From: a virus | Taxonomy: Duplodnaviria; Heunggongvirae; Uroviricota; Caudoviricetes | Virus record (IMG/VR): IMGVR_UViG_2531839665_000020 | Location: 1 to 26,759 of that record | Strand: one strand, 5' to 3' | Length of the DNA: 26,759 bases | Part shown: piece after piece, positions 1 to 26,759 of the stretch | How the letters are laid out: every line of letters begins with the position of its first letter | Position numbering within the stretch: the first letter of the stretch is position 1 | Program-made: the position numbers and the translations under genes | Notes under the pieces: model-generated | What the model was told of the DNA's origin: nothing | What the model saw: only the letters and a program-made list of their open reading frames with translations | Databases searched by the model: none

Positions 1-381
1 ATGCAGAAAAATGTGACTCCCGGCAGGCGAAAAGGCTGCCCTAATTATCCTCCCGAATTTAAACAGCAGCTCGTTGCTGCCTCCTGTGAACCCGGGATAT
101 CCATCTCAAAACTTGCTCTTGAAAATGGCATTAACGCCAATCTGTTGTTCAAATGGCGACAACAATGGCGCGAGGGAAAGCTGCTATTACCTTCTTCAGA
201 GAGCCCCCAGCTACTTCCTGTGACTCTCGATGCAGCTGCCGAACAGCCAGAATCGCTCGCAGAGGACCCGGAAACCCTCAGTATCAGCTGTGAGGTAACG
301 TTCCGGCACGGGACGCTCCGCTTCAATGGCAATGTCAGCGAAAAGCTCCTGACTCTGCTGATACAGGAACTGAAGCGATGA
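1..381 (+). CDS. IS66-family accessory protein orfA (TnpA-like)
   Basis: 126-aa ORF starting at base 1; N-terminal helix-turn-helix-like region (KQQLVAASCEPGISISKLALENGINANLLFKWRQQW) typical of IS66 orfA; stop overlaps the orfB start (ATGA at 378-381). Confidence 0.85.
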   Translation: MQKNVTPGRRKGCPNYPPEFKQQLVAASCEPGISISKLALENGINANLLFKWRQQWREGKLLLPSSESPQLLPVTLDAAAEQPESLAEDPETLSISCEVTFRHGTLRFNGNVSEKLLTLLIQELKR

Positions 382-725
382 TCCCGTTACCTTCCGGGAC
401 CAAAATTTGGCTGGTTGCCGGTATCACCGATATGAGAAATGGCTTCAACGGCCTGGCTGCGAAAGTACAGACGGCGCTGAAAGACGATCCCATGTCCGGC
501 CATGTTTTCATTTTCCGGGGCCGCAGCGGCAGTCAGGTTAAACTGCTGTGGTCCACCGGTGACGGGCTGTGCCTCCTGACCAAACGGCTGGAGCGTGGGC
601 GCTTCGCCTGGCCGTCAGCCCGTGATGGCAAAGTGTTCCTTACGCAGGCGCAGCTGGCGATGCTGCTGGAAGGTATCGACTGGCGACAGCCTAAGCGGCT
701 GCTGACCTCCCTGACCATGCTGTAA
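378..725 (+). CDS. IS66-family orfB (TnpB)
   Basis: 115-aa ORF with IS66 TnpB signature ([22 protein letters not shown] ... FIFRGRSG); translationally coupled to orfA. Confidence 0.9.
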
Positions 726-774
726 ATCTCTTTATCCTGGTTGTCACAGAATAAGCCCGGTAAAATACGGGCTT

Positions 775-2313
775 ATGAACGACATCTCTTCTGACGACAT
801 CTTCCTGCTGAAACAGCGCCTGGCCGAACAGGAAGCGCTGATCCACGCCCTGCAGGAAAAGCTGAGCAACCGGGAGCGCGAAATAGACCATCTGCAGGCG
901 CAGCTGGATAAACTCCGCCGGATGAACTTCGGCAGTCGTTCCGAAAAAGTCTCCCGCCGTATCGCACAAATGGAAGCCGATCTGAACCGGCTTCAGAAAG
1001 AGAGCGATACGCTGACTGGTAGGGTGTATGACCCGGCAGTACAGCGTCCGTTGCGTCAGACCCGCACCCGTAAGCCGTTCCCTGAATCACTACCCCGTGA
1101 CGAAAAGCGACTGTTGCCTGCGGCGCCGTGCTGCCCGAACTGCGGCGGTTCACTGAGCTATCTGGGCGAGGATACCGCCGAACAGCTGGAGTTGATGCGT
1201 AGCGCCTTCCGGGTTATCCGGACGGTACGGGAAAAACATGCCTGTACTCAGTGCGATGCCATCGTGCAGGCACCTGCACCTTCGCGGCCCATCGAGCGGG
1301 GTATCGCCGGACCGGGGCTGCTGGCCCGCGTGCTGACCTCGAAGTATGCAGAGCACACCCCGCTGTATCGCCAGTCAGAAATATACGGCCGGCAAGGTGT
1401 GGAGCTGAGGCGTTCACTGCTGTCGGGCTGGGTGGATGCATGCTGCCGGCTGCTGTCTCCGCTGGAAGAGGCGCTTCATGGCTATGTCATGACTGACGGC
1501 AAACTCCATGCCGATGATACCCCGGTCCAGGTACTGCTGCCGGGTAATAAGAAGACGAAGACCGGGCGGTTGTGGGCGTATGTTCGTGATGACCGCAATG
1601 CAGGGTCAGCGTTGGCACCTGCAGTGTGGTTCGCTTACAGCCCGGACAGAAAAGGCATCCATCCGCAGACTCATCTTGCCTGCTTCAGCGGTGTGCTGCA
1701 AGCGGATGCGTACGCCGGGTTCAACGAGCTGTATCGCAATGGTGGGATAACGGAAGCTGCCTGCTGGGCTCATGCCCGCCGAAAGATCCACGATGTGCAC
1801 GTCCGCATCCCGTCAGCACTGACGGAAGAAGCCCTGGAGCAGATCGGTCAGTTGTACGCCATAGAGGCGGATATAAGGGGAATGCCGGCAGAGCAGCGGC
1901 TTGCTGAACGTCAGCGAAAAACGAAACCGTTGTTGAAATCCCTGGAAAGCTGGTTGCGTGAAAAGATGAAGACCCTGTCGCGACACTCAGAGTTGGCGAA
2001 GGCGTTCGCGTACGCACTTAACCAGTGGCCGGCACTGACGTACTATGCGAACGATGGCTGGGTGGAAATCGACAACAACATCGCTGAAAATGCCCTGCGG
2101 GCGGTCAGTCTGGGTCGTAAAAACTTCCTGTTCTTCGGCTCTGATCATGGTGGTGAGCGGGGAGCGCTACTGTACAGCCTGATCGGGACGTGCAAACTGA
2201 ATGACGTGGATCCAGAAAGCTACCTTCGCCATGTGCTTGGCGTCATAGCAGACTGGCCGGTCAACCGGGTCAGCGAACTGCTTCCGTGGCGCATAGCACT
2301 GCCAGCTGAATAA
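775..2313 (+). CDS. IS66-family transposase (orfC)
   Basis: 512-aa ORF with N-terminal leucine-rich coiled coil, CxxC...CxxC zinc-finger region and DDE-type core, following orfA/orfB as in IS66. Confidence 0.9.
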
Positions 2314-2396
2314 CACATCCCCGTCAATACGGCCCTCGCTGTACGCTTACGGTATTTCTGACTCATGGCCGTTTTTATAATGCGGCCAGGTGTTTT

Positions 2397-2747
2397 TTAC
2401 AACATTGTCAGGGCGTTAAGGCGGGATGTTTTTGGCTGACGCCAGTCCAGCTTATCGAGGAGCATTGCCAGTTGCGAGCGGGTAATGGATACCTTACCGT
2501 CACGCACCGCAGGCCAGATAAACTGGCCTTCCTCCAGGCGTTTGGTGAACAGGCACAGACCATCAGCATCAGCCCAAAGAATTTTAACGGTGTCCCCCCG
2601 TCGGCCACGGAAGATAAACAGGTGACCGGAGAAGGGATTATCATTCAGCACATGTTGTACCTGTTCTCCCAGTCCGTTGAAGGATTTACACATATCGGTA
2701 ACGCCGGCAACGAGCCAGATACGGGTACCTGATGGGAGTGAAATCAT
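2397..2747 (-). CDS. IS66-family orfB (TnpB), second copy
   Basis: 116 aa, MISLPSGTRIWLVAGVTDMCKSFNGL..., clearly paralogous to the 378..725 product but diverged. Confidence 0.85.
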   Translation of the reverse strand: MISLPSGTRIWLVAGVTDMCKSFNGLGEQVQHVLNDNPFSGHLFIFRGRRGDTVKILWADADGLCLFTKRLEEGQFIWPAVRDGKVSITRSQLAMLLDKLDWRQPKTSRLNALTML

Positions 2748-3169
2748 CTTCCCCTCCCGCTCAGTTCGCGGATTAACATCGTGAGCAGCTCTGGCGATGG
2801 ATTTTCCAGCGTCATGTTACCGTGACGGAATTCCACCTTGCAGGAACTGGCACTGACTCTGGTCTGAGTGGAAGTGGATAAAGACGGCGCAATGGCCGCC
2901 ACAGGTTCTTTCTGCTCATCCGGCGTTATTTCTACAGGTAATAATTCAACGCCAGTGTCAGAAGAGGTTGTTACCGGAAGACGCCGCGAAACATGCCCTT
3001 CGTTCTGCCAGAGCCTGAGCCATTTGAAAATAACATTATCATTGACGCCATTTTCTCGTGCAATCTGTGTAACACAAGCTCCAGGTTGTGATGCCAGTTC
3101 AACCATACGAAGTTTGAATTCATTCGAATACTTTTTACGAGGTTCTTTTCGCCAGTCCTGTAATTCCAT
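2744..3169 (-). CDS. IS66-family orfA, second copy
   Basis: 141 aa with the same HTH-like motif (EFKLRMVELASQPGACVTQIARENGVNDNVIFKWLRLW); ATGA-type overlap with downstream orfB. Confidence 0.8.
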   Translation of the reverse strand: MELQDWRKEPRKKYSNEFKLRMVELASQPGACVTQIARENGVNDNVIFKWLRLWQNEGHVSRRLPVTTSSDTGVELLPVEITPDEQKEPVAAIAPSLSTSTQTRVSASSCKVEFRHGNMTLENPSPELLTMLIRELSGRGR

Positions 3170-3296
3170 ACTTAGATGTCCGTCTGTGTCAGATGGGCGT
3201 CTAAGTTACCAATTCTTGTCTAATGGCTACATACGGCGGTCGGTTTACGCTTACTCTAATTCGTCAGATTCTGACCAGACGGTTCAGGCTGTACGC

Positions 3297-3431
3297 TTAC
3301 GATTCTTTAGGCAGATAATAATTTTGATCAGCCCATTCAACTGCCGTCATTGGTACAACCCTGACCAGAGGCTGCAGCGCAACCGAAACGGCAGCCATCA
3401 TATTATTCAGTTGTTGCTCTGATATATTCAT
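3297..3431 (-). pseudogene. Terminase large subunit (gpA-like), N-terminal ~44 codons only, truncated by IS66 insertion
   Basis: Translation MNISEQQLNN...PMTAVEWADQNYYLPKES matches the lambda gpA N-terminus pattern (MNIS...TAVEWADANYYLPKES); the reading frame runs into the IS66 terminus at 3300 and stops at 3297; start overlaps the 3' end of the Nu1-like gene. Confidence 0.7.
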
Positions 3432-3912
3432 CGAGTAAATCCGGTAATTTATCCCCTGCCCGCGCACACTGATTTGCCCCCTTAGCAATAAGGGTTTTCA
3501 GATGGTCAAGATGGCGCGGTGTTAAATCAGGAAACTGTCGCTGCATGGATAAAGGGATGGAATCAAGCGTACTGGATAACGCCATTGCCAGCTTACTGAG
3601 GGCAAAAATACAGAACCCGGTGTCAATAAGTTTTCCTTTTGACACCTCATTTTTTAACTGCTGTGTAACAGCCTGTTCTGCTGTCAGTTCCCATCTGGCA
3701 ATAAGCAATTTCTCCTCATAGTCGTCTTCGCTATCGCCATCAGGCACATCGTTTTTACTTCTCCTCAGATACGATATGTAAAAATCGCGCCAGGCATCCA
3801 GATCCAGTTGCCCTCGCTTATTCGATATCGGGGCACCCGGCAATTTCTGCAATCTGCGAAGCTGGCGATCGGTCAGACTTAAATGCCTGGCAACTTCAGT
3901 CTGCGTAGCCAC
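3403..3912 (-). CDS. Terminase small subunit, Nu1-like
   Basis: 169 aa; C-terminal region (TGFCIFALSKLAMALSSTLDSIPLSMQRQFPDLTPRHLDHLK...LLDEYI) resembles Nu1/NohA; GTG start preceded by GAGGTGAGGA; cos site immediately upstream. Confidence 0.8.
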   Translation of the reverse strand: MATQTEVARHLSLTDRQLRRLQKLPGAPISNKRGQLDLDAWRDFYISYLRRSKNDVPDGDSEDDYEEKLLIARWELTAEQAVTQQLKNEVSKGKLIDTGFCIFALSKLAMALSSTLDSIPLSMQRQFPDLTPRHLDHLKTLIAKGANQCARAGDKLPDLLDEYIRATTE

Positions 3913-3954
3913 TCCTCACCTCGCAAAAACTCTCACCTCACAATCACAACAAAA

Positions 3955-4120
3955 CCGGTCATGTCCGGTTTACATGTCCGTTTTTTGCACATGTCCGGTT
4001 CACGGACAGCCTGTTTTTATATTTTTCATATAGTTAACTTGCAGAGAAACCGGACATGGATCCCGGAAAATTTTCATAAATAGCGAAAACCCGCGAGGTC
4101 GCCGCCCCGTAACCTGTCGG
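3955..4120 (-). other. cos site: cosN cohesive-end sequence (4096..4107) plus cosB-like repeated terminase-binding motifs (3955..4060)
   Basis: Reverse complement of 4052-4120 reads CCGACAGGTTACG/GGGCGGCGACCT/CGCGGGTTTTCGCTATTTATGAAAATTTTCCGG, matching the phage lambda right-end/left-end junction as I recall it; three direct CATGTCCG(G) repeats (3960, 3973, 3990) and one inverted copy (4050) lie between cosN and the Nu1-like gene. Confidence 0.85.
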
Positions 4121-4144
4121 ATCGCCGGAAAGGACCCGCAAAAA

Positions 4145-4159
4145 TGATAATAATTATCA
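4145..4159. promoter_or_regulatory. Perfect 7-1-7 palindrome TGATAATAATTATCA (Fur-box-like hexamer content)
   Basis: Inverted repeat read directly from sequence, about 150 bp upstream of the 4308 ORF and 40 bp from cosN. Confidence 0.3.
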
Positions 4160-4307
4160 TCTACATGTCACAACGTGCATCTACGCCATCAAACCACGTC
4201 AAATAATTAATTATGACGCAGGTATCGTATTAATTGATCTGCATCAACTTAACGTAAAAACAACTTCAGACAATACAAATCAGCGACACTGAATACGGGG
4301 CAACCTC

Positions 4308-4532
4308 ATGTCAACGAAGAACAGAACCCGCAGAAAAACAACCCGCAACATCCGCTTTCCTAACCAAATGATTGAACAAATTAACATCGCTCTTGATCAG
4401 AAAGGTTCAGGTAATTTTTCAGCGTGGGTTATTGAAGCCTGCAGAAGAAGATTAATTAATGAAAAACATGCTCAATTTGTACCCAACAAAGACAAACACG
4501 ACCAGAGCACCTGTTCAGACAGGTTTACTTAA
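4308..4532 (+). CDS. Small basic hypothetical protein (possible DNA-binding)
   Basis: 74-aa ORF, Arg/Lys-rich N-terminus (MSTKNRTRRKTTRNIRFPNQ); transcribed opposite to the late operon; no family recognised with confidence. Confidence 0.5.
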   Translation: MSTKNRTRRKTTRNIRFPNQMIEQINIALDQKGSGNFSAWVIEACRRRLINEKHAQFVPNKDKHDQSTCSDRFT

Positions 4533-4613
4533 ACGACTTATATATGACACAAAAAGCGACCACTAAAGTCGCTTTTTCTTATGGTAACAGGCAATAACGC
4601 TCTCAGATATTTT

Positions 4614-4928
4614 TTAGCATTTTTTTGACCGCGCGTTTCCGGACGTATTCTGTTCTCCTGTCCCTTTATATCGTCGGAATACCCGCCGCTCTTCAAATCC
4701 CATTCCCAACTCAGAATGTAGTCTGTTGACCGCTTGTTTTATTTCGGTCAGGTTCACCGGTGAAACCGGAGTCCGGCGCGCCTTACGCAAACACTCTGCT
4801 CGTTTCTGTGCCGCCACTTTTCTTTTCTGGTCATCACTTAGCTGTACCATCACTTTTGCCCATCGTTCAGCTGCTCTCCGGTACAGTCCTTTTTTCTCCA
4901 GACATTCTGCCACGTGATCATGTAGCAT
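4614..4928 (-). CDS. PerC-family transcriptional regulator (Pch-like)
   Basis: 104 aa; motif LEKKGLYRRAAERWAKVM matches the PerC/Pch signature; ATG preceded by GGAGG; long A-tract-rich region upstream. Confidence 0.7.
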   Translation of the reverse strand: MLHDHVAECLEKKGLYRRAAERWAKVMVQLSDDQKRKVAAQKRAECLRKARRTPVSPVNLTEIKQAVNRLHSELGMGFEERRVFRRYKGTGEQNTSGNARSKKC

Positions 4929-5100
4929 AAGTGACCTCCGATTATCTACAGACTGCCATCCTGAATTTACCTTCCCTTAATGAAATAACAATAAAAAACA
5001 AACCACGCAAAAACAATAAAATAACACACAAAAAAAACTAAATAATAAACAAAAATAATCACCTTATTTTATTATTTTTTGAGGGGGCAATTACTGAACA
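4929..5100 (-). promoter_or_regulatory. AT-rich, A-tract-rich upstream region of the PerC-like gene (probable promoter / curved DNA)
   Basis: Dense A-tracts (e.g. 4980-5090) directly upstream of the gene; compositionally unlike flanking DNA. Confidence 0.4.
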
Positions 5101-5393
5101 AAAAACGCTGACTATATACTCAAAACCAAACAACTATTCTGCCAATCAGGTATCATGGCAACACACGGAATTACCGTGTTTTTGCCTTCTCTGCCCATAC
5201 AATACGGGCATATACTTCATACTCTATTGTAATATTTCTATCCATGCGCCCCACTCCATTTACCTGTAAATAATATTCAAAATATTTATCACAGAAATCG
5301 TTTTTGTCCATGAACTGAGCACACTATAAAGTCCGGAACTGACTCTTTGTTAAATTACCTTAACGTTACCAGTAACACCTTCATAACAAAACA

Positions 5394-5861
5394 TCACGGT
5401 ATACACTGGGTACGGATATATTCCTGTGCTCCTTCCAGTTGCTTCTGCATTGCCATCAGCCGTTCTCTGAGGATGAAATAATCCCGTTCAGCGGCTTCTG
5501 CCAGTCGGGGACCGGTTGCATTATCCACGCCGGAGGTGATGGGGGCTTTACGCAAGGAGCCTGGACAGTTGGCGTTGATGCGCAGGCGCTTACGACCAGC
5601 GGCAACATCAGCACGCAGAGTTTCATTTTCAGCTCTCGCATCGGCTAATTCCCTCGAGTATCTGGCATCAAGTGCAGCGACATCACGCTGGCGTACCTGC
5701 ATATCAGTAATTGTCACGTTCGCCAGCTTCAGCTCACTGGCTTTTTTATCGCGTTGCGCTTTGTAGGTAATGGCGTTATCGCGGTAATGATTCAGCCCCA
5801 GACTAAGCACACCACAGGCTACCAGCAGGACAATAATCACCACACACAGAACACGGTTCAT
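5394..5861 (-). CDS. Rz: Spanin inner-membrane subunit Rz
   Basis: 155 aa; N-terminal TM segment followed by [25 protein letters not shown]...[10 protein letters not shown], a close match to lambdoid Rz. Confidence 0.9.
5456..5641 (-). CDS. Rz1: Spanin outer-membrane lipoprotein Rz1 (embedded in Rz, +1 frame)
   Basis: 61-aa ORF nested in Rz; lipoprotein signal (LPLVVSAC) then Pro-rich stretch ([16 protein letters not shown]) typical of Rz1; exact start (M1 vs M6) uncertain. Confidence 0.75.
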
Positions 5862-6012
5862 ATCCCCCTCACCCCACCAGCCATGACAAAGTTAAGACGC
5901 GCCAGGCAGTGGAAAAGCAAATAGCAACCAGCATTAGTGAAAATGAAATGCCGACGATTACACAGAGGATCTTCGCCAGCGTTATGAGCTTGTCTGACAT
6001 GCTTAATCCTCT

Positions 6013-6195
6013 TCACGATTTCAACGCAATGACCAGTTTTGCCAGCCCATACAGCATCGGAGACACAGCAATACCGACCGCCACCCACTTAATAGCAAAA
6101 GCCAGCGCTCTGCTGACGTCATCAGTTACAGGCGCTTTCAGTTCAAGGCCGTTTTTCATAGTCAATCTCAACAGAATTCGTTTATACTTTCCCAT
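6013..6195 (-). CDS. Small membrane protein (60 aa), unassigned, between R and Rz
   Basis: ATG at 6195 preceded by GGGAGAA; Lys-rich N-terminus and one C-terminal hydrophobic helix (IKWVAVGIAVSPMLYGLAKLVIAL); the longer ORF-track version (6013..6273) would read through the terminator hairpin, so the internal start is preferred. Confidence 0.4.
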   Translation of the reverse strand: MGKYKRILLRLTMKNGLELKAPVTDDVSRALAFAIKWVAVGIAVSPMLYGLAKLVIALKS

Positions 6196-6227
6196 GTTCT
6201 CCCTTGCCTTACTCAAGGTCAGAAACA

Positions 6228-6267
6228 CAAAACCCCGTTTGCGGCCAACAAACGGGGTTTTACTTTT
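6228..6267. terminator. Bidirectional rho-independent terminator
   Basis: Perfect 9-bp stem CCCCGTTTG / CAAACGGGG (6233-6241, 6249-6257) with 7-nt loop, A-run upstream and T-run downstream, so U-tract on either strand. Confidence 0.6.
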
Positions 6268-6350
6268 ATTCACTTAGTTTTTGCCAGTTCGCAGGATTTC
6301 GTGTTATCCGCCCGCGTTGGCCAACGTCATTTTTCAGCAAAATATTCTGC

Positions 6351-6884
6351 TTATCTGTCAATTCCCCAGCACGCCAGTGCACTTTCCTGGTCTCGCCGGG
6401 ATACCTGACCGTAGCAATTATTTGAGCGGATACGGCAGTCTCTGCCACCGTCCTTAATCCACCAGCGAATCGCTTCGCAGGCACCTTTTCGATCACCTGC
6501 ATTAATCCGTCTGTAAAACGTAGACGGGAAACACTTACCGGGGCCAATGTTATAAGGACAAAATGACGCGATACCCGCCTTCTGGGGTTCGGTCAGCGGT
6601 ACTTTAATATTGCGCTCCACCCACTCCAGCGCCTTATCACGTTCAATGGCGTTAACCTGGTCGCACTTTTCCTTCGATAACTTCATACCCGGGACGACAG
6701 GCTTACCATCCACTCGGGTGGCACCGCGGCAGATGGTCCAGATCCCCGCACCATCACGGTATGCCGTGGTGTGGTTACCTTCTTTTTCGTCAAGAAACTG
6801 GTCGAGGATTTCAGGCGCAGACGTCCCTGCACCAATCAGCGCCAGAACGGCAGCCGACAGGCCGTATCTGATTTTTGCGTTCAT
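6351..6884 (-). CDS. R: Endolysin R, SAR-type lysozyme (T4-lysozyme-like fold)
   Basis: 177 aa; N-terminal signal-anchor-release-like segment (YGLSAAVLALIGAGTSAP) and catalytic E/D/T region (EGNHTTAYRDGAGIWTI) as in phage 21 R. Confidence 0.9.
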   Translation of the reverse strand: MNAKIRYGLSAAVLALIGAGTSAPEILDQFLDEKEGNHTTAYRDGAGIWTICRGATRVDGKPVVPGMKLSKEKCDQVNAIERDKALEWVERNIKVPLTEPQKAGIASFCPYNIGPGKCFPSTFYRRINAGDRKGACEAIRWWIKDGGRDCRIRSNNCYGQVSRRDQESALACWGIDR

Positions 6885-7009
6885 GGATATTTATCAGGAT
6901 TTATCGGTTCCGGACCCCTGGATATGTTAAGTCTTCAGCCCGCCGGTGGTGGGCACTGGCGTAAACCCAACAATGTGAGATGGCTGCCTCGCAAAGATAA
7001 TGAACAGAT

Positions 7010-7273
7010 ATGAATGAAGAAAATACAGCGCTTTTTGACAGAATTTTCACTCTTGAGTTACAGGTCGGTTTTCTTCTCCCAAAGATAATCAAAGCCATGG
7101 ATGCACTTGGTAAGAATAACGCTGTGTCAGATTACCTGATCGCCGAAATGGAACATCTCATTAAAGAAATACCAAAGACCGATGCTCGTGATGATAAAAG
7201 ATTCCTCAGGGCTGCTGAAAATGCTCTTTCAACAGTGAAGCGCAGTTCAGGCGCGCAGCTAATTCAAGAATAG
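7010..7273 (+). CDS. Hypothetical protein (87 aa), convergent with the 7206..7736 gene
   Basis: AT-rich ORF with protein-like helical composition; weak SD; 3' end overlaps the opposite-strand gene by 68 bp. Confidence 0.45.
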   Translation: MNEENTALFDRIFTLELQVGFLLPKIIKAMDALGKNNAVSDYLIAEMEHLIKEIPKTDARDDKRFLRAAENALSTVKRSSGAQLIQE

Positions 7274-7736
7274 TTTCTTTCATTTCATCTGCTGCAAGCA
7301 CCTCATTTTTTGTTGGGGTGCTTTTTTTCAATTCAGTAACACAGCACTCCAGTTTTTCAATACGTGATTCAACATCATCTTTTTCTGACCGCAGTGTTGA
7401 CGGCGGCATCTTCAGAGAACAAGTAATTCTTCCCGGTAGCTTTCCTTTGTAGGTTATCAACACATCCTGCGCCTCTAAAATTACGGGGCGATTTTCCGGC
7501 AACGGACCATCCCCTTCACATAACCCGGCAGCAACATCCATGAAAAACTGCTTCGCCTGCTTTTTCGCCTCAGCTTCGTAAAACTCCAGCGTGGCACCTT
7601 CAGTACGGTCAAGACTAATCGCCACATCTGGCAACAACAGTGACGGATACCCACCAATTTCCAGTGCCACAGTAACAGTAATCTTATCCGGGTAATTATT
7701 TATCCCTTTAACAACCAGTTCGTATTTTTTCTTCAT
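7206..7736 (-). CDS. Hypothetical protein (176 aa) inserted between holin and endolysin
   Basis: ATG 5 bp downstream of the holin stop with GGAGAG SD (translationally coupled to S); lower-GC codon usage than flanking lysis genes; no domain recognised. Confidence 0.65.
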   Translation of the reverse strand: MKKKYELVVKGINNYPDKITVTVALEIGGYPSLLLPDVAISLDRTEGATLEFYEAEAKKQAKQFFMDVAAGLCEGDGPLPENRPVILEAQDVLITYKGKLPGRITCSLKMPPSTLRSEKDDVESRIEKLECCVTELKKSTPTKNEVLAADEMKETILELAARLNCASLLKEHFQQP

Positions 7737-7740
7737 CGCT

Positions 7741-7956
7741 TTACTCTCCCCGCGCCGCCTTACGACGGTCCTCTCTGATTTTGAAATACAGGTTAGTCAG
7801 ATATGTCAGCAGCCCAAACAGCAGACTCCCCAGCACGCCTATTGCCGCCCACTGAGACGGAGAGACTTTGTCCAGCAGCTGCAGGAACCAGTAGCCCGTT
7901 CCCACCGCTGACGTGGTGTATGACACACCTGTTGTGATTTTTTCCATCTGGTACAT
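7741..7956 (-). CDS. S: Class II holin / pinholin S (phage 21 S-like) with dual-start motif
   Basis: 71 aa [71 protein letters not shown], very close to S21; Met1/Met4 dual start. Confidence 0.9.
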
Positions 7957-8031
7957 ACCCCGTCTCTCGCAATCCGGAAGCTCACAACAACAGGAGGGGC
8001 ATCAGCTCACACCGACAGCCCCTGCGCATGG

Positions 8032-8301
8032 TTACATCATCATTTCGCCGTCAGGCTGAGGCTCACTGCTACCGTCAGGCTGAGACACGACGCCATCTGA
8101 AACAGCACTGTCACCCGCGCCGTCTTCAGGCTCAGGAGCAGCCGGTCCCCCCAGCAGCTCATCCAGAATGGCATCCACTTCAGCATCAAGACGCGCCTCA
8201 AGATTCTGGCGGAGTTGCTGTTTCAGTGCGCTTCTGACTTCTTCAGAGCGCAGGACGTCCTTCACTGCTTCAGCAGTGACCAGAGATTTTATTTCTGACA
8301 T
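8032..8301 (-). CDS. Acidic hypothetical protein (89 aa)
   Basis: Internal ATG at 8301 chosen because the longer ORF (to 8457) overlaps the upstream 60-aa gene; product MSEIKSLVTAEAVKD... with Asp/Glu/Pro-rich tail. Confidence 0.55.
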   Translation of the reverse strand: MSEIKSLVTAEAVKDVLRSEEVRSALKQQLRQNLEARLDAEVDAILDELLGGPAAPEPEDGAGDSAVSDGVVSQPDGSSEPQPDGEMMM

Positions 8302-8338
8302 GGGATTTTCTCGTTGAAAGGTGTTGTTAAGAAAGTTG

Positions 8339-8521
8339 CTACGAAATGAGAGGCTCTTCGGGTTTTGTTCCGGCTGACTGGCTGGCGCTGATTTTTTCCG
8401 CCGCCGCGGCATCAATCTTTTTGCGTATATAGTTCCGGATAACCTTATACCCGCCACTTACCAGATATAACGTGCACACCACCGTGCAGAAATACAATAA
8501 AATAAGCTGTACAAATCTCAT
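8339..8521 (-). CDS. Small membrane protein (60 aa)
   Basis: ATG preceded by GGGAGGG; single TM helix (LILLYFCTVVCTLYLVSGGY) followed by a basic tail. Confidence 0.5.
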   Translation of the reverse strand: MRFVQLILLYFCTVVCTLYLVSGGYKVIRNYIRKKIDAAAAEKISASQSAGTKPEEPLIS

Positions 8522-8668
8522 TATCCCTCCCGGTTATTGATATGGTGTTGACATCGTTAATACCTGTTGGTTAAAAAAGTGTCCTGCATGTTTTGCTTTG
8601 GATATAACGACATTTGCCGCCGGTTCTGGCTCCTTGTTTTCCCTGCCCCGGCGGCCTTTTTTTCCTGC

Positions 8669-10606
8669 TTACGGGTTATTCACTTCCACTGTTATACTTT
8701 CAATCAGCACCGGATATGTCGCACCGCTAGTGATATCGGTCACGCGCAATTTGTCTGCCGTAAACGTGCCGACCGGTGACTGTGACAGCATGAACGGCGT
8801 CCCGTCCTTACCATCAATGACCGGCGTCACCTCAATACTGTTGTTACCGGCAAAACGGAAGCCCAGCGTATGCCATTCGTTATCAAATGCGCCGAATGAC
8901 CCCAGCTTCGTGTTCTGACCAGCATTTCCCTTGTGGTACATCACATTAAGGTCTGTGGCATCGCTCTGTACGTAAAACGACGCCAGCAGGTTATGAGCGG
9001 CATTACCTTCCAGTGTGACGCCCTGAGGCAGTGAAGAAACCGGCCAGTACAGCGCCAGTGCGTACTGATTAGCTGTCAGTGTGCCATCAACTTTAAAACG
9101 ACAACTGATAAGCCCGCCCTTCTCCAGCAGGTCTGCGCCATTACCGGCATCATGCTGCATAAACCACGAGGAACTTCCTGTCTGTTTGGTCCACCTCAGC
9201 GCCTTACCTCCTGCAGCACCTGCATCATCAACTACCAATGCACGCCCTCCTTCAGCTCCCCATCCCTGCGGATTCAGTAAACCACCTGACTCTGTTGCAC
9301 GGTAATAAAGCAGCGTTGTCACTGATTTCCCGTCCGTTGACGGTGTTGATGGTGTGTCCGGTGACGGCTTCTCATCCGGCGGCATCACAACCTGTTCCCC
9401 ACCCACCAGTTCAGCCGTCCGTCCTGCATGGAGAAGAATCGCTGAGGCAAGACGGTCAGAAATAATCCCCCTGCGTGCCCATGAGCTGAAATGGCTCGCA
9501 CGGTCTGCTGACGTCCAGTTTGCCGACGTCCGGGAGGCCGCACCGTAATATCCTGATGCCGGAATATCCGGGTCTTCTTCCGGTTTGTTCGTCGGGACAT
9601 TTGCTCCGTTCTCATCGGTCATGAACGGCACAAAGTGAATATTCTTTTCCGTTTTGTTTTTGTAACTGCCGTACACCGTCTGGTAAGTGGATTCGCTCTT
9701 CTGCTTCCAGAAATAAGTTGTGTCTCCACATATCCAGGGAACACCGTCAGCAGAACCACCAGCGCACTGTCCCACCATATCTGCAAGGTCCGTACGATAT
9801 TGTTCCACTACTTCTGTAAAACGGGCTGTGTGATTTGCTGGCGTTCCGTCAAAGTCAAATTCCCCCTGCATCCACACCACGGCAAGCAGCACATTTTTCG
9901 GGTTCTTTGCCAGCGCGGCTTTTGTACGACCGATGAGATCCTTATACAGCGGCCTGCCCACACCCCAGCGGGTAGAACTCTCTGAGGCACCGGTCACGTC
10001 ACTGTATGTTCCATCTGCCCCGGTGGTGAAAGCTGAACCACCACGGCAGCACGGAACCAGAAGAATACCCGCATTCGCCGGTATAAACGGCAGCAGCTTT
10101 TTGGCAATATGCAGCCCCTGCCCCACGGTTCCGTACTGACCTTTCGACAGGTCAGCTTTCGGATGGTTAAGACGGCTCATGTCCTGTACATCATGCAGAC
10201 AGTGGTCTGCCGGAATAATGTCGTTATATTTACAGGGAGCGCCATCCGGCGTCACTGTGCTGCGACGAGCCAGTTGCTTTATACGCGGGTCAGGACGGTC
10301 ATATGTCTGCGGCAGAGGAAGCCCCTCACCGTAAGCCATGCCGTTCGACTGCCCGGCCAGTGGAATAACGTAGTAATAATCTGGCTCCGTGGTGACCACT
10401 CCCGGATAGCCACCATCCCCCGTGCCGGGCACAACCACTGGCGTGGTCACATCCCCCTCCGCGGCAATCGCCTGCATCAGGGTATAAGGGGTTATGGCCA
10501 CCGGACTACCAAACGGCTGCCAGCCCTCTTTCAGTTTGTGTGTCAGCTTTTCCGCAAGATCTGACGGCGACGCCGCCCTGACAACATCATAATGTTTAAT
10601 CGACAT
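8669..10606 (-). CDS. nanS-p: Prophage sialate O-acetylesterase NanS-p type (DUF1737 N-terminus + SGNH esterase + C-terminal lectin-like domain)
   Basis: 645 aa; GQSN esterase motif (VIPLAGQSNGMAYGEG); length and architecture match the NanS-p proteins found downstream of stx in EHEC prophages; ATG preceded by GGGAG. Confidence 0.9.
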   Translation of the reverse strand: MSIKHYDVVRAASPSDLAEKLTHKLKEGWQPFGSPVAITPYTLMQAIAAEGDVTTPVVVPGTGDGGYPGVVTTEPDYYYVIPLAGQSNGMAYGEGLPLPQTYDRPDPRIKQLARRSTVTPDGAPCKYNDIIPADHCLHDVQDMSRLNHPKADLSKGQYGTVGQGLHIAKKLLPFIPANAGILLVPCCRGGSAFTTGADGTYSDVTGASESSTRWGVGRPLYKDLIGRTKAALAKNPKNVLLAVVWMQGEFDFDGTPANHTARFTEVVEQYRTDLADMVGQCAGGSADGVPWICGDTTYFWKQKSESTYQTVYGSYKNKTEKNIHFVPFMTDENGANVPTNKPEEDPDIPASGYYGAASRTSANWTSADRASHFSSWARRGIISDRLASAILLHAGRTAELVGGEQVVMPPDEKPSPDTPSTPSTDGKSVTTLLYYRATESGGLLNPQGWGAEGGRALVVDDAGAAGGKALRWTKQTGSSSWFMQHDAGNGADLLEKGGLISCRFKVDGTLTANQYALALYWPVSSLPQGVTLEGNAAHNLLASFYVQSDATDLNVMYHKGNAGQNTKLGSFGAFDNEWHTLGFRFAGNNSIEVTPVIDGKDGTPFMLSQSPVGTFTADKLRVTDITSGATYPVLIESITVEVNNP

Positions 10607-10949
10607 CGAATTTCTCCCGTGTACAGGAACAGAGTTAAAAAGCCGGAACCGGAATCAAATCACAGGATGACCATCTGCCAGTGGCTGGTCGTAAAAAAAA
10701 GGCCGCGCCATGCGCAGCCGGAAATAAAGGGATAACGATGATAGTTTGAGAAAAACAGAAATAACACTTTTGTGGCAAAGCATGGTGCCGGGTGCCTCCC
10801 GGTGAATTCAGTACCAGCACCTGAATCCGCGATTATCCCATATACCTAGTTGCTGATTGCCCCTCCGCACAGGGGGATTCACCATGCAGTAGTATTTTTA
10901 ATAAACAGTAAACAAAAAAATCAAGCATTATGCAGGCTGTTTCTTTTTA

Positions 10950-11087
10950 TCACCGGCCACAGCAATACCACAATGCCGCAGACCAGCCCCCATCCGCCAG
11001 CACCGACATGATTCTGCTGGTGAAATCCACCATCACCACCAGAAACAGCAGGAGTGCAGCCACAGCCAGGCGCAGTTTTACCGTCAC
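10950..11087 (-). CDS. Small hydrophobic ORF (45 aa, GTG start), speculative
   Basis: GTG overlapping the TerB-like stop (GTGA) with GGAG 10 nt upstream; product MTVKLRLAVAALLLFLVVMVDFTSRIMSVLADGGWSAALWYCCGR has one TM helix; not in the ORF track because it is under 60 aa. Confidence 0.25.
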   Translation of the reverse strand: MTVKLRLAVAALLLFLVVMVDFTSRIMSVLADGGWSAALWYCCGR

Positions 11088-11480
11088 AGGTGATTCTCCA
11101 GACGAAGCCCCAGAACACCGGCAATCTCTTCCAGCACCTTGCGCTCTTCCGGCTCAATTTCGCCGTCTGCCTCCGCAATGGCCACCGCCACATCCAGCAC
11201 ATCTTCCGCTTCACGCGTATCGCGTTTCACATCCTCGATCTCACGTAACGCCGCACGACGACCAATTTTAAAGTTCGTATCCAGCTGACCGATAATGGTT
11301 GCGCTAATCGCATTAATTTCTGACGTAAACGCGGACAGCGCTGGCTGATTACGCAGTACCTGTTCGATCTTCGCTTTCTAGGAAGCCTCACATTCACCAT
11401 TTGCACAGGCCACCAGGTATGCGGCGTTAATCACCGCCTGTGCCAGATCGCGTTTCTCAAACTTTCCTTTTTCCGGTTAA
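11084..11480 (-). pseudogene. TerB-like (tellurite-resistance TerB domain) gene remnant, disrupted
   Basis: Manual - strand translation gives ...KGKFEKRDLAQAVINAAYLVACANGECEAS(amber)KAKIEQVL...AVAIAEADGEIEPEERKVLEEIAGVLGLRLENHL with two TerB-like ADGE-type repeats; in-frame TAG at 11378-11380, upstream TAA, no usable start. Confidence 0.45.
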
Positions 11481-11579
11481 CGTGACACACCAATAACTCT
11501 TGTCGAAAAAGCCAGCAAGCTGAAAGACCGGTATTCACAACCACCAGCGCGTTTACTGTACTGGCGTGATTTCAGTCAT

Positions 11580-11606
11580 AAAAAAACCCGCCTGGCGACG
11601 GGTGTA
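11580..11606 (-). terminator. tR'-like rho-independent terminator downstream of PR'
   Basis: On the - strand: GC-rich imperfect hairpin (CACCCGTCGCCAGGCGGG) followed by TTTTTTT; about 60 nt downstream of the predicted late promoter. Confidence 0.7.
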
Positions 11607-11644
11607 AAAAATCTTCTAACGTCAGGCATAAAACGCCCATCGTT

Positions 11645-11680
11645 AGGGCAAATTTACCACAGATTCGGGAAAAATCAACA
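11645..11680 (-). promoter_or_regulatory. Late promoter PR' (with presumed qut site) immediately downstream of Q
   Basis: - strand TTGATT (11673-11678), 16-nt spacer, TAAATT (11651-11656); position relative to Q and tR' matches lambdoid late-control architecture. Confidence 0.5.
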
Positions 11681-11683
11681 AAG

Positions 11684-12505
11684 CTATCTGGTCACCTTTT
11701 TCAGTTGTTGTTCTGCCCATGCTTCTTCAATATCAAACTGCACCACCAGCGTATCGTAAAAACGTTTAACTGTTTTTTTCCATGTATCAAGAGATATGGC
11801 ATCGGTTACATTACATATGGCATTAAATGCCTCCGTTGAAGGTAATCTTTCATAGCCACGACCACCACAACGCTGGCAGTCTCTGATAACAGGCATACCA
11901 CGTTTTACCGACTCTTCACGATGAATGGCAACACCGCGCCCACGACAATCTTTACAGGCGGTGGAAACCTCCCCCTTCCCTCCACACTCCGGACAGGCAA
12001 CTTTTACCACCTCCCTGACTTTTTTCCATTCCTCCCAGTAAGACGGATACACGCCTTTTGTGCACTTTGCCCACACTGGCGGCTTACCATCCGGATACTG
12101 GATCTTGTTTGTAAAAACCTCGCTTTCAATAAATTTTTTTCCGTGACAACAGGGGCACTGTTTTTTGCTCGCCGCGCTACGGGCATAATCTTCAAACGCA
12201 TACGAAGCCATAATACGCATCACTGCCGGTTTTATTTCTGCCGGGAGTTTTCTTAACGCCGCCACGCGATCACACCGACTGAGTGCATATTCTGTCAGCA
12301 ATTCTGTTGCCCGCTCTCTGTCATTCATACTAATGCCCATTTTCCCAAGGAACGCAGAAAACCCCATCTCAGCCCAATTCTGTGTCATGCCCTGCGCGGC
12401 CATCACATCAGTGATACTCAGCGTATCTTTCGACGTTGAGGCCGATGCATCAGTCAGGCCGGGGGATTTTGGGGAGTAGTATTTCGGTAAATCTTCCAGT
12501 TTCAT
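11684..12505 (-). CDS. Q: Late antiterminator Q (phage 82/21-type, zinc-binding)
   Basis: 273 aa with four CxxC motifs (CPCCHGKK, CPECGGKG, CKDCRGRG, CQRCGGRG) and overall similarity to 82-type Q; ATGA overlap with rusA stop. Confidence 0.85.
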   Translation of the reverse strand: MKLEDLPKYYSPKSPGLTDASASTSKDTLSITDVMAAQGMTQNWAEMGFSAFLGKMGISMNDRERATELLTEYALSRCDRVAALRKLPAEIKPAVMRIMASYAFEDYARSAASKKQCPCCHGKKFIESEVFTNKIQYPDGKPPVWAKCTKGVYPSYWEEWKKVREVVKVACPECGGKGEVSTACKDCRGRGVAIHREESVKRGMPVIRDCQRCGGRGYERLPSTEAFNAICNVTDAISLDTWKKTVKRFYDTLVVQFDIEEAWAEQQLKKVTR

Positions 12506-12876
12506 TTTTTGACCTGCCCTTCAAGCATTATGGGGTAAATCTTCACCCCCAGACGTCCACCAGATACTGGCTGAGCACGAACGATATTGATTTCATCAAA
12601 CTGCTCATCGTCCATTAGCAACCCCGCATGCGTCAGCGCATCCAGCGGCGCTTTCAGAATATTGTCCAGGTCACGGCGGCGCTTATCCGGTGGCTCGGCA
12701 ATAATCTTTATCGCCAGCCTTCCGGACAGGCTTAATTTCAGCCGCTGCTGGCGAACAATAAGCGCCACAGCCCGGCGATAACGCTCACCGGCTTTTGATA
12801 CAAAATATGTGCTGCCACGACGTCGCCAGTAGGTGTTCACCGTCGGCAGGTAAAGCAAAACAAACTCTATACGCAT
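12502..12876 (-). CDS. rusA: Holliday junction resolvase RusA
   Basis: 124 aa; MRIEFVLLYLPTVNTYWRRRG... and PPDKRRRDLDNILKAPLDALTHAGLLMDDEQ match RusA catalytic region; ATG preceded by AGAGG. Confidence 0.9.
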   Translation of the reverse strand: MRIEFVLLYLPTVNTYWRRRGSTYFVSKAGERYRRAVALIVRQQRLKLSLSGRLAIKIIAEPPDKRRRDLDNILKAPLDALTHAGLLMDDEQFDEINIVRAQPVSGGRLGVKIYPIMLEGQVKK

Positions 12877-12888
12877 CAGTAACCTCTT

Positions 12889-13938
12889 TTACCCGAGCAC
12901 GCCGGTTGCAAAGGCGTGATCAAGAAAACGAAAAATTAAATCAACCTGGGAACCATGCTTTTCTTCGAACGCCAGCGGATCCGCATGAAGCTCGTTGTGA
13001 TGCTCCCGACACAGCGGTAGCGTGAAAATATCGTGGGATTTTGTTCCCATTCCGCCCTGACCATGACCAATCAGATGATGAGGATCGTCCGCTGGCTTAC
13101 CACAACACGCACACGGCTGTGTCTTTACCCAGCGTGTGTATTTCTCATTTACCCAGCGGCGACGTTTAGGTCGTTTCATGAAGGATTCCGGAGACTCCGG
13201 ATCAACGGCAATGCTGACCACCGTCTTTTCCTGTGGTGGGTTCTGTTGCTGGTGGGTGTGAGGCGGTAGCGCAATATTTTTTGTGCGCTGCTTCAGTATG
13301 CTGGTGGCGGTCTGCTCTCCCGGTACGATGTCGCTTTCGCGGTACAAGGAGCGGATTTTTTCCACACGTAACCCCAGAGAACGACGTAATACGGCCTCCG
13401 GTAGCGCGTCCGCCACCTGATTGCAGACCGCCCACCAGGATAATTCAGCCAGAGATAATTCACGCTCCTGCGTACCGCTTATTGCGTGACCGATGACGTC
13501 AATCATCCATGCTGACAGGTTTTGATGAGCAAGTTGCTCGAGTGATTCGGATGTCTGGTCCCGTAGCTGGTTGTCGCAGTGCCAGCACAACACCATTGCG
13601 CCAGTACCATAACGGTGAATGACAGTTTCGCTGTGGTGATAATCGCCGTGTGGCCACTGGCAGGATTTAATATGGCGCAACAGCCAGTCAGACAATGCAC
13701 CAGCACCACCAGCAGCACGAATCACTCGTTCGTCGCTGAAAAATGGCAGCAATGTTTTGTCTTCCACCAGCGGCTGGCGAACGGCAGGAACGACCCCGGA
13801 CGGCAGATTACGCATGCTTTTTGGTTCCGGCTCCACCAGCACTCGAGGGTTATGAAATACCTGCATGGATTCACGGCCCGGCTTAAGGACCACCAGCCCA
13901 AGTTCCGGTACCGGAACAGGTCGAAGTAATACCCGCAC
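12889..13938 (-). CDS. DUF968-type nin-region protein with C-terminal HNH-like zinc motif (YdfU-like)
   Basis: 349 aa; C-terminal CACCGKPADDPHHLIGHGQGG...CREHHNELH; GTG start with GGAGG SD; sits between RusA and hok as ydfU does in Qin. Confidence 0.8.
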   Translation of the reverse strand: MRVLLRPVPVPELGLVVLKPGRESMQVFHNPRVLVEPEPKSMRNLPSGVVPAVRQPLVEDKTLLPFFSDERVIRAAGGAGALSDWLLRHIKSCQWPHGDYHHSETVIHRYGTGAMVLCWHCDNQLRDQTSESLEQLAHQNLSAWMIDVIGHAISGTQERELSLAELSWWAVCNQVADALPEAVLRRSLGLRVEKIRSLYRESDIVPGEQTATSILKQRTKNIALPPHTHQQQNPPQEKTVVSIAVDPESPESFMKRPKRRRWVNEKYTRWVKTQPCACCGKPADDPHHLIGHGQGGMGTKSHDIFTLPLCREHHNELHADPLAFEEKHGSQVDLIFRFLDHAFATGVLG

Positions 13939-13939
13939 G

Positions 13940-14218
13940 TTACCTCCAGATGCGTTGCTGGAATGTGCGGGACGGACGCGGTGGGCGTTCGGAATAAGGG
14001 AGCCTGACGTAGATTATCCAGTGACGATAATAGAGGCTGAGGGCTTTCCTAAACTCATACCCACGCCTGCGGTAGTTCTGAATCAGCCATTCGGCCTGTT
14101 CTTCAGTGCATGGGTCATGCTGGTACCAGTCATATTTGAATGCATGAGAACGCCGCCCGTGCCTGCTGGCAAAGACGGCTGAATTATCAGAATTGTGTGG
14201 TCTGGAATTTTGCGCCAT
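13940..14218 (-). CDS. Hypothetical nin-region protein (92 aa)
   Basis: ATG with GGAG SD; stop abuts the SD of the downstream DUF968 gene; no family recognised. Confidence 0.6.
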   Translation of the reverse strand: MAQNSRPHNSDNSAVFASRHGRRSHAFKYDWYQHDPCTEEQAEWLIQNYRRRGYEFRKALSLYYRHWIIYVRLPYSERPPRPSRTFQQRIWR

Positions 14219-14284
14219 CGGTTTTCTCCGGTGGCACAGTGTTACTCAACAGGGGTTCAGCCCTGTGCTGAATTGTAGATGAAT

Positions 14285-14548
14285 TTACTCATCTTCAAAA
14301 GCAGAAAAACCAGCCTTAAGCCCAGCTTCTTTCAGAGACTGCAATGATGTGACAAATTCATTTTCACGCAAAATAAAACCATCTGTCACAAGTTCATCCA
14401 CAAAATGAATTAACGCAGCTCCACTCTTCCTTTGTTGAGACTGTAAACATTTAATACGGCAGTGGCTGACAATAGCGCCATTCTCAACGCGCACAGTATA
14501 GAGGCCATCTTCACTAAAAATTTCACGTAATTCTTCGATTTTCATCAA
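14285..14548 (-). CDS. Hypothetical protein (87 aa)
   Basis: AT-rich ORF MMKIEELREIFSEDGLYTVRVENG...; occupies the position of rem in the Qin prophage, but the sequence is not recognised. Confidence 0.55.
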   Translation of the reverse strand: MMKIEELREIFSEDGLYTVRVENGAIVSHCRIKCLQSQQRKSGAALIHFVDELVTDGFILRENEFVTSLQSLKEAGLKAGFSAFEDE

Positions 14549-14662
14549 CAGAATCCTTCCAGATAAATAGCACTCCCCTGTTCGGGGTCCATCCCTCTTC
14601 TCCCTGCGCGCTACTTAAGTATTTTTGATTCTATTCCGGCGCCGTCCGGAACTTCAAACGCG

Positions 14663-14696
14663 TTGAAAATAAAAACAAAAACCCGCCGAAGCGGGT
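14663..14696 (-). terminator. Rho-independent terminator at the 3' end of the hok transcript
   Basis: - strand hairpin ACCCGC-TTCG-GCGGGT followed by a T-rich tract; lies about 70 nt downstream of the hok stop. Confidence 0.6.
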
Positions 14697-14765
14697 TAAG
14701 TGCGGGTGCGTTGAGGATGCCTGACACATCAGAGGTGGCGAGGGATTTCTCCCCCGCCTGGTCTC

Positions 14766-14921
14766 TTACTCCTCAGGTTCGTAAGCTGTGAAGACAGCGA
14801 CCTCCGTCTGGCCGGTTCGGATTCGTACCTCGCAGAGGTCTTTCCTCGTTACCAGTGCCGTCACTATGACGGTTAAACAGATGACGATCAGGGCGATTAA
14901 CATCGCCTTTTGCTGCTTCAT
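14766..14921 (-). CDS. hok: Hok/Gef-family type I toxin (51 aa)
   Basis: MKQQKAMLIALIVICLTVIVTALVTRKDLCEVRIRTGQTEVAVFTAYEPEE matches the Hok family; ATG preceded by AAGGAGAAG; an in-frame upstream ATG at 14978 gives a 70-codon mok-like extension. Confidence 0.85.
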   Translation of the reverse strand: MKQQKAMLIALIVICLTVIVTALVTRKDLCEVRIRTGQTEVAVFTAYEPEE

Positions 14922-14924
14922 AGC

Positions 14925-15010
14925 CTGCTTCTCCTTGACCTTTCGGTCCGTAAGAGGCAATCTATATGTGACGAGCATATAGGGGCCTCACTTCGATTTA
15001 TAGTCGGGTG
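14925..15010 (+). ncRNA. Predicted Sok-like antisense RNA region (approximate)
   Basis: Placed by analogy with plasmid R1 hok/sok: leader elements GCTTGAGGCTATCTGCCTC and GATTGCCTCTTACGG resemble the R1 hok leader as I recall it; exact RNA ends not determinable by eye. Confidence 0.3.
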
Positions 15011-15112
15011 GGGCTTTTATCTATCTGCCGTTGGTGTTCATGCCCGAGGCAGATAGCCTCAAGCACCCGCAGCAATTCTACTTAACTCTGCCGTTACAGC
15101 AAGCCGTTTTCG

Positions 15113-15138
15113 TCCGATATGGGAATTCCCATATCGGA
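15113..15138. repeat. Perfect 26-bp palindrome TCCGATATGGGAATTCCCATATCGGA
   Basis: Read directly from sequence; lies between the hok leader and the terminator of the ModA-like gene. Confidence 0.9.
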
Positions 15139-15221
15139 ATGAATTCAGTTCACCTGGCGAGGCTTAGCGTACAATTTTTTCCGTTTTGTGAGCTGCCCCT
15201 ACATGCCGCTGGCGCGGCATC

Positions 15222-15253
15222 CGGAAAAAGAATCCACGTCCTGAAGGACGTGG
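15222..15253 (-). terminator. Rho-independent terminator of the ModA-like gene
   Basis: - strand hairpin CCACGTCC-TTCA-GGACGTGG 7 bp after the stop codon, followed by ATTCTTTTT. Confidence 0.65.
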
Positions 15254-15259
15254 AGGATG

Positions 15260-16018
15260 TCAAGTGCCTTTCCTGGTCCAGCCATATTTTTTGAATGCAG
15301 GCGCCGCTTCATCGGTTTGTAGCCATTCTGCAAATCGACGGGTTTCATCATTTGCATCCTGACGTACTGTAATGTTCATATCACGCCATATCACGTAGTC
15401 TGGCGCTATTTCCACGACATCACCAATTTCTGGATTACTGGCTGCCCAGTCAGCCCAGGTTATCCAGACATCTGCTTCAGGCTGATTCTCAAGAGCCTTA
15501 CGTGCAGTTCCGCTATTGGGCGCATATAAAATAATATTTTTTCGGATTGCGGCGACAGTTTCTATATTCCCTTTACGTCCGGCAATATCTTCCCAGACGC
15601 CAGTGCCTGATGTATTACTGGTACCACCACCATCATTAACAATTACGCCAATCCCGGGTCTGGTCAGGTCGTCAATACTCCGGATATTTTTAGGATTACC
15701 TTTCTTTACCAGTAAAATACTTTTTCGCAGATAAAGAGGCTGAATATCTTTTTCACTGAAGCTGTCTTTATGGTCCCGAATGATAGCCAGAGCAGATTGT
15801 TCTGATGCGCCAAACAAGATATCTGCATTTTTTTTGGCATCTTCATTCCATTTGTTCTGTGGGCCGTAATGAACGTTCACTATAATACCTGTTTTTTCGG
15901 CATAAAGTTTGGCTGCATCAAGCAAGGCTGTATGCGGGCCACCAGGACCATACAGATTGATATCAGCATAAGCAGCAGAAGACAGGAATATTAAAAAACC
16001 TGCCATTATGTTCCTCAT
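15260..16018 (-). CDS. Orphan periplasmic substrate-binding protein, ModA/TupA-like
   Basis: 252 aa; signal peptide (MAGFLIFLSSAAYA); ADILFGASEQSA and C-terminal AAPAFKKYGWTRK resemble E. coli ModA (ADLFISADQKW; AAEIFKRYGFTIK); no permease or ATPase gene adjacent. Confidence 0.8.
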   Translation of the reverse strand: MRNIMAGFLIFLSSAAYADINLYGPGGPHTALLDAAKLYAEKTGIIVNVHYGPQNKWNEDAKKNADILFGASEQSALAIIRDHKDSFSEKDIQPLYLRKSILLVKKGNPKNIRSIDDLTRPGIGVIVNDGGGTSNTSGTGVWEDIAGRKGNIETVAAIRKNIILYAPNSGTARKALENQPEADVWITWADWAASNPEIGDVVEIAPDYVIWRDMNITVRQDANDETRRFAEWLQTDEAAPAFKKYGWTRKGT

Positions 16019-16182
16019 AAAAAACTCCTTTTATTGGTTATCATGAAATAAAGTTATAAACACTACAAATAATATATATTACATCCAGATAAACTTATCC
16101 GACTTTACCTCGTGCATAGCTTGTTATTTAAAGTTAACAAAATAAGGAAAATTATACGCATATTGAAGAGTATAAACCTTAC

Positions 16183-16210
16183 ATGTTGATTACATTTTTG
16201 TAATCAACAT
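16183..16210. promoter_or_regulatory. 12-bp perfect inverted repeat ATGTTGATTACA-tttt-TGTAATCAACAT, candidate operator upstream of the ModA-like gene
   Basis: Read directly; about 165 bp upstream of the ModA-like start in an AT-rich intergenic region. Confidence 0.4.

Positions 16211-26759: not shown

Follow-up and report, generated by a model that had tools for sequence, protein, structure and literature searches.

Inactivation of a prophage terminase gene by an insertion sequence (IS) is a kind of finding that is already known. In prophage Sp4 of Escherichia coli O157:H7 Sakai, nu1 is disrupted by an IS while cos is kept, and the prophage DNA is still packaged; the terminase is most likely supplied by the co-resident prophage Sp14, which has a nearly identical cos (Asadulghani et al. 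2009, PMC2669165).

The stretch of DNA analysed here, which we call the window, comprises 26,759 nucleotides of a lambda-like prophage from an attaching-and-effacing-type E. coli. It forms the start of draft contig AFAA02000029.1, which stops 31 bp farther left, inside a copy of ISEc8. Among the prophage genes are paa and a gene for a PerC/Pch-like regulator, and the site occupied by its relatives is ydfJ-rspB.

We read positions 1-3431 as the joint between a lambda-like packaging module (cos, Nu1 and the start of gpA) and a pre-formed cluster of IS66-family sequences, and we give this explanation as a whole a probability of about 0.8. Interruption of gpA by a ready-made cluster of known IS, ISEc8 and ISEc23, is ordinary prophage decay and no new kind of system.

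The packaging module and the start of gpA

The initial annotation described cos and Nu1 as intact, and both are. In the cosN region (4063-4107, minus strand), 45 consecutive bases are identical to lambda bases 1-45, read from 4107 to 4063, with the 12-nt cohesive-end sequence GGGCGGCGACCT at 4107 to 4096. In a putative cosB-like region (3960-4058, minus strand) the motif CATGTCCG(G)TT recurs about four times, once in inverted orientation (repeat families D12, D16 and I6). The Nu1-like small terminase gene (3403-3912, minus strand; Pfam Phage_Nu1, E 1e-18) encodes 169 amino acids and matches WP_000235436.1 of the intact UTAK-6 prophage in coordinates and length. As in lambda, the Nu1 and A genes overlap, and the C-terminal half of lambda Nu1 is 46% identical to the protein encoded here, whereas the N-terminal DNA-binding part of Nu1 and the cosB region are unrelated to their lambda counterparts and gpA is truncated.

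The large terminase gene starts normally, overlapping the Nu1 gene (3912-3403) by 29 bp, and is cut after 44 codons at the IS66-type terminus at 3300, in agreement with what was first proposed from the reading frame. The truncated gene, gpA' (3297-3431, minus strand), consists of phage sequence from 3431 to 3301 followed by the G at 3300, and it ends at a TAA (3299-3297) that comes from the IS tip GTAAGCG, read as G and then TAA. Its 44 residues (MNIS...YYLPKES) align with the gpA N-terminus: they match the first 44 residues of the large terminase subunit of UTAK-6, an intact protein of 642 aa, at 100% identity, and are 59% identical to residues 1-44 of lambda gpA (E 9e-16). Intact gpA reads AAAGAATC followed by TTCATATGG, whereas the window reads AAAGAATC followed directly by GTAAGCG, an exact IS tip on target DNA; phage homology likewise starts exactly at 3301 (5,042 genomes). 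The gpA/IS junction was not found in any other public genome searched. In the intact 642-aa protein the GpA_ATPase domain spans residues 48-293 and the GpA_nuclease domain residues 323-601, so that both lie beyond residue 44.

From 3301 to 26759 the window is 99.8% identical to prophages of O103:H2 strains and UTAK-6. These ydfJ-rspB sister prophages (degraded in O103:H2 CEC12044, UTAK-14 and WL1467, complete in UTAK-6) share int, an exonuclease gene, paa, Q, lysis genes, the PerC-like gene, cos and Nu1. In UTAK-6 gpA is uninterrupted and the morphogenesis module, head and tail genes included, is complete. The O103:H2-type sisters have an IS3-family element that ends gpA after codon 389, and they have lost the head and tail genes by deletion; here the IS66 cluster cuts gpA after codon 44. 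Different IS have thus disabled the prophage of O103:H2 and related strains at gpA on at least two independent occasions.

Three IS66-family pieces at positions 1-3300

The initial annotation had assigned this DNA to two IS66 elements. A repeat search of the window located three IS66-type tips, at 2350, 3254 and 3300, and we therefore recognise three pieces: ISEc8 (1-2350), the 5' 904 bp of an ISEc23-like element (2351-3254) and a stub of an ISEc8 left end (3255-3300). From the phage side, the order would be gpA codons 1-44, the 46-bp stub, the 5' part of the ISEc23-like element with tnpA, tnpB and five tnpC codons, and a complete ISEc8 within that tnpC.

The existence of an IS66 copy at 1-2350 in opposite orientation, proposed from the reading frames, is borne out by the tnpA, tnpB and tnpC genes on the plus strand and the IS66-type tip at 2350. 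This copy represents bases 93-2442 of the 2,442-bp element and is 100% identical to the copy in strain JB2 (NZ_CP182203.1), for which the RefSeq name is "IS66-like element ISEc8 family transposase". The left inverted repeat is among the first 92 bp of the element, which precede the window and of which 31 are on the source contig. The tnpA gene (1-381, plus strand, 126 aa; Pfam HTH_Tnp_1, E 1.6e-12; NCBIfam IS66-like TnpA, 97.7 bits, cut-off 74) overlaps tnpB (378-725, plus strand, 115 aa; Pfam TnpB_IS66, E 1.2e-38; NCBIfam IS66_TnpB, 120 bits, cut-off 50) at an ATGA. Intact tnpC (775-2313, plus strand) encodes a DDE transposase of 512 aa (Pfam DDE_Tnp_IS66, E 2.1e-106), which scores 459 bits against NCBIfam transpos_IS66 (NF033517; cut-off 180) and also has the LZ, zinc-finger and C-terminal IS66 domains. 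The right inverted repeat (2325-2350, plus strand; repeat family D2) has its tip at 2350 (...GCTGTACGCTTAC) and agrees with the left inverted repeat, as read in the identical JB2 copy, at 13 of 13 terminal bases and in a CCGT motif. The tnpA-tnpB-tnpC gene set, the IS66-type DDE transposase, the GTAAGCG termini and the 8-bp target duplication place the element in the IS66 family. This ISEc8 is apparently complete and functional.

The ISEc23-like part (2351-3254, minus strand) has its left inverted-repeat tip at 3254 and is broken at 2350/2351 by ISEc8. It is 99.8-99.9% identical to the copies in the efa1 islands of O103:H2 12009 and E2348/69, and 96.8% identical to a copy annotated as ISEc23; the whole ISEc23-like element measures 2,504 bp in E2348/69. 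The window holds the left tip, tnpA (2744-3169, minus strand, 141 aa; Pfam HTH_Tnp_1, E 1.2e-12; 38% identical to ISEc8 TnpA), tnpB (2397-2747, minus strand, 116 aa; Pfam TnpB_IS66, E 5.3e-35; 66% identical to ISEc8 TnpB) and only the first five codons of tnpC (2351-2366, minus strand), which read MSQKY as in the complete ISEc23 TnpC of plasmid NZ_CP144927.1 and of E2348/69. In JB2 the remainder of tnpC lies on the far side of ISEc8, with the 8-bp sequence GGTATTTC on both sides of the insertion; this sequence occurs once in the uninterrupted E2348/69 copy, and its right-hand copy is at 2351-2358 in the window. The rest of the ISEc23-like element may here, too, follow on the other side of ISEc8, or it may be absent. 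The search for 8-bp target duplications that the initial annotation had advised was thus productive for ISEc8. The same annotation held that this copy had lost its orfC; the gene is indeed incomplete here, but it is interrupted, being split by ISEc8 after codon 5, and not plainly lost.

It is the stub (3255-3300, minus strand, bases 1-46 of ISEc8), with its tip at 3300, that abuts phage DNA. The copy bearing orfA and orfB, which had been taken for the neighbour of gpA, ends at 3254. All 46 bases of the stub match the ISEc8 left end of JB2 and the ISEc8 ends of more than 4,000 records. When the right end of ISEc23 joined to ISEc8 bases 39 onward was used as a query, no contiguous match was found in any complete genome, and in the best matches among complete genomes the two pieces were about 30-110 bp farther apart than in the query. 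Because this contiguous joint is absent, the stub seems always to be a solo end.

Origin of the cluster and its route into gpA

The joint between the stub and the ISEc23-like left end is present in 65 of 5,426 complete genomes, and in the three islands that we inspected (E2348/69, O103:H2 12009 and JB2) it lies beside an IS256-family fragment and efa1. JB2 matches window positions 1-3300 without a mismatch, including ISEc8 in the ISEc23 tnpC at the same base, and is the only identical relative. The joint has long been part of the efa1/lifA (lymphostatin) island, and because 65 complete genomes share it and JB2 is identical throughout, we regard the cluster as pre-formed; descent of its sequence and joints in common with the island copies is strongly indicated. 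Both the stub/ISEc23 joint and the insertion of ISEc8 into ISEc23 would have been made elsewhere, at an efa1/lifA-island-type locus such as that of JB2. The island and prophage clusters differ in what the stub tip abuts, which is an IS256-family transposase fragment and then efa1 in the islands, and codon 44 of gpA here.

The initial annotation envisaged nested elements, which would have been built up step by step in the prophage: ISEc8 into gpA, ISEc23 into base 46 of that ISEc8, and a second ISEc8 into ISEc23. IS66-family elements do nest, and ISEc8 within ISEc23 has a clean 8-bp duplication. Nevertheless, we consider such a history highly improbable, as it needs independent repeats of the positions at ISEc8 base 46 and tnpC codon 5 that already exist in the islands of 65 genomes and in JB2, and has to account for 100% identity to JB2 over 3,300 bp; moreover, the joint expected of a complete nest is absent from all complete genomes. 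The arrangement is instead a copy of one known from efa1/lifA islands. This pre-formed cluster would have become joined to gpA through an event at the ISEc8 stub tip. The transposase may have mediated this event, by moving the unit or through an IS-mediated deletion or inversion; alternatively, a plain ISEc8 may have inserted first and then recombined within the 46 bp. The choice between these is a matter of inference. We tentatively favour insertion followed by rearrangement or deletion, though at somewhat less than even odds: either a plain ISEc8 inserted at gpA codon 44/45 and later recombined with the island stub across the 46 bp that they have in common, or a resident cluster attacked gpA intramolecularly with its stub end. 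Both would give an inversion or a deletion. ISEc23 tnpC and island DNA would then still lie on the left side of the cluster, and the remainder of gpA, like the head and tail genes, would have been deleted or carried far away. Consistent with this, the genome yielded no gpA remainder matching the type of this prophage, and the prophage was not listed as a viral contig in IMG/VR, although two other phage contigs of the genome were; absence from IMG/VR is, however, weak evidence. The O103:H2 sisters lost everything beyond gpA codon 389 via an IS3-family element and carry an ISEc23 fragment in the far arm, and such losses suggest that IS-driven erosion of this prophage is recurrent. On the other hand, homologous recombination would have had very little substrate in 46 bp, an exchange with the nearby full-length ISEc8 would, as reasoned from the map, yield another gene order, and neither product was seen directly. 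It is also conceivable, if rather unlikely, that gpA received a 3,392-bp segment as a single compound element from a donor of the efa1-island type. That segment, bounded by two inverted 46-bp ISEc8 left ends and containing a complete ISEc8, would begin at the left end of ISEc8, 92 bp outside the window, and finish at the tip at 3300. Here the stub tip as an exact IS end on new DNA, the identical segment in another context in JB2, the three intact ORFs of the internal ISEc8 and the apparently solo nature of the stub all fit. A simple insertion of this kind predicts an 8-bp duplication, AAAGAATC when read in the gpA sense, directly followed on the left by the rest of gpA; GATTCTTT and the gpA remainder would stand to the left of the ISEc8 left end, beyond the end of the contig, where JB2 has ISEc23 tnpC. 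However, searches of IMG/VR, metagenome contigs and complete E. coli genomes did not reveal the left junction so predicted (GTACGCTTAC+AAAGAATC+TTCATATGG), and there was no second gpA body of this genome among the best IMG/VR gpA loci. In addition, an IS66-family transposase would have to act on two left ends, a use that is only predicted, and the internal ISEc8's own right end, which is nearby, should be favoured. We think it improbable that the 3.39-kb segment, with perfect inverted ISEc8 left ends and its own transposase, is a self-mobilising compound element which carried half an ISEc23 as passenger and hopped from an efa1/lifA-type locus into one (or two) prophage terminase genes. If it were, the retained 44-residue gpA peptide, which presumably corresponds to the segment of lambda gpA that binds Nu1, might interfere with the assembly of a helper terminase.

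The draft assembly brings a complication. A second contig, AFAA02000009.1, which carries a different prophage, ends in the same gpA/IS junction. A third contig, which starts 25 bp ahead of the gpA start codon, encodes an intact gpA of 642 aa, with 5 amino acid differences from the UTAK-6 protein and the first 47 residues identical. The Nu1 proteins of the two prophages have their last 77 residues in common, and the 315 bp before the junction are identical in both, so that assignment of the IS junction to this prophage rests on the assembler. The junction might therefore be an artefact, being chimeric or present only in the second prophage, with the intact gene of the third contig as the gpA of the prophage studied here. 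In favour of this, two contigs have the junction, the third starts inside the 315-bp common stretch, and the assembly graph has two inputs and two outputs. We nonetheless judge it quite unlikely. The contig of the window runs 3.4 kb through the cluster, whereas AFAA02000009.1 already stops 331 bp beyond the junction, at about 460 bp from the gpA start codon, and has a homopolymer error typical of thin coverage; its repeat of the junction is probably an assembly over-extension. The break also falls exactly at the IS tip, outside the common sequence. Furthermore, the intact-gpA contig is 99.0% identical over 11.2 kb to a JB2 prophage of the second type and shares its allele right after the junction, but its identity to the UTAK-6 prophage is only 97.2% over the first 6.9 kb and 95.2% over the next 4 kb, and that to the O103:H2 gpA remnant only 97.6%; the phage arm of the window, by contrast, is 99.8% identical to the UTAK-6 and O103:H2 prophages. 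These similarities indicate that the intact-gpA contig most probably belongs to the second prophage. As a caution for work with draft genomes, identical Nu1 and gpA starts in co-resident prophages make the assignment of such a junction uncertain.

Packaging and comparison with known systems

Loss of the terminase in cis is well supported: as predicted from the sequence, the locus would encode only the 44-residue N-terminal peptide of gpA. Because gpA' lacks both the ATPase and the nuclease domain, the prophage should be unable to cut cos or package DNA alone. As to the claim that it could not package unless the rest of gpA was intact elsewhere, the upstream sequence lies beyond the end of the contig, but a full-length gpA does exist in the assembly. 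By similarity this gene is another prophage's, and it is therefore probably not the full-length gpA of this prophage that was named at the outset as counting against the truncation. Truncation of gpA explains why a prophage carrying virulence genes (paa and the gene for the PerC/Pch-like regulator) cannot package itself. The co-resident intact gpA has an identical N-terminus, and for this reason rescue of packaging in trans could occur; by analogy with Sp4 we consider it plausible.

In addition, the inserted DNA traces to an IS cluster otherwise tied to efa1/lifA, a hint that a pathogenicity island and a prophage have been linked by IS-mediated traffic or rearrangement. The relevance of the locus is mainly to annotation and strain biology, and no new mechanism is required. 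The IS elements correspond to ISEc8 and ISEc23 as named in RefSeq, sharing with them the gene set, the DDE_Tnp_IS66 domain, the termini and the 8-bp target duplication; the elements themselves are alike, and what differs is their target and their arrangement as a stub, a half element and a whole element. Like Sp4 of Sakai, this is a lambda-like prophage in which the terminase was inactivated by IS and cos was kept. The two differ in that the small-subunit gene nu1 was struck in Sp4 and the large-subunit gene here, where the case is known from sequence alone. They differ also in the candidate helper, which here has another Nu1 N-terminal domain and another cosB than this prophage; rescue would need a mixed enzyme made up of the Nu1 of this prophage and the gpA of the helper.

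The interrupted terminase gene and the elements beside it

The large terminase gene (gpA) of this prophage stops where an IS66-type tip begins. Its reading frame starts at 3431 on the minus strand, reads MNISEQQLNNMMAAVSVALQPLVRVVPMTAVEWADQNYYLPKES, and closes with a TAA at 3299-3297. All 44 residues are identical to the first 44 of the intact 642-aa large terminase in the related prophage of strain UTAK-6, in which the GpA_ATPase domain lies at residues 48-293 and the GpA_nuclease domain at 323-601, and the identity to residues 1-44 of lambda gpA is 59%. The frame overlaps by 29 bp the Nu1-like small terminase gene (3912-3403, minus strand; 169 aa; Pfam Phage_Nu1, E 1e-18). At the break the intact gene of UTAK-6 reads ...CCT AAA GAA TC|T TCA TAT GG and the window reads ...CCT AAA GAA TC|G TAA GCG TAC AG; comparison of the two places the break at 3300/3301, with the stop codon supplied by the IS tip. 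Phage homology to complete E. coli genomes likewise starts exactly at 3301. The feature is real, and the outline in the initial annotation, a gpA frame cut after 44 codons at an IS66 terminus and aligning to the gpA N-terminus, was right.

The anatomy of the adjoining cluster (1-3300) needed correction. Where two nested or abutting elements had been described, the first without its orfC, repeat analysis revealed IS66-type termini (...TACGCTTAC) with their tips at 2350, 3254 and 3300, and hence three pieces. Bases 93-2442 of ISEc8 occupy 1-2350 and are identical to the 2,442-bp copy in strain JB2; tnpA, tnpB and tnpC are all intact (tnpC: DDE_Tnp_IS66, E 2e-106; NCBIfam, 459 bits against a cut-off of 180). 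The segment 2351-3254 runs in the opposite orientation and is the 5' 904 bp of an ISEc23-like element. Its left tip is followed by tnpA (141 aa) and tnpB (116 aa), and tnpC then runs for only five codons from its start (MSQKY, 2366-2351) before ISEc8 interrupts it. The 8-bp sequence GGTATTTC is found on both sides of ISEc8 in JB2 and once in the uninterrupted element of E2348/69. It is a clean target duplication of ISEc8 in the ISEc23-like element, of the length that the initial annotation had proposed looking for, and tnpC was therefore split by ISEc8 after codon 5 rather than lost. The third piece, at 3255-3300, matches the first 46 bp of ISEc8 at 46 of 46 positions, and it is this left-end stub, not the ISEc23-like copy, that touches gpA. 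ISEc8 and the ISEc23-like element share 66% identity in TnpB, 38% in TnpA and about 65% in tnpC DNA, values that point to clearly different elements.

Which prophage holds the junction

The window corresponds to the reversed start of AFAA02000029.1, a 328-kb contig of assembly GCA_000194495.2, and the 13.4 kb compared contain no mismatch; that contig ends 31 bp to the left of window position 1, within ISEc8. A second contig of the assembly, AFAA02000009.1, contains another lambda-like prophage, whose Nu1 has 203 aa, and ends in the same gpA'/stub/ISEc23 junction (9817-10462). The last 315 bp before the junction are identical in the two prophages, and past it the second contig continues for 331 bp only (about 460 bp from the gpA start codon), with one homopolymer error. 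A third contig of the same IMG/VR taxon (2531839665), IMGVR_UViG_2531839665_000006 (19,854 bp), begins 25 bp before a gpA start codon and encodes an intact gpA of 642 aa, which differs from the UTAK-6 protein at 5 residues, none of them among the first 47; head and tail genes come next.

The 315 bp common to both prophages probably created an ambiguity in the assembly graph, and the simplest reading is of two inputs and two outputs: the window's prophage leads into the IS cluster, the intact gpA continues the second prophage, and the short recurrence of the junction on AFAA02000009.1 is an over-extension. Over 11.2 kb the third contig shares 99.0% identity with the prophage of the second type in JB2, and it has the same allele directly after the junction; to the UTAK-6 prophage it is 97.2% identical over its first 6.9 kb and 95.2% over the next 4 kb. 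Its identity to the gpA remnant of O103:H2 strains is 97.6%, as against 99.8% between the phage arm of the window and UTAK-6 or O103:H2. We put the probability that the window's prophage truly carries the junction at about 80%.

None of the 5,426 complete E. coli genomes searched contained the gpA/IS junction, nor did the GTDB species representatives or metagenome contigs; its sole occurrence in IMG/VR is in the second contig, which comes from the same genome. Four short draft contigs break off exactly at window position 3301 and were considered as signs of a widespread insertion. The base that follows AAAGAATC (the third base of gpA codon 44) is polymorphic, however (among 49 IMG/VR loci it is T at 33, C at 13 and G at 2, and the remaining locus is the IS junction itself), and gpA fragments of 36-48 aa are common at contig ends; allelic branching thus explains those contig ends. 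Drafts of other strains often break exactly at 3300/3301 without any IS.

Origin of the cluster and its arrival at gpA

The joint between the stub and the ISEc23 left tip is present in 65 of the 5,426 complete genomes. In the three that we inspected (E2348/69, O103:H2 12009 and JB2), the stub tip adjoins an IS256-family transposase fragment and the lymphostatin gene efa1/lifA; JB2 alone has ISEc8 inside ISEc23 in this setting, and it matches window 1-3300 with zero mismatches. Among all complete genomes, the joint of ISEc23 with the remainder of the stub's ISEc8 was not found as one piece. From the 65 genomes, the identity with JB2 and the missing second joint it follows that the cluster is pre-formed, a known arrangement of known elements; it was assembled elsewhere and is shared by descent with the island copies. 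A complete nest, in which ISEc8 carries ISEc23 and is mobile by its proper ends, would call for that second joint, and three successive insertions within the prophage would need to repeat two exact positions; we rejected both. ISEc8/ISEc23 nests evidently recur on plasmids: the IncFII plasmid NZ_CP144927.1, from raw milk, has at 4909-10631 an ISEc8, an inverted 167-bp ISEc8 fragment, a complete ISEc23 and an ISEc8 3' fragment, a tangle that adjoins lpxM.

An intact IS tip now borders new DNA, so the joint with gpA was made by an event at an ISEc8 end. The 3.39-kb segment between the two inverted ISEc8 left ends may have moved as a unit, a deletion or inversion mediated by IS may have brought the cluster to gpA, or a plain ISEc8 insertion may have been followed by recombination inside the 46 bp. 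The possibility of a stub-bounded segment moving as a compound element is the only mildly novel point here. If unit transposition took place, a joint ...GATTCTTT|GTAAGCGTACAGCC (window plus strand) should exist, with the remainder of gpA leftward; no complete genome, IMG/VR record or metagenome contig showed the other predicted junction, in which an IS end precedes AAAGAATC and TTCATATGG. There are weak hints that this prophage has lost the rest of its gpA: the best IMG/VR hits include no second gpA body of the same genome, and none of the expected truncated products is recorded for GCA_000194495.2. In an exact look-up of N-terminally truncated gpA, a 579-aa form appeared only as EHX19500.1 of E. 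coli DEC12A and a 582-aa form only in one short Logan contig, neither of them from the source assembly. EHX19500.1 starts at Met64. It is probably a start-codon miscall rather than a truncation, given the full 642-aa gpA frame on IMGVR_UViG_2526164631_000015 (17,653 bp), a contig equated with that of DEC12A solely because both measure 17,653 bp.

Packaging functions and related prophages

Lacking a large terminase in cis, the prophage retains the other packaging determinants, and the claim that cos and Nu1 remain intact held up. In cosN, which is intact, 45 bases (4107-4063) are identical to lambda bases 1-45. Between cosN and the intact Nu1 gene, a likewise intact cosB-like region (3960-4058) has about four copies of CATGTCCG(G)TT, one inverted, which are unlike those of lambda and are probably the Nu1 binding sites of this phage type. 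The last 77 residues of Nu1 are common to both prophages, as are the first 47 residues of the intact gpA and of the gpA that was truncated. In lambda, work from the Feiss laboratory reportedly assigned mutual subunit binding to the C-terminal part of Nu1 and the N-terminal part of gpA. With these ends in common, a mixed enzyme of the window's Nu1 and the other prophage's gpA is plausible, and so would be the rescue of packaging in trans.

The remainder of the window (3301-26759) contains int, a RecE-like exonuclease gene, DicF, dicB, replication genes, paa, hok/sok, Q, an esterase gene, lysis genes, a PerC-family regulator, cos and Nu1. Two of these genes are virulence-type cargo: the regulator (Pch-like, 104 aa; 4614-4928, minus strand) is flanked by the lysis genes and cos, and paa (15260-16018, minus strand), which encodes an adhesin with an SBP_bac_11 fold, belongs to the early region. 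Rfam matches above the gathering score identified the sok antitoxin RNA (14919-15068, minus strand), which is beside hokD in relatives, the sRNA STnc100 (10747-10913, minus strand), and DicF (22012-22063, plus strand) upstream of dicB.

This region is 99.8% identical to prophages that O103:H2-type strains and UTAK-6 carry at the ydfJ-rspB locus. That of UTAK-6 is a complete phage, whereas in O103:H2 strains an IS3-family element interrupts gpA after codon 389, the genes for head and tail are deleted, and the far arm has a 377-bp ISEc23 fragment. In O103:H2 CEC12044 this left-end fragment (4762-5138 of the locus compared) is oriented as in the window, about 1.8 kb beyond the truncated gpA, and adjoins nleG7 and a DinI-like gene. 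With an IS3-family cut at codon 389 and the IS66 cluster at codon 44, this prophage type has been disabled at gpA at least twice, independently. The case is one of ordinary IS-driven prophage decay in a draft genome, with little that is new. Trans-packaging with an IS-hit terminase, which we only infer here, has a precedent in prophage Sp4 of strain Sakai, whose nu1 is IS-disrupted and whose DNA is still packaged, most likely by the terminase of Sp14 (PMC2669165).

Follow-up and report, generated by a model that had tools for sequence, protein, structure and literature searches.

The question raised by this locus is which terminase would read a phage cohesive-end junction that matches lambda when the cosB region and the small terminase (TerS) gene beside it are of a different class. 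[quoted passage not shown] In the stretch of 26,759 nucleotides analysed here (the window), the best explanation, to which we assign a probability of roughly 0.85 from the sequence comparisons given below, is that the locus is the cos of a lambda-like prophage in which cosQ, cosN and I2 are shared with lambda and the cosB and TerS belong to another specificity class.

Read on the minus strand from 4330 to 3400, the window shows the same order as the joined ends of the lambda chromosome, with a DUF3950 (YlcI/YnfO) gene, cosQ, cosN, cosB and a gene of the Nu1 family (Table 1). In an anchored and ungapped comparison with the lambda ends (PV340536), window 4123-4063 on the minus strand is an exact run of 61 bp, at offsets -16 to +44 around the cohesive-end anchor GGGCGGCGACCT, which is made up of the last 16 bp of the lambda right end, the 12-nt cohesive end and left-end bp 13-45. 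An earlier note on this DNA had put the match over cosN at about 57 bp; when aligned to the lambda genome ends the match is neither shorter nor imperfect, and that estimate was slightly conservative. Extension of the same anchored comparison to window 4138, with cosQ included, gives 76 of 77 identical positions. The 12-nt 5' cohesive-end sequence with its flanks, and the cosQ heptamer about 30 bp upstream of the nick, are thus as would be expected for a lambda-like cos. A role in packaging termination has been assigned to cosQ (PMC4669245), and GGGTCCT is also kept upstream of cosN in most distant relatives.

Table 1. Features of the cos region and its surroundings in the window; left-end bp N corresponds to window position 4108-N.
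Feature	Position	Strand	Basis and remarks
Nested IS66-family elements cutting gpA	1..3300		Junction; Pfam IS66 Orf2 and DDE_Tnp_IS66
gpA (large terminase) remnant, first 43 codons	3301..3431	-	PhiR12_1 gpA alignment ends at 3301
TerS, Nu1 family, 169 aa	3403..3912	-	GTG start at left-end bp 196
R1' region AACCGGACATGACCGGTT	3953..3970		bp 138-155; imperfect palindrome
Middle copy CATGTCCGTTT	3973..3983	+	bp 125-135
R2' CATGTCCGGTT	3990..4000	+	bp 108-118; inverted relative to R3', reading AACCGGACATG in lambda orientation
I1-like TAACTATATGAAA	4024..4036	-	bp 72-84, within A/T-rich tract between R3' and R2'; putative IHF bend site
R3' CATGTCCGGTTT	4047..4058	-	bp 50-61; R3 position of lambda and 21 (bp 50-65)
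61-bp lambda-identical block	4063..4123	-	Right-end 16 bp, cohesive end and bp 13-45 with I2 spacer; alignment
12-nt cohesive end GGGCGGCGACCT, cosN core	4096..4107	-	Sequence and anchored comparison with lambda
cosQ GGGTCCT	4131..4137	-	24-30 bp before nick; identical in lambda and phage 21 (anchored comparison)
YlcI/YnfO (DUF3950) gene	4308..4532	+	Right-end side of cos; syntenic with lambda; DUF3950 profile match

The lambda likeness has a sharp edge on one side. Window 4063-4320 is lambda-like throughout (by BLAST 95.7% to lambda and 99.6% to phage PhiR34_1), a stretch that takes in cosQ and about 200 bp to the right of it; left of 4063, past left-end bp 45, neither BLAST nor the anchored comparison found any lambda homology. 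The DUF3950 gene, named YlcI/YnfO in the annotation of STEC O103:H2, was considered as possibly inverted relative to lambda, and this was rejected, as the lambda record has a minus-strand ORF at the equivalent position.

Beyond this edge, the claim that the cosB adjoining cosN carries repeats proved correct. The core CATGTCCG is present within the 3953-4058 region in four copies, three of them direct (at 3960, 3973 and 3990, plus strand) and one inverted (4051-4058, minus strand); one more copy occurs elsewhere in the 26.7-kb window, for the whole of which 0.9 copies are expected. The longer CATGTCCGGTT, allowing at most one mismatch, gives five matches in the whole window, all five within 3953-4058. 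The R1' palindrome contains CATGTCCGGTT on the plus strand (3960-3970) and CATGACCGGTT on the minus strand (3953-3963). Judged against the phage 21 annotation and PMC9026076 as to the position of R3', the arrangement has an R3 at about 50-65 bp, an inverted R2 and an R1 as in lambda-like cos sites, and the cosB layout is of the complex lambda type. The I1-like element TAACTATATGAAA, which lies where I1 is annotated in phage 21, has two mismatches to the IHF consensus WATCAANNNNTTR, compared with one in the I1 of lambda and 21, and a scan of the window with this consensus at up to one mismatch gave no match inside cosB; in relatives, the sequence at the equivalent offset has zero or one mismatch.

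The conservation of these sites was judged from 155 loci with an identical recognition helix, which reduce to 59 distinct cos sequences. Among the 59 variants R3' is the sole multi-base segment without a variable column, R2' is conserved at 98%, and the R1' core ACCGGACA is invariant. The middle copy has a mean conservation of 78% and is degenerate in most relatives (CAGACATG, TAGACACT, TGTACAAAC), and the spacers between the cosB sites are variable. Because the middle copy and the spacers vary and R3', R2' and R1' are kept, constraint acts on three of the window's four perfect copies and probably not on the fourth. As regards the repeats of the earlier note, its reading therefore stands for three copies, which are kept in relatives, but not for the one at 3973-3983, which is usually degenerate there and is probably accessory or fortuitous.

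The protein encoded next to these sites is clearly of the Nu1 family, and it is in its DNA-binding part that it departs from the known members. PF07471 (Phage_Nu1) matches TerS residues 49-150 with 67.9 bits against a cut-off of 30, and phrog_57 spans residues 1-169 (E 1.7e-55). The N-terminal 60 residues alone match phrog_57 positions 12-71 (E 3.4e-10), and the N-termini of lambda Nu1 and 21 gp1 (first 60 residues) match that region too. The terS gene, whose homologues begin with MATQ at the codon equivalent to the GTG start, lies directly upstream of a gpA-type gene (here truncated by IS insertion), the ATG of which is at 3431, so that the two overlap by 29 nt. In BLASTP comparisons only the C-terminal part aligns, residues 73-164 with lambda Nu1 (46% identity) and 64-166 with 21 gp1 (40%); in the tblastn search of phage records described below, N15 gp1 matches residues 59-164 only (43%). 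The first 60 residues are 19% identical to either lambda Nu1 or 21 gp1 in a MAFFT alignment, in which the scaffold Ala, Arg, Pro, Asp and Tyr are retained and the wing is 5 residues shorter. The Nu1-like protein is accordingly diverged from lambda Nu1, as had been claimed, most of all in its N-terminus.

An AlphaFold2 model of TerS (pLDDT 77) has a helix at 3-9, a helix at 14-21, a loop and a helix at 37-53. With the phrog_57 match, the model identifies an N-terminal winged helix-turn-helix domain of Nu1 type, with the recognition helix L-T-D-R-Q-L-R-R-L-Q, and on profile and fold the N-terminus is a homologue of the Nu1 DNA-binding domain. Structure searches with TerS gave no significant match; MerR-family proteins and RppC ranked top, which is only suggestive, and the sequence gave no match to the Nu1 DNA-binding domain among PDB chains. 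It has been reported that the DNA-binding domain of RppC resembles that of TerS-lambda (PMC9026076). When 50,697 phage records were searched by tblastn, the N-terminal 60 residues matched the PhiR12 phages (99.4%), a few Pseudomonas and Aeromonas phages (31-43%) and E. coli phage vB_EcoM-705R4 (33%), and did not align to lambda, 21, N15, phi80 or Gifsy-1. TerS homologues that align over the C-terminal 60-85% of the query only were also found, and these may point to exchange of the DNA-binding domain.

Evidence that the sites and the protein belong together comes also from relatives in E. coli, Klebsiella, Salmonella, Citrobacter and Enterobacter. These enteric variants were drawn from genomes encoding TerS relatives and from IMG/VR; a scan of genome contigs yielded distant relatives only (Pseudomonas, alphaproteobacteria) and none that was enteric. 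Within each locus the sites at the R3 position and at the inverted R2 position vary jointly, both orientations having alike ATG-, ATT- or ACT-TCCGGTT. Helices of the form LT(D/E)RQLRRL go with ATG-TCCGGTT, the helix ITERWLRDL with ACT-TCCGGTT, and the helices LTERRLRDL, LTDRQLRNL, ITERQLRNL and ITARRVRDL with ATT-TCCGGTT. An Arg at residue 20 goes with a G preceding TCCGGTT in both forward and inverted sites, in four enteric helix variants and in a distant Pseudomonas-type locus (L122) that has a DRHLRRL helix and tandem TGTCCG-TGTCCGGTT; Asp, Asn, Thr, Ser, Lys or Glu at this residue goes with a T (ATT, ACT, GCT, GGT). Relatives with a QQAVSAL-type helix lack the motif and have other repeats instead. 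A single residue of the helix may set a single base of the site (Arg20 with G, Asp or Asn20 with T, directly before TCCGGTT). The independent lineages behind the co-variation are few, and the 164 Arg20 loci are for the most part close relatives of each other. The claim that terminase-binding sites and small terminase have co-varied is supported by this pattern, in that the site variant tracks the predicted recognition helix. The geometry is kept as well: in 13 diverse loci the cores of R3 and of the inverted R2 are spaced at exactly 47 bp despite differing spacer sequence, and IHF-consensus matches (0-1 mismatch) are found at one fixed offset in most of the 13.

Taken together, these observations suggest how the site would be used. 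The TerL-dependent parts (cosQ, the cosN nicking site and the I2 spacer) are common with lambda, and the TerS-dependent cosB would come from the other class. TerS would bind CATGTCCGGTT sites at the R3 position (bp 50-61), inverted at R2 47 bp away, and at the R1 position, and an IHF-type bend in the A/T-rich spacer would join R3' and R2' for a TerS dimer, whose C-terminus would place TerL on cosN for the staggered nicks. The site conservation, the concerted change of the sites, their link to the helix and the geometry together support an arrangement like that of lambda, in which a TerS dimer would span R3' and R2' with an IHF-type bend between them. From sequence comparison only we infer physical binding by TerS, the use of IHF, and a packaging specificity apart from those of lambda, 21 and N15.

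Comparison with lambda itself bears on the last point. The two have the same cosQ, the same 12-nt cohesive end and identical left-end bp 1-45, and also the same sub-site order and spacing (cosQ-cosN-I2-R3-I1-R2-R1). Lambda R3 occupies bp 50-65 and the start of Nu1 is at bp 191 (PMC9026076); TerS starts at bp 196 here. The two loci differ in the R sites, which are CGTTTCCtTTCT in lambda and CATGTCCGGTT here, in the palindromic R1' and the extra middle copy present here, and in the TerS DNA-binding domain, which is about 19% identical and has a wing 5 residues shorter. As no lambda R sequence CGTTTCCtTTCT is present and the recognition helix differs, the locus does not have the features that define lambda specificity. 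N15 and the Monarch prophage group represent the third lambda-like specificity to be characterised, and cosB is known in complex and in simple forms (PMC4669245); as in the present locus, both R3 and the recognition helix are peculiar to that class. N15 differs in its DNA-binding domain, and the cohesive ends here are those of lambda and not of N15. Its single R3 (PMC4669245) resembles the simple tandem TTCCGG cosB found near terS in distant relatives of the present TerS.

Phage 21 has the classical alternative specificity, combined with a cosN identical to that of lambda, and is also the source of one alternative, namely that the cosB is simply of phage 21 type, with 21-style R sites and 21 specificity, and that the locus adds nothing to the known lambda/21 pair. 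The principle is the same in 21, in which cosQ and cosN are common with lambda and the cosB and TerS helix are distinct (PMC4669245). In the phage 21 record M81255, R3 is at bp 50-65, I1 at bp 72-86, R2 at bp 107-122, R1 at bp 150-165 and the start of gene 1 at bp 189, so that the R-site positions nearly coincide with those here, R2 with R2' in particular, and the 21 sites R1 tttCATGTCGGgcctt and inverted R2 ttCATGTCGGaccttt have CATGTC in common with the present ones. However, CATGTC is all that is common to the 21 R consensus CATGTCGGnCCTT; the 3' half of the site is CGGTT here and GGnCCTT in 21, the R3 core is shifted by 3 bp relative to cosN, and the recognition helix is TDRQLRRLQK here and DPRTIERWQS in 21. 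The TerS N-terminus has no tblastn or BLASTP similarity to that of 21 gp1, and it is in the C-terminal part that the proteins are 40% identical. The R sites of M81255 being similar and not the same, and the DNA-binding domain unrelated by BLAST, identity with phage 21 was rejected and we regard 21 specificity as very unlikely. Some cross-recognition with phage 21 may occur, given the CATGTC shared with CATGTCGGnCCTT, and the sharing of CATGTC with the 21 consensus and of TTCCG with that of lambda is consistent with a common ancestry of all these R sites.

Two further alternatives would take the locus out of ordinary lambdoid packaging altogether. Phage-inducible chromosomal islands (PICIs) retain cosQ and cosN with their own cosB (PMC6739421, PMC9026076), and the locus might be such a satellite cos, in which the cosQ and cosN of a helper are combined with a cosB read by an island-encoded redirecting protein. 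This is the least probable of the readings considered, and was rejected on gene content, the full-length TerS and the complex cosB: TerS is a full-length member of the Nu1 family and has the C-terminal region that is missing from Rpp proteins, gpA, gpW and portal genes follow it in all relatives examined, the flanks are ordinary lambdoid lysis and late genes, and the cosB here is complex (R3-I1-R2-R1), whereas that of PICIs has been described as a single site. TerL, for its part, was lost through a recent IS insertion, and in a related O103:H2 prophage another IS has inserted at a different position. It might also be supposed that the repeats serve not in packaging but as operator or promoter elements for a transcription factor controlling the head operon or the divergent DUF3950 and PerC genes, since they lie within an intergenic region of about 400 bp between divergent genes and repeated and inverted 11-mers are typical of operators. 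Such a role is improbable in view of the distances from the nick, which match R3, R2 and R1 of lambda and 21, of the co-variation of the sites with the adjacent TerS helix across genera, and of the fixed R3'-cosN distance and 47-bp R3-R2 spacing; distant relatives, moreover, retain TTCCGGTT repeats between cosN and terS despite different neighbouring genes. The preferred reading thus remains a lambda-like cos, and, as judged from the protein comparisons, the module is not of the lambda, 21, N15, phi80 or Gifsy-1 class. Literature searches with the motif strings and PhiR12 returned only unrelated primer sequences, and those on cosB, cosN, O157 and prophages led to papers by Feiss and Penades, with no description of the present class.

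The nearest deposited phages make the composite nature of the module apparent. The cosB and TerS are found at 97.8% in five phage genomes, PhiR12_1, _2, _2_star, _4 and _5 (PhiR12_1/2/4/5 accessions PV340549-PV340554; the records are circularly permuted), and PhiR12 together with lambdoid prophages of STEC O157:H7, O103, O145 and other E. coli spans 97.8-100% over cosB/TerS, with 99.4% for the TerS protein. In PhiR12 TerS is followed by an intact gpA, gpW and portal, and it differs from the present locus in this intact gpA, in a right-end flank that is not of lambda and in two substitutions in I2; its cosB is unannotated. The PhiR12 homology covers cosB and TerS, and right of cosQ PhiR12 departs from the window. 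Nearly all of the 59 distinct cos variants sharing the TerS helix have GGGCGGCGACCT, with exceptions such as the IMG/VR loci L174 and L182, which have the same R3', R2', R1' and TerS helix and other cohesive ends (GGGCGGCAGACG in L174, another in L182). Variation in cohesive-end bp 7-12 is common (PMC4669245). With a lambda-type match right of bp 45, a PhiR12-type match left of it, and other cohesive ends next to an identical set of cosB sites and TerS helix, the unit is a mosaic, and the case of L174 and L182 indicates that cosB/TerS and cosN reassort. The conserved cosQ-cosN-I2 block is, on these alignments, a junction between modules. The description of the locus as a mosaic packaging module with a conserved cosN is hence supported, by the homology edge at bp 45 and by these two loci.

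Rearrangement within cosB was seen in one contig among the IMG/VR loci L033-L112, in which R2' is fused straight onto R1' (GAACCGGACATGACCGGTTTT) and the spacer and middle copy are gone. Such a fusion is the product expected of unequal crossing-over between R sites, by which, according to a published proposal, the simple cosB of N15 arose. In distant TerS relatives (28-49%; L004-L019, L121-L124, L161-L169) from Pseudomonas, Azospirillum and other Pseudomonadota, cosQ GGGTCCT is mostly retained, several also retain a TATGAAAATT-like spacer, and tandem direct TTCCGG/TTCCGC repeats (e.g. GGTTCCGCTTCCGGTT) lie just upstream of terS. Neither an inverted copy nor an IHF-like spacer was found in these relatives, which have a simple cosB with the same core motif.

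In this particular prophage the large terminase has been destroyed. The outer IS66-family element has the terminal repeat GTAAGCG at 3294-3300, with tnpA (2744-3169) and tnpB (2397-2747) on the minus strand. ISEc8 (about 1-2353, plus strand), 99.9% identical to copies in Stx2 phages, has in turn inserted into this element. The intact gpA of relatives carries GpA_ATPase and GpA_nuclease, and gpA, gpW and portal follow in all six TerS variants compared (60-81% identical; E. coli, Klebsiella, Salmonella, Enterobacter and one unassigned read set). With gpA cut to its first codons, the prophage is defective, as its own terminase holoenzyme cannot be made; the cos could therefore be used only by a terminase supplied in trans, and the function of the locus may be vestigial. 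The closest genomes are STEC O103:H2 and O121 (99.9% over 3301-9000). The nearest relative, in E. coli O103:H2 CEC12044 (NZ_AP038983.1 2068885-2083583; locus L251), is 99.9% identical over 5.7 kb. Its gpA is truncated too, but elsewhere: an IS3-family element interrupts the gene some 1.17 kb from its start, and nleG7 follows a few kb farther on. The terminase has been inactivated independently within one prophage lineage.

Farther from cos, a DicA-type repressor (19962-20369, plus strand; NCBIfam PRK09706, 236 bits), an 805-aa exonuclease VIII (RecE-like) with an Rv2179c-like exoribonuclease domain (22704-25121, plus strand) and a tyrosine recombinase that runs past the window end (25464-26759, plus strand) are present, and the window therefore covers most of the prophage, from cos to integrase. 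On the side of the lysis genes, some 500 bp away from cos, is a gene for a PerC-family transcriptional activator (4614-4928, minus strand; Pfam PerC E 3.8e-44), which the annotation of STEC O103:H2 also assigns to the PerC family; it probably belongs to the Pch type, whose members activate the LEE in EHEC. A gene for a 645-aa DUF1737 / SASA esterase / DUF6645 protein (8669-10606, minus strand) is flanked by the Q antiterminator (11684-12505) and the lysis genes. In Stx phages this interval harbours stx and nanS-p; the ORF list of the window contains no stx gene. An ORF at 15260-16018 (minus strand) has a periplasmic solute-binding fold (Pfam SBP_bac_11 E 1.6e-34, with only faint NCBIfam sulfate-binding matches). 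It lies within the early/late region of the prophage, and is unusual cargo for a lambdoid prophage.

The class is widespread. The module was found in 1149 of 5426 complete E. coli genomes, when a copy was required to cover 80% or more of the query; the median is 2 places per genome and the maximum 6, and O157:H7, O103 and O145 strains are among them; the genome annotations name the protein only 'terminase small subunit'. The cosB and TerS are accordingly a common further packaging-specificity class of the known lambda/21/N15 kind, and involve no new mechanism or principle. The series that has served as a model for viral genome recognition is extended and its known mechanism is unchanged. The co-variation of helix and site would provide a simple, testable recognition rule for a TerS class present in about one fifth of complete E. 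coli genomes.

Since packaging specificity determines which DNA a terminase puts into capsids, a common cosB/TerS class would predict which prophages of E. coli pathogens co-package or recombine, including defective ones that carry virulence genes. A more far-reaching proposal, which we consider doubtful, is that the cosB/TerS pair has its own, uncharacterised lambda-like specificity and that prophages lacking TerL are packaged in trans by their siblings, as helper-dependent mobilisable elements. Several co-resident lambdoid prophages of STEC genomes have this class in common (median 2, up to 6 copies per genome). If the proposal were true, a TerL-less prophage such as the present one, which has a PerC/Pch regulator and in relatives lies beside T3SS effector genes, could be cut and packaged by way of a sibling prophage of the same specificity.

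Follow-up and report, generated by a model that had tools for sequence, protein, structure and literature searches.

In EHEC and atypical EPEC, the LEE attachment machinery is activated at the top level by the phage-borne Pch proteins. According to the literature, PchA, PchB and PchC each activate ler, as does group 1 and not groups 2 and 3; PchD and PchE have little or no such effect, and PchE instead represses curli and flagella. Pch counteracts H-NS/StpA/Hha at LEE1, and both PchA and Ler are needed for full expression of the LEE and effector genes. LrhA, butyrate (acting via Lrp, and LeuO) and nitrogen status (acting via NtrC/sigma-S) have all been reported to influence pchA transcription. 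[quoted passage not shown]

The DNA analysed here, referred to as the window, was a stretch of 26,759 nt from a Caudoviricetes record (IMGVR_UViG_2531839665_000020). The sole convincing ORF of the region under study in the ORF list encoded a protein of 104 aa and occupied positions 4614 to 4928 on the minus strand. Its product matched the Pfam PerC profile (PF06069; E = 3.8e-44, 149.3 bits, gathering cut-off 22.6) over profile positions 1-89 of 90, which represents the full domain, and it showed no difference along its 104 aa (100% identity) from the PchA protein (ECs_1091) of the E. coli O157:H7 strain Sakai. It differed from PchB by one residue (V6L, 99% identity) and from PchC by V6L and V58M (98% identity). 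The initial annotation had named the gene as a PerC-family (Pch-like) regulator; the Pfam score and the identity to PchA, a LEE activator characterised by experiment, showed that this was right.

The comparison drew on the five pch genes of Sakai and on perC of EPEC, and the protein alignment had six sequences. Identity of the window protein was 47% with PerC, 40% with PchE and 29% with PchD, and all 16 of the invariant columns of this six-sequence alignment were kept (M1, A7, L10, E11, G14, R17, R18, A19, R22, W23, M27, R36, R43, C46, G75 and R85). A C-terminal tail of 15 aa was present only in PchA, PchB, PchC and the window protein; PerC, PchD and PchE, at 89-90 aa, were without it. At the nucleotide level the window gene carried the pchA bases at coding positions 16, 172 and 183, the nucleotides that separate the group-1 pch genes (PMC5931665). 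On sequence grounds the gene is a group-1 pch gene, specifically a pchA allele, which is a sharper designation than "PerC family transcriptional regulator".

The same data bear on a rival reading, in which the gene encodes an inactive PerC homologue akin to PchD and PchE or has decayed. Nothing but family membership speaks for the PchD/PchE-type assignment, against which stand the complete identity to PchA, the length of 104 rather than 89-90 aa and the low identity to PchD and PchE; the alignment with PchA/B/C and PerC placed the protein in the long group 1 with its core complete and ruled out the short PchD/E-like class. Decay is contradicted by the intact ORF and by a conserved SD sequence and terminator. 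We consider this explanation extremely improbable. The activity of the window copy would follow from its identity to PchA. A sequence-based search for a solved structure of a relative returned none.

Among complete E. coli genomes, the 315-nt ORF was present at at least 99% identity in 687 records, corresponding to 676 of 5426 genomes, each of which had a median of three copies. Copies with 100% nucleotide identity occurred in EDL933 and in numerous further A/E strains. As totals only, ler was found in 697 and group-1 pch in 676 of the 5426 genomes. The three closest prophage relatives among the matches listed (AP038983, CP193491 and CP031908) were all ler-positive. The closest relatives among the matches listed were LEE-positive O103:H2 strains, in which the prophage occupied ydfJ/rspB and was likewise a stump. 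These relatives carried nleG7 beside the prophage, and the window prophage itself carried paa. A LEE-positive host is therefore likely, as judged from the relatives.

The window corresponded to a lambdoid prophage, running from its late end to the integrase and located at ydfJ/rspB. Positions 1 to approximately 3300 (1-3304) were occupied by IS66-family elements, nested such that an ISEc8-like tnpA/tnpB/tnpC set (1-2313) was followed by a second tnpA/tnpB pair (2397-3169) in the opposite orientation. Abutting these elements was a terminase large-subunit gene stub of approximately 130 nt, the junction being at about 3301, and beyond it lay the gene for the terminase small subunit/Nu1 (3403-3912, minus strand). 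The exact lambda cohesive-end sequence cosN, GGGCGGCGACCT, was found at 4096..4107 on the minus strand, approximately 190 nt 5' of the Nu1 start; the bases that flank it are lambda-like. The ylcI/ynfO gene (4308-4532, plus strand), pch and Rz (5394-5861) came next. Beyond Rz the order was endolysin, holin, SASA esterase, STnc100 late leader and Q. The STnc100-type RNA (10747-10913, minus strand) was located just 3' of Q (11684-12505), at the place of the late-promoter leader. After Q came the genes for replication and immunity, followed by DicF/dicB, exonuclease, xis and int. A sok antitoxin RNA of a hok/sok module was found at 14919-15068 (minus strand), with hokD annotated in the relatives. 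In the early region, annotation of the near-identical relatives identified paa (15260-16018, minus strand), which encodes an AcfC-family adhesin linked to attaching-effacing E. coli, beside a decayed fimbrial gene.

The int gene (25464-26759) was at the opposite end of the window from pch. The initial annotation had placed the regulator near the prophage end. In the prophage map this did not hold, since pch was mid-map with the integrase at the other end; the gene lay between Rz and cos/Nu1, 0.5 kb from the exact lambda cosN that forms the right end of the virion DNA, and the earlier placement was imprecise. Recognisable phage DNA ended at about 3301, 1.3 kb past pch, where the IS66-family elements interrupted the terminase large-subunit gene. 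As judged from the sequence, the prophage is defective, having been truncated in the terminase gene by these elements. When 5426 complete E. coli genomes were searched for the exact IS66/terminase junction, it was found in none. The cos site was intact though the packaging and head genes were gone.

Comparison with Sakai Sp8, a lambdoid prophage without pch, delimited the segment that contains the gene: toward ylcI/cos the homology broke off at 4442, and it resumed at 5416, within Rz. The resulting pch cassette is a moron-like insert of approximately 1 kb (4443..5415, minus strand). The flanks were present in 4173 genomes, whereas at least 80% of a query spanning 4200-5400 was covered in just 672, compared with the 676 that had the pch ORF. 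A bidirectional intrinsic terminator was predicted at 4551..4577, where pch and ylcI/ynfO converge; its hairpin, in which AAAAAGCGAC and GUCGCUUUUU form the arms on either side of the loop, had a predicted free energy of -15.7 kcal/mol (z = -2.7), was flanked by A and T runs and was invariant across pchA, pchB and pchC. By these features, a discrete insert absent from related phage and a putative terminator of its own, the cassette appears to qualify as a phage moron.

On the minus strand, pch was collinear with Q, the STnc100 late leader and the lysis genes. When the gene strand was followed from 5900 to 4500, the hairpin at 4551-4577 was the only stable one with a T-run after it, and no stable hairpin with a T-run was found on that strand between Rz and pch. 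Since pch lies on the late-gene strand and no such terminator separates it from Rz, Q-modified transcription should read into pch. Such read-through is consistent with the finding that an SOS-inducing drug raises group-1 pch transcripts, an effect that was significant for pchC and not for pchA in strain PA20. The repressor of the window prophage was a short DicA-like HTH protein, and the SOS inducibility of late transcription is therefore uncertain.

Direct reading of the sequence showed a GGAGG SD sequence 6 nt 5' of the ATG (4935..4939, minus strand), which was mostly paired in the predicted mRNA folds. In minimum free energy (MFE) folds of the full mRNA, modelled with four leader lengths, the SD paired with GUGAUGACC at +92..+100 inside the coding sequence (4829..4837, minus strand), a candidate anti-SD. 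A 160-nt fragment adopted a different predicted fold (z = -0.58) that was no better than those of shuffled sequences. Assignment of +92..+100 as the SD partner is tentative, because the shorter fragment folds otherwise and does not beat the shuffles. The initial annotation had described the SD as strong. GGAGG is present, but strong translation is not implied by it, because the SD is reported to be occluded by the anti-SD in the coding sequence.

The DicF sRNA gene was located on the same prophage (22012..22063, plus strand; Rfam RF00039, 77 bits, full length). The 5' end of DicF (UUCUGGU) was complementary to ACCAGAA at +98..+104, a segment that overlaps the candidate anti-SD; the energy of the DicF-mRNA duplex was just 2.6 standard deviations or so better than that of shuffled DicF. 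DicF was also present in the Sakai Sp4 (pchA) and Sp11 (pchB) prophages, and none was detected in the examined stretch of Sakai Sp14 (pchC). The regulator and its activator sRNA are therefore often, not always, carried together.

The 465-nt region between Rz and pch (4929..5393, minus strand) co-occurred with the gene and is regarded as the pch regulatory region or leader. This spacer was always found with pch, in 673 genomes at 1878 places compared with 676 genomes and 1881 places for the ORF. It was of the pchA type, with few SNPs, and approximately 98.7% identical to that of Sakai pchA over 465 nt including the T-rich tract. The tract, located 47-137 nt 5' of the ATG (4975..5065), was distinguished by its extreme base composition, with A-runs on the plus strand and T-runs on the gene strand; the plus strand was 64% A and 79% AT. 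In 90-nt windows around it, AT content reached 83% and the share of one base 66%, the maxima of the 26.8-kb window (mean 51% AT), and the density of A/T runs of at least 4 nt was 4.1 per 100 nt within 4929-5100 compared with 1.4 per 100 nt window-wide. The A-tract-rich upstream region noted previously was thereby confirmed, no other stretch of the window being as AT-rich or as strand-biased. When the pchA, pchB, pchC and window copies were compared, the tract was the most variable part of an otherwise near-invariant spacer, yet it was T-rich throughout, a pattern that fits if it is the composition, not the sequence, that is constrained.

Sigma-70-like promoters 5' of pch were sought with a consensus scan and a second, custom scan, and only weak matches (8-9 of 12) were obtained, at a frequency no higher than that in shuffled sequence. 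Three of the promoter-like matches on the gene strand, in which the -10 hexamer ended at 5133, 5116 or 5071, lay 5' of the tract, and a further match (4991..4964) was 3' of most of it. A "native PpchA" is used in the literature. No match to the Lrp consensus YAGHAWATTWTDCTR with two or fewer mismatches was found in 4929-5393, and matches with three mismatches were unconvincing. The search of the Rz-pch-cos region for known RNA families yielded none, only a chance-level PrrF match (E = 0.57).

A 46-aa ORF in the Rz-pch spacer (5171-5311, minus strand) was open in the window and at the Sakai pchA, pchB and pchC loci. It is probably not a gene: the differences between copies were nearly all non-synonymous, there was no Pfam or NCBIfam match, and RefSeq carries no annotation for it. 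The spacer also contained a terminator-like hairpin at 5163-5179 (ACACGG-AATTA-CCGTGT, then TTTTGCC), on the plus strand only and so antisense to pch. This hairpin could act as a stop for antisense transcripts heading toward Rz.

The tract is part of the regulatory region that travels with pch, and two more definite roles for it were weighed. H-NS-type silencing had been proposed in the initial annotation, and the tract could be an H-NS nucleation site that keeps pch silent until environmental signals relieve the repression. Its AT content, far above that of its surroundings and the highest in the window, its constant association with pch, the retention of its composition across pchA, pchB and pchC despite the varying sequence, and the general binding of AT-rich horizontally acquired DNA by H-NS in EHEC (literature) are all compatible with such a role. 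Two checks on the sequence did not support it, however. The spacings between A-tract centres (15.5, 8.5, 14 and 19.5 bp) were out of helical phase, and the high-affinity motif TCGATAAATT had no match with two or fewer mismatches in 4929-5100, the nearest being at 5347. The papers and supplements searched contained no account of H-NS binding to, or repressing, a pch promoter, and the ChIP-chip supplements of PMC4764244 contain no per-gene table for ECs1091, ECs2182 and ECs2737. Furthermore, LrhA, Lrp and NtrC/sigma-S already explain environmental control. A nucleation site is somewhat unlikely on this balance, and H-NS control of pch itself is a possible but unsupported conjecture. The environmental control that had been proposed along with it was borne out by the pchA literature, which describes responses to LrhA, Lrp/butyrate, NtrC/sigma-S and DicF/low oxygen.

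Alternatively, the tract may be part of a long 5' leader and act on the RNA as a U-rich element, through Hfq or S1 binding, as a translation enhancer or as a stability element. The promoter-like matches at 5133, 5116 and 5071 would give leaders of approximately 140-200 nt that include the tract, and post-transcriptional control of pchA by mRNA structure and an Hfq-dependent sRNA is already known; but the matches were all weak and no commoner than in shuffled sequence, and the candidate promoter at 4991..4964 lies 3' of most of the tract. We judge this role to be quite unlikely. Two broader proposals are that the tract may be a control element of one kind or the other (an H-NS/StpA/Lrp nucleation site or a U-rich leader) and that the prophage may be a self-contained virulence switch, in which pch and its translational activator dicF are combined with late read-through that would tie pch to derepression; these we regard as unlikely. 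If the tract is a control element, its variation among pchA, pchB and pchC could explain their reported differential regulation.

The reading that we prefer is that the window very probably carries a functional group-1 pch gene, a pchA allele, in a cassette of approximately 1 kb between Rz and the cos/terminase region of a defective lambdoid prophage. By analogy with the identical protein in the literature, its product would bind AT-rich virulence loci, chiefly the LEE1 (ler) regulatory region, and would loosen the repressive H-NS/StpA/Hha complex, such that Ler is made and LEE type III secretion and the non-LEE effectors are switched on. The upstream region, with the AT-rich tract as a part of it, would answer host-niche signals through the chromosomally encoded LrhA, Lrp with butyrate, and NtrC/sigma-S. 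Pairing with the coding sequence would hide the SD, and the prophage sRNA DicF would expose it at low oxygen, as described in the literature; upon derepression of the prophage Q-dependent late transcription would be expected to read into pch.

This is an ordinary copy of the well-studied, phage-carried pchA in a familiar place; nothing about the gene is new, and current understanding is unchanged by it. A copy identical to pchA does place the window in the prophage pool of attaching-effacing pathogens. The gain is in annotation, namely a group-1 Pch (pchA allele), a cassette of approximately 1 kb with its regulatory region and terminator, and DicF on the same prophage.

The closest known counterpart is PchA of Sakai (ECs_1091, Sp4; also called PerC1), whose protein, SD and terminator are the same as those of the window copy. 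In Sp4, however, the holin-endolysin-Rz-pchA block (22131-29827 of the Sp4 sequence) is inverted with respect to Q and terminase and is bracketed by IS629 and ISEc8. In the window, unlike Sp4, the pchA block runs in line with Q and the late genes, an arrangement shared with Sp11 and Sp14. The Sp4 inversion would uncouple pchA from late transcription, and it may bear on the report that SOS induction was seen for pchC and not for pchA. PchB (ECs_2182, Sp11) and PchC (ECs_2737, Sp14) are encoded in the same position and orientation as in the window, in the order Rz-pch-(ylcI)-cos-Nu1; the sequence of the pchB upstream tract is clearly divergent from that of the window, although it is still T-rich.

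More distant relatives share the family and differ in context. PerC of typical EPEC belongs to the same Pfam family, is 47% identical to the window protein over residues 2-88 and shares with it the N-terminal residues A7, L10, E11, G14, R17, R18, A19, R22 and W23; both activate LEE1, according to the literature. PerC is nevertheless a protein of 89 aa without the 15-aa tail, and its gene is the third of the PerA-controlled perABC operon on the EAF plasmid pMAR7, with no phage cassette. PchD (ECs_1388, SpLE1; 29%) and PchE (ECs_1588, Sp7; 40%) are PerC-family proteins of 89-90 aa found in other genetic contexts. In its layout, the pch cassette resembles lambda bor and the other lambdoid moron cassettes between Rz and cos, which likewise add a gene, together with its own terminator, to the conserved late genes toward the right end of the virion map. 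The resemblance does not extend to orientation: lambda bor is on the strand opposite the late genes, whereas pch is on the late-gene strand.

Follow-up and report, generated by a model that had tools for sequence, protein, structure and literature searches.

A mosaic slot between endolysin and spanin in a P21/Stx-type lysis cassette, with a predicted two-way terminator, two small membrane-protein ORFs and a candidate antisense RNA

The junction between the endolysin gene R and the spanin gene Rz was analysed in a 26,759-nt stretch of E. coli prophage DNA, called the window below. As judged from the comparison with related phages, this junction is a mosaic cargo slot in which small ORFs are exchangeable. 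In the reading to which we give slightly more belief than doubt, the slot of the window houses a terminator-leader-ORF-A cassette together with a second small ORF, ORF-B; Q-modified polymerase would read through the terminator, and translation of ORF-A would be gated by a predicted antisense RNA. The two ORFs are annotated as hypothetical or not at all, though the cassette is widespread in E. coli, and a literature search by protein accession and topic found nothing on either of them. ORF-B sits in the lysis cassette of the 933W-type Shiga-toxin phages, in which the timing of lysis sets the release of toxin and phage.

The R-Rz interval and the exchange of its content

The lysis cassette of this E. 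coli prophage is of the P21/Stx type, and R bears the PGAP name 'lysozyme' at a 100%-identical locus. From the coordinates of R and Rz (Table 1), the gap at 5862-6350 is the exact R-Rz interval. The order on the lysis strand is R, hairpin, ORF-A, ORF-B and Rz, the last three being packed with overlapping ribosome sites; ORF-B, which makes up the remainder of the gap, was absent from the preliminary description of the locus. A 122-aa ORF on the + strand (5909-6277) was rejected as a gene: it crosses the hairpin and belongs to no family of Pfam, NCBIfam or PADLOC. At gathering thresholds, Rfam returned in the window only sok, STnc100 (10747-10913, downstream of Q) and DicF, all outside the R-Rz gap. 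A permissive Rfam search of 5300-7400 gave only sub-threshold matches centred on the hairpin, for example ohsC with 22.7 bits against a gathering threshold of 50, and these were treated as chance.

Table 1. Features of the lysis region and of the late antiterminator gene (positions in the window; - is the lysis strand).
Feature	Position	Strand	Description
Rz (i-spanin)	5394-5861	-	Pfam PF03245 Phage_lysis, E 2e-46; downstream neighbour of the slot
Rz1 (o-spanin)	5456-5641	-	Inside Rz; PF06085, E 4.1e-19
ORF-B, 43 aa	5869-6000	-	One membrane helix; phrog_4906, E 7.3e-24
ORF-A, 60 aa	6013-6195	-	Basic N-terminal helix, long C-terminal membrane helix; phrog_1115, E 6.6e-42, function-unknown family
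Promoter-like site	6159-6188	+	Antisense to ORF-A codons 3-13; TAGTCA-18 nt-TATACT
Predicted cis-antisense RNA, ~75 nt	6194-6270	+	Predicted ends set by promoter-like site and terminator
ORF-A 5' leader, 33 nt	6196-6228	-	Small stem-loop CCUUG-N7-CAAGG
Predicted bidirectional intrinsic-terminator hairpin	6229-6261	both	Perfect 13-bp stem, 7-nt loop; tails 6217-6228 (-) and 6262-6271 (+)
Conserved 3' flank of R, ~89 nt	6262-6350	-	Common to all cassette types, including ant-carrying Stx phages
R	6351-6884	-	Pfam PF00959 Phage_lysozyme, E 1.9e-25; phage-21-type lysozyme, hydrophobic N-terminus; upstream neighbour of the slot
Cassette holin	7741-7956		PF04971
Q antiterminator	11684-12505	-	Pfam PF03589 Antiterm, E 4.7e-50; upstream, same strand as the lysis genes

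The preliminary description had started from the view that R and Rz are usually adjacent. This holds for the Qin prophage of K-12, in which R overlaps Rz with no DNA between them and the counterpart of the cassette is absent, but not for P21/Stx-type cassettes, where separation is common. The R-Rz cargo layout is common in Shiga-toxin-type phages: 933W, BP-4795, Sakai Sp6, Sp9 and Sp11, and H-19B share with the window the phage-21-type genes S, R, Rz and Rz1 and have cargo between R and Rz. The 3' flank of R is present in 218 phage records, and in the Stx phages a terminator-like hairpin follows this same flank.

The sequences of 933W, BP-4795 and P13771 are homologous to the window over R and down to 6257-6265, where the homology ends, and match again from 6000. 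The 933W-type phages differ in carrying ant (189 aa) and an unrelated terminator hairpin of their own, with a T tract good only in the sense direction, in place of the hairpin and ORF-A; their 43-aa ORF-B homologue stays directly before Rz, as in the window. For H-19B and ST865 the match with the window extends down to 6197 and resumes at 5867, the block exchanged in H-19B being exactly ORF-A plus ORF-B; H-19B differs from the window by another small ORF in place of the hairpin and ORF-A. ORF-B belongs to the Rz-proximal block. In Salmonella, ORF-A lies directly upstream of Rz behind three different holin-endolysin cassettes, two with differing sequence versions of a PF00959 lysozyme and one with a GH19 enzyme, and also behind ant.

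The hairpin accompanies ORF-A to sites unrelated to R: after ant (loci L090 and L031), after an M15-endolysin cassette (L009), in tail-fibre regions (L094 and L104) and after a capsid gene (L106). The terminator sequence of L094, L105 and L106 is unrelated to that of the window and alike in design. The hairpin is thus part of the inserted ORF-A module and not of R. The comparison with related lysis cassettes, proposed in the preliminary description as a check, was thereby run, with R-Rz separation found to be common and the cargo exchanged at defined breakpoints. The suggested insertion of a small membrane protein agrees with the breakpoints against the H-19B, ST865 and 933W types; the hairpin itself is part of the insert. 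Of 5,426 complete E. coli genomes, 990 carry 80% or more of the interval. O157:H7 strains are among them, with a 98.6%-identical copy of the cassette; O157:H7 ATCC 35150 and E. coli 2014C-3011 are examples of strains that have it. ORF-A is found in 14 of the 50,697 phage records, and its family ranges over Escherichia and Salmonella prophages only.

The hairpin and late transcription

The hairpin with U-tracts on both strands that had been noticed between R and Rz was found again, with a perfect stem of 13 bp and not 9 bp. The stem consists of a 9-bp core (CCCCGTTTG/CAAACGGGG) and four A-T pairs, and includes six G-C pairs. The T tracts 3' of the hairpin are TTTTACTTTTATTC on the + strand and TTTTGTGTTTCTG on the - strand; diverged lineages keep both of the U-rich tracts that immediately follow the stem (lysis strand, UUUUGUGUUUCU; + strand, UUUUACUUUUAU). 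The folding energy was -21.6 kcal/mol for the lysis-strand RNA (z -3.4; none of 200 shuffles as good) and -18.7 kcal/mol for the + strand RNA (z -3.8; 2/200 shuffles as good). Nine terminator-like sites were counted in 4800-8600 against 3.6 ± 1.7 expected, and the stem of this hairpin is the longest. Stem pairing was kept in 97.7% of 220 cells over 17 distinct alleles, two stem pairs were altered on both sides by compensatory changes, and the covariation score was matched by 0/500 shuffles. The hairpin is more than chance. With a G+C-rich stem-loop, a U tract directly 3' and an evolutionarily maintained stem, it has the features of an intrinsic terminator, at which polymerase is predicted to stop unless Q allows bypass. 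In 16 of 18 alleles the lysis-strand RNA, which can form G.U pairs, has a stronger hairpin than the antisense RNA, where the same positions give C.A mismatches, so that the sense direction is probably the main one. The A tract 5' and the T tract 3' of the hairpin are kept in all lineages examined.

The lysis strand showed no sigma-70-like promoter from R to Rz, and no terminator was seen after ORF-A or ORF-B. The gene for the antiterminator Q lies upstream (Table 1). Q-modified, terminator-resistant polymerase is ordinary lambdoid late-operon biology and has been stated for the Stx phages (PMC7547250). With Q upstream and no such promoter in that interval, Rz and Rz1 are expected to be transcribed by such a polymerase. 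The earlier claim that Rz/Rz1 transcription needs read-through or antitermination is upheld to this extent, without any special mechanism being needed: a terminator inside the lysis cassette is no puzzle, because Q-modified polymerase passes terminators. Antitermination and insertion, offered earlier as alternatives, are thus each partly right and mutually compatible.

A candidate antisense promoter within ORF-A

The Shine-Dalgarno of ORF-A is the GGGAG core of AAGGGAGAAC (6203-6199), 3 nt upstream of the ATG, and is partly paired with the U tail of the terminator in the predicted fold of 6196-6262 on the - strand (-28.7 kcal/mol, z -4.4). The arms of the small stem in the leader are invariant among the alleles and its loop is variable.

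A promoter-like site was found on the strand opposite to the first codons of ORF-A, with equally placed and oriented sites in L104 (TGGTCA-18-TATACT), L009 (TGGACA-18-TATACT, 10/12 matches), L092 (TAGTCA-18-TATACT) and L094 (TTGGCC-16-TATACT), these lineages being homologous. When 450 bp of each were scanned, it was the sole promoter-like site in L104, L009 and L094 and one of two in L092, with 0.3-0.9 expected by chance. In the window, a 9-of-12 promoter match is at chance level for a single sequence (3.8 kb gave 5 such matches against 5.0 expected) and the 18-nt spacer is suboptimal; in the remotest members, L105 and L106, the antisense promoter is not convincing. The -35-like hexamer is kept at 16-18 nt despite differences in the overlapping amino acids (LTM, LSIM, EANM). 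The site lies within a frozen stretch of codons: between the E. coli and Salmonella ORF-A, third positions differ at 1/16 for codons 3-18 versus 21/42 for codons 19-60 (Fisher p = 0.002). We noted also that the promoter-like nucleotides could be held fixed simply by the conserved K-Y-K/R..L-x-M motif of the protein, or by internal initiation at Met13 and its GAGG.

The RNA predicted from this site is perfectly complementary to the start codon, the Shine-Dalgarno and the leader of ORF-A, with its 3' end at the hairpin. Its predicted fold, a 5' stem-loop followed by the terminator, has the typical shape of an sRNA (-24.6 kcal/mol, z -3.95). The two-way design of the terminator fits the conserved antisense promoter-like site inside ORF-A, and ORF-A is probably controlled by an antisense RNA. 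The hairpin was also considered as the terminator of the multicopy sRNA HnrS (EcOnc10-12) and this was rejected, HnrS being downstream of Rz in Sakai Sp9 (Table S2 coordinates, PMC4104026), in a region with no similarity to the window. Neither Hfq-bound EcOnc sRNAs nor Hfq-CRAC peaks were found in the R-Rz gaps of Sakai Sp6, Sp9 and Sp11, all of the ant type; the examined region of Sakai Sp4 contains no lysis genes.

The mechanism that we propose, taken from lambdoid biology for its first part and from comparative sequence for its second, would be as follows. Unmodified polymerase would stop at the hairpin and Q-modified polymerase coming from the late promoter would pass it, so that ORF-A, ORF-B, Rz and Rz1 would be expressed strictly late, on one transcript. 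A constitutive promoter within the first 12 codons of ORF-A, on the opposite strand, would produce an RNA of ~75 nt ending at the hairpin, and this RNA would hold down the translation of ORF-A until the late transcripts are in excess. Such an antisense RNA would explain that the terminator acts both ways and travels with ORF-A.

A simpler explanation, which is possible and to which we give clearly less credence, dispenses with the antisense RNA and has a plain terminator followed by late accessory lysis genes; the hairpin would only close the S-R unit or insulate the downstream genes from transcription that is not antiterminated. The frozen codons 3-18 would then reflect protein constraint, a holin-like dual start at Met13 or folding of the mRNA in the start region. 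The stronger sense-strand hairpin is consistent with this explanation, as are the unrelated hairpin at the same place in the ant-type phages, with its one good T tract, and the modest promoter match. On the protein side, the N-terminal motif (K-Y-K/R..L-x-M) is kept even in remote members, and Met13 (ATG 6159-6157) is invariant in the family with GAGG or GAGA 6 nt upstream; it is a possible second start that would give 48 aa. However, the hairpin is found with ORF-A at sites unrelated to R, and the 5' A tract, which is needed only for antisense termination, is kept in every lineage, including L094, L105 and L106. The -35-like hexamer, kept at its distance over differing amino acids, argues in the same direction, that is, for the antisense RNA.

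ORF-A, ORF-B and their relation to known systems

ORF-A is a real gene under purifying selection. Its pN/pS is 0.06-0.20, compared with 0.10-0.18 for R, its most diverged pair differs by 12 synonymous versus 2 non-synonymous changes, and it can be aligned and is conserved from E. coli to Salmonella. The earlier account of a 60-aa ORF with a good Shine-Dalgarno and a C-terminal transmembrane helix was confirmed by the GGGAG motif, by hydropathy (best 19-residue window 1.90, residues 38-56) and by the AlphaFold2 model, which has helices at 3-14 and 25-59 (mean pLDDT 75). The relatives of ORF-A have charged or bulky C-terminal residues (..IRWW), and some phages (L096, L106) carry tandem copies.

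ORF-B has a hydropathy of 2.86 over residues 11-29, and its stop codon (TGA, 5869-5871) is within the Shine-Dalgarno of Rz, 7 nt upstream of the Rz ATG. It is annotated as ORF50 in BP-4795, ORF53 in P13771 and ECs_5722 in Sakai, and is without annotation in 933W and often elsewhere. In 276 phage records its reading frame runs uninterrupted through the 43 codons, a length kept in alleles down to ~58% identity, with residues 1-25 nearly invariant and a variable C-terminus; its constraint is weak (pN/pS 0.2-1.15). Neither ORF matched Pfam, holin families included, NCBIfam or PADLOC, and in PHROGs both fell in function-unknown families only. A profile search of PDB sequences and Foldseek against viral models gave no meaningful match. 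Both ORFs are free of a periplasmic domain or lipobox such as a spanin would have, and kinship between them was ruled out (hhalign probability 3.7%).

ORF-A is predicted to be a 60-aa inner-membrane protein anchored by its C-terminal helix. The proposal that it is a lysis modulator or a toxin-like peptide remains a guess from the sequence; our best guess for ORF-A and ORF-B is that they may be membrane-active peptides adjusting the timing or the completeness of lysis, within a pinholin/SAR-endolysin system that would be triggered by membrane depolarisation.

ORF-A and/or ORF-B could instead be classic morons, with a promoter of their own active in the lysogen and a benefit to host or prophage, for example superinfection exclusion, and not a role in lysis; we regard this as improbable. 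Like lambdoid morons, the insertion is extra DNA between genes adjacent in relatives, in a Q-dependent late region, its GC (0.474) is below that of R (0.537) and Rz (0.528), and family members occupy several late-region junctions typical of morons. By definition morons have their own promoter upstream and a terminator downstream (Juhala et al. 2000, cited in PMC4104026). Here, however, the terminator is upstream of ORF-A, no promoter-like site was seen on the lysis strand from the R stop to ORF-A, where the gap from the hairpin to the start is only 33 nt, ORF-A, ORF-B and Rz are tightly packed, and PADLOC gave no match. That the small ORFs are non-functional recombination debris which has stayed open fortuitously, and the hairpin the scar of a junction, is very improbable, since the fragments and permuted copies of ORF-A in E2348/69 and phiSTEC1589, the ORF-B pN/pS of up to 1.15 in some comparisons and its frequent lack of annotation stand against the low pN/pS of ORF-A, its conservation from E. 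coli to Salmonella and the constant length of ORF-B.

Going beyond the cassette with gated translation, we put forward as a tentative and rather unlikely extension that ORF-A, the hairpin and the antisense promoter form an unrecognised type-I-TA-like family in Q-dependent late operons, in which a toxin message made only by antiterminated late transcription would be translated under the gating of a constitutive antisense RNA, and its membrane peptide would time or boost lysis triggered by depolarisation; ORF-B, present in the 933W-type phages, would encode another lysis peptide, coupled to Rz. If ORF-A is membrane-active and antisense-gated, the textbook picture of this lysis system would gain a further level of regulation, and the few known type I-like modules a new family; if not, the terminator inside the lysis cassette would still be explained by Q antitermination and mosaic exchange.

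The likeness to type I toxin-antitoxin systems (hok/sok, ldr/rdl, zorO/orzO) lies in a protein of at most 60 aa with a single membrane helix, the charged or bulky C-termini of its relatives, the tandem copies in some phages, a predicted antisense RNA in cis that would cover the ribosome site and end at a terminator of its own, and the prophage location. The hokW-sokW system of the Sakai prophage Sp5 is a precedent for a small toxin that aids phage release (PMC8621323). ORF-A differs from these systems in being without a promoter of its own and apparently dependent on Q-antiterminated late transcription, and searches of Pfam, NCBIfam, PADLOC, PHROGs and Rfam gave it no relative among known toxin families or Rfam antitoxins. 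Phage P22 controls ant by the small antisense RNA sar, whose promoter lies at the start of the regulated gene and which pairs with the ribosome-binding site of that gene. The present slot resembles sar-ant in that it holds ant in related phages and has a predicted antisense RNA over a ribosome site, but what would be regulated here is a small membrane protein and not an antirepressor, and there is no sequence similarity. The prophage sRNAs of EHEC (HnrS/EcOnc10-12, AgvB, AsxR) are likewise short, terminator-ended, in the late regions of this prophage family and convergent with late genes. HnrS differs in being downstream of Rz in Sp9, Sp10 and Sp12 and absent from the window, and the site of AgvB and AsxR is just after the late promoter (PMC4104026).

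Organisation of the lysis region

A defective E. coli prophage of the lambdoid type makes up the window. In it, 5862-6350 is precisely the gap between R and Rz, and the packaging and structural region appears truncated, with IS elements past the terminase gene. The two IS-type ORFs within 1-3400 lie directly beyond the small terminase gene. Between the DUF1327/YdfR gene and R, the 87-aa ORF resembles a convergent moron put into the lysis cassette.

Features of the prophage by descending coordinate
Feature	Coordinates	Strand	Remarks
DicF	22012-22063	+	Rfam gathering-level match, 77 bits
sok antitoxin RNA	14919-15068	-	Rfam gathering-level match, 103.9 bits
Q antiterminator gene	11684-12505	-	Pfam Antiterm, E 4.7e-50
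STnc100-type sRNA	10747-10913	-	Rfam gathering-level match, 102.2 bits; downstream of Q
SASA/DUF6645 esterase gene	8669-10606	-	
DUF826 gene		-	between esterase and holin genes
Phage-21-type holin gene	7741-7956	-	
DUF1327/YdfR gene	7206-7736	-	176 aa; overlaps 3' end of 87-aa ORF; truncated pseudogene in related strain (PGAP)
Terminator-like hairpin	7296-7323	+	after 87-aa ORF
87-aa ORF	7010-7273	+	phrog_18136, unknown function
R (endolysin)	6351-6884	-	
3' region of R	6262-6350	-	~89 nt from R stop
Hairpin	6229-6261		
ORF-A	6013-6195	-	60 aa; Met13 ATG at 6157-6159
Promoter-like site	6159-6188	+	within ORF-A codons 3-13
ORF-B	5869-6000	-	43 aa
Rz (spanin)	5394-5861	-	Rz1 embedded at 5456-5641
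46-aa ORF	5171-5311	-	hypothetical in PGAP
Terminator-like site	5163-5179	+	
PerC-family gene		-	after Rz
Nu1-type small terminase gene	3403-3912	-	
IS3-type HTH ORF	2744-3169		
IS66-family transposase	775-2313		

The preliminary description had placed a strong bidirectional terminator with a 9-bp stem between R and Rz. The hairpin was confirmed and proved stronger than noted, with a perfect 13-bp stem, a 7-nt loop and T tracts on both strands, and a folding energy of -21.6 kcal/mol for the lysis-strand RNA (0/200 shuffles as good) and -18.7 kcal/mol for the + strand RNA (2/200). Over 17 distinct alleles the stem pairing was kept at 97.7% of positions, the Salmonella alleles having two stem positions altered on both sides, and the hairpin is thus maintained in evolution. 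The lysis-strand form was the more stable in 16 of 18 alleles, because the commonest state at one stem position is a U.G that pairs in that RNA only.

The R-Rz gap showed no sigma-70-like promoter on the lysis strand, and Q lies upstream of it. Late genes of lambdoid and Stx phages, lysis genes included, are read from the late promoter by a Q-modified polymerase that ignores terminators (PMC7547250), so that the terminator should be no block to spanin expression after induction; the hairpin would halt unmodified polymerase only. Rz/Rz1 transcription is therefore expected to depend on antitermination, one of the two possibilities proposed, and this is no anomaly, since Q and mosaic exchange make a terminator within the cassette ordinary.

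ORF-A and ORF-B

ORF-A had been described as a 60-aa ORF with a good Shine-Dalgarno and a C-terminal membrane helix, and both features were found: the Shine-Dalgarno AAGGGAGAAC abuts its ATG, the C-terminal half is hydrophobic, and AlphaFold2 predicted two helices, one short and basic (residues 3-14) and one long (25-59), with a mean pLDDT of 75. ORF-A is clearly a genuine gene. Its pN/pS, for diverged alleles compared with the window, is 0.06-0.20, in the same range as R (0.10-0.18), and the most diverged pair shows 12 synonymous and 2 non-synonymous differences. Homologues, with identity down to about 54-60% and a near-invariant core AFAIKWVAVGIAVSPxLYGLAKLIIALKS, were restricted to Escherichia and Salmonella, and when 1.84 billion representatives were searched exhaustively with a profile, 22 proteins in total passed E <= 0.001. 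Every family member, including those whose N-termini are unrelated, retains Met13, which is preceded 6 nt upstream by GAGG in the family (GAGA in the window); many database entries begin there (48 aa), and Met1/Met13 is possibly a dual-start pair as in holins.

ORF-B, absent from the preliminary description, encodes one strongly hydrophobic helix. It starts 12 nt after the ORF-A stop, and its own stop falls within the Rz Shine-Dalgarno, 7 nt ahead of the Rz ATG; with this tight spacing, the gap past the hairpin is a compact string of ORF-A, ORF-B and Rz/Rz1. Constraint on ORF-B is below that on ORF-A (pN/pS 0.2-1.15), with residues 1-25 near-invariant and a constant length of 43 codons among alleles, all of them from E. 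coli, that go down to about 58% identity. All 43 codons are open in 276 phage records, mostly Stx phages, in which the ORF is mostly unannotated (933W among them); in Sakai it corresponds to ECs_5722 and ECs_5730. Recognition of this conserved ORF, coupled to Rz in Stx phages, is new. ORF-A and ORF-B are not related, and neither had a match in Pfam, NCBIfam, PADLOC, PDB sequences or viral structure models; the NCBI pipeline annotates both as hypothetical proteins, and PHROGs enters both families as of unknown function.

As a guess, both could be membrane-active peptides, a reading that fits their presumed late-only expression, tight packing with Rz and single membrane helix, the charged or bulky C-termini (..IRWW) of relatives and the tandem copies in some phages. 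In a pinholin/SAR-endolysin cassette depolarisation triggers lysis, so such peptides might conceivably shift its timing. A precedent is the type I locus hokW-sokW in Sakai Sp5, which is reported to help phage release (PMC8621323).

A mosaic slot and a portable hairpin

The interval 5862-6350 has a 100% identical copy in E. coli 2014C-3011, and O157:H7 strains carry it at 98.6% identity. Of 5,426 complete E. coli genomes, 990 contain at least 80% of it and 1,822 some part, and the arrangement is widespread among sequenced phages. That R and Rz are usually adjacent holds for some cassettes, such as K-12 Qin where they overlap with no sequence between, but not for this family. Three comparisons defined the slot. 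In H-19B and strain ST865, homology with the window runs from R via the hairpin to 6197 and again from 5867, so that the exchanged block is exactly ORF-A and ORF-B, with other small membrane ORFs in place. In 933W, BP-4795 and P13771, homology ends at the hairpin 5' edge (6257-6265) and returns at the ORF-B start (6000); ant (189 aa) replaces the hairpin and ORF-A, ORF-B is still joined to Rz, and the hairpin ahead of ant is unrelated to the window's (GGCACC-GTAAT-GGTGCC then TTTGTCATTT). In E2348/69 and phiSTEC1589 the pieces are permuted, ORF-B preceding the C-terminal part of ORF-A. These breakpoints partly bear out the suggested insertion of a small ORF and show that the R-Rz gap is a slot for mosaic, exchangeable cargo. 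Several unrelated small membrane ORFs in the gaps of H-19B, E2348/69, ST865 and locus L038, and also in L105 and L106, share a C-terminal ..(I/V)RWW (e.g. an H-19B ORF of about 45 aa starting FDFSKLIREIR; MSAELIRAMAFAIRIVAIAVLVWAIRWW), and tandem arrays of such ORFs occur in loci L096/L097 and L106.

The hairpin, judged by its company, belongs to ORF-A rather than to R. In Salmonella an identical 63-aa ORF-A homologue lies directly ahead of Rz downstream of a PF00959 lysozyme (two versions), a GH19 endolysin or ant, and in two ant-carrying loci (L090 and E. coli L031) a hairpin homologue follows ant, immediately upstream of ORF-A. phiSTEC1575-Stx2k, whose endolysin is an M15 peptidase and in which no Rz was found, carries a 57-aa family member with the upstream sequence AAAACCCCGG...CCGGGGTTTTT. 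Remote members occur beside tail-fibre genes in L094 and L104, after a capsid gene in L106 and on a short contig in L105; all have a strong hairpin 30-60 nt upstream, flanked by a 5' A tract and a 3' T tract, its sequence being unrelated in L094, L105 and L106. Since the hairpin accompanies ORF-A to other sites, the conserved unit consists of a two-way terminator and a small ORF with a short leader between them; recognition of this portable unit, with a likely antisense RNA, is new.

In phiSTEC1575-Stx2k, a 60-aa ORF (2155-2337) with a lipobox (FLLVGC) directly 3' of the ORF-A-like gene perhaps encodes an outer-membrane lipoprotein or spanin component that has escaped recognition. The 3' region of R is non-coding yet conserved across all cassette types, ant-carrying Stx phages included; it could act as a 3'-UTR element or give a short RNA that ends at the hairpin; Salmonella locus L092 has a promoter-like TTGTCA-16-GAAAAT within it.

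A candidate antisense RNA

The opposite strand carries the sole promoter-like site near ORF-A (TAGTCA-18-TATACT). Taken singly, this match does not exceed chance; three comparative observations strengthen it as a candidate promoter. Between E. coli and Salmonella, ORF-A codons 3-18 form a 48-nt island identical except for the window's own AGA/AGG difference, with third-position differences at 1/16 codons and at 21/42 in codons 19-60 (Fisher p = 0.002). The same scan gave a site at the equivalent place and strand, antisense to the ORF-A-like gene, in four further lineages: TGGTCA-18-TATACT in L104, TGGACA-18-TATACT (10/12) in phiSTEC1575-Stx2k and TTGGCC-16-TATACT in L094, each the only such site in 450 bp, and TAGTCA-18-TATACT, one of two, in L092, where chance would give 0.3-0.9 sites per scan. 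The -35-like hexamer is retained despite differing overlapped amino acids, and the A tract supplying the antisense U tail is retained in every lineage.

The transcript would start near 6194-6197 and end near 6265-6271, giving an RNA of ~75 nt fully complementary to the ORF-A start codon, Shine-Dalgarno and leader. It is predicted to fold into a stem-loop followed by the terminator (-24.6 kcal/mol, z -3.95), and in the folded sense RNA part of the Shine-Dalgarno pairs with the terminator U tail. The same nucleotides could instead be held by the protein or by a second start, as a K-Y-K/R..L-x-M motif could fix codons 3-18 and so could the invariant Met13 with its upstream GAGG; the lineages compared also share ancestry, and no convincing antisense promoter was found in L105 and L106. 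The antisense RNA predicted over the ORF-A ribosome site, ending at the hairpin, is a likely candidate, and its layout is the one found in type I toxin-antitoxin loci and in P22 sar-ant control.

HnrS (EcOnc10-12), a multicopy prophage sRNA which shares with the predicted RNA a late-region location and an intrinsic-terminator end, was ruled out as the hairpin's RNA, its published Sakai coordinates being downstream of Rz and its sequence absent from the window. In Sakai Sp9, HnrS (EcOnc12; NC_002695.2 1779522-1779569) is found about 75 nt 3' of Rz and is convergent with the lysis cassette; the equivalent place in the window (5171-5393) is unrelated in sequence and contains the 46-aa ORF.

Follow-up and report, generated by a model that had tools for sequence, protein, structure and literature searches.

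Accessory genes facing the late operon and convergent antisense RNAs are both familiar from lambdoid phages. The bor gene of lambda is a moron that lies beside the lysis genes on the strand opposite to the late operon, and convergent cis-antisense control is represented by OOP RNA and cII of lambda and by sar and ant of P22. RNA co-purifies with YdfR of the Escherichia coli K-12 Qin prophage, and residues 1-72 of this protein mediate its binding to the N-terminal (catalytic) half of RNase E (PMC13232886). RNase E binding has been demonstrated only with the 103-aa K-12 protein, overexpression of which changed few transcripts and had no reported effect on growth (PMC13232886). In a literature search, DUF1327, the domain of the YdfR family, was mentioned in a single paper and no paper was found on the 87-aa protein family described below.

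The window, i.e., the whole 26,759-nt stretch of phage DNA that was analyzed, contains a cassette of two convergent genes between the holin and endolysin genes of a lambdoid, Stx-phage-like prophage (Table 1). The late strand has the order S, ydfR, R, as also annotated in Stx2_95, phage 86 and BP-4795; a holin with dual starts (Met1/Met4) lies directly upstream of ydfR, and endolysin R is the next late gene downstream of the cassette. At the holin-ydfR junction, which on the minus strand reads GGGGAGAG TAA AGCG ATG, the Shine-Dalgarno (SD) sequence GGAGAG is located within the 3' end of the holin gene, 7 nt before the ydfR ATG. As judged from this junction, ydfR is translationally coupled to the S21-type holin. 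The first-pass annotation had noticed both ORFs with their 3' overlap, the GGAGAG motif and a GC content below that of the flanking lysis genes, all of which were confirmed; the gap following the holin stop is 4 nt and not 5 bp as it had stated. The GC content is 0.537 for both S and R, 0.467 for the ydfR region encoding residues 1-112, 0.415 for the ydfR tail and 0.388 for the 87-aa gene outside the overlap. The same annotation took an uninterrupted S-R-Rz order as the norm, which fails in the present phage group. Small ORFs also separate R from Rz in the window, and a megablast search with positions 6900-7760, a query consisting mostly of ydfR, matched 3023 of 5426 complete E. coli genomes. 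Nearly all of the sampled matches are annotated as YdfR/DUF1327 and many of them, in the top half of the ranking, adjoin a class II holin gene. A large proportion of complete E. coli genomes have a YdfR-family gene beside the holin gene, which makes an intervening gene between S and R an ordinary feature here. A true hok/sok locus is present elsewhere in the window.

Table 1. Features of the convergent cassette and of the neighboring lysis genes (window coordinates)
Feature	Position	Strand	Basis or remark
Rz/Rz1 embedded spanin genes	5394-5861 and 5456-5641		Rz1 on the same strand, in another frame
SAR (signal-anchor-release) type endolysin R	6351-6884	-	Pfam Phage_lysozyme E 1.9e-25; PHROG endolysin
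Candidate weak sigma-70 promoter, TTTATC-17 nt-TATGTT	6900-6928	+	Hand reading, 7/12 matches
Structured 5' leader of the 87-aa gene	6936-6992	+	Alignment A8, 10 loci
SD position of the 87-aa gene	6999-7003	+	Alignment A8
87-aa accessory gene, ATG start	7010-7273	+	Convergent to ydfR; PHROG 18136 family
Dual-strand coding region, 3' ends of ydfR and the 87-aa gene	7206-7273	both	68 bp
ydfR-family late gene, 176 aa plus stop, ATG start	7206-7736	-	ORF call, Pfam, PHROG
C-terminal tail C1, YdfR residues 113-176	7209-7400	-	AF2 helices, hairpin or coiled coil
Rho-independent terminator of the 87-aa gene	7296-7333	+	Scan, folding, covariation
YdfR N-terminal part, residues 1-112 (DUF1327 domain plus linker)	7401-7736	-	AF2 model
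Class II (phage 21 S-type) holin	7741-7956	-	Pfam Phage_holin_2_1 E 3.6e-33; PHROG holin

The 176-aa protein matches Pfam DUF1327 (PF07041) over residues 1-100 with 150.4 bits (cut-off 25; E 1.7e-44) and PHROG 2091 with E 2.4e-82, and nr holds a 99%-identical 176-aa "YdfR family protein" (P0039). On the strength of these profile matches, the gene is a late gene of the YdfR/DUF1327 family, and thus homologous to a standard lysis-cassette component, not the insert of unknown function that had been supposed. Nor does the earlier view hold that neither protein matches a family, as the 87-aa protein matches PHROG 18136 over residues 1-87 of the 87-position profile (E 3.8e-55). NCBIfam contained no match for either protein. 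In total, 287 YdfR-family matches were obtained at E <= 0.001. The AF2 model of the N-terminal part comprises three strands (residues 5-14, 18-27 and 38-43) and a long helix (residues 50-73), with a pLDDT of 65-87; residues 72-118 have a pLDDT below 50. This part is common to the 114-aa form of phage BP-4795. The C-termini of YdfR proteins are highly modular, with forms of 114 to 329 aa, and the 176-aa length class recurs with N-domains that are only 68-71% identical (P0057, P0065-69). By homology to K-12 YdfR, the late protein of the window probably binds RNase E and RNA.

An ORF identical to that of the 87-aa protein occurs in the O103:H2 genome FWSEC0007, where its product is RefSeq WP_024246813.1, "hypothetical". 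The family is tiny, with 9 representatives among 1.84 billion proteins, and scans of species-representative genomes and of a metagenome revealed no new lineages. The dN/dS ratio of the gene is 0.03-0.21, with a third-position bias outside the overlap (an excess such as 5/3/25). Based on this purifying selection and on the covarying leader and terminator described below, it was concluded that the 87-aa ORF is a genuine, rare protein-coding accessory gene; the suspicion of an untranslated antisense artefact is rejected. The product (pI 5.4, GRAVY -0.24) is predicted to be cytoplasmic, with three helices in the AF2 model, and no signal peptide or hydrophobic segment was found in it. The structure models are of modest confidence, with pLDDT values of 66.5 for the 87-aa protein and 59.5. 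A Foldseek search of the PDB and BFVD with the 87-aa model yielded nothing at E <= 0.001, the hits being designed or generic helical bundles. Across the structure searches, only generic helical matches were returned. PADLOC had no match for either protein at E <= 1, and Pfam and NCBIfam revealed no toxin, antitoxin or toxin-antitoxin (TA) domain in either. A role in defence, abortive infection or superinfection exclusion, as previously suggested, gains no support from these results or from the uninformative fold searches. A type II TA or known defence system was dismissed on the same PADLOC and domain results and because the genes are convergent, and a hok/sok-like type I TA system because both products are hydrophilic (GRAVY -0.24 and, for the C1 tail of YdfR, -0.58) and Rfam has no match within positions 6300-8000. 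An Im7-like immunity protein was likewise discarded: only residues 36-58 align (PDB hmmsearch E about 0.5, hhalign probability 48%), Foldseek against the PDB yielded nothing at E <= 0.001, Pfam had no match, and the alignment was considered a short chance match.

The 87-aa gene is preceded by a structured leader. A closing helix is formed by CAGCC (6936-6940) and GGCTG (6982-6986), hairpin 1 by 6941-6948 and 6954-6961, and an alternative hairpin 2 by 6975-6979 and 6988-6992. In an alignment of ten loci, 95% of the cells are paired, compared with 21-49% when the partners are slid, and four pairs show compensatory changes; the motif GATGGCTG is invariant in all ten loci and the U.G pairs are valid on the plus strand only. 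The conserved structured leader argues for a plus-strand RNA. A search of Rfam over positions 6300-8000, the leader included, gave nothing at E <= 1. The candidate promoter would start the RNA at about 6935, the foot of the leader structure, and L030 contains TTTACT-16-TATCCT in the same register; a consensus sigma-70 scan upstream of the 87-aa gene predicted no promoter in the five loci scanned, the hand-read site falling below its threshold. The SD reads AATGA in the window, a weakened form of the AAGGA found in the G1/2 and L015 alleles, and other loci have an AAGG/GAGG-type SD near the start. At the other end of the gene, the terminator consists of a 10-bp stem and an 8-nt loop (stem 7296-7323) followed by a T-run, and it is embedded in the ydfR coding sequence. 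Its fold energy is -15.5 kcal/mol (z -3.6). Across eight loci, 91% of the cells are paired, three pairs show compensatory changes, and one invariant U.G pair is valid only on the plus strand. Of the prophage sRNAs AgvB, AsxR and Pas, which were also considered, PasA and PasC are located outside the region, between the esterase and holin genes.

The 87-aa family lies antisense to late genes in nine of nine loci examined, and wherever the flanking DNA is long enough, a lysis cassette is present. A late-strand ORF overlaps each copy convergently, the pairing having been found in eight further loci, including those of Citrobacter (L008) and phage CharmingMan (L005), the L018-type contigs, and L030, L033, L034 and L036. 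Across the loci, the 3' end of the small gene and its terminator sit inside the partner ORF. The two genes share exactly 68 bp in the loci of E. coli, Citrobacter, CharmingMan and the L018 type and 86, 47, 20 and 20 bp in L030, L033, L034 and L036, respectively. Except in the most divergent locus, the partner ends in a C1-like coiled-coil tail, either alone or fused to a YdfR-like domain. The coding minus frame has no stops over 165 nt in all nine loci, whereas the other two minus frames have 1-6 stops each; the probability that the late-strand frame is open by chance is 0.06-0.22 per locus. The YdfR profile aligns with both the domain and the tail of the L033 partner (hhalign probability 92%, E 7e-7), which, divergent as it is, ends at the same point as the 176-aa YdfR. 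By eye, the L033 and L034 partners both seem to have a DUF1327-like N-domain; Pfam detected it in neither, and hhalign supports it for L033 but supports nothing beyond the tail for L034. The small gene occupies three positions relative to the lysis genes, preceding the holin gene in some loci, lying between S and R in others, and elsewhere following the spanin or glycosyltransferase genes. From this comparison, the arrangement is more than chance, with convergent overlap in every homologous locus recovered, and the expectation that the pair moves as a unit was borne out across divergent phages. The proposal of a moron suits the 87-aa gene, which is moron-like in its opposite strand, low GC content, own terminator and variable presence.

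In the AF2 model, the C1 tail forms helices at residues 114-138 and 143-162. Its coding sequence includes the antisense of the 87-aa gene terminator (residues KKSTPTKNE) and of the last 22 codons of that gene. A search of PDB sequences with the YdfR profile returned a weak GCN4 coiled-coil match in the tail (E 0.0099), which is noise, and nothing else, and a word-index search in which the tail was the sole query yielded nothing but fragments from frameshifted assemblies. In other phages, C1 homologues of 51-57 aa stand alone, with a strong SD and an ATG. C1 is weakly constrained in its amino acids (dN/dS 0.23-0.88; codon positions flat) and may be important as translated sequence and not as a specific binding surface. 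C1 occurs in 125 genomes and DNA of the 87-aa gene in 45 of the 5426 E. coli genomes, such that long YdfR forms with C1 are common without the small gene. A near-complete copy of the gene is present in 29 of the 5426, and about one-third of the genomes with its DNA carry partial copies, including one form with an 88-bp deletion of the start; as judged from this distribution, the gene is dispensable. In the 329-aa YdfR form, the homology breaks at the stop codon, which implies that the last 20 codons of the 87-aa gene are retained there together with its terminator, and in BP-4795, with its 114-aa YdfR, the left half of the leader is fused directly to ydfR codon ~110. By these traces, remnants of the cassette persist in the 114-aa and 211-329-aa forms that are common in E. 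coli. Stx2 phage 86 has a 268-aa YdfR form, behind which comes gp06, a convergent ORF that is unrelated but has the same leader. In the O103:H2 record that is 100% identical over 6900-7760, PGAP calls ydfR "incomplete, missing C-terminus", and in the closely related O103:H2 record this prophage has IS3 insertions and a truncated terminase gene.

In the reading that we consider reasonably probable, the cassette joins a YdfR late gene to a separately transcribed moron whose expression is coupled to late transcription by the convergent antisense overlap and whose product perhaps acts on YdfR. The 87-aa gene would be transcribed alone, in the lysogen or early in infection, from the weak promoter at about 6900-6928, with the transcript stopping at 7296-7333, and Q-antiterminated late transcription from the other side would occlude it. 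Given the coding overlap and the position of the terminator, the two RNAs would share about 120 nt of complementarity, from 7206 to about 7330, such that expression of ydfR and of the 87-aa gene would be reciprocally coupled in the manner of lambda OOP and cII. The acidic three-helix product is most likely cytoplasmic and might act on the C1 tail of YdfR. A bolder version, which we advance as speculation and consider improbable, regards the 87-aa gene and the YdfR tail as an evolutionarily old bidirectional switch beside lysis cassettes, new to description, in which the small protein or its mRNA would restrain the YdfR/endolysin part of the late transcript in the lysogen until induction, when late transcription would silence it and free the RNase E-binding late protein.

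Several properties of the 87-aa gene would also fit a free-standing moron without any link to YdfR, i.e., a gene for lysogenic conversion, superinfection exclusion or anti-defence, with the overlap and the embedded terminator reflecting compaction of a tail-to-tail insert. Its low GC content, its own terminator and leader, its variable presence among related prophages, its three different positions relative to the lysis genes and the weak amino acid constraint on the C1 tail are all consistent with this interpretation. However, the late-strand ORF is open through the terminator in nine of nine loci and has its own strong SD and ATG when it stands alone, which argues against compaction, as mere compaction would not need an open frame. 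Moreover, PADLOC gave no match, and the product lacks the signal peptide or hydrophobic segment usual in lambda Bor/Lom or SieB-type exclusion proteins. We consider an independent moron unlikely. That the two ORFs are decay products, the 176-aa ORF a truncated YdfR pseudogene and the 87-aa ORF an antisense ORF that arose by chance amid the remains of a defective prophage, is very improbable. The PGAP tag, the longer YdfR forms of 296-329 aa, and the IS3 insertions and truncated terminase gene of the prophage in the closely related O103:H2 record point in this direction, but the 176-aa class recurs at 68-71% N-domain identity, the L033 homologue, divergent as it is, stops at the same position, the 87-aa ORF is under strong purifying selection with a covarying terminator and leader, and relics of the small gene are found in the long YdfR forms. 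These comparisons largely refute decay.

A pair resembling TA or immunity modules was also weighed, in which YdfR or its tail would be harmful if mistimed and the 87-aa protein would bind and neutralize it in the lysogen; the variable YdfR C-termini with different ORFs on the opposite strand would then be comparable to polymorphic effector/immunity cassettes. The small gene and a C1-type tail co-occur over deep divergence, the YdfR C-termini are modular (114 to 329 aa), the same leader recurs with gp06 behind the 268-aa form of Stx2 phage 86, and a short stretch locally resembles helix 1 of the colicin immunity protein Im7. The co-occurrence, however, is a trivial result of the physical overlap, and the Im7 match extends over 23 residues at a PDB hmmsearch E of about 0.5, its SDY motif being lost in distant homologues. 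Arguing further against neutralization are the lack of any toxin, TA or PADLOC domain, the excess of genomes with C1 (125) over those with DNA of the 87-aa gene (45), the convergent layout unlike that of type II TA operons, and the absence of a reported growth effect of overexpressed K-12 YdfR (PMC13232886). We regard such a pair as distinctly improbable.

YdfR-family genes are among the commonest uncharacterized prophage genes of E. coli and lie inside the lysis cassette of Shiga-toxin-type phages. The present findings suggest that a convergent partner gene, a segment coding for both genes and an embedded terminator belonged to the ancestral arrangement, and such a cassette would explain why YdfR varies so puzzlingly in length and why its annotation as a "pseudogene" is inconsistent. 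Should the pair regulate late mRNA or the timing of lysis, it would have a bearing on toxin release from Stx prophages, and the bolder switch would link RNA decay control to lysis timing. If there is no regulation, the locus would still be a clean case of a moron terminator overprinted by a translated late-strand ORF.

The closest relative of the late gene is YdfR of the Qin prophage, which has the same N-terminal domain (150 bits), although the window contains a different allele of what is a common family at the level of the fold. K-12 YdfR is 103 aa long, and 114 aa is the length of the common phage form, whereas the YdfR of the window carries the 64-aa helical tail C1, overlapped by a convergent gene; the location beside a class II holin gene is shared with the sampled E. 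coli matches. Like lambda-type morons such as bor, the 87-aa gene is small, low in GC, antisense to the late genes, beside the lysis cassette, equipped with its own terminator and variably present. It differs from them in that its product lacks a lipoprotein or signal sequence, its only candidate promoter is weak and read by hand, and it overlaps its neighbor, with the terminator inside the neighbor's coding sequence. The overlapping Rz/Rz1 genes of the same cassette are also inherited as a unit, but they lie on the same strand and their products have a known joint function, whereas the ydfR/87-aa overlap is convergent and only 68 bp long. As in lambda OOP/cII and P22 sar/ant, the putative transcript of the 87-aa gene would run convergently and match, as its complement, the 3' portion of another phage gene (7206 to about 7330). 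In contrast to those systems, this antisense transcript would encode a conserved protein, and its target would be a late gene instead of a regulator of the decision between lysis and lysogeny.

The prophage is lambdoid and Stx-phage-like, and the pair lies in its late region, among neighbours that are all on the minus strand: a NanS-p-type esterase, DUF1378, DUF826, an S21-type holin (S), a SAR type endolysin (R), two small open reading frames and Rz/Rz1. Both genes of the pair are present where the first-pass annotation had placed them, and their coordinates bear out the 68-bp overlap. The minus-strand holin ends GGGGAGAG TAA, followed by AGCG and the ATG of the larger gene; GGAGAG is indeed a well-spaced ribosome-binding site, but the gap from stop to start is 4 nt, not 5. 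The lower GC content was also confirmed, with 0.54 in S and R, 0.47 in codons 1-112 of the larger gene, 0.42 in its tail and, outside the overlap, 0.39 in the small gene.

Features of the window and of comparison loci
Feature	Record	Position	Strand	Remark
Small gene	window	7010..7273	+	87 aa
ydfR	window	7206..7736	-	176 aa
ydfR tail	window	7209..7400	-	residues 113-176, predicted helical
Holin	window	7741..7956	-	
Small-gene terminator	window	7296-7333	+	10-bp hairpin and T-run
Weak candidate promoter of small gene	window	6900-6928		TTTATC-17-TATGTT, read by hand
Two R-Rz ORFs (5869-6273)	window	6013..6273; 5869..6000	-	183 and 132 nt in PGAP
Esterase-holin interval	window	7957-8668		contains DUF1378 and DUF826 genes
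STnc100 sRNA	window	10747-10913	-	Rfam, above gathering score; just upstream of esterase gene
sok antitoxin RNA	window	14919-15068	-	Rfam, above gathering score; hokD annotated in related record
DicF	window	22012-22063	+	Rfam, above gathering score
Identical to FWSEC0007 (99.8%)	window	4465-25446		IS copies apart
Flanks arranged differently from FWSEC0007 (L038)	window	1-4464; 25447-26759		
Deletion junction of 114-aa form	window	6915-6951; ~7412		
Partial ydfR pseudogene in PGAP	L001, O103:H2 FWSEC0007	4502-4837		window 7401-7736
End of 114-aa YdfR	L004, BP-4795	2434-2500		TPPLA*
88-bp deletion	L007	2501-2658		
gp06	L003, Stx2 phage 86	1729-2043	+	104 aa
ORF between small gene and holin	L034	3579-3830	-	83 aa

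A prophage of E. coli O103:H2 FWSEC0007 is closely related; given the IS3 copies in its record and the differing flanks, the window derives from a related rather than an identical strain. Two small late-strand frames likewise stand between R and Rz and match PHROGs 1115, 4493 and 3246, families without assigned function; in Stx2 phage 86 and BP-4795 this slot is filled by the antirepressor gene ant. A 2026 preprint puts the prophage sRNAs PasA and PasC in the esterase-holin interval.

The 176-aa protein, thought to match no family, scores 150 bits (cut-off 25) with Pfam DUF1327 over residues 1-100 and also matches several PHROGs. Megablast of 6900-7760, which is mostly ydfR, found matches in 3023 of the 5426 complete E. 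coli genomes; rows sampled from top to bottom of the ranking were annotated 'YdfR family protein' or 'DUF1327', and in the top half of them a class II holin also lay under the match. The order S-ydfR-R is annotated in Stx2a phage Stx2_95, Stx2 phage 86 and BP-4795. In this group of phages, then, S and R are as a rule not adjacent, contrary to the premise that S-R-Rz normally runs without a break. The gene belongs to a known and very common family and occupies its usual place, and with this identity as a lysis-region family the interpretation as an unknown insert falls. PGAP lists the O103:H2 copy as a pseudogene 'missing C-terminus', a label that seems to arise artificially from comparing it with longer relatives: nr names a 99%-identical protein of 176 aa (P0039) 'YdfR family protein', and the same length recurs among proteins whose N-domains are only 68-71% identical. 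Annotation is inconsistent, a near-identical 176-aa protein having been released as intact in other assemblies. Within the family only K-12 YdfR has functional data: its first 72 residues bind the N-terminal catalytic half of RNase E; RNA co-purifies, and overproduction alters few transcripts (PMC13232886).

The small gene, likewise placed in no family at first, has a full-length match to PHROG 18136 and carries the annotation WP_024246813.1. Its family is very small, with 30 clusters among 5.8 billion proteins in a word-index search and nine representatives among 1.84 billion in a full HMMER profile search. Homologues with 27-66% identity were found in five further settings: a Citrobacter prophage (L008), Escherichia phage CharmingMan (L005), a group of viral contigs (L018-L023), L030-L032 together with L033, and L034/35 with L036/37. 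Pairwise dN/dS outside the overlap is 0.03-0.21, with substitutions mostly at third codon positions (e.g. 5/3/25 for L008 versus L018). Its stop codon is followed by a terminator, 91% of whose cells are paired across eight loci; three of its pairs show compensatory change and one, an invariant U.G pair, is valid only on the plus strand. Upstream, ten loci retain a leader in which an 8-bp hairpin and the invariant motif GATGGCTG accompany the closing helix CAGCC/GGCTG; pairing reaches 95%, compared with 21-49% in slid controls, and there are four compensatory pairs, but no Rfam family matched the leader. The promoter is the weak point: consensus scans in five loci revealed none, leaving one candidate read by hand, and the Shine-Dalgarno sequence in the window is weaker (AATGA versus AAGGA). 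Judged from these sequence patterns, the small gene is under protein-coding selection, has a structured leader and a plus-strand terminator inside ydfR, and is a true accessory gene, though a rare one.

All loci have the small gene antisense to neighbouring phage late genes, and a lysis cassette is visible wherever the flank suffices (L033, a contig of 1 kb, and L037 do not reach far enough to show one). The gene lies before the holin in Citrobacter, L034 and L036, between holin and endolysin in E. coli, and after the spanin or a glycosyltransferase, before the terminase genes, in CharmingMan, L018 and L030. A late-strand frame overlaps its 3' end throughout, by 68 bp in four lineages and by 86, 47, 20 and 20 bp in others, the shorter overlaps resulting from earlier stops in the same DNA register. 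This partner is either a stand-alone frame of 51-57 aa with a strong Shine-Dalgarno sequence (GGGAGG, AAGGAGGT or GGAGGT) and ATG, or a longer protein ending in the same tail. In L033 the partner, of 144 aa, aligns with the YdfR profile over N-domain and tail (hhalign probability 92%, E 7e-7), without a Pfam DUF1327 match; the L034 partner resembles it by eye, hhalign backing the tail only, and at L036, the locus that diverges most, the partner (61 aa) has no recognisable tail of this kind. L034 carries a further 83-aa late-strand frame with a DUF1327-like strand-strand-strand-helix order by eye and no Pfam match, which may be a second paralogue beside the cassette.

The late-strand frame contains no stop over 165 nt in nine of nine loci, whereas the other two frames contain 1-6; by composition, the chance of an open frame over the 33 non-overlapping codons is 0.06-0.22 per locus. 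Amino-acid constraint on the tail is weak (dN/dS 0.23-0.88, flat codon-position counts), and KKSxPxKxE, the best-conserved motif in it, is simply the terminator read in antisense, so that the tail seems to be selected mainly to remain translated. Within the overlap the plus frame is the more constrained. The convergent overlap with a probably translated late-strand frame recurs in every homologous locus recovered, and the two genes are inherited together across divergent phages; the original finding was real, its framing only partly right, the large gene being a common one.

YdfR proteins are built of interchangeable segments, with lengths of 114, 161, 176, 183, 211, 246, 268, 296, 305 and 329 aa, of which the form in the window looks ancestral. 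The window protein equals residues 1-176 of the 329-aa protein in Stx2_95, and homology ends no more than a few bases from the stop codon (CAGCAGCCC TGA in the window, CAGCAGCCT GAA in Stx2_95); on their antisense strand the long forms consequently include the small gene's terminator and final 20 codons but lack its 5' part. In BP-4795 the 114-aa form corresponds to the window minus about 6952-7412 and retains CCCTGGATATGTTAAGTCTTCAGGCCAGCGGTGG, the left half of the leader, joined directly to ydfR codon ~110. Both common forms therefore carry relics of the cassette that is intact in the window. In BP-4795 the last residues and stop are encoded by the leader hairpin remnant, and the deletion junction shows repeated AGTCTTCAG / CGGYGG microhomology. 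The tail segment is present at at least 80% coverage in 125 complete E. coli genomes and small-gene DNA in 45, at least 80% covered in 29 and partial in the rest. The one partial copy examined (L007) has an 88-bp deletion with ydfR intact; the deletion recurs in viral contigs (L024-L028) and removes the Shine-Dalgarno sequence, start codon and first ~22 codons, leaving a 176/177-aa ydfR. In Stx2 phage 86 a 268-aa YdfR is followed, in the same convergent position, by gp06, which has no relation to the 87-aa protein and is preceded by the start of the same leader (CCCTGGATATGTTAAATCTTCAGCCCGCCAGCGGTAGGACACTGGCG); the leader may hence be a reusable front end for different cargo genes. Going by the literature searched, two points are new: the grouping of both genes in an old convergent cassette, with its dual-coding segment and embedded terminator, and the relics of it in common YdfR forms.

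AF2 predicts three helices for the small protein (pLDDT 66.5) and, for YdfR (pLDDT 59.5), an N-domain of three strands plus helix, followed by a linker of low confidence and a tail folded as a helical hairpin. A likeness of 23 residues to helix 1 of the colicin immunity protein Im7 was not significant, faded in distant homologues and was discarded.

That the genes are decay products is very improbable; arguing against it are the intact 176-aa class, the purifying selection on the small gene and the conserved cassette. A protein-level neutraliser or immunity-like pair is improbable; PADLOC, NCBIfam and Pfam gave no defence or toxin-antitoxin signal. Somewhat less unlikely, though still doubtful, is an unrelated moron whose overlap with ydfR reflects compaction only.

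In the model preferred here, the small gene would be a separately transcribed moron, expressed in the lysogen or early in infection and occluded by Q-antiterminated late transcription from the opposite side. More speculatively, the small protein might act on the YdfR tail, and YdfR might modulate RNase E late in infection. The RNAs of the small gene and the late strand would be complementary from 7206 to about 7330, which could allow reciprocal control of the kind exerted by the complementary convergent RNAs of lambda OOP and cII.

Follow-up and report, generated by a model that had tools for sequence, protein, structure and literature searches.

The closest described relatives of the locus analyzed here are the NanS-p protein of the Stx2a phage 933W (Z1466 / L0105), which is also 645 aa long, and the phi24B protein vb_24B_21 / gp84, both of which have the three-domain order and the catalytic blocks found in this locus. 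The chromosomal NanS (YjhS, PDB 3PT5) belongs to the same SGNH type II fold family, but it is a single-domain protein without DUF1737 or the lectin-like C-terminal domain and is not phage-encoded. According to a review (PMC8065619), every NanS-p allele assayed from EDL933 and O104:H4 showed activity and enabled growth on Neu5,9Ac2. In addition, nanS-p homologues were found to be induced under phage-inducing conditions, and the presence of nanS-p in non-Stx prophages has already been stated (PMC10462455; PMC8065619). Recently, a 2026 preprint (bioRxiv 10.64898/2026.04.10.717836) reported that the phi24B homologue decorates the virion capsid, to which DUF1737 anchors it. Altogether, earlier publications cover the gene family and its enzymology, the solved structures of two domains, the late-operon location and the non-Stx occurrence, and nothing in these respects is new here. 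The present locus accordingly carries little weight as a discovery; its use lies in an annotation that corrects the supposedly empty spacer between Q and nanS-p.

Herein, the window (the whole stretch of 26,759 nucleotides of IMG/VR record IMGVR_UViG_2531839665_000020) was found to contain what is very probably an intact three-domain nanS-p allele, located in the late operon of a defective, stx-less lambdoid prophage and presumably driven by Q.

8669..10606, minus strand: nanS-p, encoding a 645-aa predicted sialate O-acetylesterase with three domains

The initial annotation had assigned this 645-aa product to the NanS-p-type esterases, an assignment upheld by the ORF itself, its Pfam domains, its matches to 3PT5 and 6YP6 and its intact catalytic blocks. 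Pfam places DUF1737 at residues 4-50 (E 3.3e-15), SASA at 83-275 (E 4.9e-11, above the cut-off) and DUF6645 at 494-611 (E 5.4e-70); the full domain extents are ~1-55 for DUF1737, 73-391 for the SGNH type II / SASA esterase and 429-645 for the lectin-like DUF6645. The solved NanS structure 3PT5 matches residues 73-391 (E 2.5e-119), and 6YP6, the 'NanS-p' C-terminal domain, matches residues 429-644 (E 6.7e-96). The exact database match, together with solved structures that are 57-69% identical, settles the identity of the protein. The four active-site blocks of NanS are kept, namely the nucleophile block GQSNG (85-89, with Ser87 and Gln86), the oxyanion block RGGSAF (188-193), block III MQGEFD (246-251) and the histidine block SHFS (371-374, with His372), their positions being those defined for 3PT5 (PMC10792757) and the roles of the residues those described for NanS (PMC9063846). 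The SGNH catalytic residues had been named beforehand as the point on which the assignment might fail; on alignment, all blocks are present, and in these columns the protein does not differ from 933W NanS-p. This protein and the NanS of 3PT5 (PMC9063846), whose catalytic domain is ~57% identical, have the Ser/His dyad and the Gln/Gly oxyanion residues in common. The comparison with characterized NanS-p proteins that had been called for pointed in the same direction, the 933W enzyme being 87% identical in the esterase domain and 73% overall, with 56% identity in DUF1737 and ~69% in the C-terminal domain. The linkers are essentially unrelated to those of the 933W/phi24B protein (~20-30% identical). 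Given this divergence of the C-terminal domain and linkers, the substrate range could differ from that of the characterized 933W/phi24B protein.

Upstream of the esterase gene, the region begins with Q and the elements that follow it:

11684..12505, minus strand: intact late-gene antiterminator Q, 273 aa (Pfam PF03589 Antiterm, E 4.7e-50)
11639..11678, minus strand: PR'-like late promoter core, read from the sequence
11579..11603, minus strand: tR'-type intrinsic terminator, from a terminator scan

The interval from Q to nanS-p covers 10607..11683, or 1,077 bp. In a near-identical relative (99.9% identity), Q is annotated by RefSeq as 'antitermination protein' (WP_000762928.1), and tblastn detected no similarity between Q and the Q genes of 933W, BP-4795 and JLK-2012. 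The PR'-like core, GGTAAATTTGnCnnAACGATGGG, aligns with the segment directly downstream of lambda Q and comprises a -35 element TTGATT (11678..11673), an extended -10 element TGgTAAATT (11659..11651) and a -10-like element AACGAT (11644..11639). From what is known of lambda, this core is presumed to act as a putative PR' with its pause signal. The promoter assignment is one of likeness to lambda, and Q here belongs to a family other than lambda Q; the core is best treated as a candidate. It was missed by a generic consensus scan because only 8 of its 12 hexamer positions fit the consensus. The same insensitive scan found no sigma-70 consensus promoter on the minus strand upstream of nanS-p; since it missed even the lambda-like PR' core, a weak promoter may still lie before the gene. 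The tR'-type terminator, a 7-bp GC-rich stem followed by U7, lies ~65 nt past the presumed transcription start and corresponds in alignment to the terminator annotated after 933W PR', and the leader RNA that includes it folds at -26 kcal/mol (z = -2.9). A second, weaker hairpin with a U-run was reported by the terminator scan at 11650..11634. The hairpin past the nanS-p stop codon has no U-run.

The remainder of the interval, which had been implied to be a bare 1.1-kb spacer, proved to be otherwise: besides the candidate promoter and terminators, it contains a pseudogene, a frameshifted gene and an sRNA gene.

11084..11464, minus strand: tciA (TerB-family) pseudogene, from tblastn, translation and Pfam
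10950..11087, minus strand: tciB (DUF3927), a frameshifted small membrane-protein ORF (Pfam DUF3927, E 3.6e-9)
10693..10913, minus strand: putative STnc100/PasD-family sRNA gene including its rho-independent terminator (Rfam RF02076)

In translation, tciA lacks its start codon and first 17 codons and carries an in-frame TAG at 11378..11380, so that the intact TerB-domain ORF of ~143 aa that marks TciA is absent. It is nevertheless 96% identical to residues 18-143 of JLK-2012 TciA in a tblastn alignment that spans the stop, and with the stop masked it matches Pfam TerB (PF05099, E 1.6e-9); the copies in two relatives are flagged by RefSeq as 'internal stop' pseudogenes. Function of tciA through readthrough of the TAG was considered and rejected, as the 5' end and start codon are gone and, with no tRNA gene, there is no suppressor in the window. 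The tciB frameshift, caused by loss of 1 nt from a G-run around position 10986, leaves 45 aa against 55 aa in the intact O55:H7 copy and is seen in alignments with that copy, with JLK-2012 TciB and with the DUF3927 protein of E2348/69.

The absence of stx and tRNA genes between Q and nanS-p, also claimed in the initial annotation, was confirmed by tblastn, blastn and ARAGORN. Throughout the window, tblastn with Stx2A/B (933W) and Stx1A/B (BP-4795) gave a best E of 0.11, and neither ARAGORN nor the Rfam tRNA model reported a tRNA gene. The stxA/stxB genes that define an Stx-converting phage are missing between Q and the lysis genes, and stx within the interval, which would have counted against the proposed arrangement, was looked for and not found. 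At the DNA level, the Q-to-nanS-p intervals of 933W and BP-4795 matched the window by blastn only at 10779..10905, in the sRNA element. Compared with these Stx phages, the interval shows no stx counterpart, but it has this element in common with them. Where Stx phages carry stx (accompanied in 933W by tRNA genes), the cargo is variable, and the present prophage has a decayed tciAB cassette at this site. The site, delimited by PR'/tR' and the STnc100/PasD sRNA, represents a general cargo slot.

These observations bear on whether the prophage is a former Stx phage from which stx and the tRNA genes were deleted. Such a history is highly improbable. It would account for the nanS-p, holin, lysozyme, Rz and STnc100 components held in common with Stx phages, and a preprint on the Pas sRNAs suggests repeated stx loss as a possible reason why chromosomal esterase-holin modules rarely adjoin stx. 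However, no stx remnant was found at the protein or DNA level, the slot is filled, like that of the non-Stx phage JLK-2012, with tciA and tciB (90-96% identity), Q and the terminase are unrelated to their counterparts in 933W and BP-4795, and modular exchange accounts for the common parts without any stx ancestry.

The putative sRNA gene matches Rfam RF02076 at 10747..10913 with 102.2 bits (gathering score, 47). The terminator immediately upstream of nanS-p belongs to this sRNA; terminator scanning and RNA folding identify it as a strong intrinsic terminator with its stem at 10719..10701 followed by U8, ending at 10693. Members of the STnc100 family also lie directly upstream of nanS-p in 933W, BP-4795 and JLK-2012, and in Stx phages the element sits between stxB and nanS-p. 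The sRNA aligns with the PasD2 region of E2348/69, with which it has the terminator hairpin, but not the PasD seed, in common. The anti-sRNAs AsxR and AgvB, which come after STnc100 in 933W and BP-4795, gave no hit in the window at E values up to 1.

Downstream of nanS-p, the late operon continues toward the lysis genes:

8339..8521, minus strand: DUF1378 ORF, between nanS-p and the holin (Pfam E 5.8e-40)
8032..8301 (RefSeq start), minus strand: DUF826 ORF, between nanS-p and the holin (Pfam E 4.4e-34)
7741..7956, minus strand: class II (P21-type) holin (Pfam)
7206..7736, minus strand: DUF1327/YdfR-like ORF (Pfam)
6351..6884, minus strand: lysozyme (Pfam)
5394..5861, minus strand: Rz (Pfam)

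Q, the PR'-like core, the tR'-type terminator, tciA, tciB, the sRNA with its terminator, nanS-p, DUF1378, DUF826, holin, lysozyme and Rz follow one another on a single strand, and this gene order agrees with the earlier claim that nanS-p lies downstream of Q and upstream of the lysis genes, as in Stx phages. With regard to PasA/PasC between nanS-p and the holin, the esterase-to-holin interval of E2348/69 PP2 gave no blastn match in the window.

Expression of nanS-p from the late promoter is plausible, given the common strand, the lambda-like PR' core and the two or three intrinsic terminators that a Q-modified polymerase would override. Upon derepression, Q would load onto RNA polymerase at PR', and the modified polymerase would pass the tR'-type and sRNA terminators, so that nanS-p would be co-transcribed with the lysis genes. 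Since NanS-p has no signal peptide, it would reach the medium only when the induced cell is lysed by holin and endolysin. Outside the cell, by analogy with the characterized enzymes, Ser87 and His372 may cleave the 9-O-acetyl ester in Neu5,9Ac2 and in related sialic acids of mucin, with the lectin-like C-terminal domain probably aiding glycan binding, and the de-acetylated Neu5Ac could then be taken up and catabolized by sibling cells. The metabolic benefit itself has been documented for homologues of EDL933, of which seven to ten alleles were assayed, and of O104:H4, and would extend to the present allele by analogy.

The E. coli prophage that carries this operon is defective, lambda-like and toxin-less. 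The window also contains genes for an integrase, an excisionase, a repressor, replication protein P, Q, S, R, Rz and Nu1, and no capsid genes were found in it. The gene for the terminase large subunit, gpA, is cut by IS66-family elements so that 131 nt (~43 codons) remain, and because of this truncation the prophage is regarded as defective and unable to package DNA. This state is relevant to a further explanation, according to which nanS-p is chiefly a phage structural or accessory gene whose DUF1737 anchors an esterase hexamer on capsid hexons. The product would be a virion enzyme for mucus adherence or receptor unmasking, and the copy here either a leftover or a decoration supplied in trans to co-resident capsids. 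In phi24B, gp84 is abundant in virions, and DUF1737 density was observed in the hexons by cryo-EM (bioRxiv 10.64898/2026.04.10.717836); DUF1737 is intact in the present protein, and a late-operon gene with no detected promoter of its own is what would be expected of a virion component. Nevertheless, this explanation is judged unlikely for the present locus. DNA packaging is impossible here, with gpA ending after so few codons, and the nanS-p-lysis module is joined to three unrelated packaging/head modules, i.e., the podovirus type in 933W, fused protease-major-capsid and long-tail genes in BP-4795, and Nu1/gpA here. Furthermore, the loop that bears the Tyr42 'tooth' by which the phi24B protein is anchored has lost 3 residues relative to phi24B, and the linkers lack the SSP-type processing motifs that the preprint describes. 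The shortened loop carries a Tyr at position 41.

The report on phi24B also affects how the gene is to be named. A moron, as an independently transcribed conversion gene, would have a promoter and a terminator of its own and be active in the repressed prophage. The label of 'moron' given to nanS-p in the initial annotation is doubtful, because the insensitive scan detected no promoter belonging to nanS-p, the late operon surrounds the gene, and the phi24B homologue has been reported as a capsid-decoration protein. On the basis of the same report, the metabolic benefit may be incidental and not the role under selection, and 'metabolic moron' should be used with care. There is also a slim chance that the defective element works as a Q-triggered 'lyse and release' device whose esterase is a public good for sibling cells, or that DUF1737 loads the enzyme in trans onto the capsids of co-resident phages; in either version, a domesticated prophage remnant would gain a defined role.

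In contrast to these functional readings, nanS-p might be a neutral passenger without current function that decays together with the defective prophage, a view to which we give little credence. The neighboring tciA, tciB and gpA are broken, and a near-identical relative is also annotated with a fimbrial pseudogene. In addition, the 3-kb query often hits an E. coli genome at more than one site (a median of 2 sites per matching genome, with a maximum of 18), and the single nanS-p copy may be redundant if these sites represent extra nanS-p copies. However, tciA and tciB just upstream are broken whereas all 645 nanS-p codons are intact, every catalytic block is preserved within the full-length ORF, and the surrounding Q and lysis genes are intact too. 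The conservation of the locus argues in the same direction: 406 records from several serotypes carry the 3-kb region at 99% identity or more, and the exact protein recurs on 30 contigs. The protein is present in NCBI, in a 90%-identity cluster of 610 members. Across O103:H2, O121 and other genomes the region shows 99.9% identity, and 478 of 5,426 complete E. coli genomes contain no less than 80% of it. An intact and presumably Q-driven nanS-p allele in a defective prophage is the reading retained here.

When placed beside the described systems, the locus shows both likenesses and differences. In 933W, nanS-p occupies the matching position, with Q and the STnc100 sRNA preceding it and the P21-type holin, lysozyme and Rz following, and the S, R and Rz products are 97%, 95% and 82% identical to those found here. 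Unlike in 933W, there is no stx, tRNA or AsxR upstream, Q and the packaging genes are unrelated and the prophage is defective. The EPEC prophage E2348/69 PP2 (PasD2-esterase-PasA-holin), which is also non-Stx, presents Q, a DUF3927 gene, a PasD-type sRNA, a SASA esterase and a holin. In comparison with PasD2, the sRNA here lacks UGUGAG, the PasD seed, and has retained the long STnc100 closing helix; relative to PP2 as a whole, no PasA homologue lies between esterase and holin, and the Q-to-esterase DNA is ~73-76% identical. The yjhS/nanS-p locus of JLK-2012 and PPyecE_EH1910 consists of Q, tciA, tciB, sRNA and esterase, with tRNA genes after Q in JLK-2012. In JLK-2012, tciA and tciB are intact and preceded by three tRNA genes, whereas the present locus is tRNA-less, with a truncated, amber-containing tciA and a frameshifted tciB, the latter being 84% identical to its JLK-2012 counterpart over the first 37 residues. 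The JLK-2012 esterase has a DUF1737 that is 95% identical to the one here and a C-terminal domain that is only 33% identical, and its sRNA-to-nanS-p leader shows 95% DNA identity to the present region.

The nanS-p gene, a prophage sialate O-acetylesterase gene identified by ORF calling on the window, lies at 8669..10606 on the minus strand. It encodes a protein of 645 aa in which Pfam recognizes three domains:

residues 4-50, DUF1737
residues 83-275, SASA sialic-acid acetylesterase domain
residues 494-611, DUF6645

Among solved structures, E. coli NanS/YjhS (3PT5) was matched by residues 73-391 (E 2.5e-119), and 6YP6, a crystallised C-terminal domain deposited as "NanS-p", matched residues 429-644 (E 6.7e-96). 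Solved NanS has four active-site blocks, namely 17-GQSNA-21, 120-RGGSAF-125, 178-MQGEFD-183 and SHFS-303 (PMC10792757), with Ser19 and His301 as the catalytic residues and an oxyanion hole that includes Gln18 (PMC9063846). The initial annotation proposed a NanS-p-type esterase. A check for loss of the catalytic residues bears this out, as all four blocks were found in the alignment, in columns identical to those of NanS-p from the Stx2 phage 933W:

residues 85-89, GQSNG block, with Gln86 and Ser87
residues 188-193, RGGSAF block
residues 246-251, MQGEFD block
residues 371-374, SHFS block, with His372

Judged by its sequence, the protein has every defining sequence feature of the NanS-p family and is predicted to be enzymatically active.

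Both the gene and its arrangement are already known. The exact protein sequence is present in NCBI (e.g. EFH3490966.1; 90%-identity cluster, n=610) and differs from RefSeq WP_000023170.1 by one residue (A537G). Among E. coli genomes, those of O103:H2, O121 and others carry the 3-kb region covering nanS-p and the interval toward Q (8669..11683) at 99.9% identity; in O45:H2, O55:H7 and some of the O157:H7 genomes, the value is 99.8%. At least 80% of this region is present in 478 of 5,426 complete E. coli genomes, while some part of it is matched in 3,220, at a median of 2 and a maximum of 18 places per genome. The occurrence of nanS-p in non-Stx prophages has been stated previously (PMC10462455), as has the activity of several prophage nanS-p alleles within one strain (PMC8065619).

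The Q antiterminator (273 aa, PF03589) ends at 11684, and the Q-nanS-p interval therefore spans 10607..11683 (1,077 bp). Downstream of nanS-p, the same strand carries DUF1378, DUF826 and DUF1327 ORFs and the lysis genes, in agreement with the proposed placement of nanS-p between Q and the latter:

7741..7956, minus strand, P21-type holin
6351..6884, minus strand, lysozyme
5394..5861, minus strand, Rz

The DUF1327 ORF (7206..7736, minus strand), located between holin and lysozyme, encodes 176 aa with a family match only in the first 100 residues, and its counterpart in a relative is an incomplete YdfR-family pseudogene according to RefSeq. The 3' end of this DUF1327 ORF is overlapped by an opposite-strand ORF of 87 aa (7010..7273, plus strand) that is annotated as a hypothetical protein. 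The window Q carries DnaJ-like CXXC repeats, and its Pfam family is presumably not that of lambda Q.

By tblastn, Stx2A/B of 933W and Stx1A/B of the Stx1 phage BP-4795 reached a best E of only 0.11 against the window. By blastn, the complete Q-to-nanS-p intervals of both phages gave a short element at 10779..10905 as their sole match. ARAGORN found no tRNA genes in the whole window. The claimed absence of stx and tRNA genes between Q and nanS-p is thus confirmed, as is the length of 1.1 kb; the interval is, however, not a bare spacer, since it contains the following elements:

11678..11639, minus strand, PR'-like promoter core directly 3' of the Q stop
11603..11579, minus strand, tR'-type terminator, a 7-bp GC-rich hairpin followed by U7
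11084..11464, minus strand, pseudogene of tciA (TerB-family)
10950..11087, minus strand, tciB (DUF3927)
10747..10913, minus strand, Rfam STnc100 match (102 bits; gathering score 47)
10719..10693, minus strand, sRNA terminator, an 8-bp GC hairpin with U8

The promoter core consists of TTGATT (11678..11673), 16 nt, TGgTAAATT (11659..11651) and AACGAT (11644..11639), and closely resembles the PR' -10 and AACGAT pause segment of lambda. Its stretch GGTAAATTTGnCnnAACGATGGG can be aligned to the region immediately 3' of lambda Q, which in lambda forms the PR' -10 element and the sigma-dependent pause signal, suggesting a candidate PR' promoter core and pause element after Q. In alignment, the hairpin at 11603..11579 coincides with the terminator that is annotated after PR' in 933W, and in the absence of Q the putative PR' would yield a leader RNA of ~65 nt. 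Residues 18-143 of TciA from the non-Stx phage JLK-2012 are 96% identical to the window tciA (tblastn), which is missing codons 1-17, is without a start codon and has an in-frame TAG at 11378..11380; RefSeq labels the same gene "internal stop" in the O103:H2 and O55:H7 relatives. The C-terminal third of tciB is out of frame owing to the loss of 1 nt from a G-run near 10986; in O55:H7, the gene is intact and encodes 55 aa.

Homology of the window to Stx phages begins at the 5' end of the sRNA element and extends via nanS-p into S, R and Rz (97%, 95% and 82% identity to 933W), and neither the window Q nor its terminase small subunit resembles the 933W or BP-4795 counterparts. This pattern makes the stretch from PR'/tR' to the sRNA a variable cargo slot, holding three tRNA genes and stx2 in 933W, stx1 in BP-4795, three tRNA genes with tciA and tciB in JLK-2012, and a decayed tciAB cassette without tRNA genes in the window. 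The prophage is Stx-less because its slot carries other cargo. Its origin as a former Stx phage is unlikely, given this occupancy and the lack of any trace of stx loss.

The Rfam family STnc100 also occurs directly upstream of nanS-p in JLK-2012 (107 bits), in 933W (between stxB2 and nanS-p, 208 bits) and in BP-4795 (between stxB1 and nanS-p, 191 bits). The PasD2 sRNA region of EPEC E2348/69 aligns with the window sRNA and has the terminator hairpin in common with it, whereas the PasD seed UGUGAG is absent from the window sRNA. A PasD/STnc100 gene upstream and PasA/PasC downstream of a prophage sialic-acid esterase gene have already been described (2026 preprint); a search of the window for PasA/PasC, AsxR and AgvB equivalents found none. 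Over 10693..10913 (minus strand), the long closing helix (GCAUGGUG...CACCAUGC) and inner hairpins of STnc100 are combined with the PasD1/PasD2 terminator hairpin. With its ends set by similarity, the window sRNA looks like a hybrid of the two families. Since other sequence stands at the seed position, the targets of this putative sRNA may differ from those of both.

The prophage sequence in the window runs from the integrase (25464 to the window end) as far as the Nu1 terminase (3403..3912) and includes, between these two, excisionase, RecE-like exonuclease, DicF sRNA, CI-like repressor, replication, paa adhesin, hok/sok, DUF968, RusA and Q genes, the late region and a PerC-family gene. Nested IS66-family elements (window 1..3300) follow after just 131 nt of the gene for the large terminase, the rest of which is gone, and the prophage cannot package DNA; Q, holin, lysozyme, Rz and nanS-p are intact. 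A complete three-ORF IS66-family copy (plus strand; 1..381, 378..725, 775..2313) adjoins orfA/orfB of a second copy (minus strand, 2397..3169), and together they interrupt the gene ~131 nt past its start. In O103:H2 FWSEC0007, the closest complete genome, the terminase segment is inverted, with flanking IS3 elements instead. Additional features of the prophage are:

4614..4928, minus strand, PerC-family regulator (104 aa; Pfam PerC, E 3.8e-44) between Rz and the terminase genes
14919..15068, minus strand, sok antitoxin RNA (Rfam, 104 bits), adjoining the hokD gene annotated in relatives
15260..16018, minus strand, solute-binding-type protein (252 aa) in the nin region
22012..22063, plus strand, DicF sRNA (Rfam, 77 bits)
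22704..25121, plus strand, 805-aa protein with an exonuclease VIII (RecE) N-terminal region and a C-terminal Rv2179c-like 3'-5' exoribonuclease domain (E 7.7e-63), adjoining excisionase and integrase

In size and family, the PerC-family protein presumably fits the Pch activators of the LEE island. The counterpart of the solute-binding-type protein in a near-identical relative is the AcfC-family adhesin Paa per RefSeq, and a frameshifted fimbrial pseudogene adjoins it. Both sok and DicF are typical of Qin/Rac-like lambdoid prophages.

The identity of the enzyme, its catalytic residues and the gene order are directly established. Upon derepression, Q-modified RNA polymerase from PR' would pass the tR'-type and sRNA terminators, and nanS-p and the lysis genes would be transcribed together. 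The N-terminus of NanS-p reads MSIKHYDVVRAASPSDL, without a hydrophobic signal sequence, so that the protein would leave the cell by lysis only. Ser87 and His372 would then take O-acetyl groups off Neu5,9Ac2 and mucin sialic acids, with the lectin-like C-terminal domain possibly aiding binding, and surviving siblings could use the Neu5Ac. Biochemical and growth evidence for this function comes from homologues: according to a review (PMC8065619), every NanS-p allele tested from EDL933 and O104:H4 showed activity, and nanS-p was induced under phage-inducing conditions in stx2a-positive STEC strains (PMC10462455).

A role of NanS-p as a virion protein is the chief competing reading, as gp84 of phage phi24B has been reported as an abundant, processed virion component whose DUF1737 forms hexamers seated in capsid hexons (bioRxiv 10.64898/2026.04.10.717836). 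This report weakens in general the label of metabolic fitness moron initially given to nanS-p. Nevertheless, the prophage here lacks packaging machinery, and its NanS-p is three residues short in the loop that bears the Tyr42 "tooth" in phi24B. Moreover, the nanS-p-lysis module is joined to three unrelated head/packaging modules: a podovirus type in 933W, Nu1/gpA in the window and, in BP-4795, a fused protease-capsid type together with long-tail genes. Neutral decay, with nanS-p as a passenger, is unlikely, as the ORF is intact next to two broken neighbours and recurs across serotypes. Over the catalytic domain, the window NanS-p is ~57% identical to chromosomal NanS. The biochemically characterised 933W NanS-p is 73% identical overall, with essentially unrelated linkers, 56% identity in DUF1737 and 69% in the C-terminal domain, the esterase domain being the most alike part (87%).

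Follow-up and report, generated by a model that had tools for sequence, protein, structure and literature searches.

A disrupted TerB-domain gene between tR' and nanS-p of a defective lambdoid prophage, very probably a relic of the phage accessory operon tciA-tciB

The TerB domain (Pfam PF05099) is found in TerB of the terZABCDEF cluster, which is associated with resistance to tellurite, phages and colicins (IncHI2 R478; K. pneumoniae TerB, PDB 2JXU) and in which TerB acts as part of a multigene ter operon. Among phages, the tci genes of P1 owe their assignment to homology with terB of the R478 ter cluster (PMC4319500, PMC9603915). P1 carries a third gene, tciC, and its operon lies next to ban and not in the late moron slot of lambdoid phages. 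The P1 genes are non-essential and often lost (PMC10695390, PMC9603915): tciABC is dispensable in P1 (PMC10695390), and is missing from about half of one subgroup of P1-like phage-plasmids (PMC9603915). No tellurite phenotype or function test for phage tci genes is reported in PMC4319500, PMC9603915 or PMC10695390, and 'stress' or 'tellurite resistance', as applied to the prophage gene described here, would be a name given by homology only.

Closer to the present locus are the intact tciA-tciB pairs of phages Evi, JLK-2012 and PPyecE_EH1910, in which tciA specifies a protein of 143 aa and tciB one of 55 aa, the two genes being coupled by a GTGA overlap and placed between Q/tR' and nanS-p. The intact pair is common and strongly conserved, and also occurs in E. 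coli prophages such as those of O145 RM9872, 2013C-4830 and E110019 (the E. coli proteins are WP_000466924.1, TciA, together with WP_000216636.1, TciB). In contrast to TerB of the ter operon, the only partner of tciA is the 55-aa membrane peptide, and no ter genes are nearby. The DNA analysed in this study (the window) is a stretch of 26,759 nt from the virus record IMGVR_UViG_2531839665_000020. It carries a similar pair on the minus strand, with the same coupling and in the same position, but differs from the intact pairs in three respects: codons 1-17 of tciA and its ribosome-binding site are missing, codon 46 is an amber, and tciB has a 1-nt deletion.

The locus itself has been seen before. 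RefSeq pseudogene ECO103_RS29490, which corresponds to window positions 11446..11084, and its equivalents EDL933_RS30185 and ECO55CA74_RS27630 represent the same locus at 100% identity, and the label 'tellurite resistance TerB family protein, internal stop' is used in O103:H2 12009, O55:H7 RM12579, 377323_2f and O157:H7 EDL933. As it is annotated as a pseudogene of a known family, the locus must be regarded as already known; the RefSeq entries record only the internal stop, however, and neither the 5' deletion nor the tciB frameshift. Some database entries derived from the locus are artefacts. A 48-aa fragment ORF (11084-11230, minus strand) has been deposited as 'TerB domain protein' on 64 contigs in the variant of the window and on 802 in a His variant, while the frameshifted 45-aa TciB (WP_001435346.1, 217 contigs) carries the annotation of a normal DUF3927 protein instead of that of a pseudogene.

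Read 5' to 3' on the minus strand, the order is Q, a terminator, a leader, the TerB-like frame, a 45-codon ORF, an sRNA gene of the STnc100 family, and nanS-p. The features are as follows.

11684..12505, minus strand: late antiterminator Q gene, 273 aa (ORF; RefSeq 'antitermination protein' WP_000762928.1 in E. coli O103:H2 12009).
11579..11603, minus strand: tR'-type intrinsic terminator, a 7-bp GC-rich hairpin followed by a T-run (terminator scan).
11466..11578, minus strand: post-tR' leader of 113 nt, not TerB-derived (sequence comparison with Stx2 phages).
11460..11472, no strand assigned: deletion junction in A/G-rich microhomology (sequence comparison).
11084..11465, minus strand: what is left of tciA, a TerB-domain gene of 143 codons, namely codons 18-143 and the stop (Pfam TerB; homology to intact tciA).
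11378..11380, minus strand: amber replacing Glu46, GAG to TAG (comparison with intact copies).
10950..11087, minus strand: tciB' (DUF3927), 45-codon frameshifted form of a 55-codon gene (Pfam, PHROG 1470).
10987..10991, minus strand: G5 homopolymer, site of the tciB frameshift (comparison of G-run variants).
10921..10986, minus strand: displaced 3' part of ancestral tciB, out of frame (ancestral stop TGA at 10923..10921).
10747..10913, minus strand: prophage gene for an sRNA of the STnc100/PasD family, next in line downstream (Rfam RF02076, scoring 102 bits where the gathering score is 47).
8669..10606, minus strand: nanS-p, SASA-family sialate O-acetylesterase, which bounds the slot downstream (ORF; RefSeq WP_000023165.1).

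The terminator is conserved in sequence in Stx2_EH1910 and PPyecE_EH1910, and its position after Q suggests that it is tR'. The remnant lies downstream of Q and this terminator, upstream of nanS-p and the lysis genes, and on the strand of the late transcript, which places it in the late moron slot of lambdoid phages. A previous reading of the sequence alone (the sequence-only reading) had equated this position with that of stx in Stx phages, and the related Stx2a phage Stx2_EH1910 bears this out: it has the same Q, tR' and leader (the leader region is 99.6% identical over query positions 1-238, compared with about 90% for many Stx2 phages) and the same nanS-p. Its cargo between these landmarks consists of a methylase gene, three tRNAs, stx2AB and an iraM-like gene, whereas that of the window is the dead tciAB. 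The leader stops within the Shine-Dalgarno region of a 65-aa ORF, which is itself absent from the window. Directly after the T-run of tR' there is an 8-codon mini-ORF (11553-11579, minus strand; ATG ACT GAA ATC ACG CCA GTA CAG TAA), which is conserved in Stx2_EH1910 and present with changes in PPyecE_EH1910.

The remnant translation matched Pfam TerB at 38.5 bits (cut-off 24.4, E=1.6e-9), above the curated threshold, and the small ORF matched Pfam DUF3927 (PF13064) at 36.9 bits (cut-off 25, E=3.6e-9). Both matches are far beyond chance, and this is not a chance ORF. The intact homologue scored 60.2 bits against TerB and matched PHROG 632 ('tellurite resistance') over 143/143 positions (E=1.7e-69); it also aligned with K. 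pneumoniae TerB (PDB 2JXU) over about 125 residues (E=4e-8), including Glu46, and was 42-51% identical over its full length to TciA of P1, the P1 tci genes sharing their PHROG families with the window pair. The small ORF belongs to PHROG 1470 ('TciB-like', E=3e-18), with the match limited to residues 1-33. At the DNA level, the remnant is 90-97% identical to intact tciA from codon 18 onwards. The TerB-like character proposed earlier for this disrupted coding sequence is thus upheld. On these similarities, the pair is identified as the phage genes tciA (TerB-domain protein) and tciB (tiny membrane protein), a known two-gene accessory module that takes its name from phage P1. A role in defence was sought in a PADLOC scan, which gave only a sub-threshold match of 14.5 bits, and a scan of NCBIfam returned nothing beyond weak matches to the TerB-like region of DjlA.

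The first lesion concerns the 5' end of tciA. For every full-length tciA, position 11465 (codon 18) is the exact point from which homology to the window begins, so that the deletion took the ribosome-binding site and the first 17 codons. The parent of the leader reads 'CCGGAAAAGGGAAAAAG|ACATG', comprising the Shine-Dalgarno sequence and the ATG of the 65-aa ORF, the tciA parent reads 'ATTAAAAAG|TTTGAG' (codons 17-18), and the junction in the window reads 'CCGGAAAAAGGAAAGTTTGAG'. Both parental sequences are held by PPyecE_EH1910, in the order leader, 65-aa ORF, DNA methylase, toxin-antitoxin-like pair and tciA; a single deletion of about 2.6 kb in such an arrangement would yield that of the window. 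The junction is not peculiar to this record, since 481 complete E. coli genomes, out of 5,426, cover a 70-mer that spans it. These data modify the earlier description in several ways. The disrupted gene had been given the extent 11084-11580, of which only 11465..11084 is TerB-derived, while 11578..11466 is the unrelated post-tR' leader. An in-frame TAA upstream of the frame is indeed present, at 11479..11477, and it stands in unrelated sequence because it falls within that leader. The frame had also been said to have no usable start; this is correct for the ATG and ribosome-binding site, which were lost with codons 1-17, but in-frame GTG codons persist, and the RefSeq model begins at one of them (11446).

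The second lesion, the in-frame amber, was confirmed as TAG at 11380..11378. Glu46, which it replaces, is present in 79 of 79 intact IMG/VR copies, and K. pneumoniae TerB has a Glu at the aligned position. It belongs to the first of two acidic repeats of the form 'ADGE....EE(K/R)', which reads ANGECEAS* in the window against an ancestral ADGECEASEK, the conserved Glu having become the amber and an Asp having become Asn at 11401; the second repeat (ADGEIEPEER) is intact. In place of an uninterrupted 143-codon ORF with a start codon and ribosome-binding site, the window has a frame with codons 1-17 and the ribosome-binding site deleted and codon 46 an amber. The remnant is a pseudogene derived from a TerB/PHROG 632 member, and not a functional member of that family.

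The sequence-only reading had raised the possibility that the amber was a recent inactivating mutation, and a sequencing error in an otherwise functional gene would have the same appearance; with the amber set aside, the frame is well preserved and open from 11476 to 11087. The distribution of the allele speaks strongly against both. Among 5,426 complete E. coli genomes, a 69-mer carrying the amber was found in 15 independent chromosome records in the form of the window and in 521 in that of EDL933 (the two forms differ at 11401), a total of about 536, which include O157:H7, O55:H7, O103:H2, O145, O45:H2 and O121. One systematic error across sequencing platforms would be an implausible source of so many records, and their number, together with the presence of the allele in other prophage backgrounds, shows that the amber is genuine and not recent. 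The GAG counterpart of the 69-mer was found in 40 records, on intact genes. In all, tciA loci occupy about 2,660 places in these genomes. Furthermore, reversion of the amber alone would not restore the gene, because 17 codons and the ribosome-binding site are absent. That the locus is a functional gene spoiled by a recent change or a misread base is, therefore, highly improbable.

The same amber also occurs on full-length tciA genes in four prophage backgrounds besides that of the window. The tciA genes of O145:H28 RM12581 and RM9872 differ by the amber base alone, O157:H7 FRIK2455 has an amber tciA in a tRNA-bearing prophage, strain Z1322HEC0006 carries the amber on its only tciA copy, and the fourth case is the IMG/VR contig L018. 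The full-length tciA loci compared for the codon-46 amber were these.

L012, 3001-3432
L013, 3005-3433, compared with L014, 3005-3433
L015, 3005-3433
L018, 1501-1932

The FRIK2455 locus differs from that of ATCC 35150 at 3 of 6,178 aligned bases, and two of the three, lying 4 nt apart in tciA, switch between the haplotypes 'GCA TCC GAG' and 'GCT TCC TAG', while the flanking paralogue-specific sites 11436 and 11342 are unchanged. The most economical reading of this patch would be a gene conversion of less than 94 nt, in either direction, between paralogues on co-resident prophages. A truncated donor copy is presumably present in FRIK2455 itself, judging from EDL933 and from the four copies per O157:H7 genome. 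Taken with the other backgrounds, the amber is apparently an old allele that circulates among lambdoid prophages by recombination or gene conversion.

The third lesion lies in tciB. The tightly coupled 45-codon hydrophobic ORF noted previously is present at 11087..10950, the tciA stop TGA (11086..11084) overlapping its GTG start (11087..11085) as GTGA, and comparison with intact phages showed it to be a frameshifted copy of the 55-codon gene. Intact phages read GGGGTG at the G-run; the window has lost one G and has G5, giving 45 aa with an altered C-terminus from which the second hydrophobic segment has been frameshifted away. In place of a full-length TciB of about 55 aa with two hydrophobic segments, the product matches profile positions 1-33 of 54. 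The lost C-terminus, 'LVCGIVVLLWPVIKRNSLHNA', can be read in another frame, at the end of the minus-strand ORF 11214..10921, where it gives a weak match to DUF3927 positions 34-50. The run varies within the truncated lineage, in which a T-to-G change created G6: O55:H7 RM12579 has this G6 run, with tciB still 55 aa, and strain 377323_2f has G7 and a tciB of 53 aa. As tciB' still has, 8 nt before its GTG, a GGAG that could plausibly serve as Shine-Dalgarno sequence, and is not flagged as a pseudogene in RefSeq, some TciB product may still be made.

The intact tciA genes of Evi and PPyecE_EH1910 differ at 1, 1 and 40 sites by codon position, the changed codons being 38 synonymous and 2 non-synonymous. 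Between amber copies the counts are 1 synonymous and 4 non-synonymous (window versus EDL933) and 0 and 2 (window versus RM12579), which are small numbers. This pattern would fit strong constraint on the intact gene that was relaxed after inactivation, although, with the remnant still about 97% identical to intact alleles over 381 nt, the support for neutral decay comes from small counts only. The earlier suggestion of a decaying moron is supported by the three independent lesions, the mostly non-synonymous substitutions after inactivation, and the degraded state of the prophage. The concentration of variation at third positions identifies the tciA frame as the only meaningful one, which bears on whether a real gene is encoded across 11084-11580 in another frame or on the other strand. 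Five ORFs do overlap the region, two on the plus strand (10930..11271, 113 aa; 11054..11248, 64 aa) and three on the minus strand (11214..10921, 97 aa; 11406..11227, 59 aa; 11544..11431, 37 aa). None of them has a significant Pfam match, the sole signal being the displaced TciB C-terminus that ends the 97-aa ORF, and RefSeq annotates none of the five. An intact gene in an alternative frame was effectively refuted by the Pfam scan and the codon-position pattern, and its probability is negligible.

Could the remnant still give a functional product? Translation could begin at GTG 11446 and read through the amber, or be confined to the 48-aa C-terminal ORF that starts at GTG 11230 and ends at 11084. 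In-frame GTG codons are available, the 48-aa ORF contains the second DGE..EE motif, it is often called as a protein (the 64 and 802 contigs mentioned above) and forms phrog_3920, and several prophages keep full-length genes with the amber allele. Against this, a direct reading of the sequence shows no well-spaced Shine-Dalgarno sequence for either GTG, the residue lost to the amber is a Glu shared with TerB by conservation, substitutions among the amber copies are mostly non-synonymous, and the 48-aa piece is less than half of a TerB domain. Suppressor tRNAs were searched for, but no tRNA genes of any kind were found in the window; intact relatives have Ile/Arg/Arg or Asn/Thr/Gly tRNAs just upstream. 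A functional product from the remnant is accordingly considered very unlikely.

The DNA might also be kept for a role in cis, supplying the STnc100/PasD-type sRNA with its promoter or 5' flank, or serving as a spacer ahead of nanS-p in the late transcript. The sRNA gene begins 36 nt past the present tciB stop, and the block tciA-tciB-sRNA-nanS-p is syntenic at all loci examined. Just upstream of STnc100 lie the stop of ancestral tciB (10923..10921) and, within the 3' end of that gene, a CATAAT hexamer noted by eye at 10932..10927, so the sRNA promoter may overlap this 3' end. A 2026 preprint (10.64898/2026.05.13.724894) describes a linkage of STnc100/PasD and TerB genes in the same prophage neighbourhoods. 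However, such a role would constrain only the last ~60 nt or so of tciB and not the 380-nt tciA remnant, and the promoter rests on a single hexamer that was not flagged in a promoter scan of the region, which flagged neither PR' nor an sRNA promoter. Rfam scans at gathering and permissive thresholds detected no family inside the remnant, but only STnc100 downstream and sub-threshold noise at tR'. Retention for a cis function appears unlikely, though less so than the other alternatives, and it is compatible with, and not opposed to, the locus being a pseudogene.

The locus is, then, very probably an inactivated, non-functional relic of the phage accessory operon tciA-tciB. Its history may be envisaged as follows. 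The ancestor would have carried, in the late-transcript moron slot between tR' and nanS-p, a gene for a 143-aa cytoplasmic TerB-domain protein, GTGA-coupled to one for a 55-aa protein with two hydrophobic segments. By extension, the biochemical role of the intact pair would be that of a cytoplasmic TerB-domain protein likely working with, or tethered by, a small membrane protein. If the ancestor resembled PPyecE_EH1910, a deletion of about 2.6 kb between A-rich microhomologies would have removed the post-leader genes together with the tciA ribosome-binding site and codons 1-17. Codon 46 became an amber in place of the Glu conserved with TerB, and the loss of one base from the tciB G-run eliminated the second hydrophobic segment. 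Late RNA antiterminated by Q probably still runs through the region. A TerB-domain protein would not be made, because there is no ribosome-binding site or ATG and translation from GTG 11446 would stop at the amber after 22 aa. The most that might be produced is a 45-aa TciB with a scrambled C-terminus, translated from its own GGAG Shine-Dalgarno sequence.

The surrounding element is itself degraded. From position 7272 onward, the window matches the Qin-type prophage next to ydfJ in O103:H2 12009 with 99.8% identity, while the left 7 kb differs. Lysis genes, a PerC homologue, a truncated Nu1 gene and IS66-family elements are found towards the left of the window. The presence of the IS66 elements and the truncated Nu1 gene indicates a defective prophage. 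Positions 1-3912 hold an IS66-family HTH transposase, TnpB_IS66 and a 512-aa DDE transposase on the plus strand, and a second, partial copy on the minus strand; these adjoin the truncated terminase small-subunit (Nu1) gene, and no morphogenesis genes are found on that side. Flanked by the lysis genes on one side and the truncated Nu1 gene on the other is the gene for the PerC-family transcriptional activator homologue (4614-4928, minus strand; Pfam PerC E=4e-44). The early region includes a hokD/sok type I toxin-antitoxin system (sok, Rfam 104 bits), the DicF sRNA (Rfam 77 bits), dicB, and the AcfC-family adhesin gene paa, at the following positions.

14766-15068, minus strand: hokD/sok
22012-22063, plus strand: DicF
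22238-22426, plus strand: dicB
15260-16018, minus strand: paa

In biological terms the finding is a minor one, a further case of accessory genes decaying in a defective lambdoid prophage of EHEC-type E. coli. It is of value for annotation, as the 5' deletion and the tciB frameshift are unrecorded in RefSeq and the 48-aa fragment even seeds a PHROG family of its own. The mildly interesting residue is that a single nonsense allele recurs across prophages, apparently by recombination or gene conversion, and this shared amber allele provides a convenient tracer of such exchange between co-resident prophages. The occurrence of the same nonsense codon in several backgrounds leaves room for selection on the allele, and it is conceivable, if improbable, that selection actively favours the codon-46 amber in EHEC genomes with several prophages. 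Were it advantageous to lose TciA, for example by relief from a cost or from an interference between co-resident phages, this would be an instance of selected pseudogenisation spreading by gene conversion between prophages.

Follow-up and report, generated by a model that had tools for sequence, protein, structure and literature searches.

Known hok/sok systems

The hok/sok locus (parB) of plasmids R1 and R100 is plasmid-borne and has a proven role in post-segregational killing. The R1 hok mRNA is 398 nt long. Translation of the R1 leader reading frame mok matters as far as the hok start, but the Mok product itself does not (PMC9841398).

The closest studied relative of the locus described here is hokW-sokW, which is carried by Sakai prophage 5 (Sp5), a Stx2 phage of E. 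coli O157:H7 (PMC8621323). Its toxin is toxic, and sokW expressed from its own promoter neutralises it with partial dependence on RNase III and Hfq. After mitomycin C treatment sokW is lost and HokW is produced in a RecA-dependent manner, and the system gives a two-fold gain in Sp5 phage release (PMC8621323).

E. coli K-12 carries hokC/mokC/sokC (gef) and, in the Qin prophage, hokD (relF). The gef gene has reportedly been described with an in-frame orf69; a literature search for 'orf69 gef' returned nothing relevant. A survey of the Hok family (10.1101/2025.08.07.668861) catalogued 44,248 homologues, which are enriched in prophages, and left Mok out as too hard to call. HokD is among the previously characterised toxic control sequences in that preprint.

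The prophage encodes a complete hok/sok module

The window (the whole 26,759-nt stretch of DNA analysed here, IMG/VR record IMGVR_UViG_2531839665_000020) encodes a complete but ordinary hok/sok type I module; the lambda-like prophage that carries it is defective and comes from a Shiga-toxin-type E. coli. The locus is very probably a complete member of the hok/sok (Hok/Gef) family that belongs to the hokD/hokW subgroup and resides in a defective Qin-like lambdoid prophage, and we propose that it follows the R1 paradigm. The kind of locus is already known. Judged against the regulatory elements of that paradigm as given in PMC9841398, it is intact at the sequence level, every sequence and RNA-structure element being present and predicted to fold as needed. 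We infer its transcription, processing, Sok expression, toxicity and biological role.

The full layout, read from the sequence and the list of open reading frames, occupies 15102-14672 on the minus strand. The hok toxin gene (14766-14921, minus strand) encodes a 51-aa protein, MKQQKAMLIALIVICLTVIVTALVTRKDLCEVRIRTGQTEVAVFTAYEPEE, that matches the Pfam family HOK_GEF; on the 70-aa ORF this match scores 81.6 bits against a cutoff of 22 and covers the full profile (1-42). The hok Shine-Dalgarno (SD) sequence AAGGAG (14931-14936, minus strand) is closed in a hairpin with CUCUU (mRNA nt 113-117) in the minimum free energy (MFE) folds and falls in invariant columns of a seven-locus alignment.

A mok-like leader ORF (14766-14978, minus strand) spans 70 codons in frame with hok, as the original prediction had stated, and shares its stop codon. 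Its ATG at 14978 precedes the hok ATG (14921) by 57 nt, or 19 codons, and the frame stays open past the hok start to the common stop. It has its own SD, GUGAGG (mRNA nt 78-83; 14986-14991, minus strand), 7 nt before the mok ATG, which aligns with the R1 mok SD GAGG (element defined in PMC9841398).

A putative hok/mok promoter (15075-15102, minus strand) consists of a -35 box TTGCTG (15102-15097), a 16-nt spacer and a -10 box TAGAAT (15080-15075), followed after 6 nt by the +1 at G15068. The -35 box is weak, with three of the six consensus positions. Phage relatives conserve the -10/+1 region, which in alignment coincides with the 5′ end of the R100 hok mRNA. A consensus promoter scan of the window called neither the hok nor the sok promoter, and both were placed by homology.

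The predicted full-length hok mRNA measures 397 nt (14672-15068, minus strand), its 5′ end being set by the R100 alignment and the start of the Rfam match and its 3′ end by the terminator. The leader extends for about 147 nt after +1, and an 80-nt 3′ UTR stands ahead of the terminator hairpin. The terminator scan placed an intrinsic terminator at 14672-14697 (minus strand), with the stem AACCCGC-UUCG-GCGGGUU and a subsequent U-run.

The leader matches the Rfam family RF01794 'sok' at 14919-15068 (minus strand) over model positions 1-157 of 157, with 103.9 bits against a gathering score of 59 (E = 7e-23). The match is on the strand of the hok mRNA, so the model describes the target leader of Sok and not the antisense strand. 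This 'sok antitoxin' match ends at the hok AUG, and its strand marks the toxin leader, which makes it a trap for automated annotation.

The original prediction of an apparently intact hok/sok-type type I locus thus holds by every sequence-level criterion that could be tested, including the Rfam and Pfam matches and the folds described below. The matches and folds exceed chance by a wide margin. The hok frame, SD, leader motifs and 3′ terminator (hairpin and T-run, 14697-14672) that it listed are all present. The interval it gave, 14663-15070, brackets the locus but leaves out the hok promoter. An alignment of the leader with R1-type and chromosomal hok loci, which it had suggested as a check, was made with seven loci: no variation occurs in the hok SD or the hairpin that closes it, and the mok SD and the -10/+1 region align with those of R1/R100.

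The Hok protein of the window is identical to K-12 HokD, and RefSeq lists HokD as WP_000813254.1 in both the matching Shiga-toxin-producing E. coli (STEC) strain and a K-12-type genome. The RefSeq annotation consists of the 51-aa hokD coding sequence only, leaving mok, Sok and the RNA elements unlabelled.

The motif TACGAA at the hok Tyr47 codon UAC (window 14780-14786, minus strand, UUACGAA) is invariant in 7/7 aligned loci, including R100, and is unpaired in the MFE fold. A-to-I editing by TadA converts a tyrosine to a cysteine in hokB, and a similar change is described for cysteine 46 in the hokC, hokD and hokE mRNAs (10.1101/2025.08.07.668861). The Tyr47 motif may be the editing site of that preprint, the residue numbering there being off by one.

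The predicted folds of the hok mRNA follow the R1 model

The 397-nt hok mRNA has an MFE of -166.3 kcal/mol against a shuffle mean of -121 (z = -7.7), and 0/100 shuffled sequences folded as well. These folds are models of an RNA whose 5′, 3′ and processed ends are taken from R1.

Four regulatory elements were located. The translational activator tac (mRNA nt 1-12; 15057-15068, minus strand) has the sequence GGGUGCUUGAGG, and the ucb or anti-SD box (nt 52-61; 15008-15017, minus strand), placed from the predicted folds, has the sequence AAGCCCCACC. The fold-back inhibition element fbi (nt 353-365; 14704-14716, minus strand), CCUCAACGCACCC, is the complement of tac with one bulged C. A 3′ stem-loop in the MFE fold (nt 292-349; 14720-14777, minus strand) is predicted to protect the 3′ end of the mRNA once it has been processed into its translatable form, a role suggested by the R1 model (PMC9841398).

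In both the MFE and centroid structures of the full-length RNA, tac (nt 1-12) is paired with fbi (nt 353-365). The ucb nucleotides 55-61 pair with the mok SD region (nt 78-84), and the hok SD is closed. When the RNA is trimmed at the 3′ end (nt 1-350/352), tac nt 1-8 re-pairs with ucb nt 52-59 and the mok SD is loosened. In a nascent 45-nt RNA, tac lies inside a local 5′ hairpin. The 398-nt R100 mRNA, folded by the same procedure as a control, gave the same pairing of its 5′ and 3′ ends. The folds of the window hok mRNA are therefore predicted to reproduce the R1 model in end pairing, sequestration of the mok ribosome binding site and refolding after 3′ trimming.

The duplex of the 12-nt tac with fbi has an energy of -21.1 kcal/mol, against about -13.8 for shuffled tac (z about -3.5); a 13-nt tac gives -21.5. 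Across the relatives, the tac complement is found about 48-50 nt past the hok stop. Photorhabdus and Pantoea show compensatory changes in the two elements (U4-A to C4-G and G12-C to A12-U). Wherever tac changes, fbi changes too, and a genuine long-range helix is expected to show such coupled covariation. The fuzzy motif used to find mRNA 5′ ends gave false starts at K-12 hokD, some hokC loci and a few others (with tac sequences such as CCGGTCTTCAGG or GGCGTCTTCAGG), at which z was near 0; they were rejected. The counts of mok frames given below are independent of the entries from this motif.

A predicted Sok antisense gene overlaps the mok start

The opposite strand carries a Sok promoter (14935-14963, plus strand) of putative activity, with a -35 box TTGACC (14935-14940), a 17-nt spacer and a -10 box CAATCT (14958-14963). 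The -10 box is a poor match to the consensus, as it lacks the first T. Its position equals that of the hokW-sokW -10 box and of the K-12 sokC promoter (TTGACC-17-CACTCT). Mutation of the sokW -10 box with oligo YO-421 abolished antitoxin activity (PMC8621323). Our regex survey of Sok -10 boxes covered the TTGACC subclass.

The predicted Sok RNA is about 57 nt long (14970-15026, plus strand, putative ends). Its first 9 nt form a free 5′ tail that spans the mok start codon; a long hairpin follows, and the 3′ end is U-rich. The fold has an energy of -22.1 kcal/mol (z = -4.2). By position it is homologous to the annotated K-12 sokC, a 59-nt RNA that overlaps the first 9 nt of mokC. The K-12 sokC promoter has the same weak type of -10 box, and in vivo capture has recovered mokC/sokC double-stranded RNA from K-12 (PMC7373196). 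On this basis, Sok of the window locus is probably expressed.

Comparison with hokW-sokW and the K-12 loci

Three oligonucleotides from the hokW-sokW paper (PMC8621323) match the window exactly. For comparison, the hokW-sokW sequence was represented by Stx2 converting phage I (L006), taken as its carrier because four further oligonucleotides of that paper match it exactly. The two loci share one architecture and occupy similar positions in a lambdoid early region, and in both mok is in frame and 70 codons long. Identity is 86% over the mRNA, and the two Hok proteins have 47/51 residues in common. Little or no sequence difference is seen in the first 50 nt of the mRNA, the hok SD, most of hok, fbi and the flanks. 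By contrast, differences are concentrated in the Sok segment, where about 22 nt of the Sok hairpin region are absent from the window (14979-15010; columns 168-215 of alignment A1 with L006), and the context of the mok start, hence the 5′ tail of Sok, differs. The Sok -10 box is CAATCT in the window and TAACCT in hokW, and the C-terminus of Hok is TAYEPEE in the window and VDYESEK in hokW.

Since the Sok segments differ, cross-recognition between the window Sok and sokW would be unlikely. The matching STEC genome has six hok-like places. The divergence of the Sok segment may represent diversification that prevents cross-talk among co-resident Sok RNAs.

K-12 hokD encodes the identical 51-aa protein, and its hok SD, 3′ UTR, fbi and terminator are about 99% identical to those of the window. 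The downstream neighbours (rem-like ORF, DUF968, antiterminator) are also the same. However, K-12 hokD is without promoter, tac, ucb, mok and sok, whereas the window has the whole leader, with paa upstream. K-12 hokD has in common with the 531-nt query used in the genome search only positions 196-530. Homology begins about 14 nt upstream of the hok ATG, so the K-12 copy is 5′-truncated and the contrast with a decayed hokD/relF in Qin, as originally drawn, was correct. The K-12 gene is leaderless because relB and relE occupy the position of the leader: relE ends 72 nt upstream of hokD, and the order in the slot is relB-relE-hokD-rem.

The K-12 hokC/mokC/sokC locus (gef) resembles the window locus in its in-frame mok with a 57-nt offset, its short leader of the same length and its Sok promoter of one type (TTGACC, 17 nt, C-A-N-T-C-T). 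The Hok proteins are about 80% identical. In hokC an IS186 element lies about 20 nt downstream of the stop and displaces the 3′ fold-back region, which is intact in the window.

The R1/R100 locus has the same set of elements as the window locus and the same predicted folding pathway, including the metastable 5′ hairpin. Hok of R1 is about 44% identical (the figure given for HokW in PMC8621323). R1/R100 is a plasmid locus, whereas the window locus is borne by a prophage.

The mok reading frame is labile

The original prediction had set the in-frame mok of the window against an out-of-frame mok in R1. The R1 part of this statement is borne out by R100 (L005), where the 70-codon mok begins 58 nt ahead of hok in the other (+1) frame and its stop precedes that of hok by 4 nt, unlike the in-frame mok of the window. 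As a distinguishing feature, however, the in-frame layout fails, being the same in K-12, where mokC (16751-16960) and hokC (16751-16903) have a common stop and starts 57 nt apart.

We classified 114 distinct leader-bearing sequences drawn from 80 phage contigs and 53 genomic loci encoding Hok relatives, a sample skewed to close relatives whose counts are not population frequencies. An in-frame mok (57-nt offset) was found in 94/114, with carriers in Escherichia, Shigella, Pseudocitrobacter, Photorhabdus, Pantoea and Erwinia. The R1-like +1 frame (58-nt offset) occurred in 7/114. The remaining 13/114 have a 19-codon mok (56-nt offset) whose TGA overlaps the hok ATG as ATGA. Loci compared for these frame states were L005, L007, L010, L020, L096, L097, L100, L102, L109, L111 and L136-L138.

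The alignment traces the frame switches to single-base indels within the segment (window 14922-14978) that contains the Sok -10 box as well. One such indel puts mok out of frame (+1, 68 codons) in the locus of the Rac-type phage MN652886, which has both mok and hok annotated and is 88.6% identical to the window. Conversely, IncFII plasmid pMTY1886 (L004) encodes an R1-identical Hok with mok in frame; its locus and that of R100 differ by indels just past the mok ATG. This plasmid was considered as a counterexample to the R1 literature, a conflict resolved by the out-of-frame mok of R100. The R1-type loci were reached through a protein search and the classic R1 sequence, which matches R100 at 100%. 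A nucleotide search of plasmids with the window locus retrieved hokD-type copies only, on non-mobilizable plasmids of about 95 kb, and did not retrieve R1.

The indel-shifted loci of about 88% identity and the in-frame mok beside an R1-identical Hok indicate that the mok frame is labile, with the in-frame arrangement the common state in the family. With all three states present among the sequenced relatives, the frame of mok relative to hok does not define the family.

With mok in frame, translation initiated at mok should yield a 70-aa Hok with an N-terminal extension, like MokC of K-12. It is most improbable that this Mok-Hok fusion from ATG 14978 is the real toxin, with no translational coupling and a functionally distinct in-frame layout. 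The open 70-codon ORF with its own SD fits such a fusion, as do the prevalence of the in-frame layout in our sample and the annotation of MokC as a protein in K-12. Yet near-identical loci switch frame by single-base indels, as the Rac-type phage does, and others stop mok after 19 codons, so the extension is not preserved as a protein sequence. The invariant hok SD and closing hairpin are as expected if hok initiates separately, and mok stop codons placed beyond the hok start in R1 leave Hok production unaffected (PMC9841398). We favour separate initiation at hok, coupled to mok translation.

We also consider it highly doubtful, though conceivable, that the three mok layouts are not neutral and either set the output of Hok or yield a 70-aa Mok-Hok isoform with its own membrane targeting or potency. 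If they were so, single-base indels in the mok/Sok-promoter segment would tune prophage hok loci. Since the family-wide study skipped Mok, our incidental survey of its frames may be of use.

The host prophage is Qin-like and defective

Positions 7272-26759 of the window are 99.8% identical to a prophage located between rspB and ydfJ in STEC strain 2011C-4251, whereas the left 7 kb (1-7271) differs from that strain. Read along the hok strand, the gene order is integrase, exonuclease, dicB with DicF, the repressor region and replication genes, a fimbrial pseudogene, paa and hok. Past hok follow a rem-like ORF, DUF968, RusA, the Q antiterminator, a SASA-family esterase and the lysis cassette. The hok/sok locus thus lies between the replication genes and the Q antiterminator. 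No stx genes are present in the window, and a tRNA scan of it found no genes.

Directly upstream of hok, paa (15260-16018, minus strand) encodes a 252-aa AcfC-family adhesin with an SBP_bac_11 domain and has its own terminator (15254-15233). It is virulence-type cargo in the early region of the prophage, where the K-12 Qin counterpart is relBE. A frameshifted fimbrial gene stands just upstream of paa (about 16180-16710, coordinates converted from L001). Right past the hok terminator there is a sigma-70-like promoter (TTGAAG, 18 nt, TAGAAT; 14628-14657, minus strand), behind which lies the rem-like ORF (87 aa; 14285-14548, minus strand). This segment is conserved in K-12 Qin and in phage mEp460.

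The window contains two further small RNA matches. DicF (22012-22063, plus strand; Rfam, 77 bits) adjoins dicB, which confirms a Qin-like region of immunity and division inhibition. An STnc100 family match (10747-10913, minus strand; 102 bits) is flanked by the Q antiterminator region and the SASA-family esterase gene (8669-10606).

The lysis cassette is apparently complete, with a holin (7741-7956), DUF1327, a lysozyme (6351-6884) and Rz (5394-5861). Past the lysis genes, IS elements cut the prophage off. They include an IS66-family element with three ORFs (1-2313) and another transposase fragment (2744-3169), beside which is a fragment of the Nu1 terminase for packaging (3403-3912). With Nu1 reduced to a fragment next to IS elements, the host prophage is defective as well as Qin-like.

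Distribution and annotation

We searched 5426 complete E. coli genomes with the 531-nt query. Some match was found in 4722/5426 genomes, and 2327/5426 match at least 80% of the query, that is, including the leader. Identity to the query is at least 99% in 568 E. coli records. In phage records the gene is annotated as gef "phage maintenance protein", as MokW, or as mok and hok. Loci of the hokD type with about 81% identity also occur in E. coli, E. albertii and Klebsiella, on many non-mobilizable plasmids of about 95 kb (plasmid matches H28-H51). The size and lack of mobility of these plasmids suggest that they may be phage-plasmids.

Proposed mechanism and biological role

Following the R1 model, a weak constitutive promoter would produce a stable 397-nt hok mRNA whose 5′ end is held in a local hairpin while nascent. 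In the complete mRNA, tac would pair with fbi so that the mok ribosome binding site stays bound to ucb, excluding both ribosomes and Sok. Slow 3′ exonucleolytic trimming would then strip the terminator and fbi, allowing the 5′ end to re-pair with ucb and freeing the mok start region. Where the short-lived Sok is present, it would pair at the mok start region, and RNase III would destroy the duplex. Where Sok is absent, mok would be translated, the hairpin closing the hok SD would be opened, and Hok would be made. The resulting 51-aa inner-membrane peptide is expected to collapse the membrane potential.

An intact sequence is no guarantee of an active module, as chromosomal hokA, hokB and hokC have been reported inactive: according to the summary given in 10.1101/2025.08.07.668861, they show neither post-segregational killing nor activation by rifampicin. 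The window locus could likewise be an intact but silent hitch-hiker with little or no transcription, or under permanent repression, carried along on recombining modules of lambdoid prophages. We regard this as fairly unlikely. The failure of hokA, hokB and hokC to mediate killing in that summary speaks for silence, as do the weak consensus matches of the two promoters, both uncalled by the scan, the leaderless hokD tolerated by K-12 and the defective state of the host prophage. Against it, every regulatory element has been kept, including the long-range tac/fbi complementarity that mutation would erode fast, the locus is conserved at high identity in the 568 records noted above, and hokW-sokW, in its native prophage, is both expressed and functional (PMC8621323).

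For a functional locus, the most likely role, by analogy, is early membrane damage that aids lysis at prophage induction, stabilisation of the prophage, or both. Because the prophage is defective, a role in phage release as for hokW cannot apply in full, and the locus may act in maintenance or have no role. Post-segregational killing and phage exclusion, the roles named in the original prediction, are generic to the family and would be candidate roles here. It is quite unlikely that the main function of the module is to protect the host by abortive infection or phage exclusion, as is reported for R1 hok/sok against T4, instead of aiding prophage lysis or maintenance. Such a role is reported for the family in literature cited by PMC8621323 and 10.1101/2025.08.07.668861, and defence cargo is frequent in prophages. 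On the other hand, hok is not enriched near defence systems (10.1101/2025.08.07.668861), and the experiments on the prophage homologue hokW-sokW point to aiding the phage's own release (PMC8621323).

Many pathogenic E. coli prophages still carry the ancestral hokD-type module in complete form, of which K-12 retains only a remnant that lies behind relBE and has no leader. The window locus itself matters little beyond annotation, but in its strain it may plausibly contribute to the timing of lysis or to retention of the prophage.
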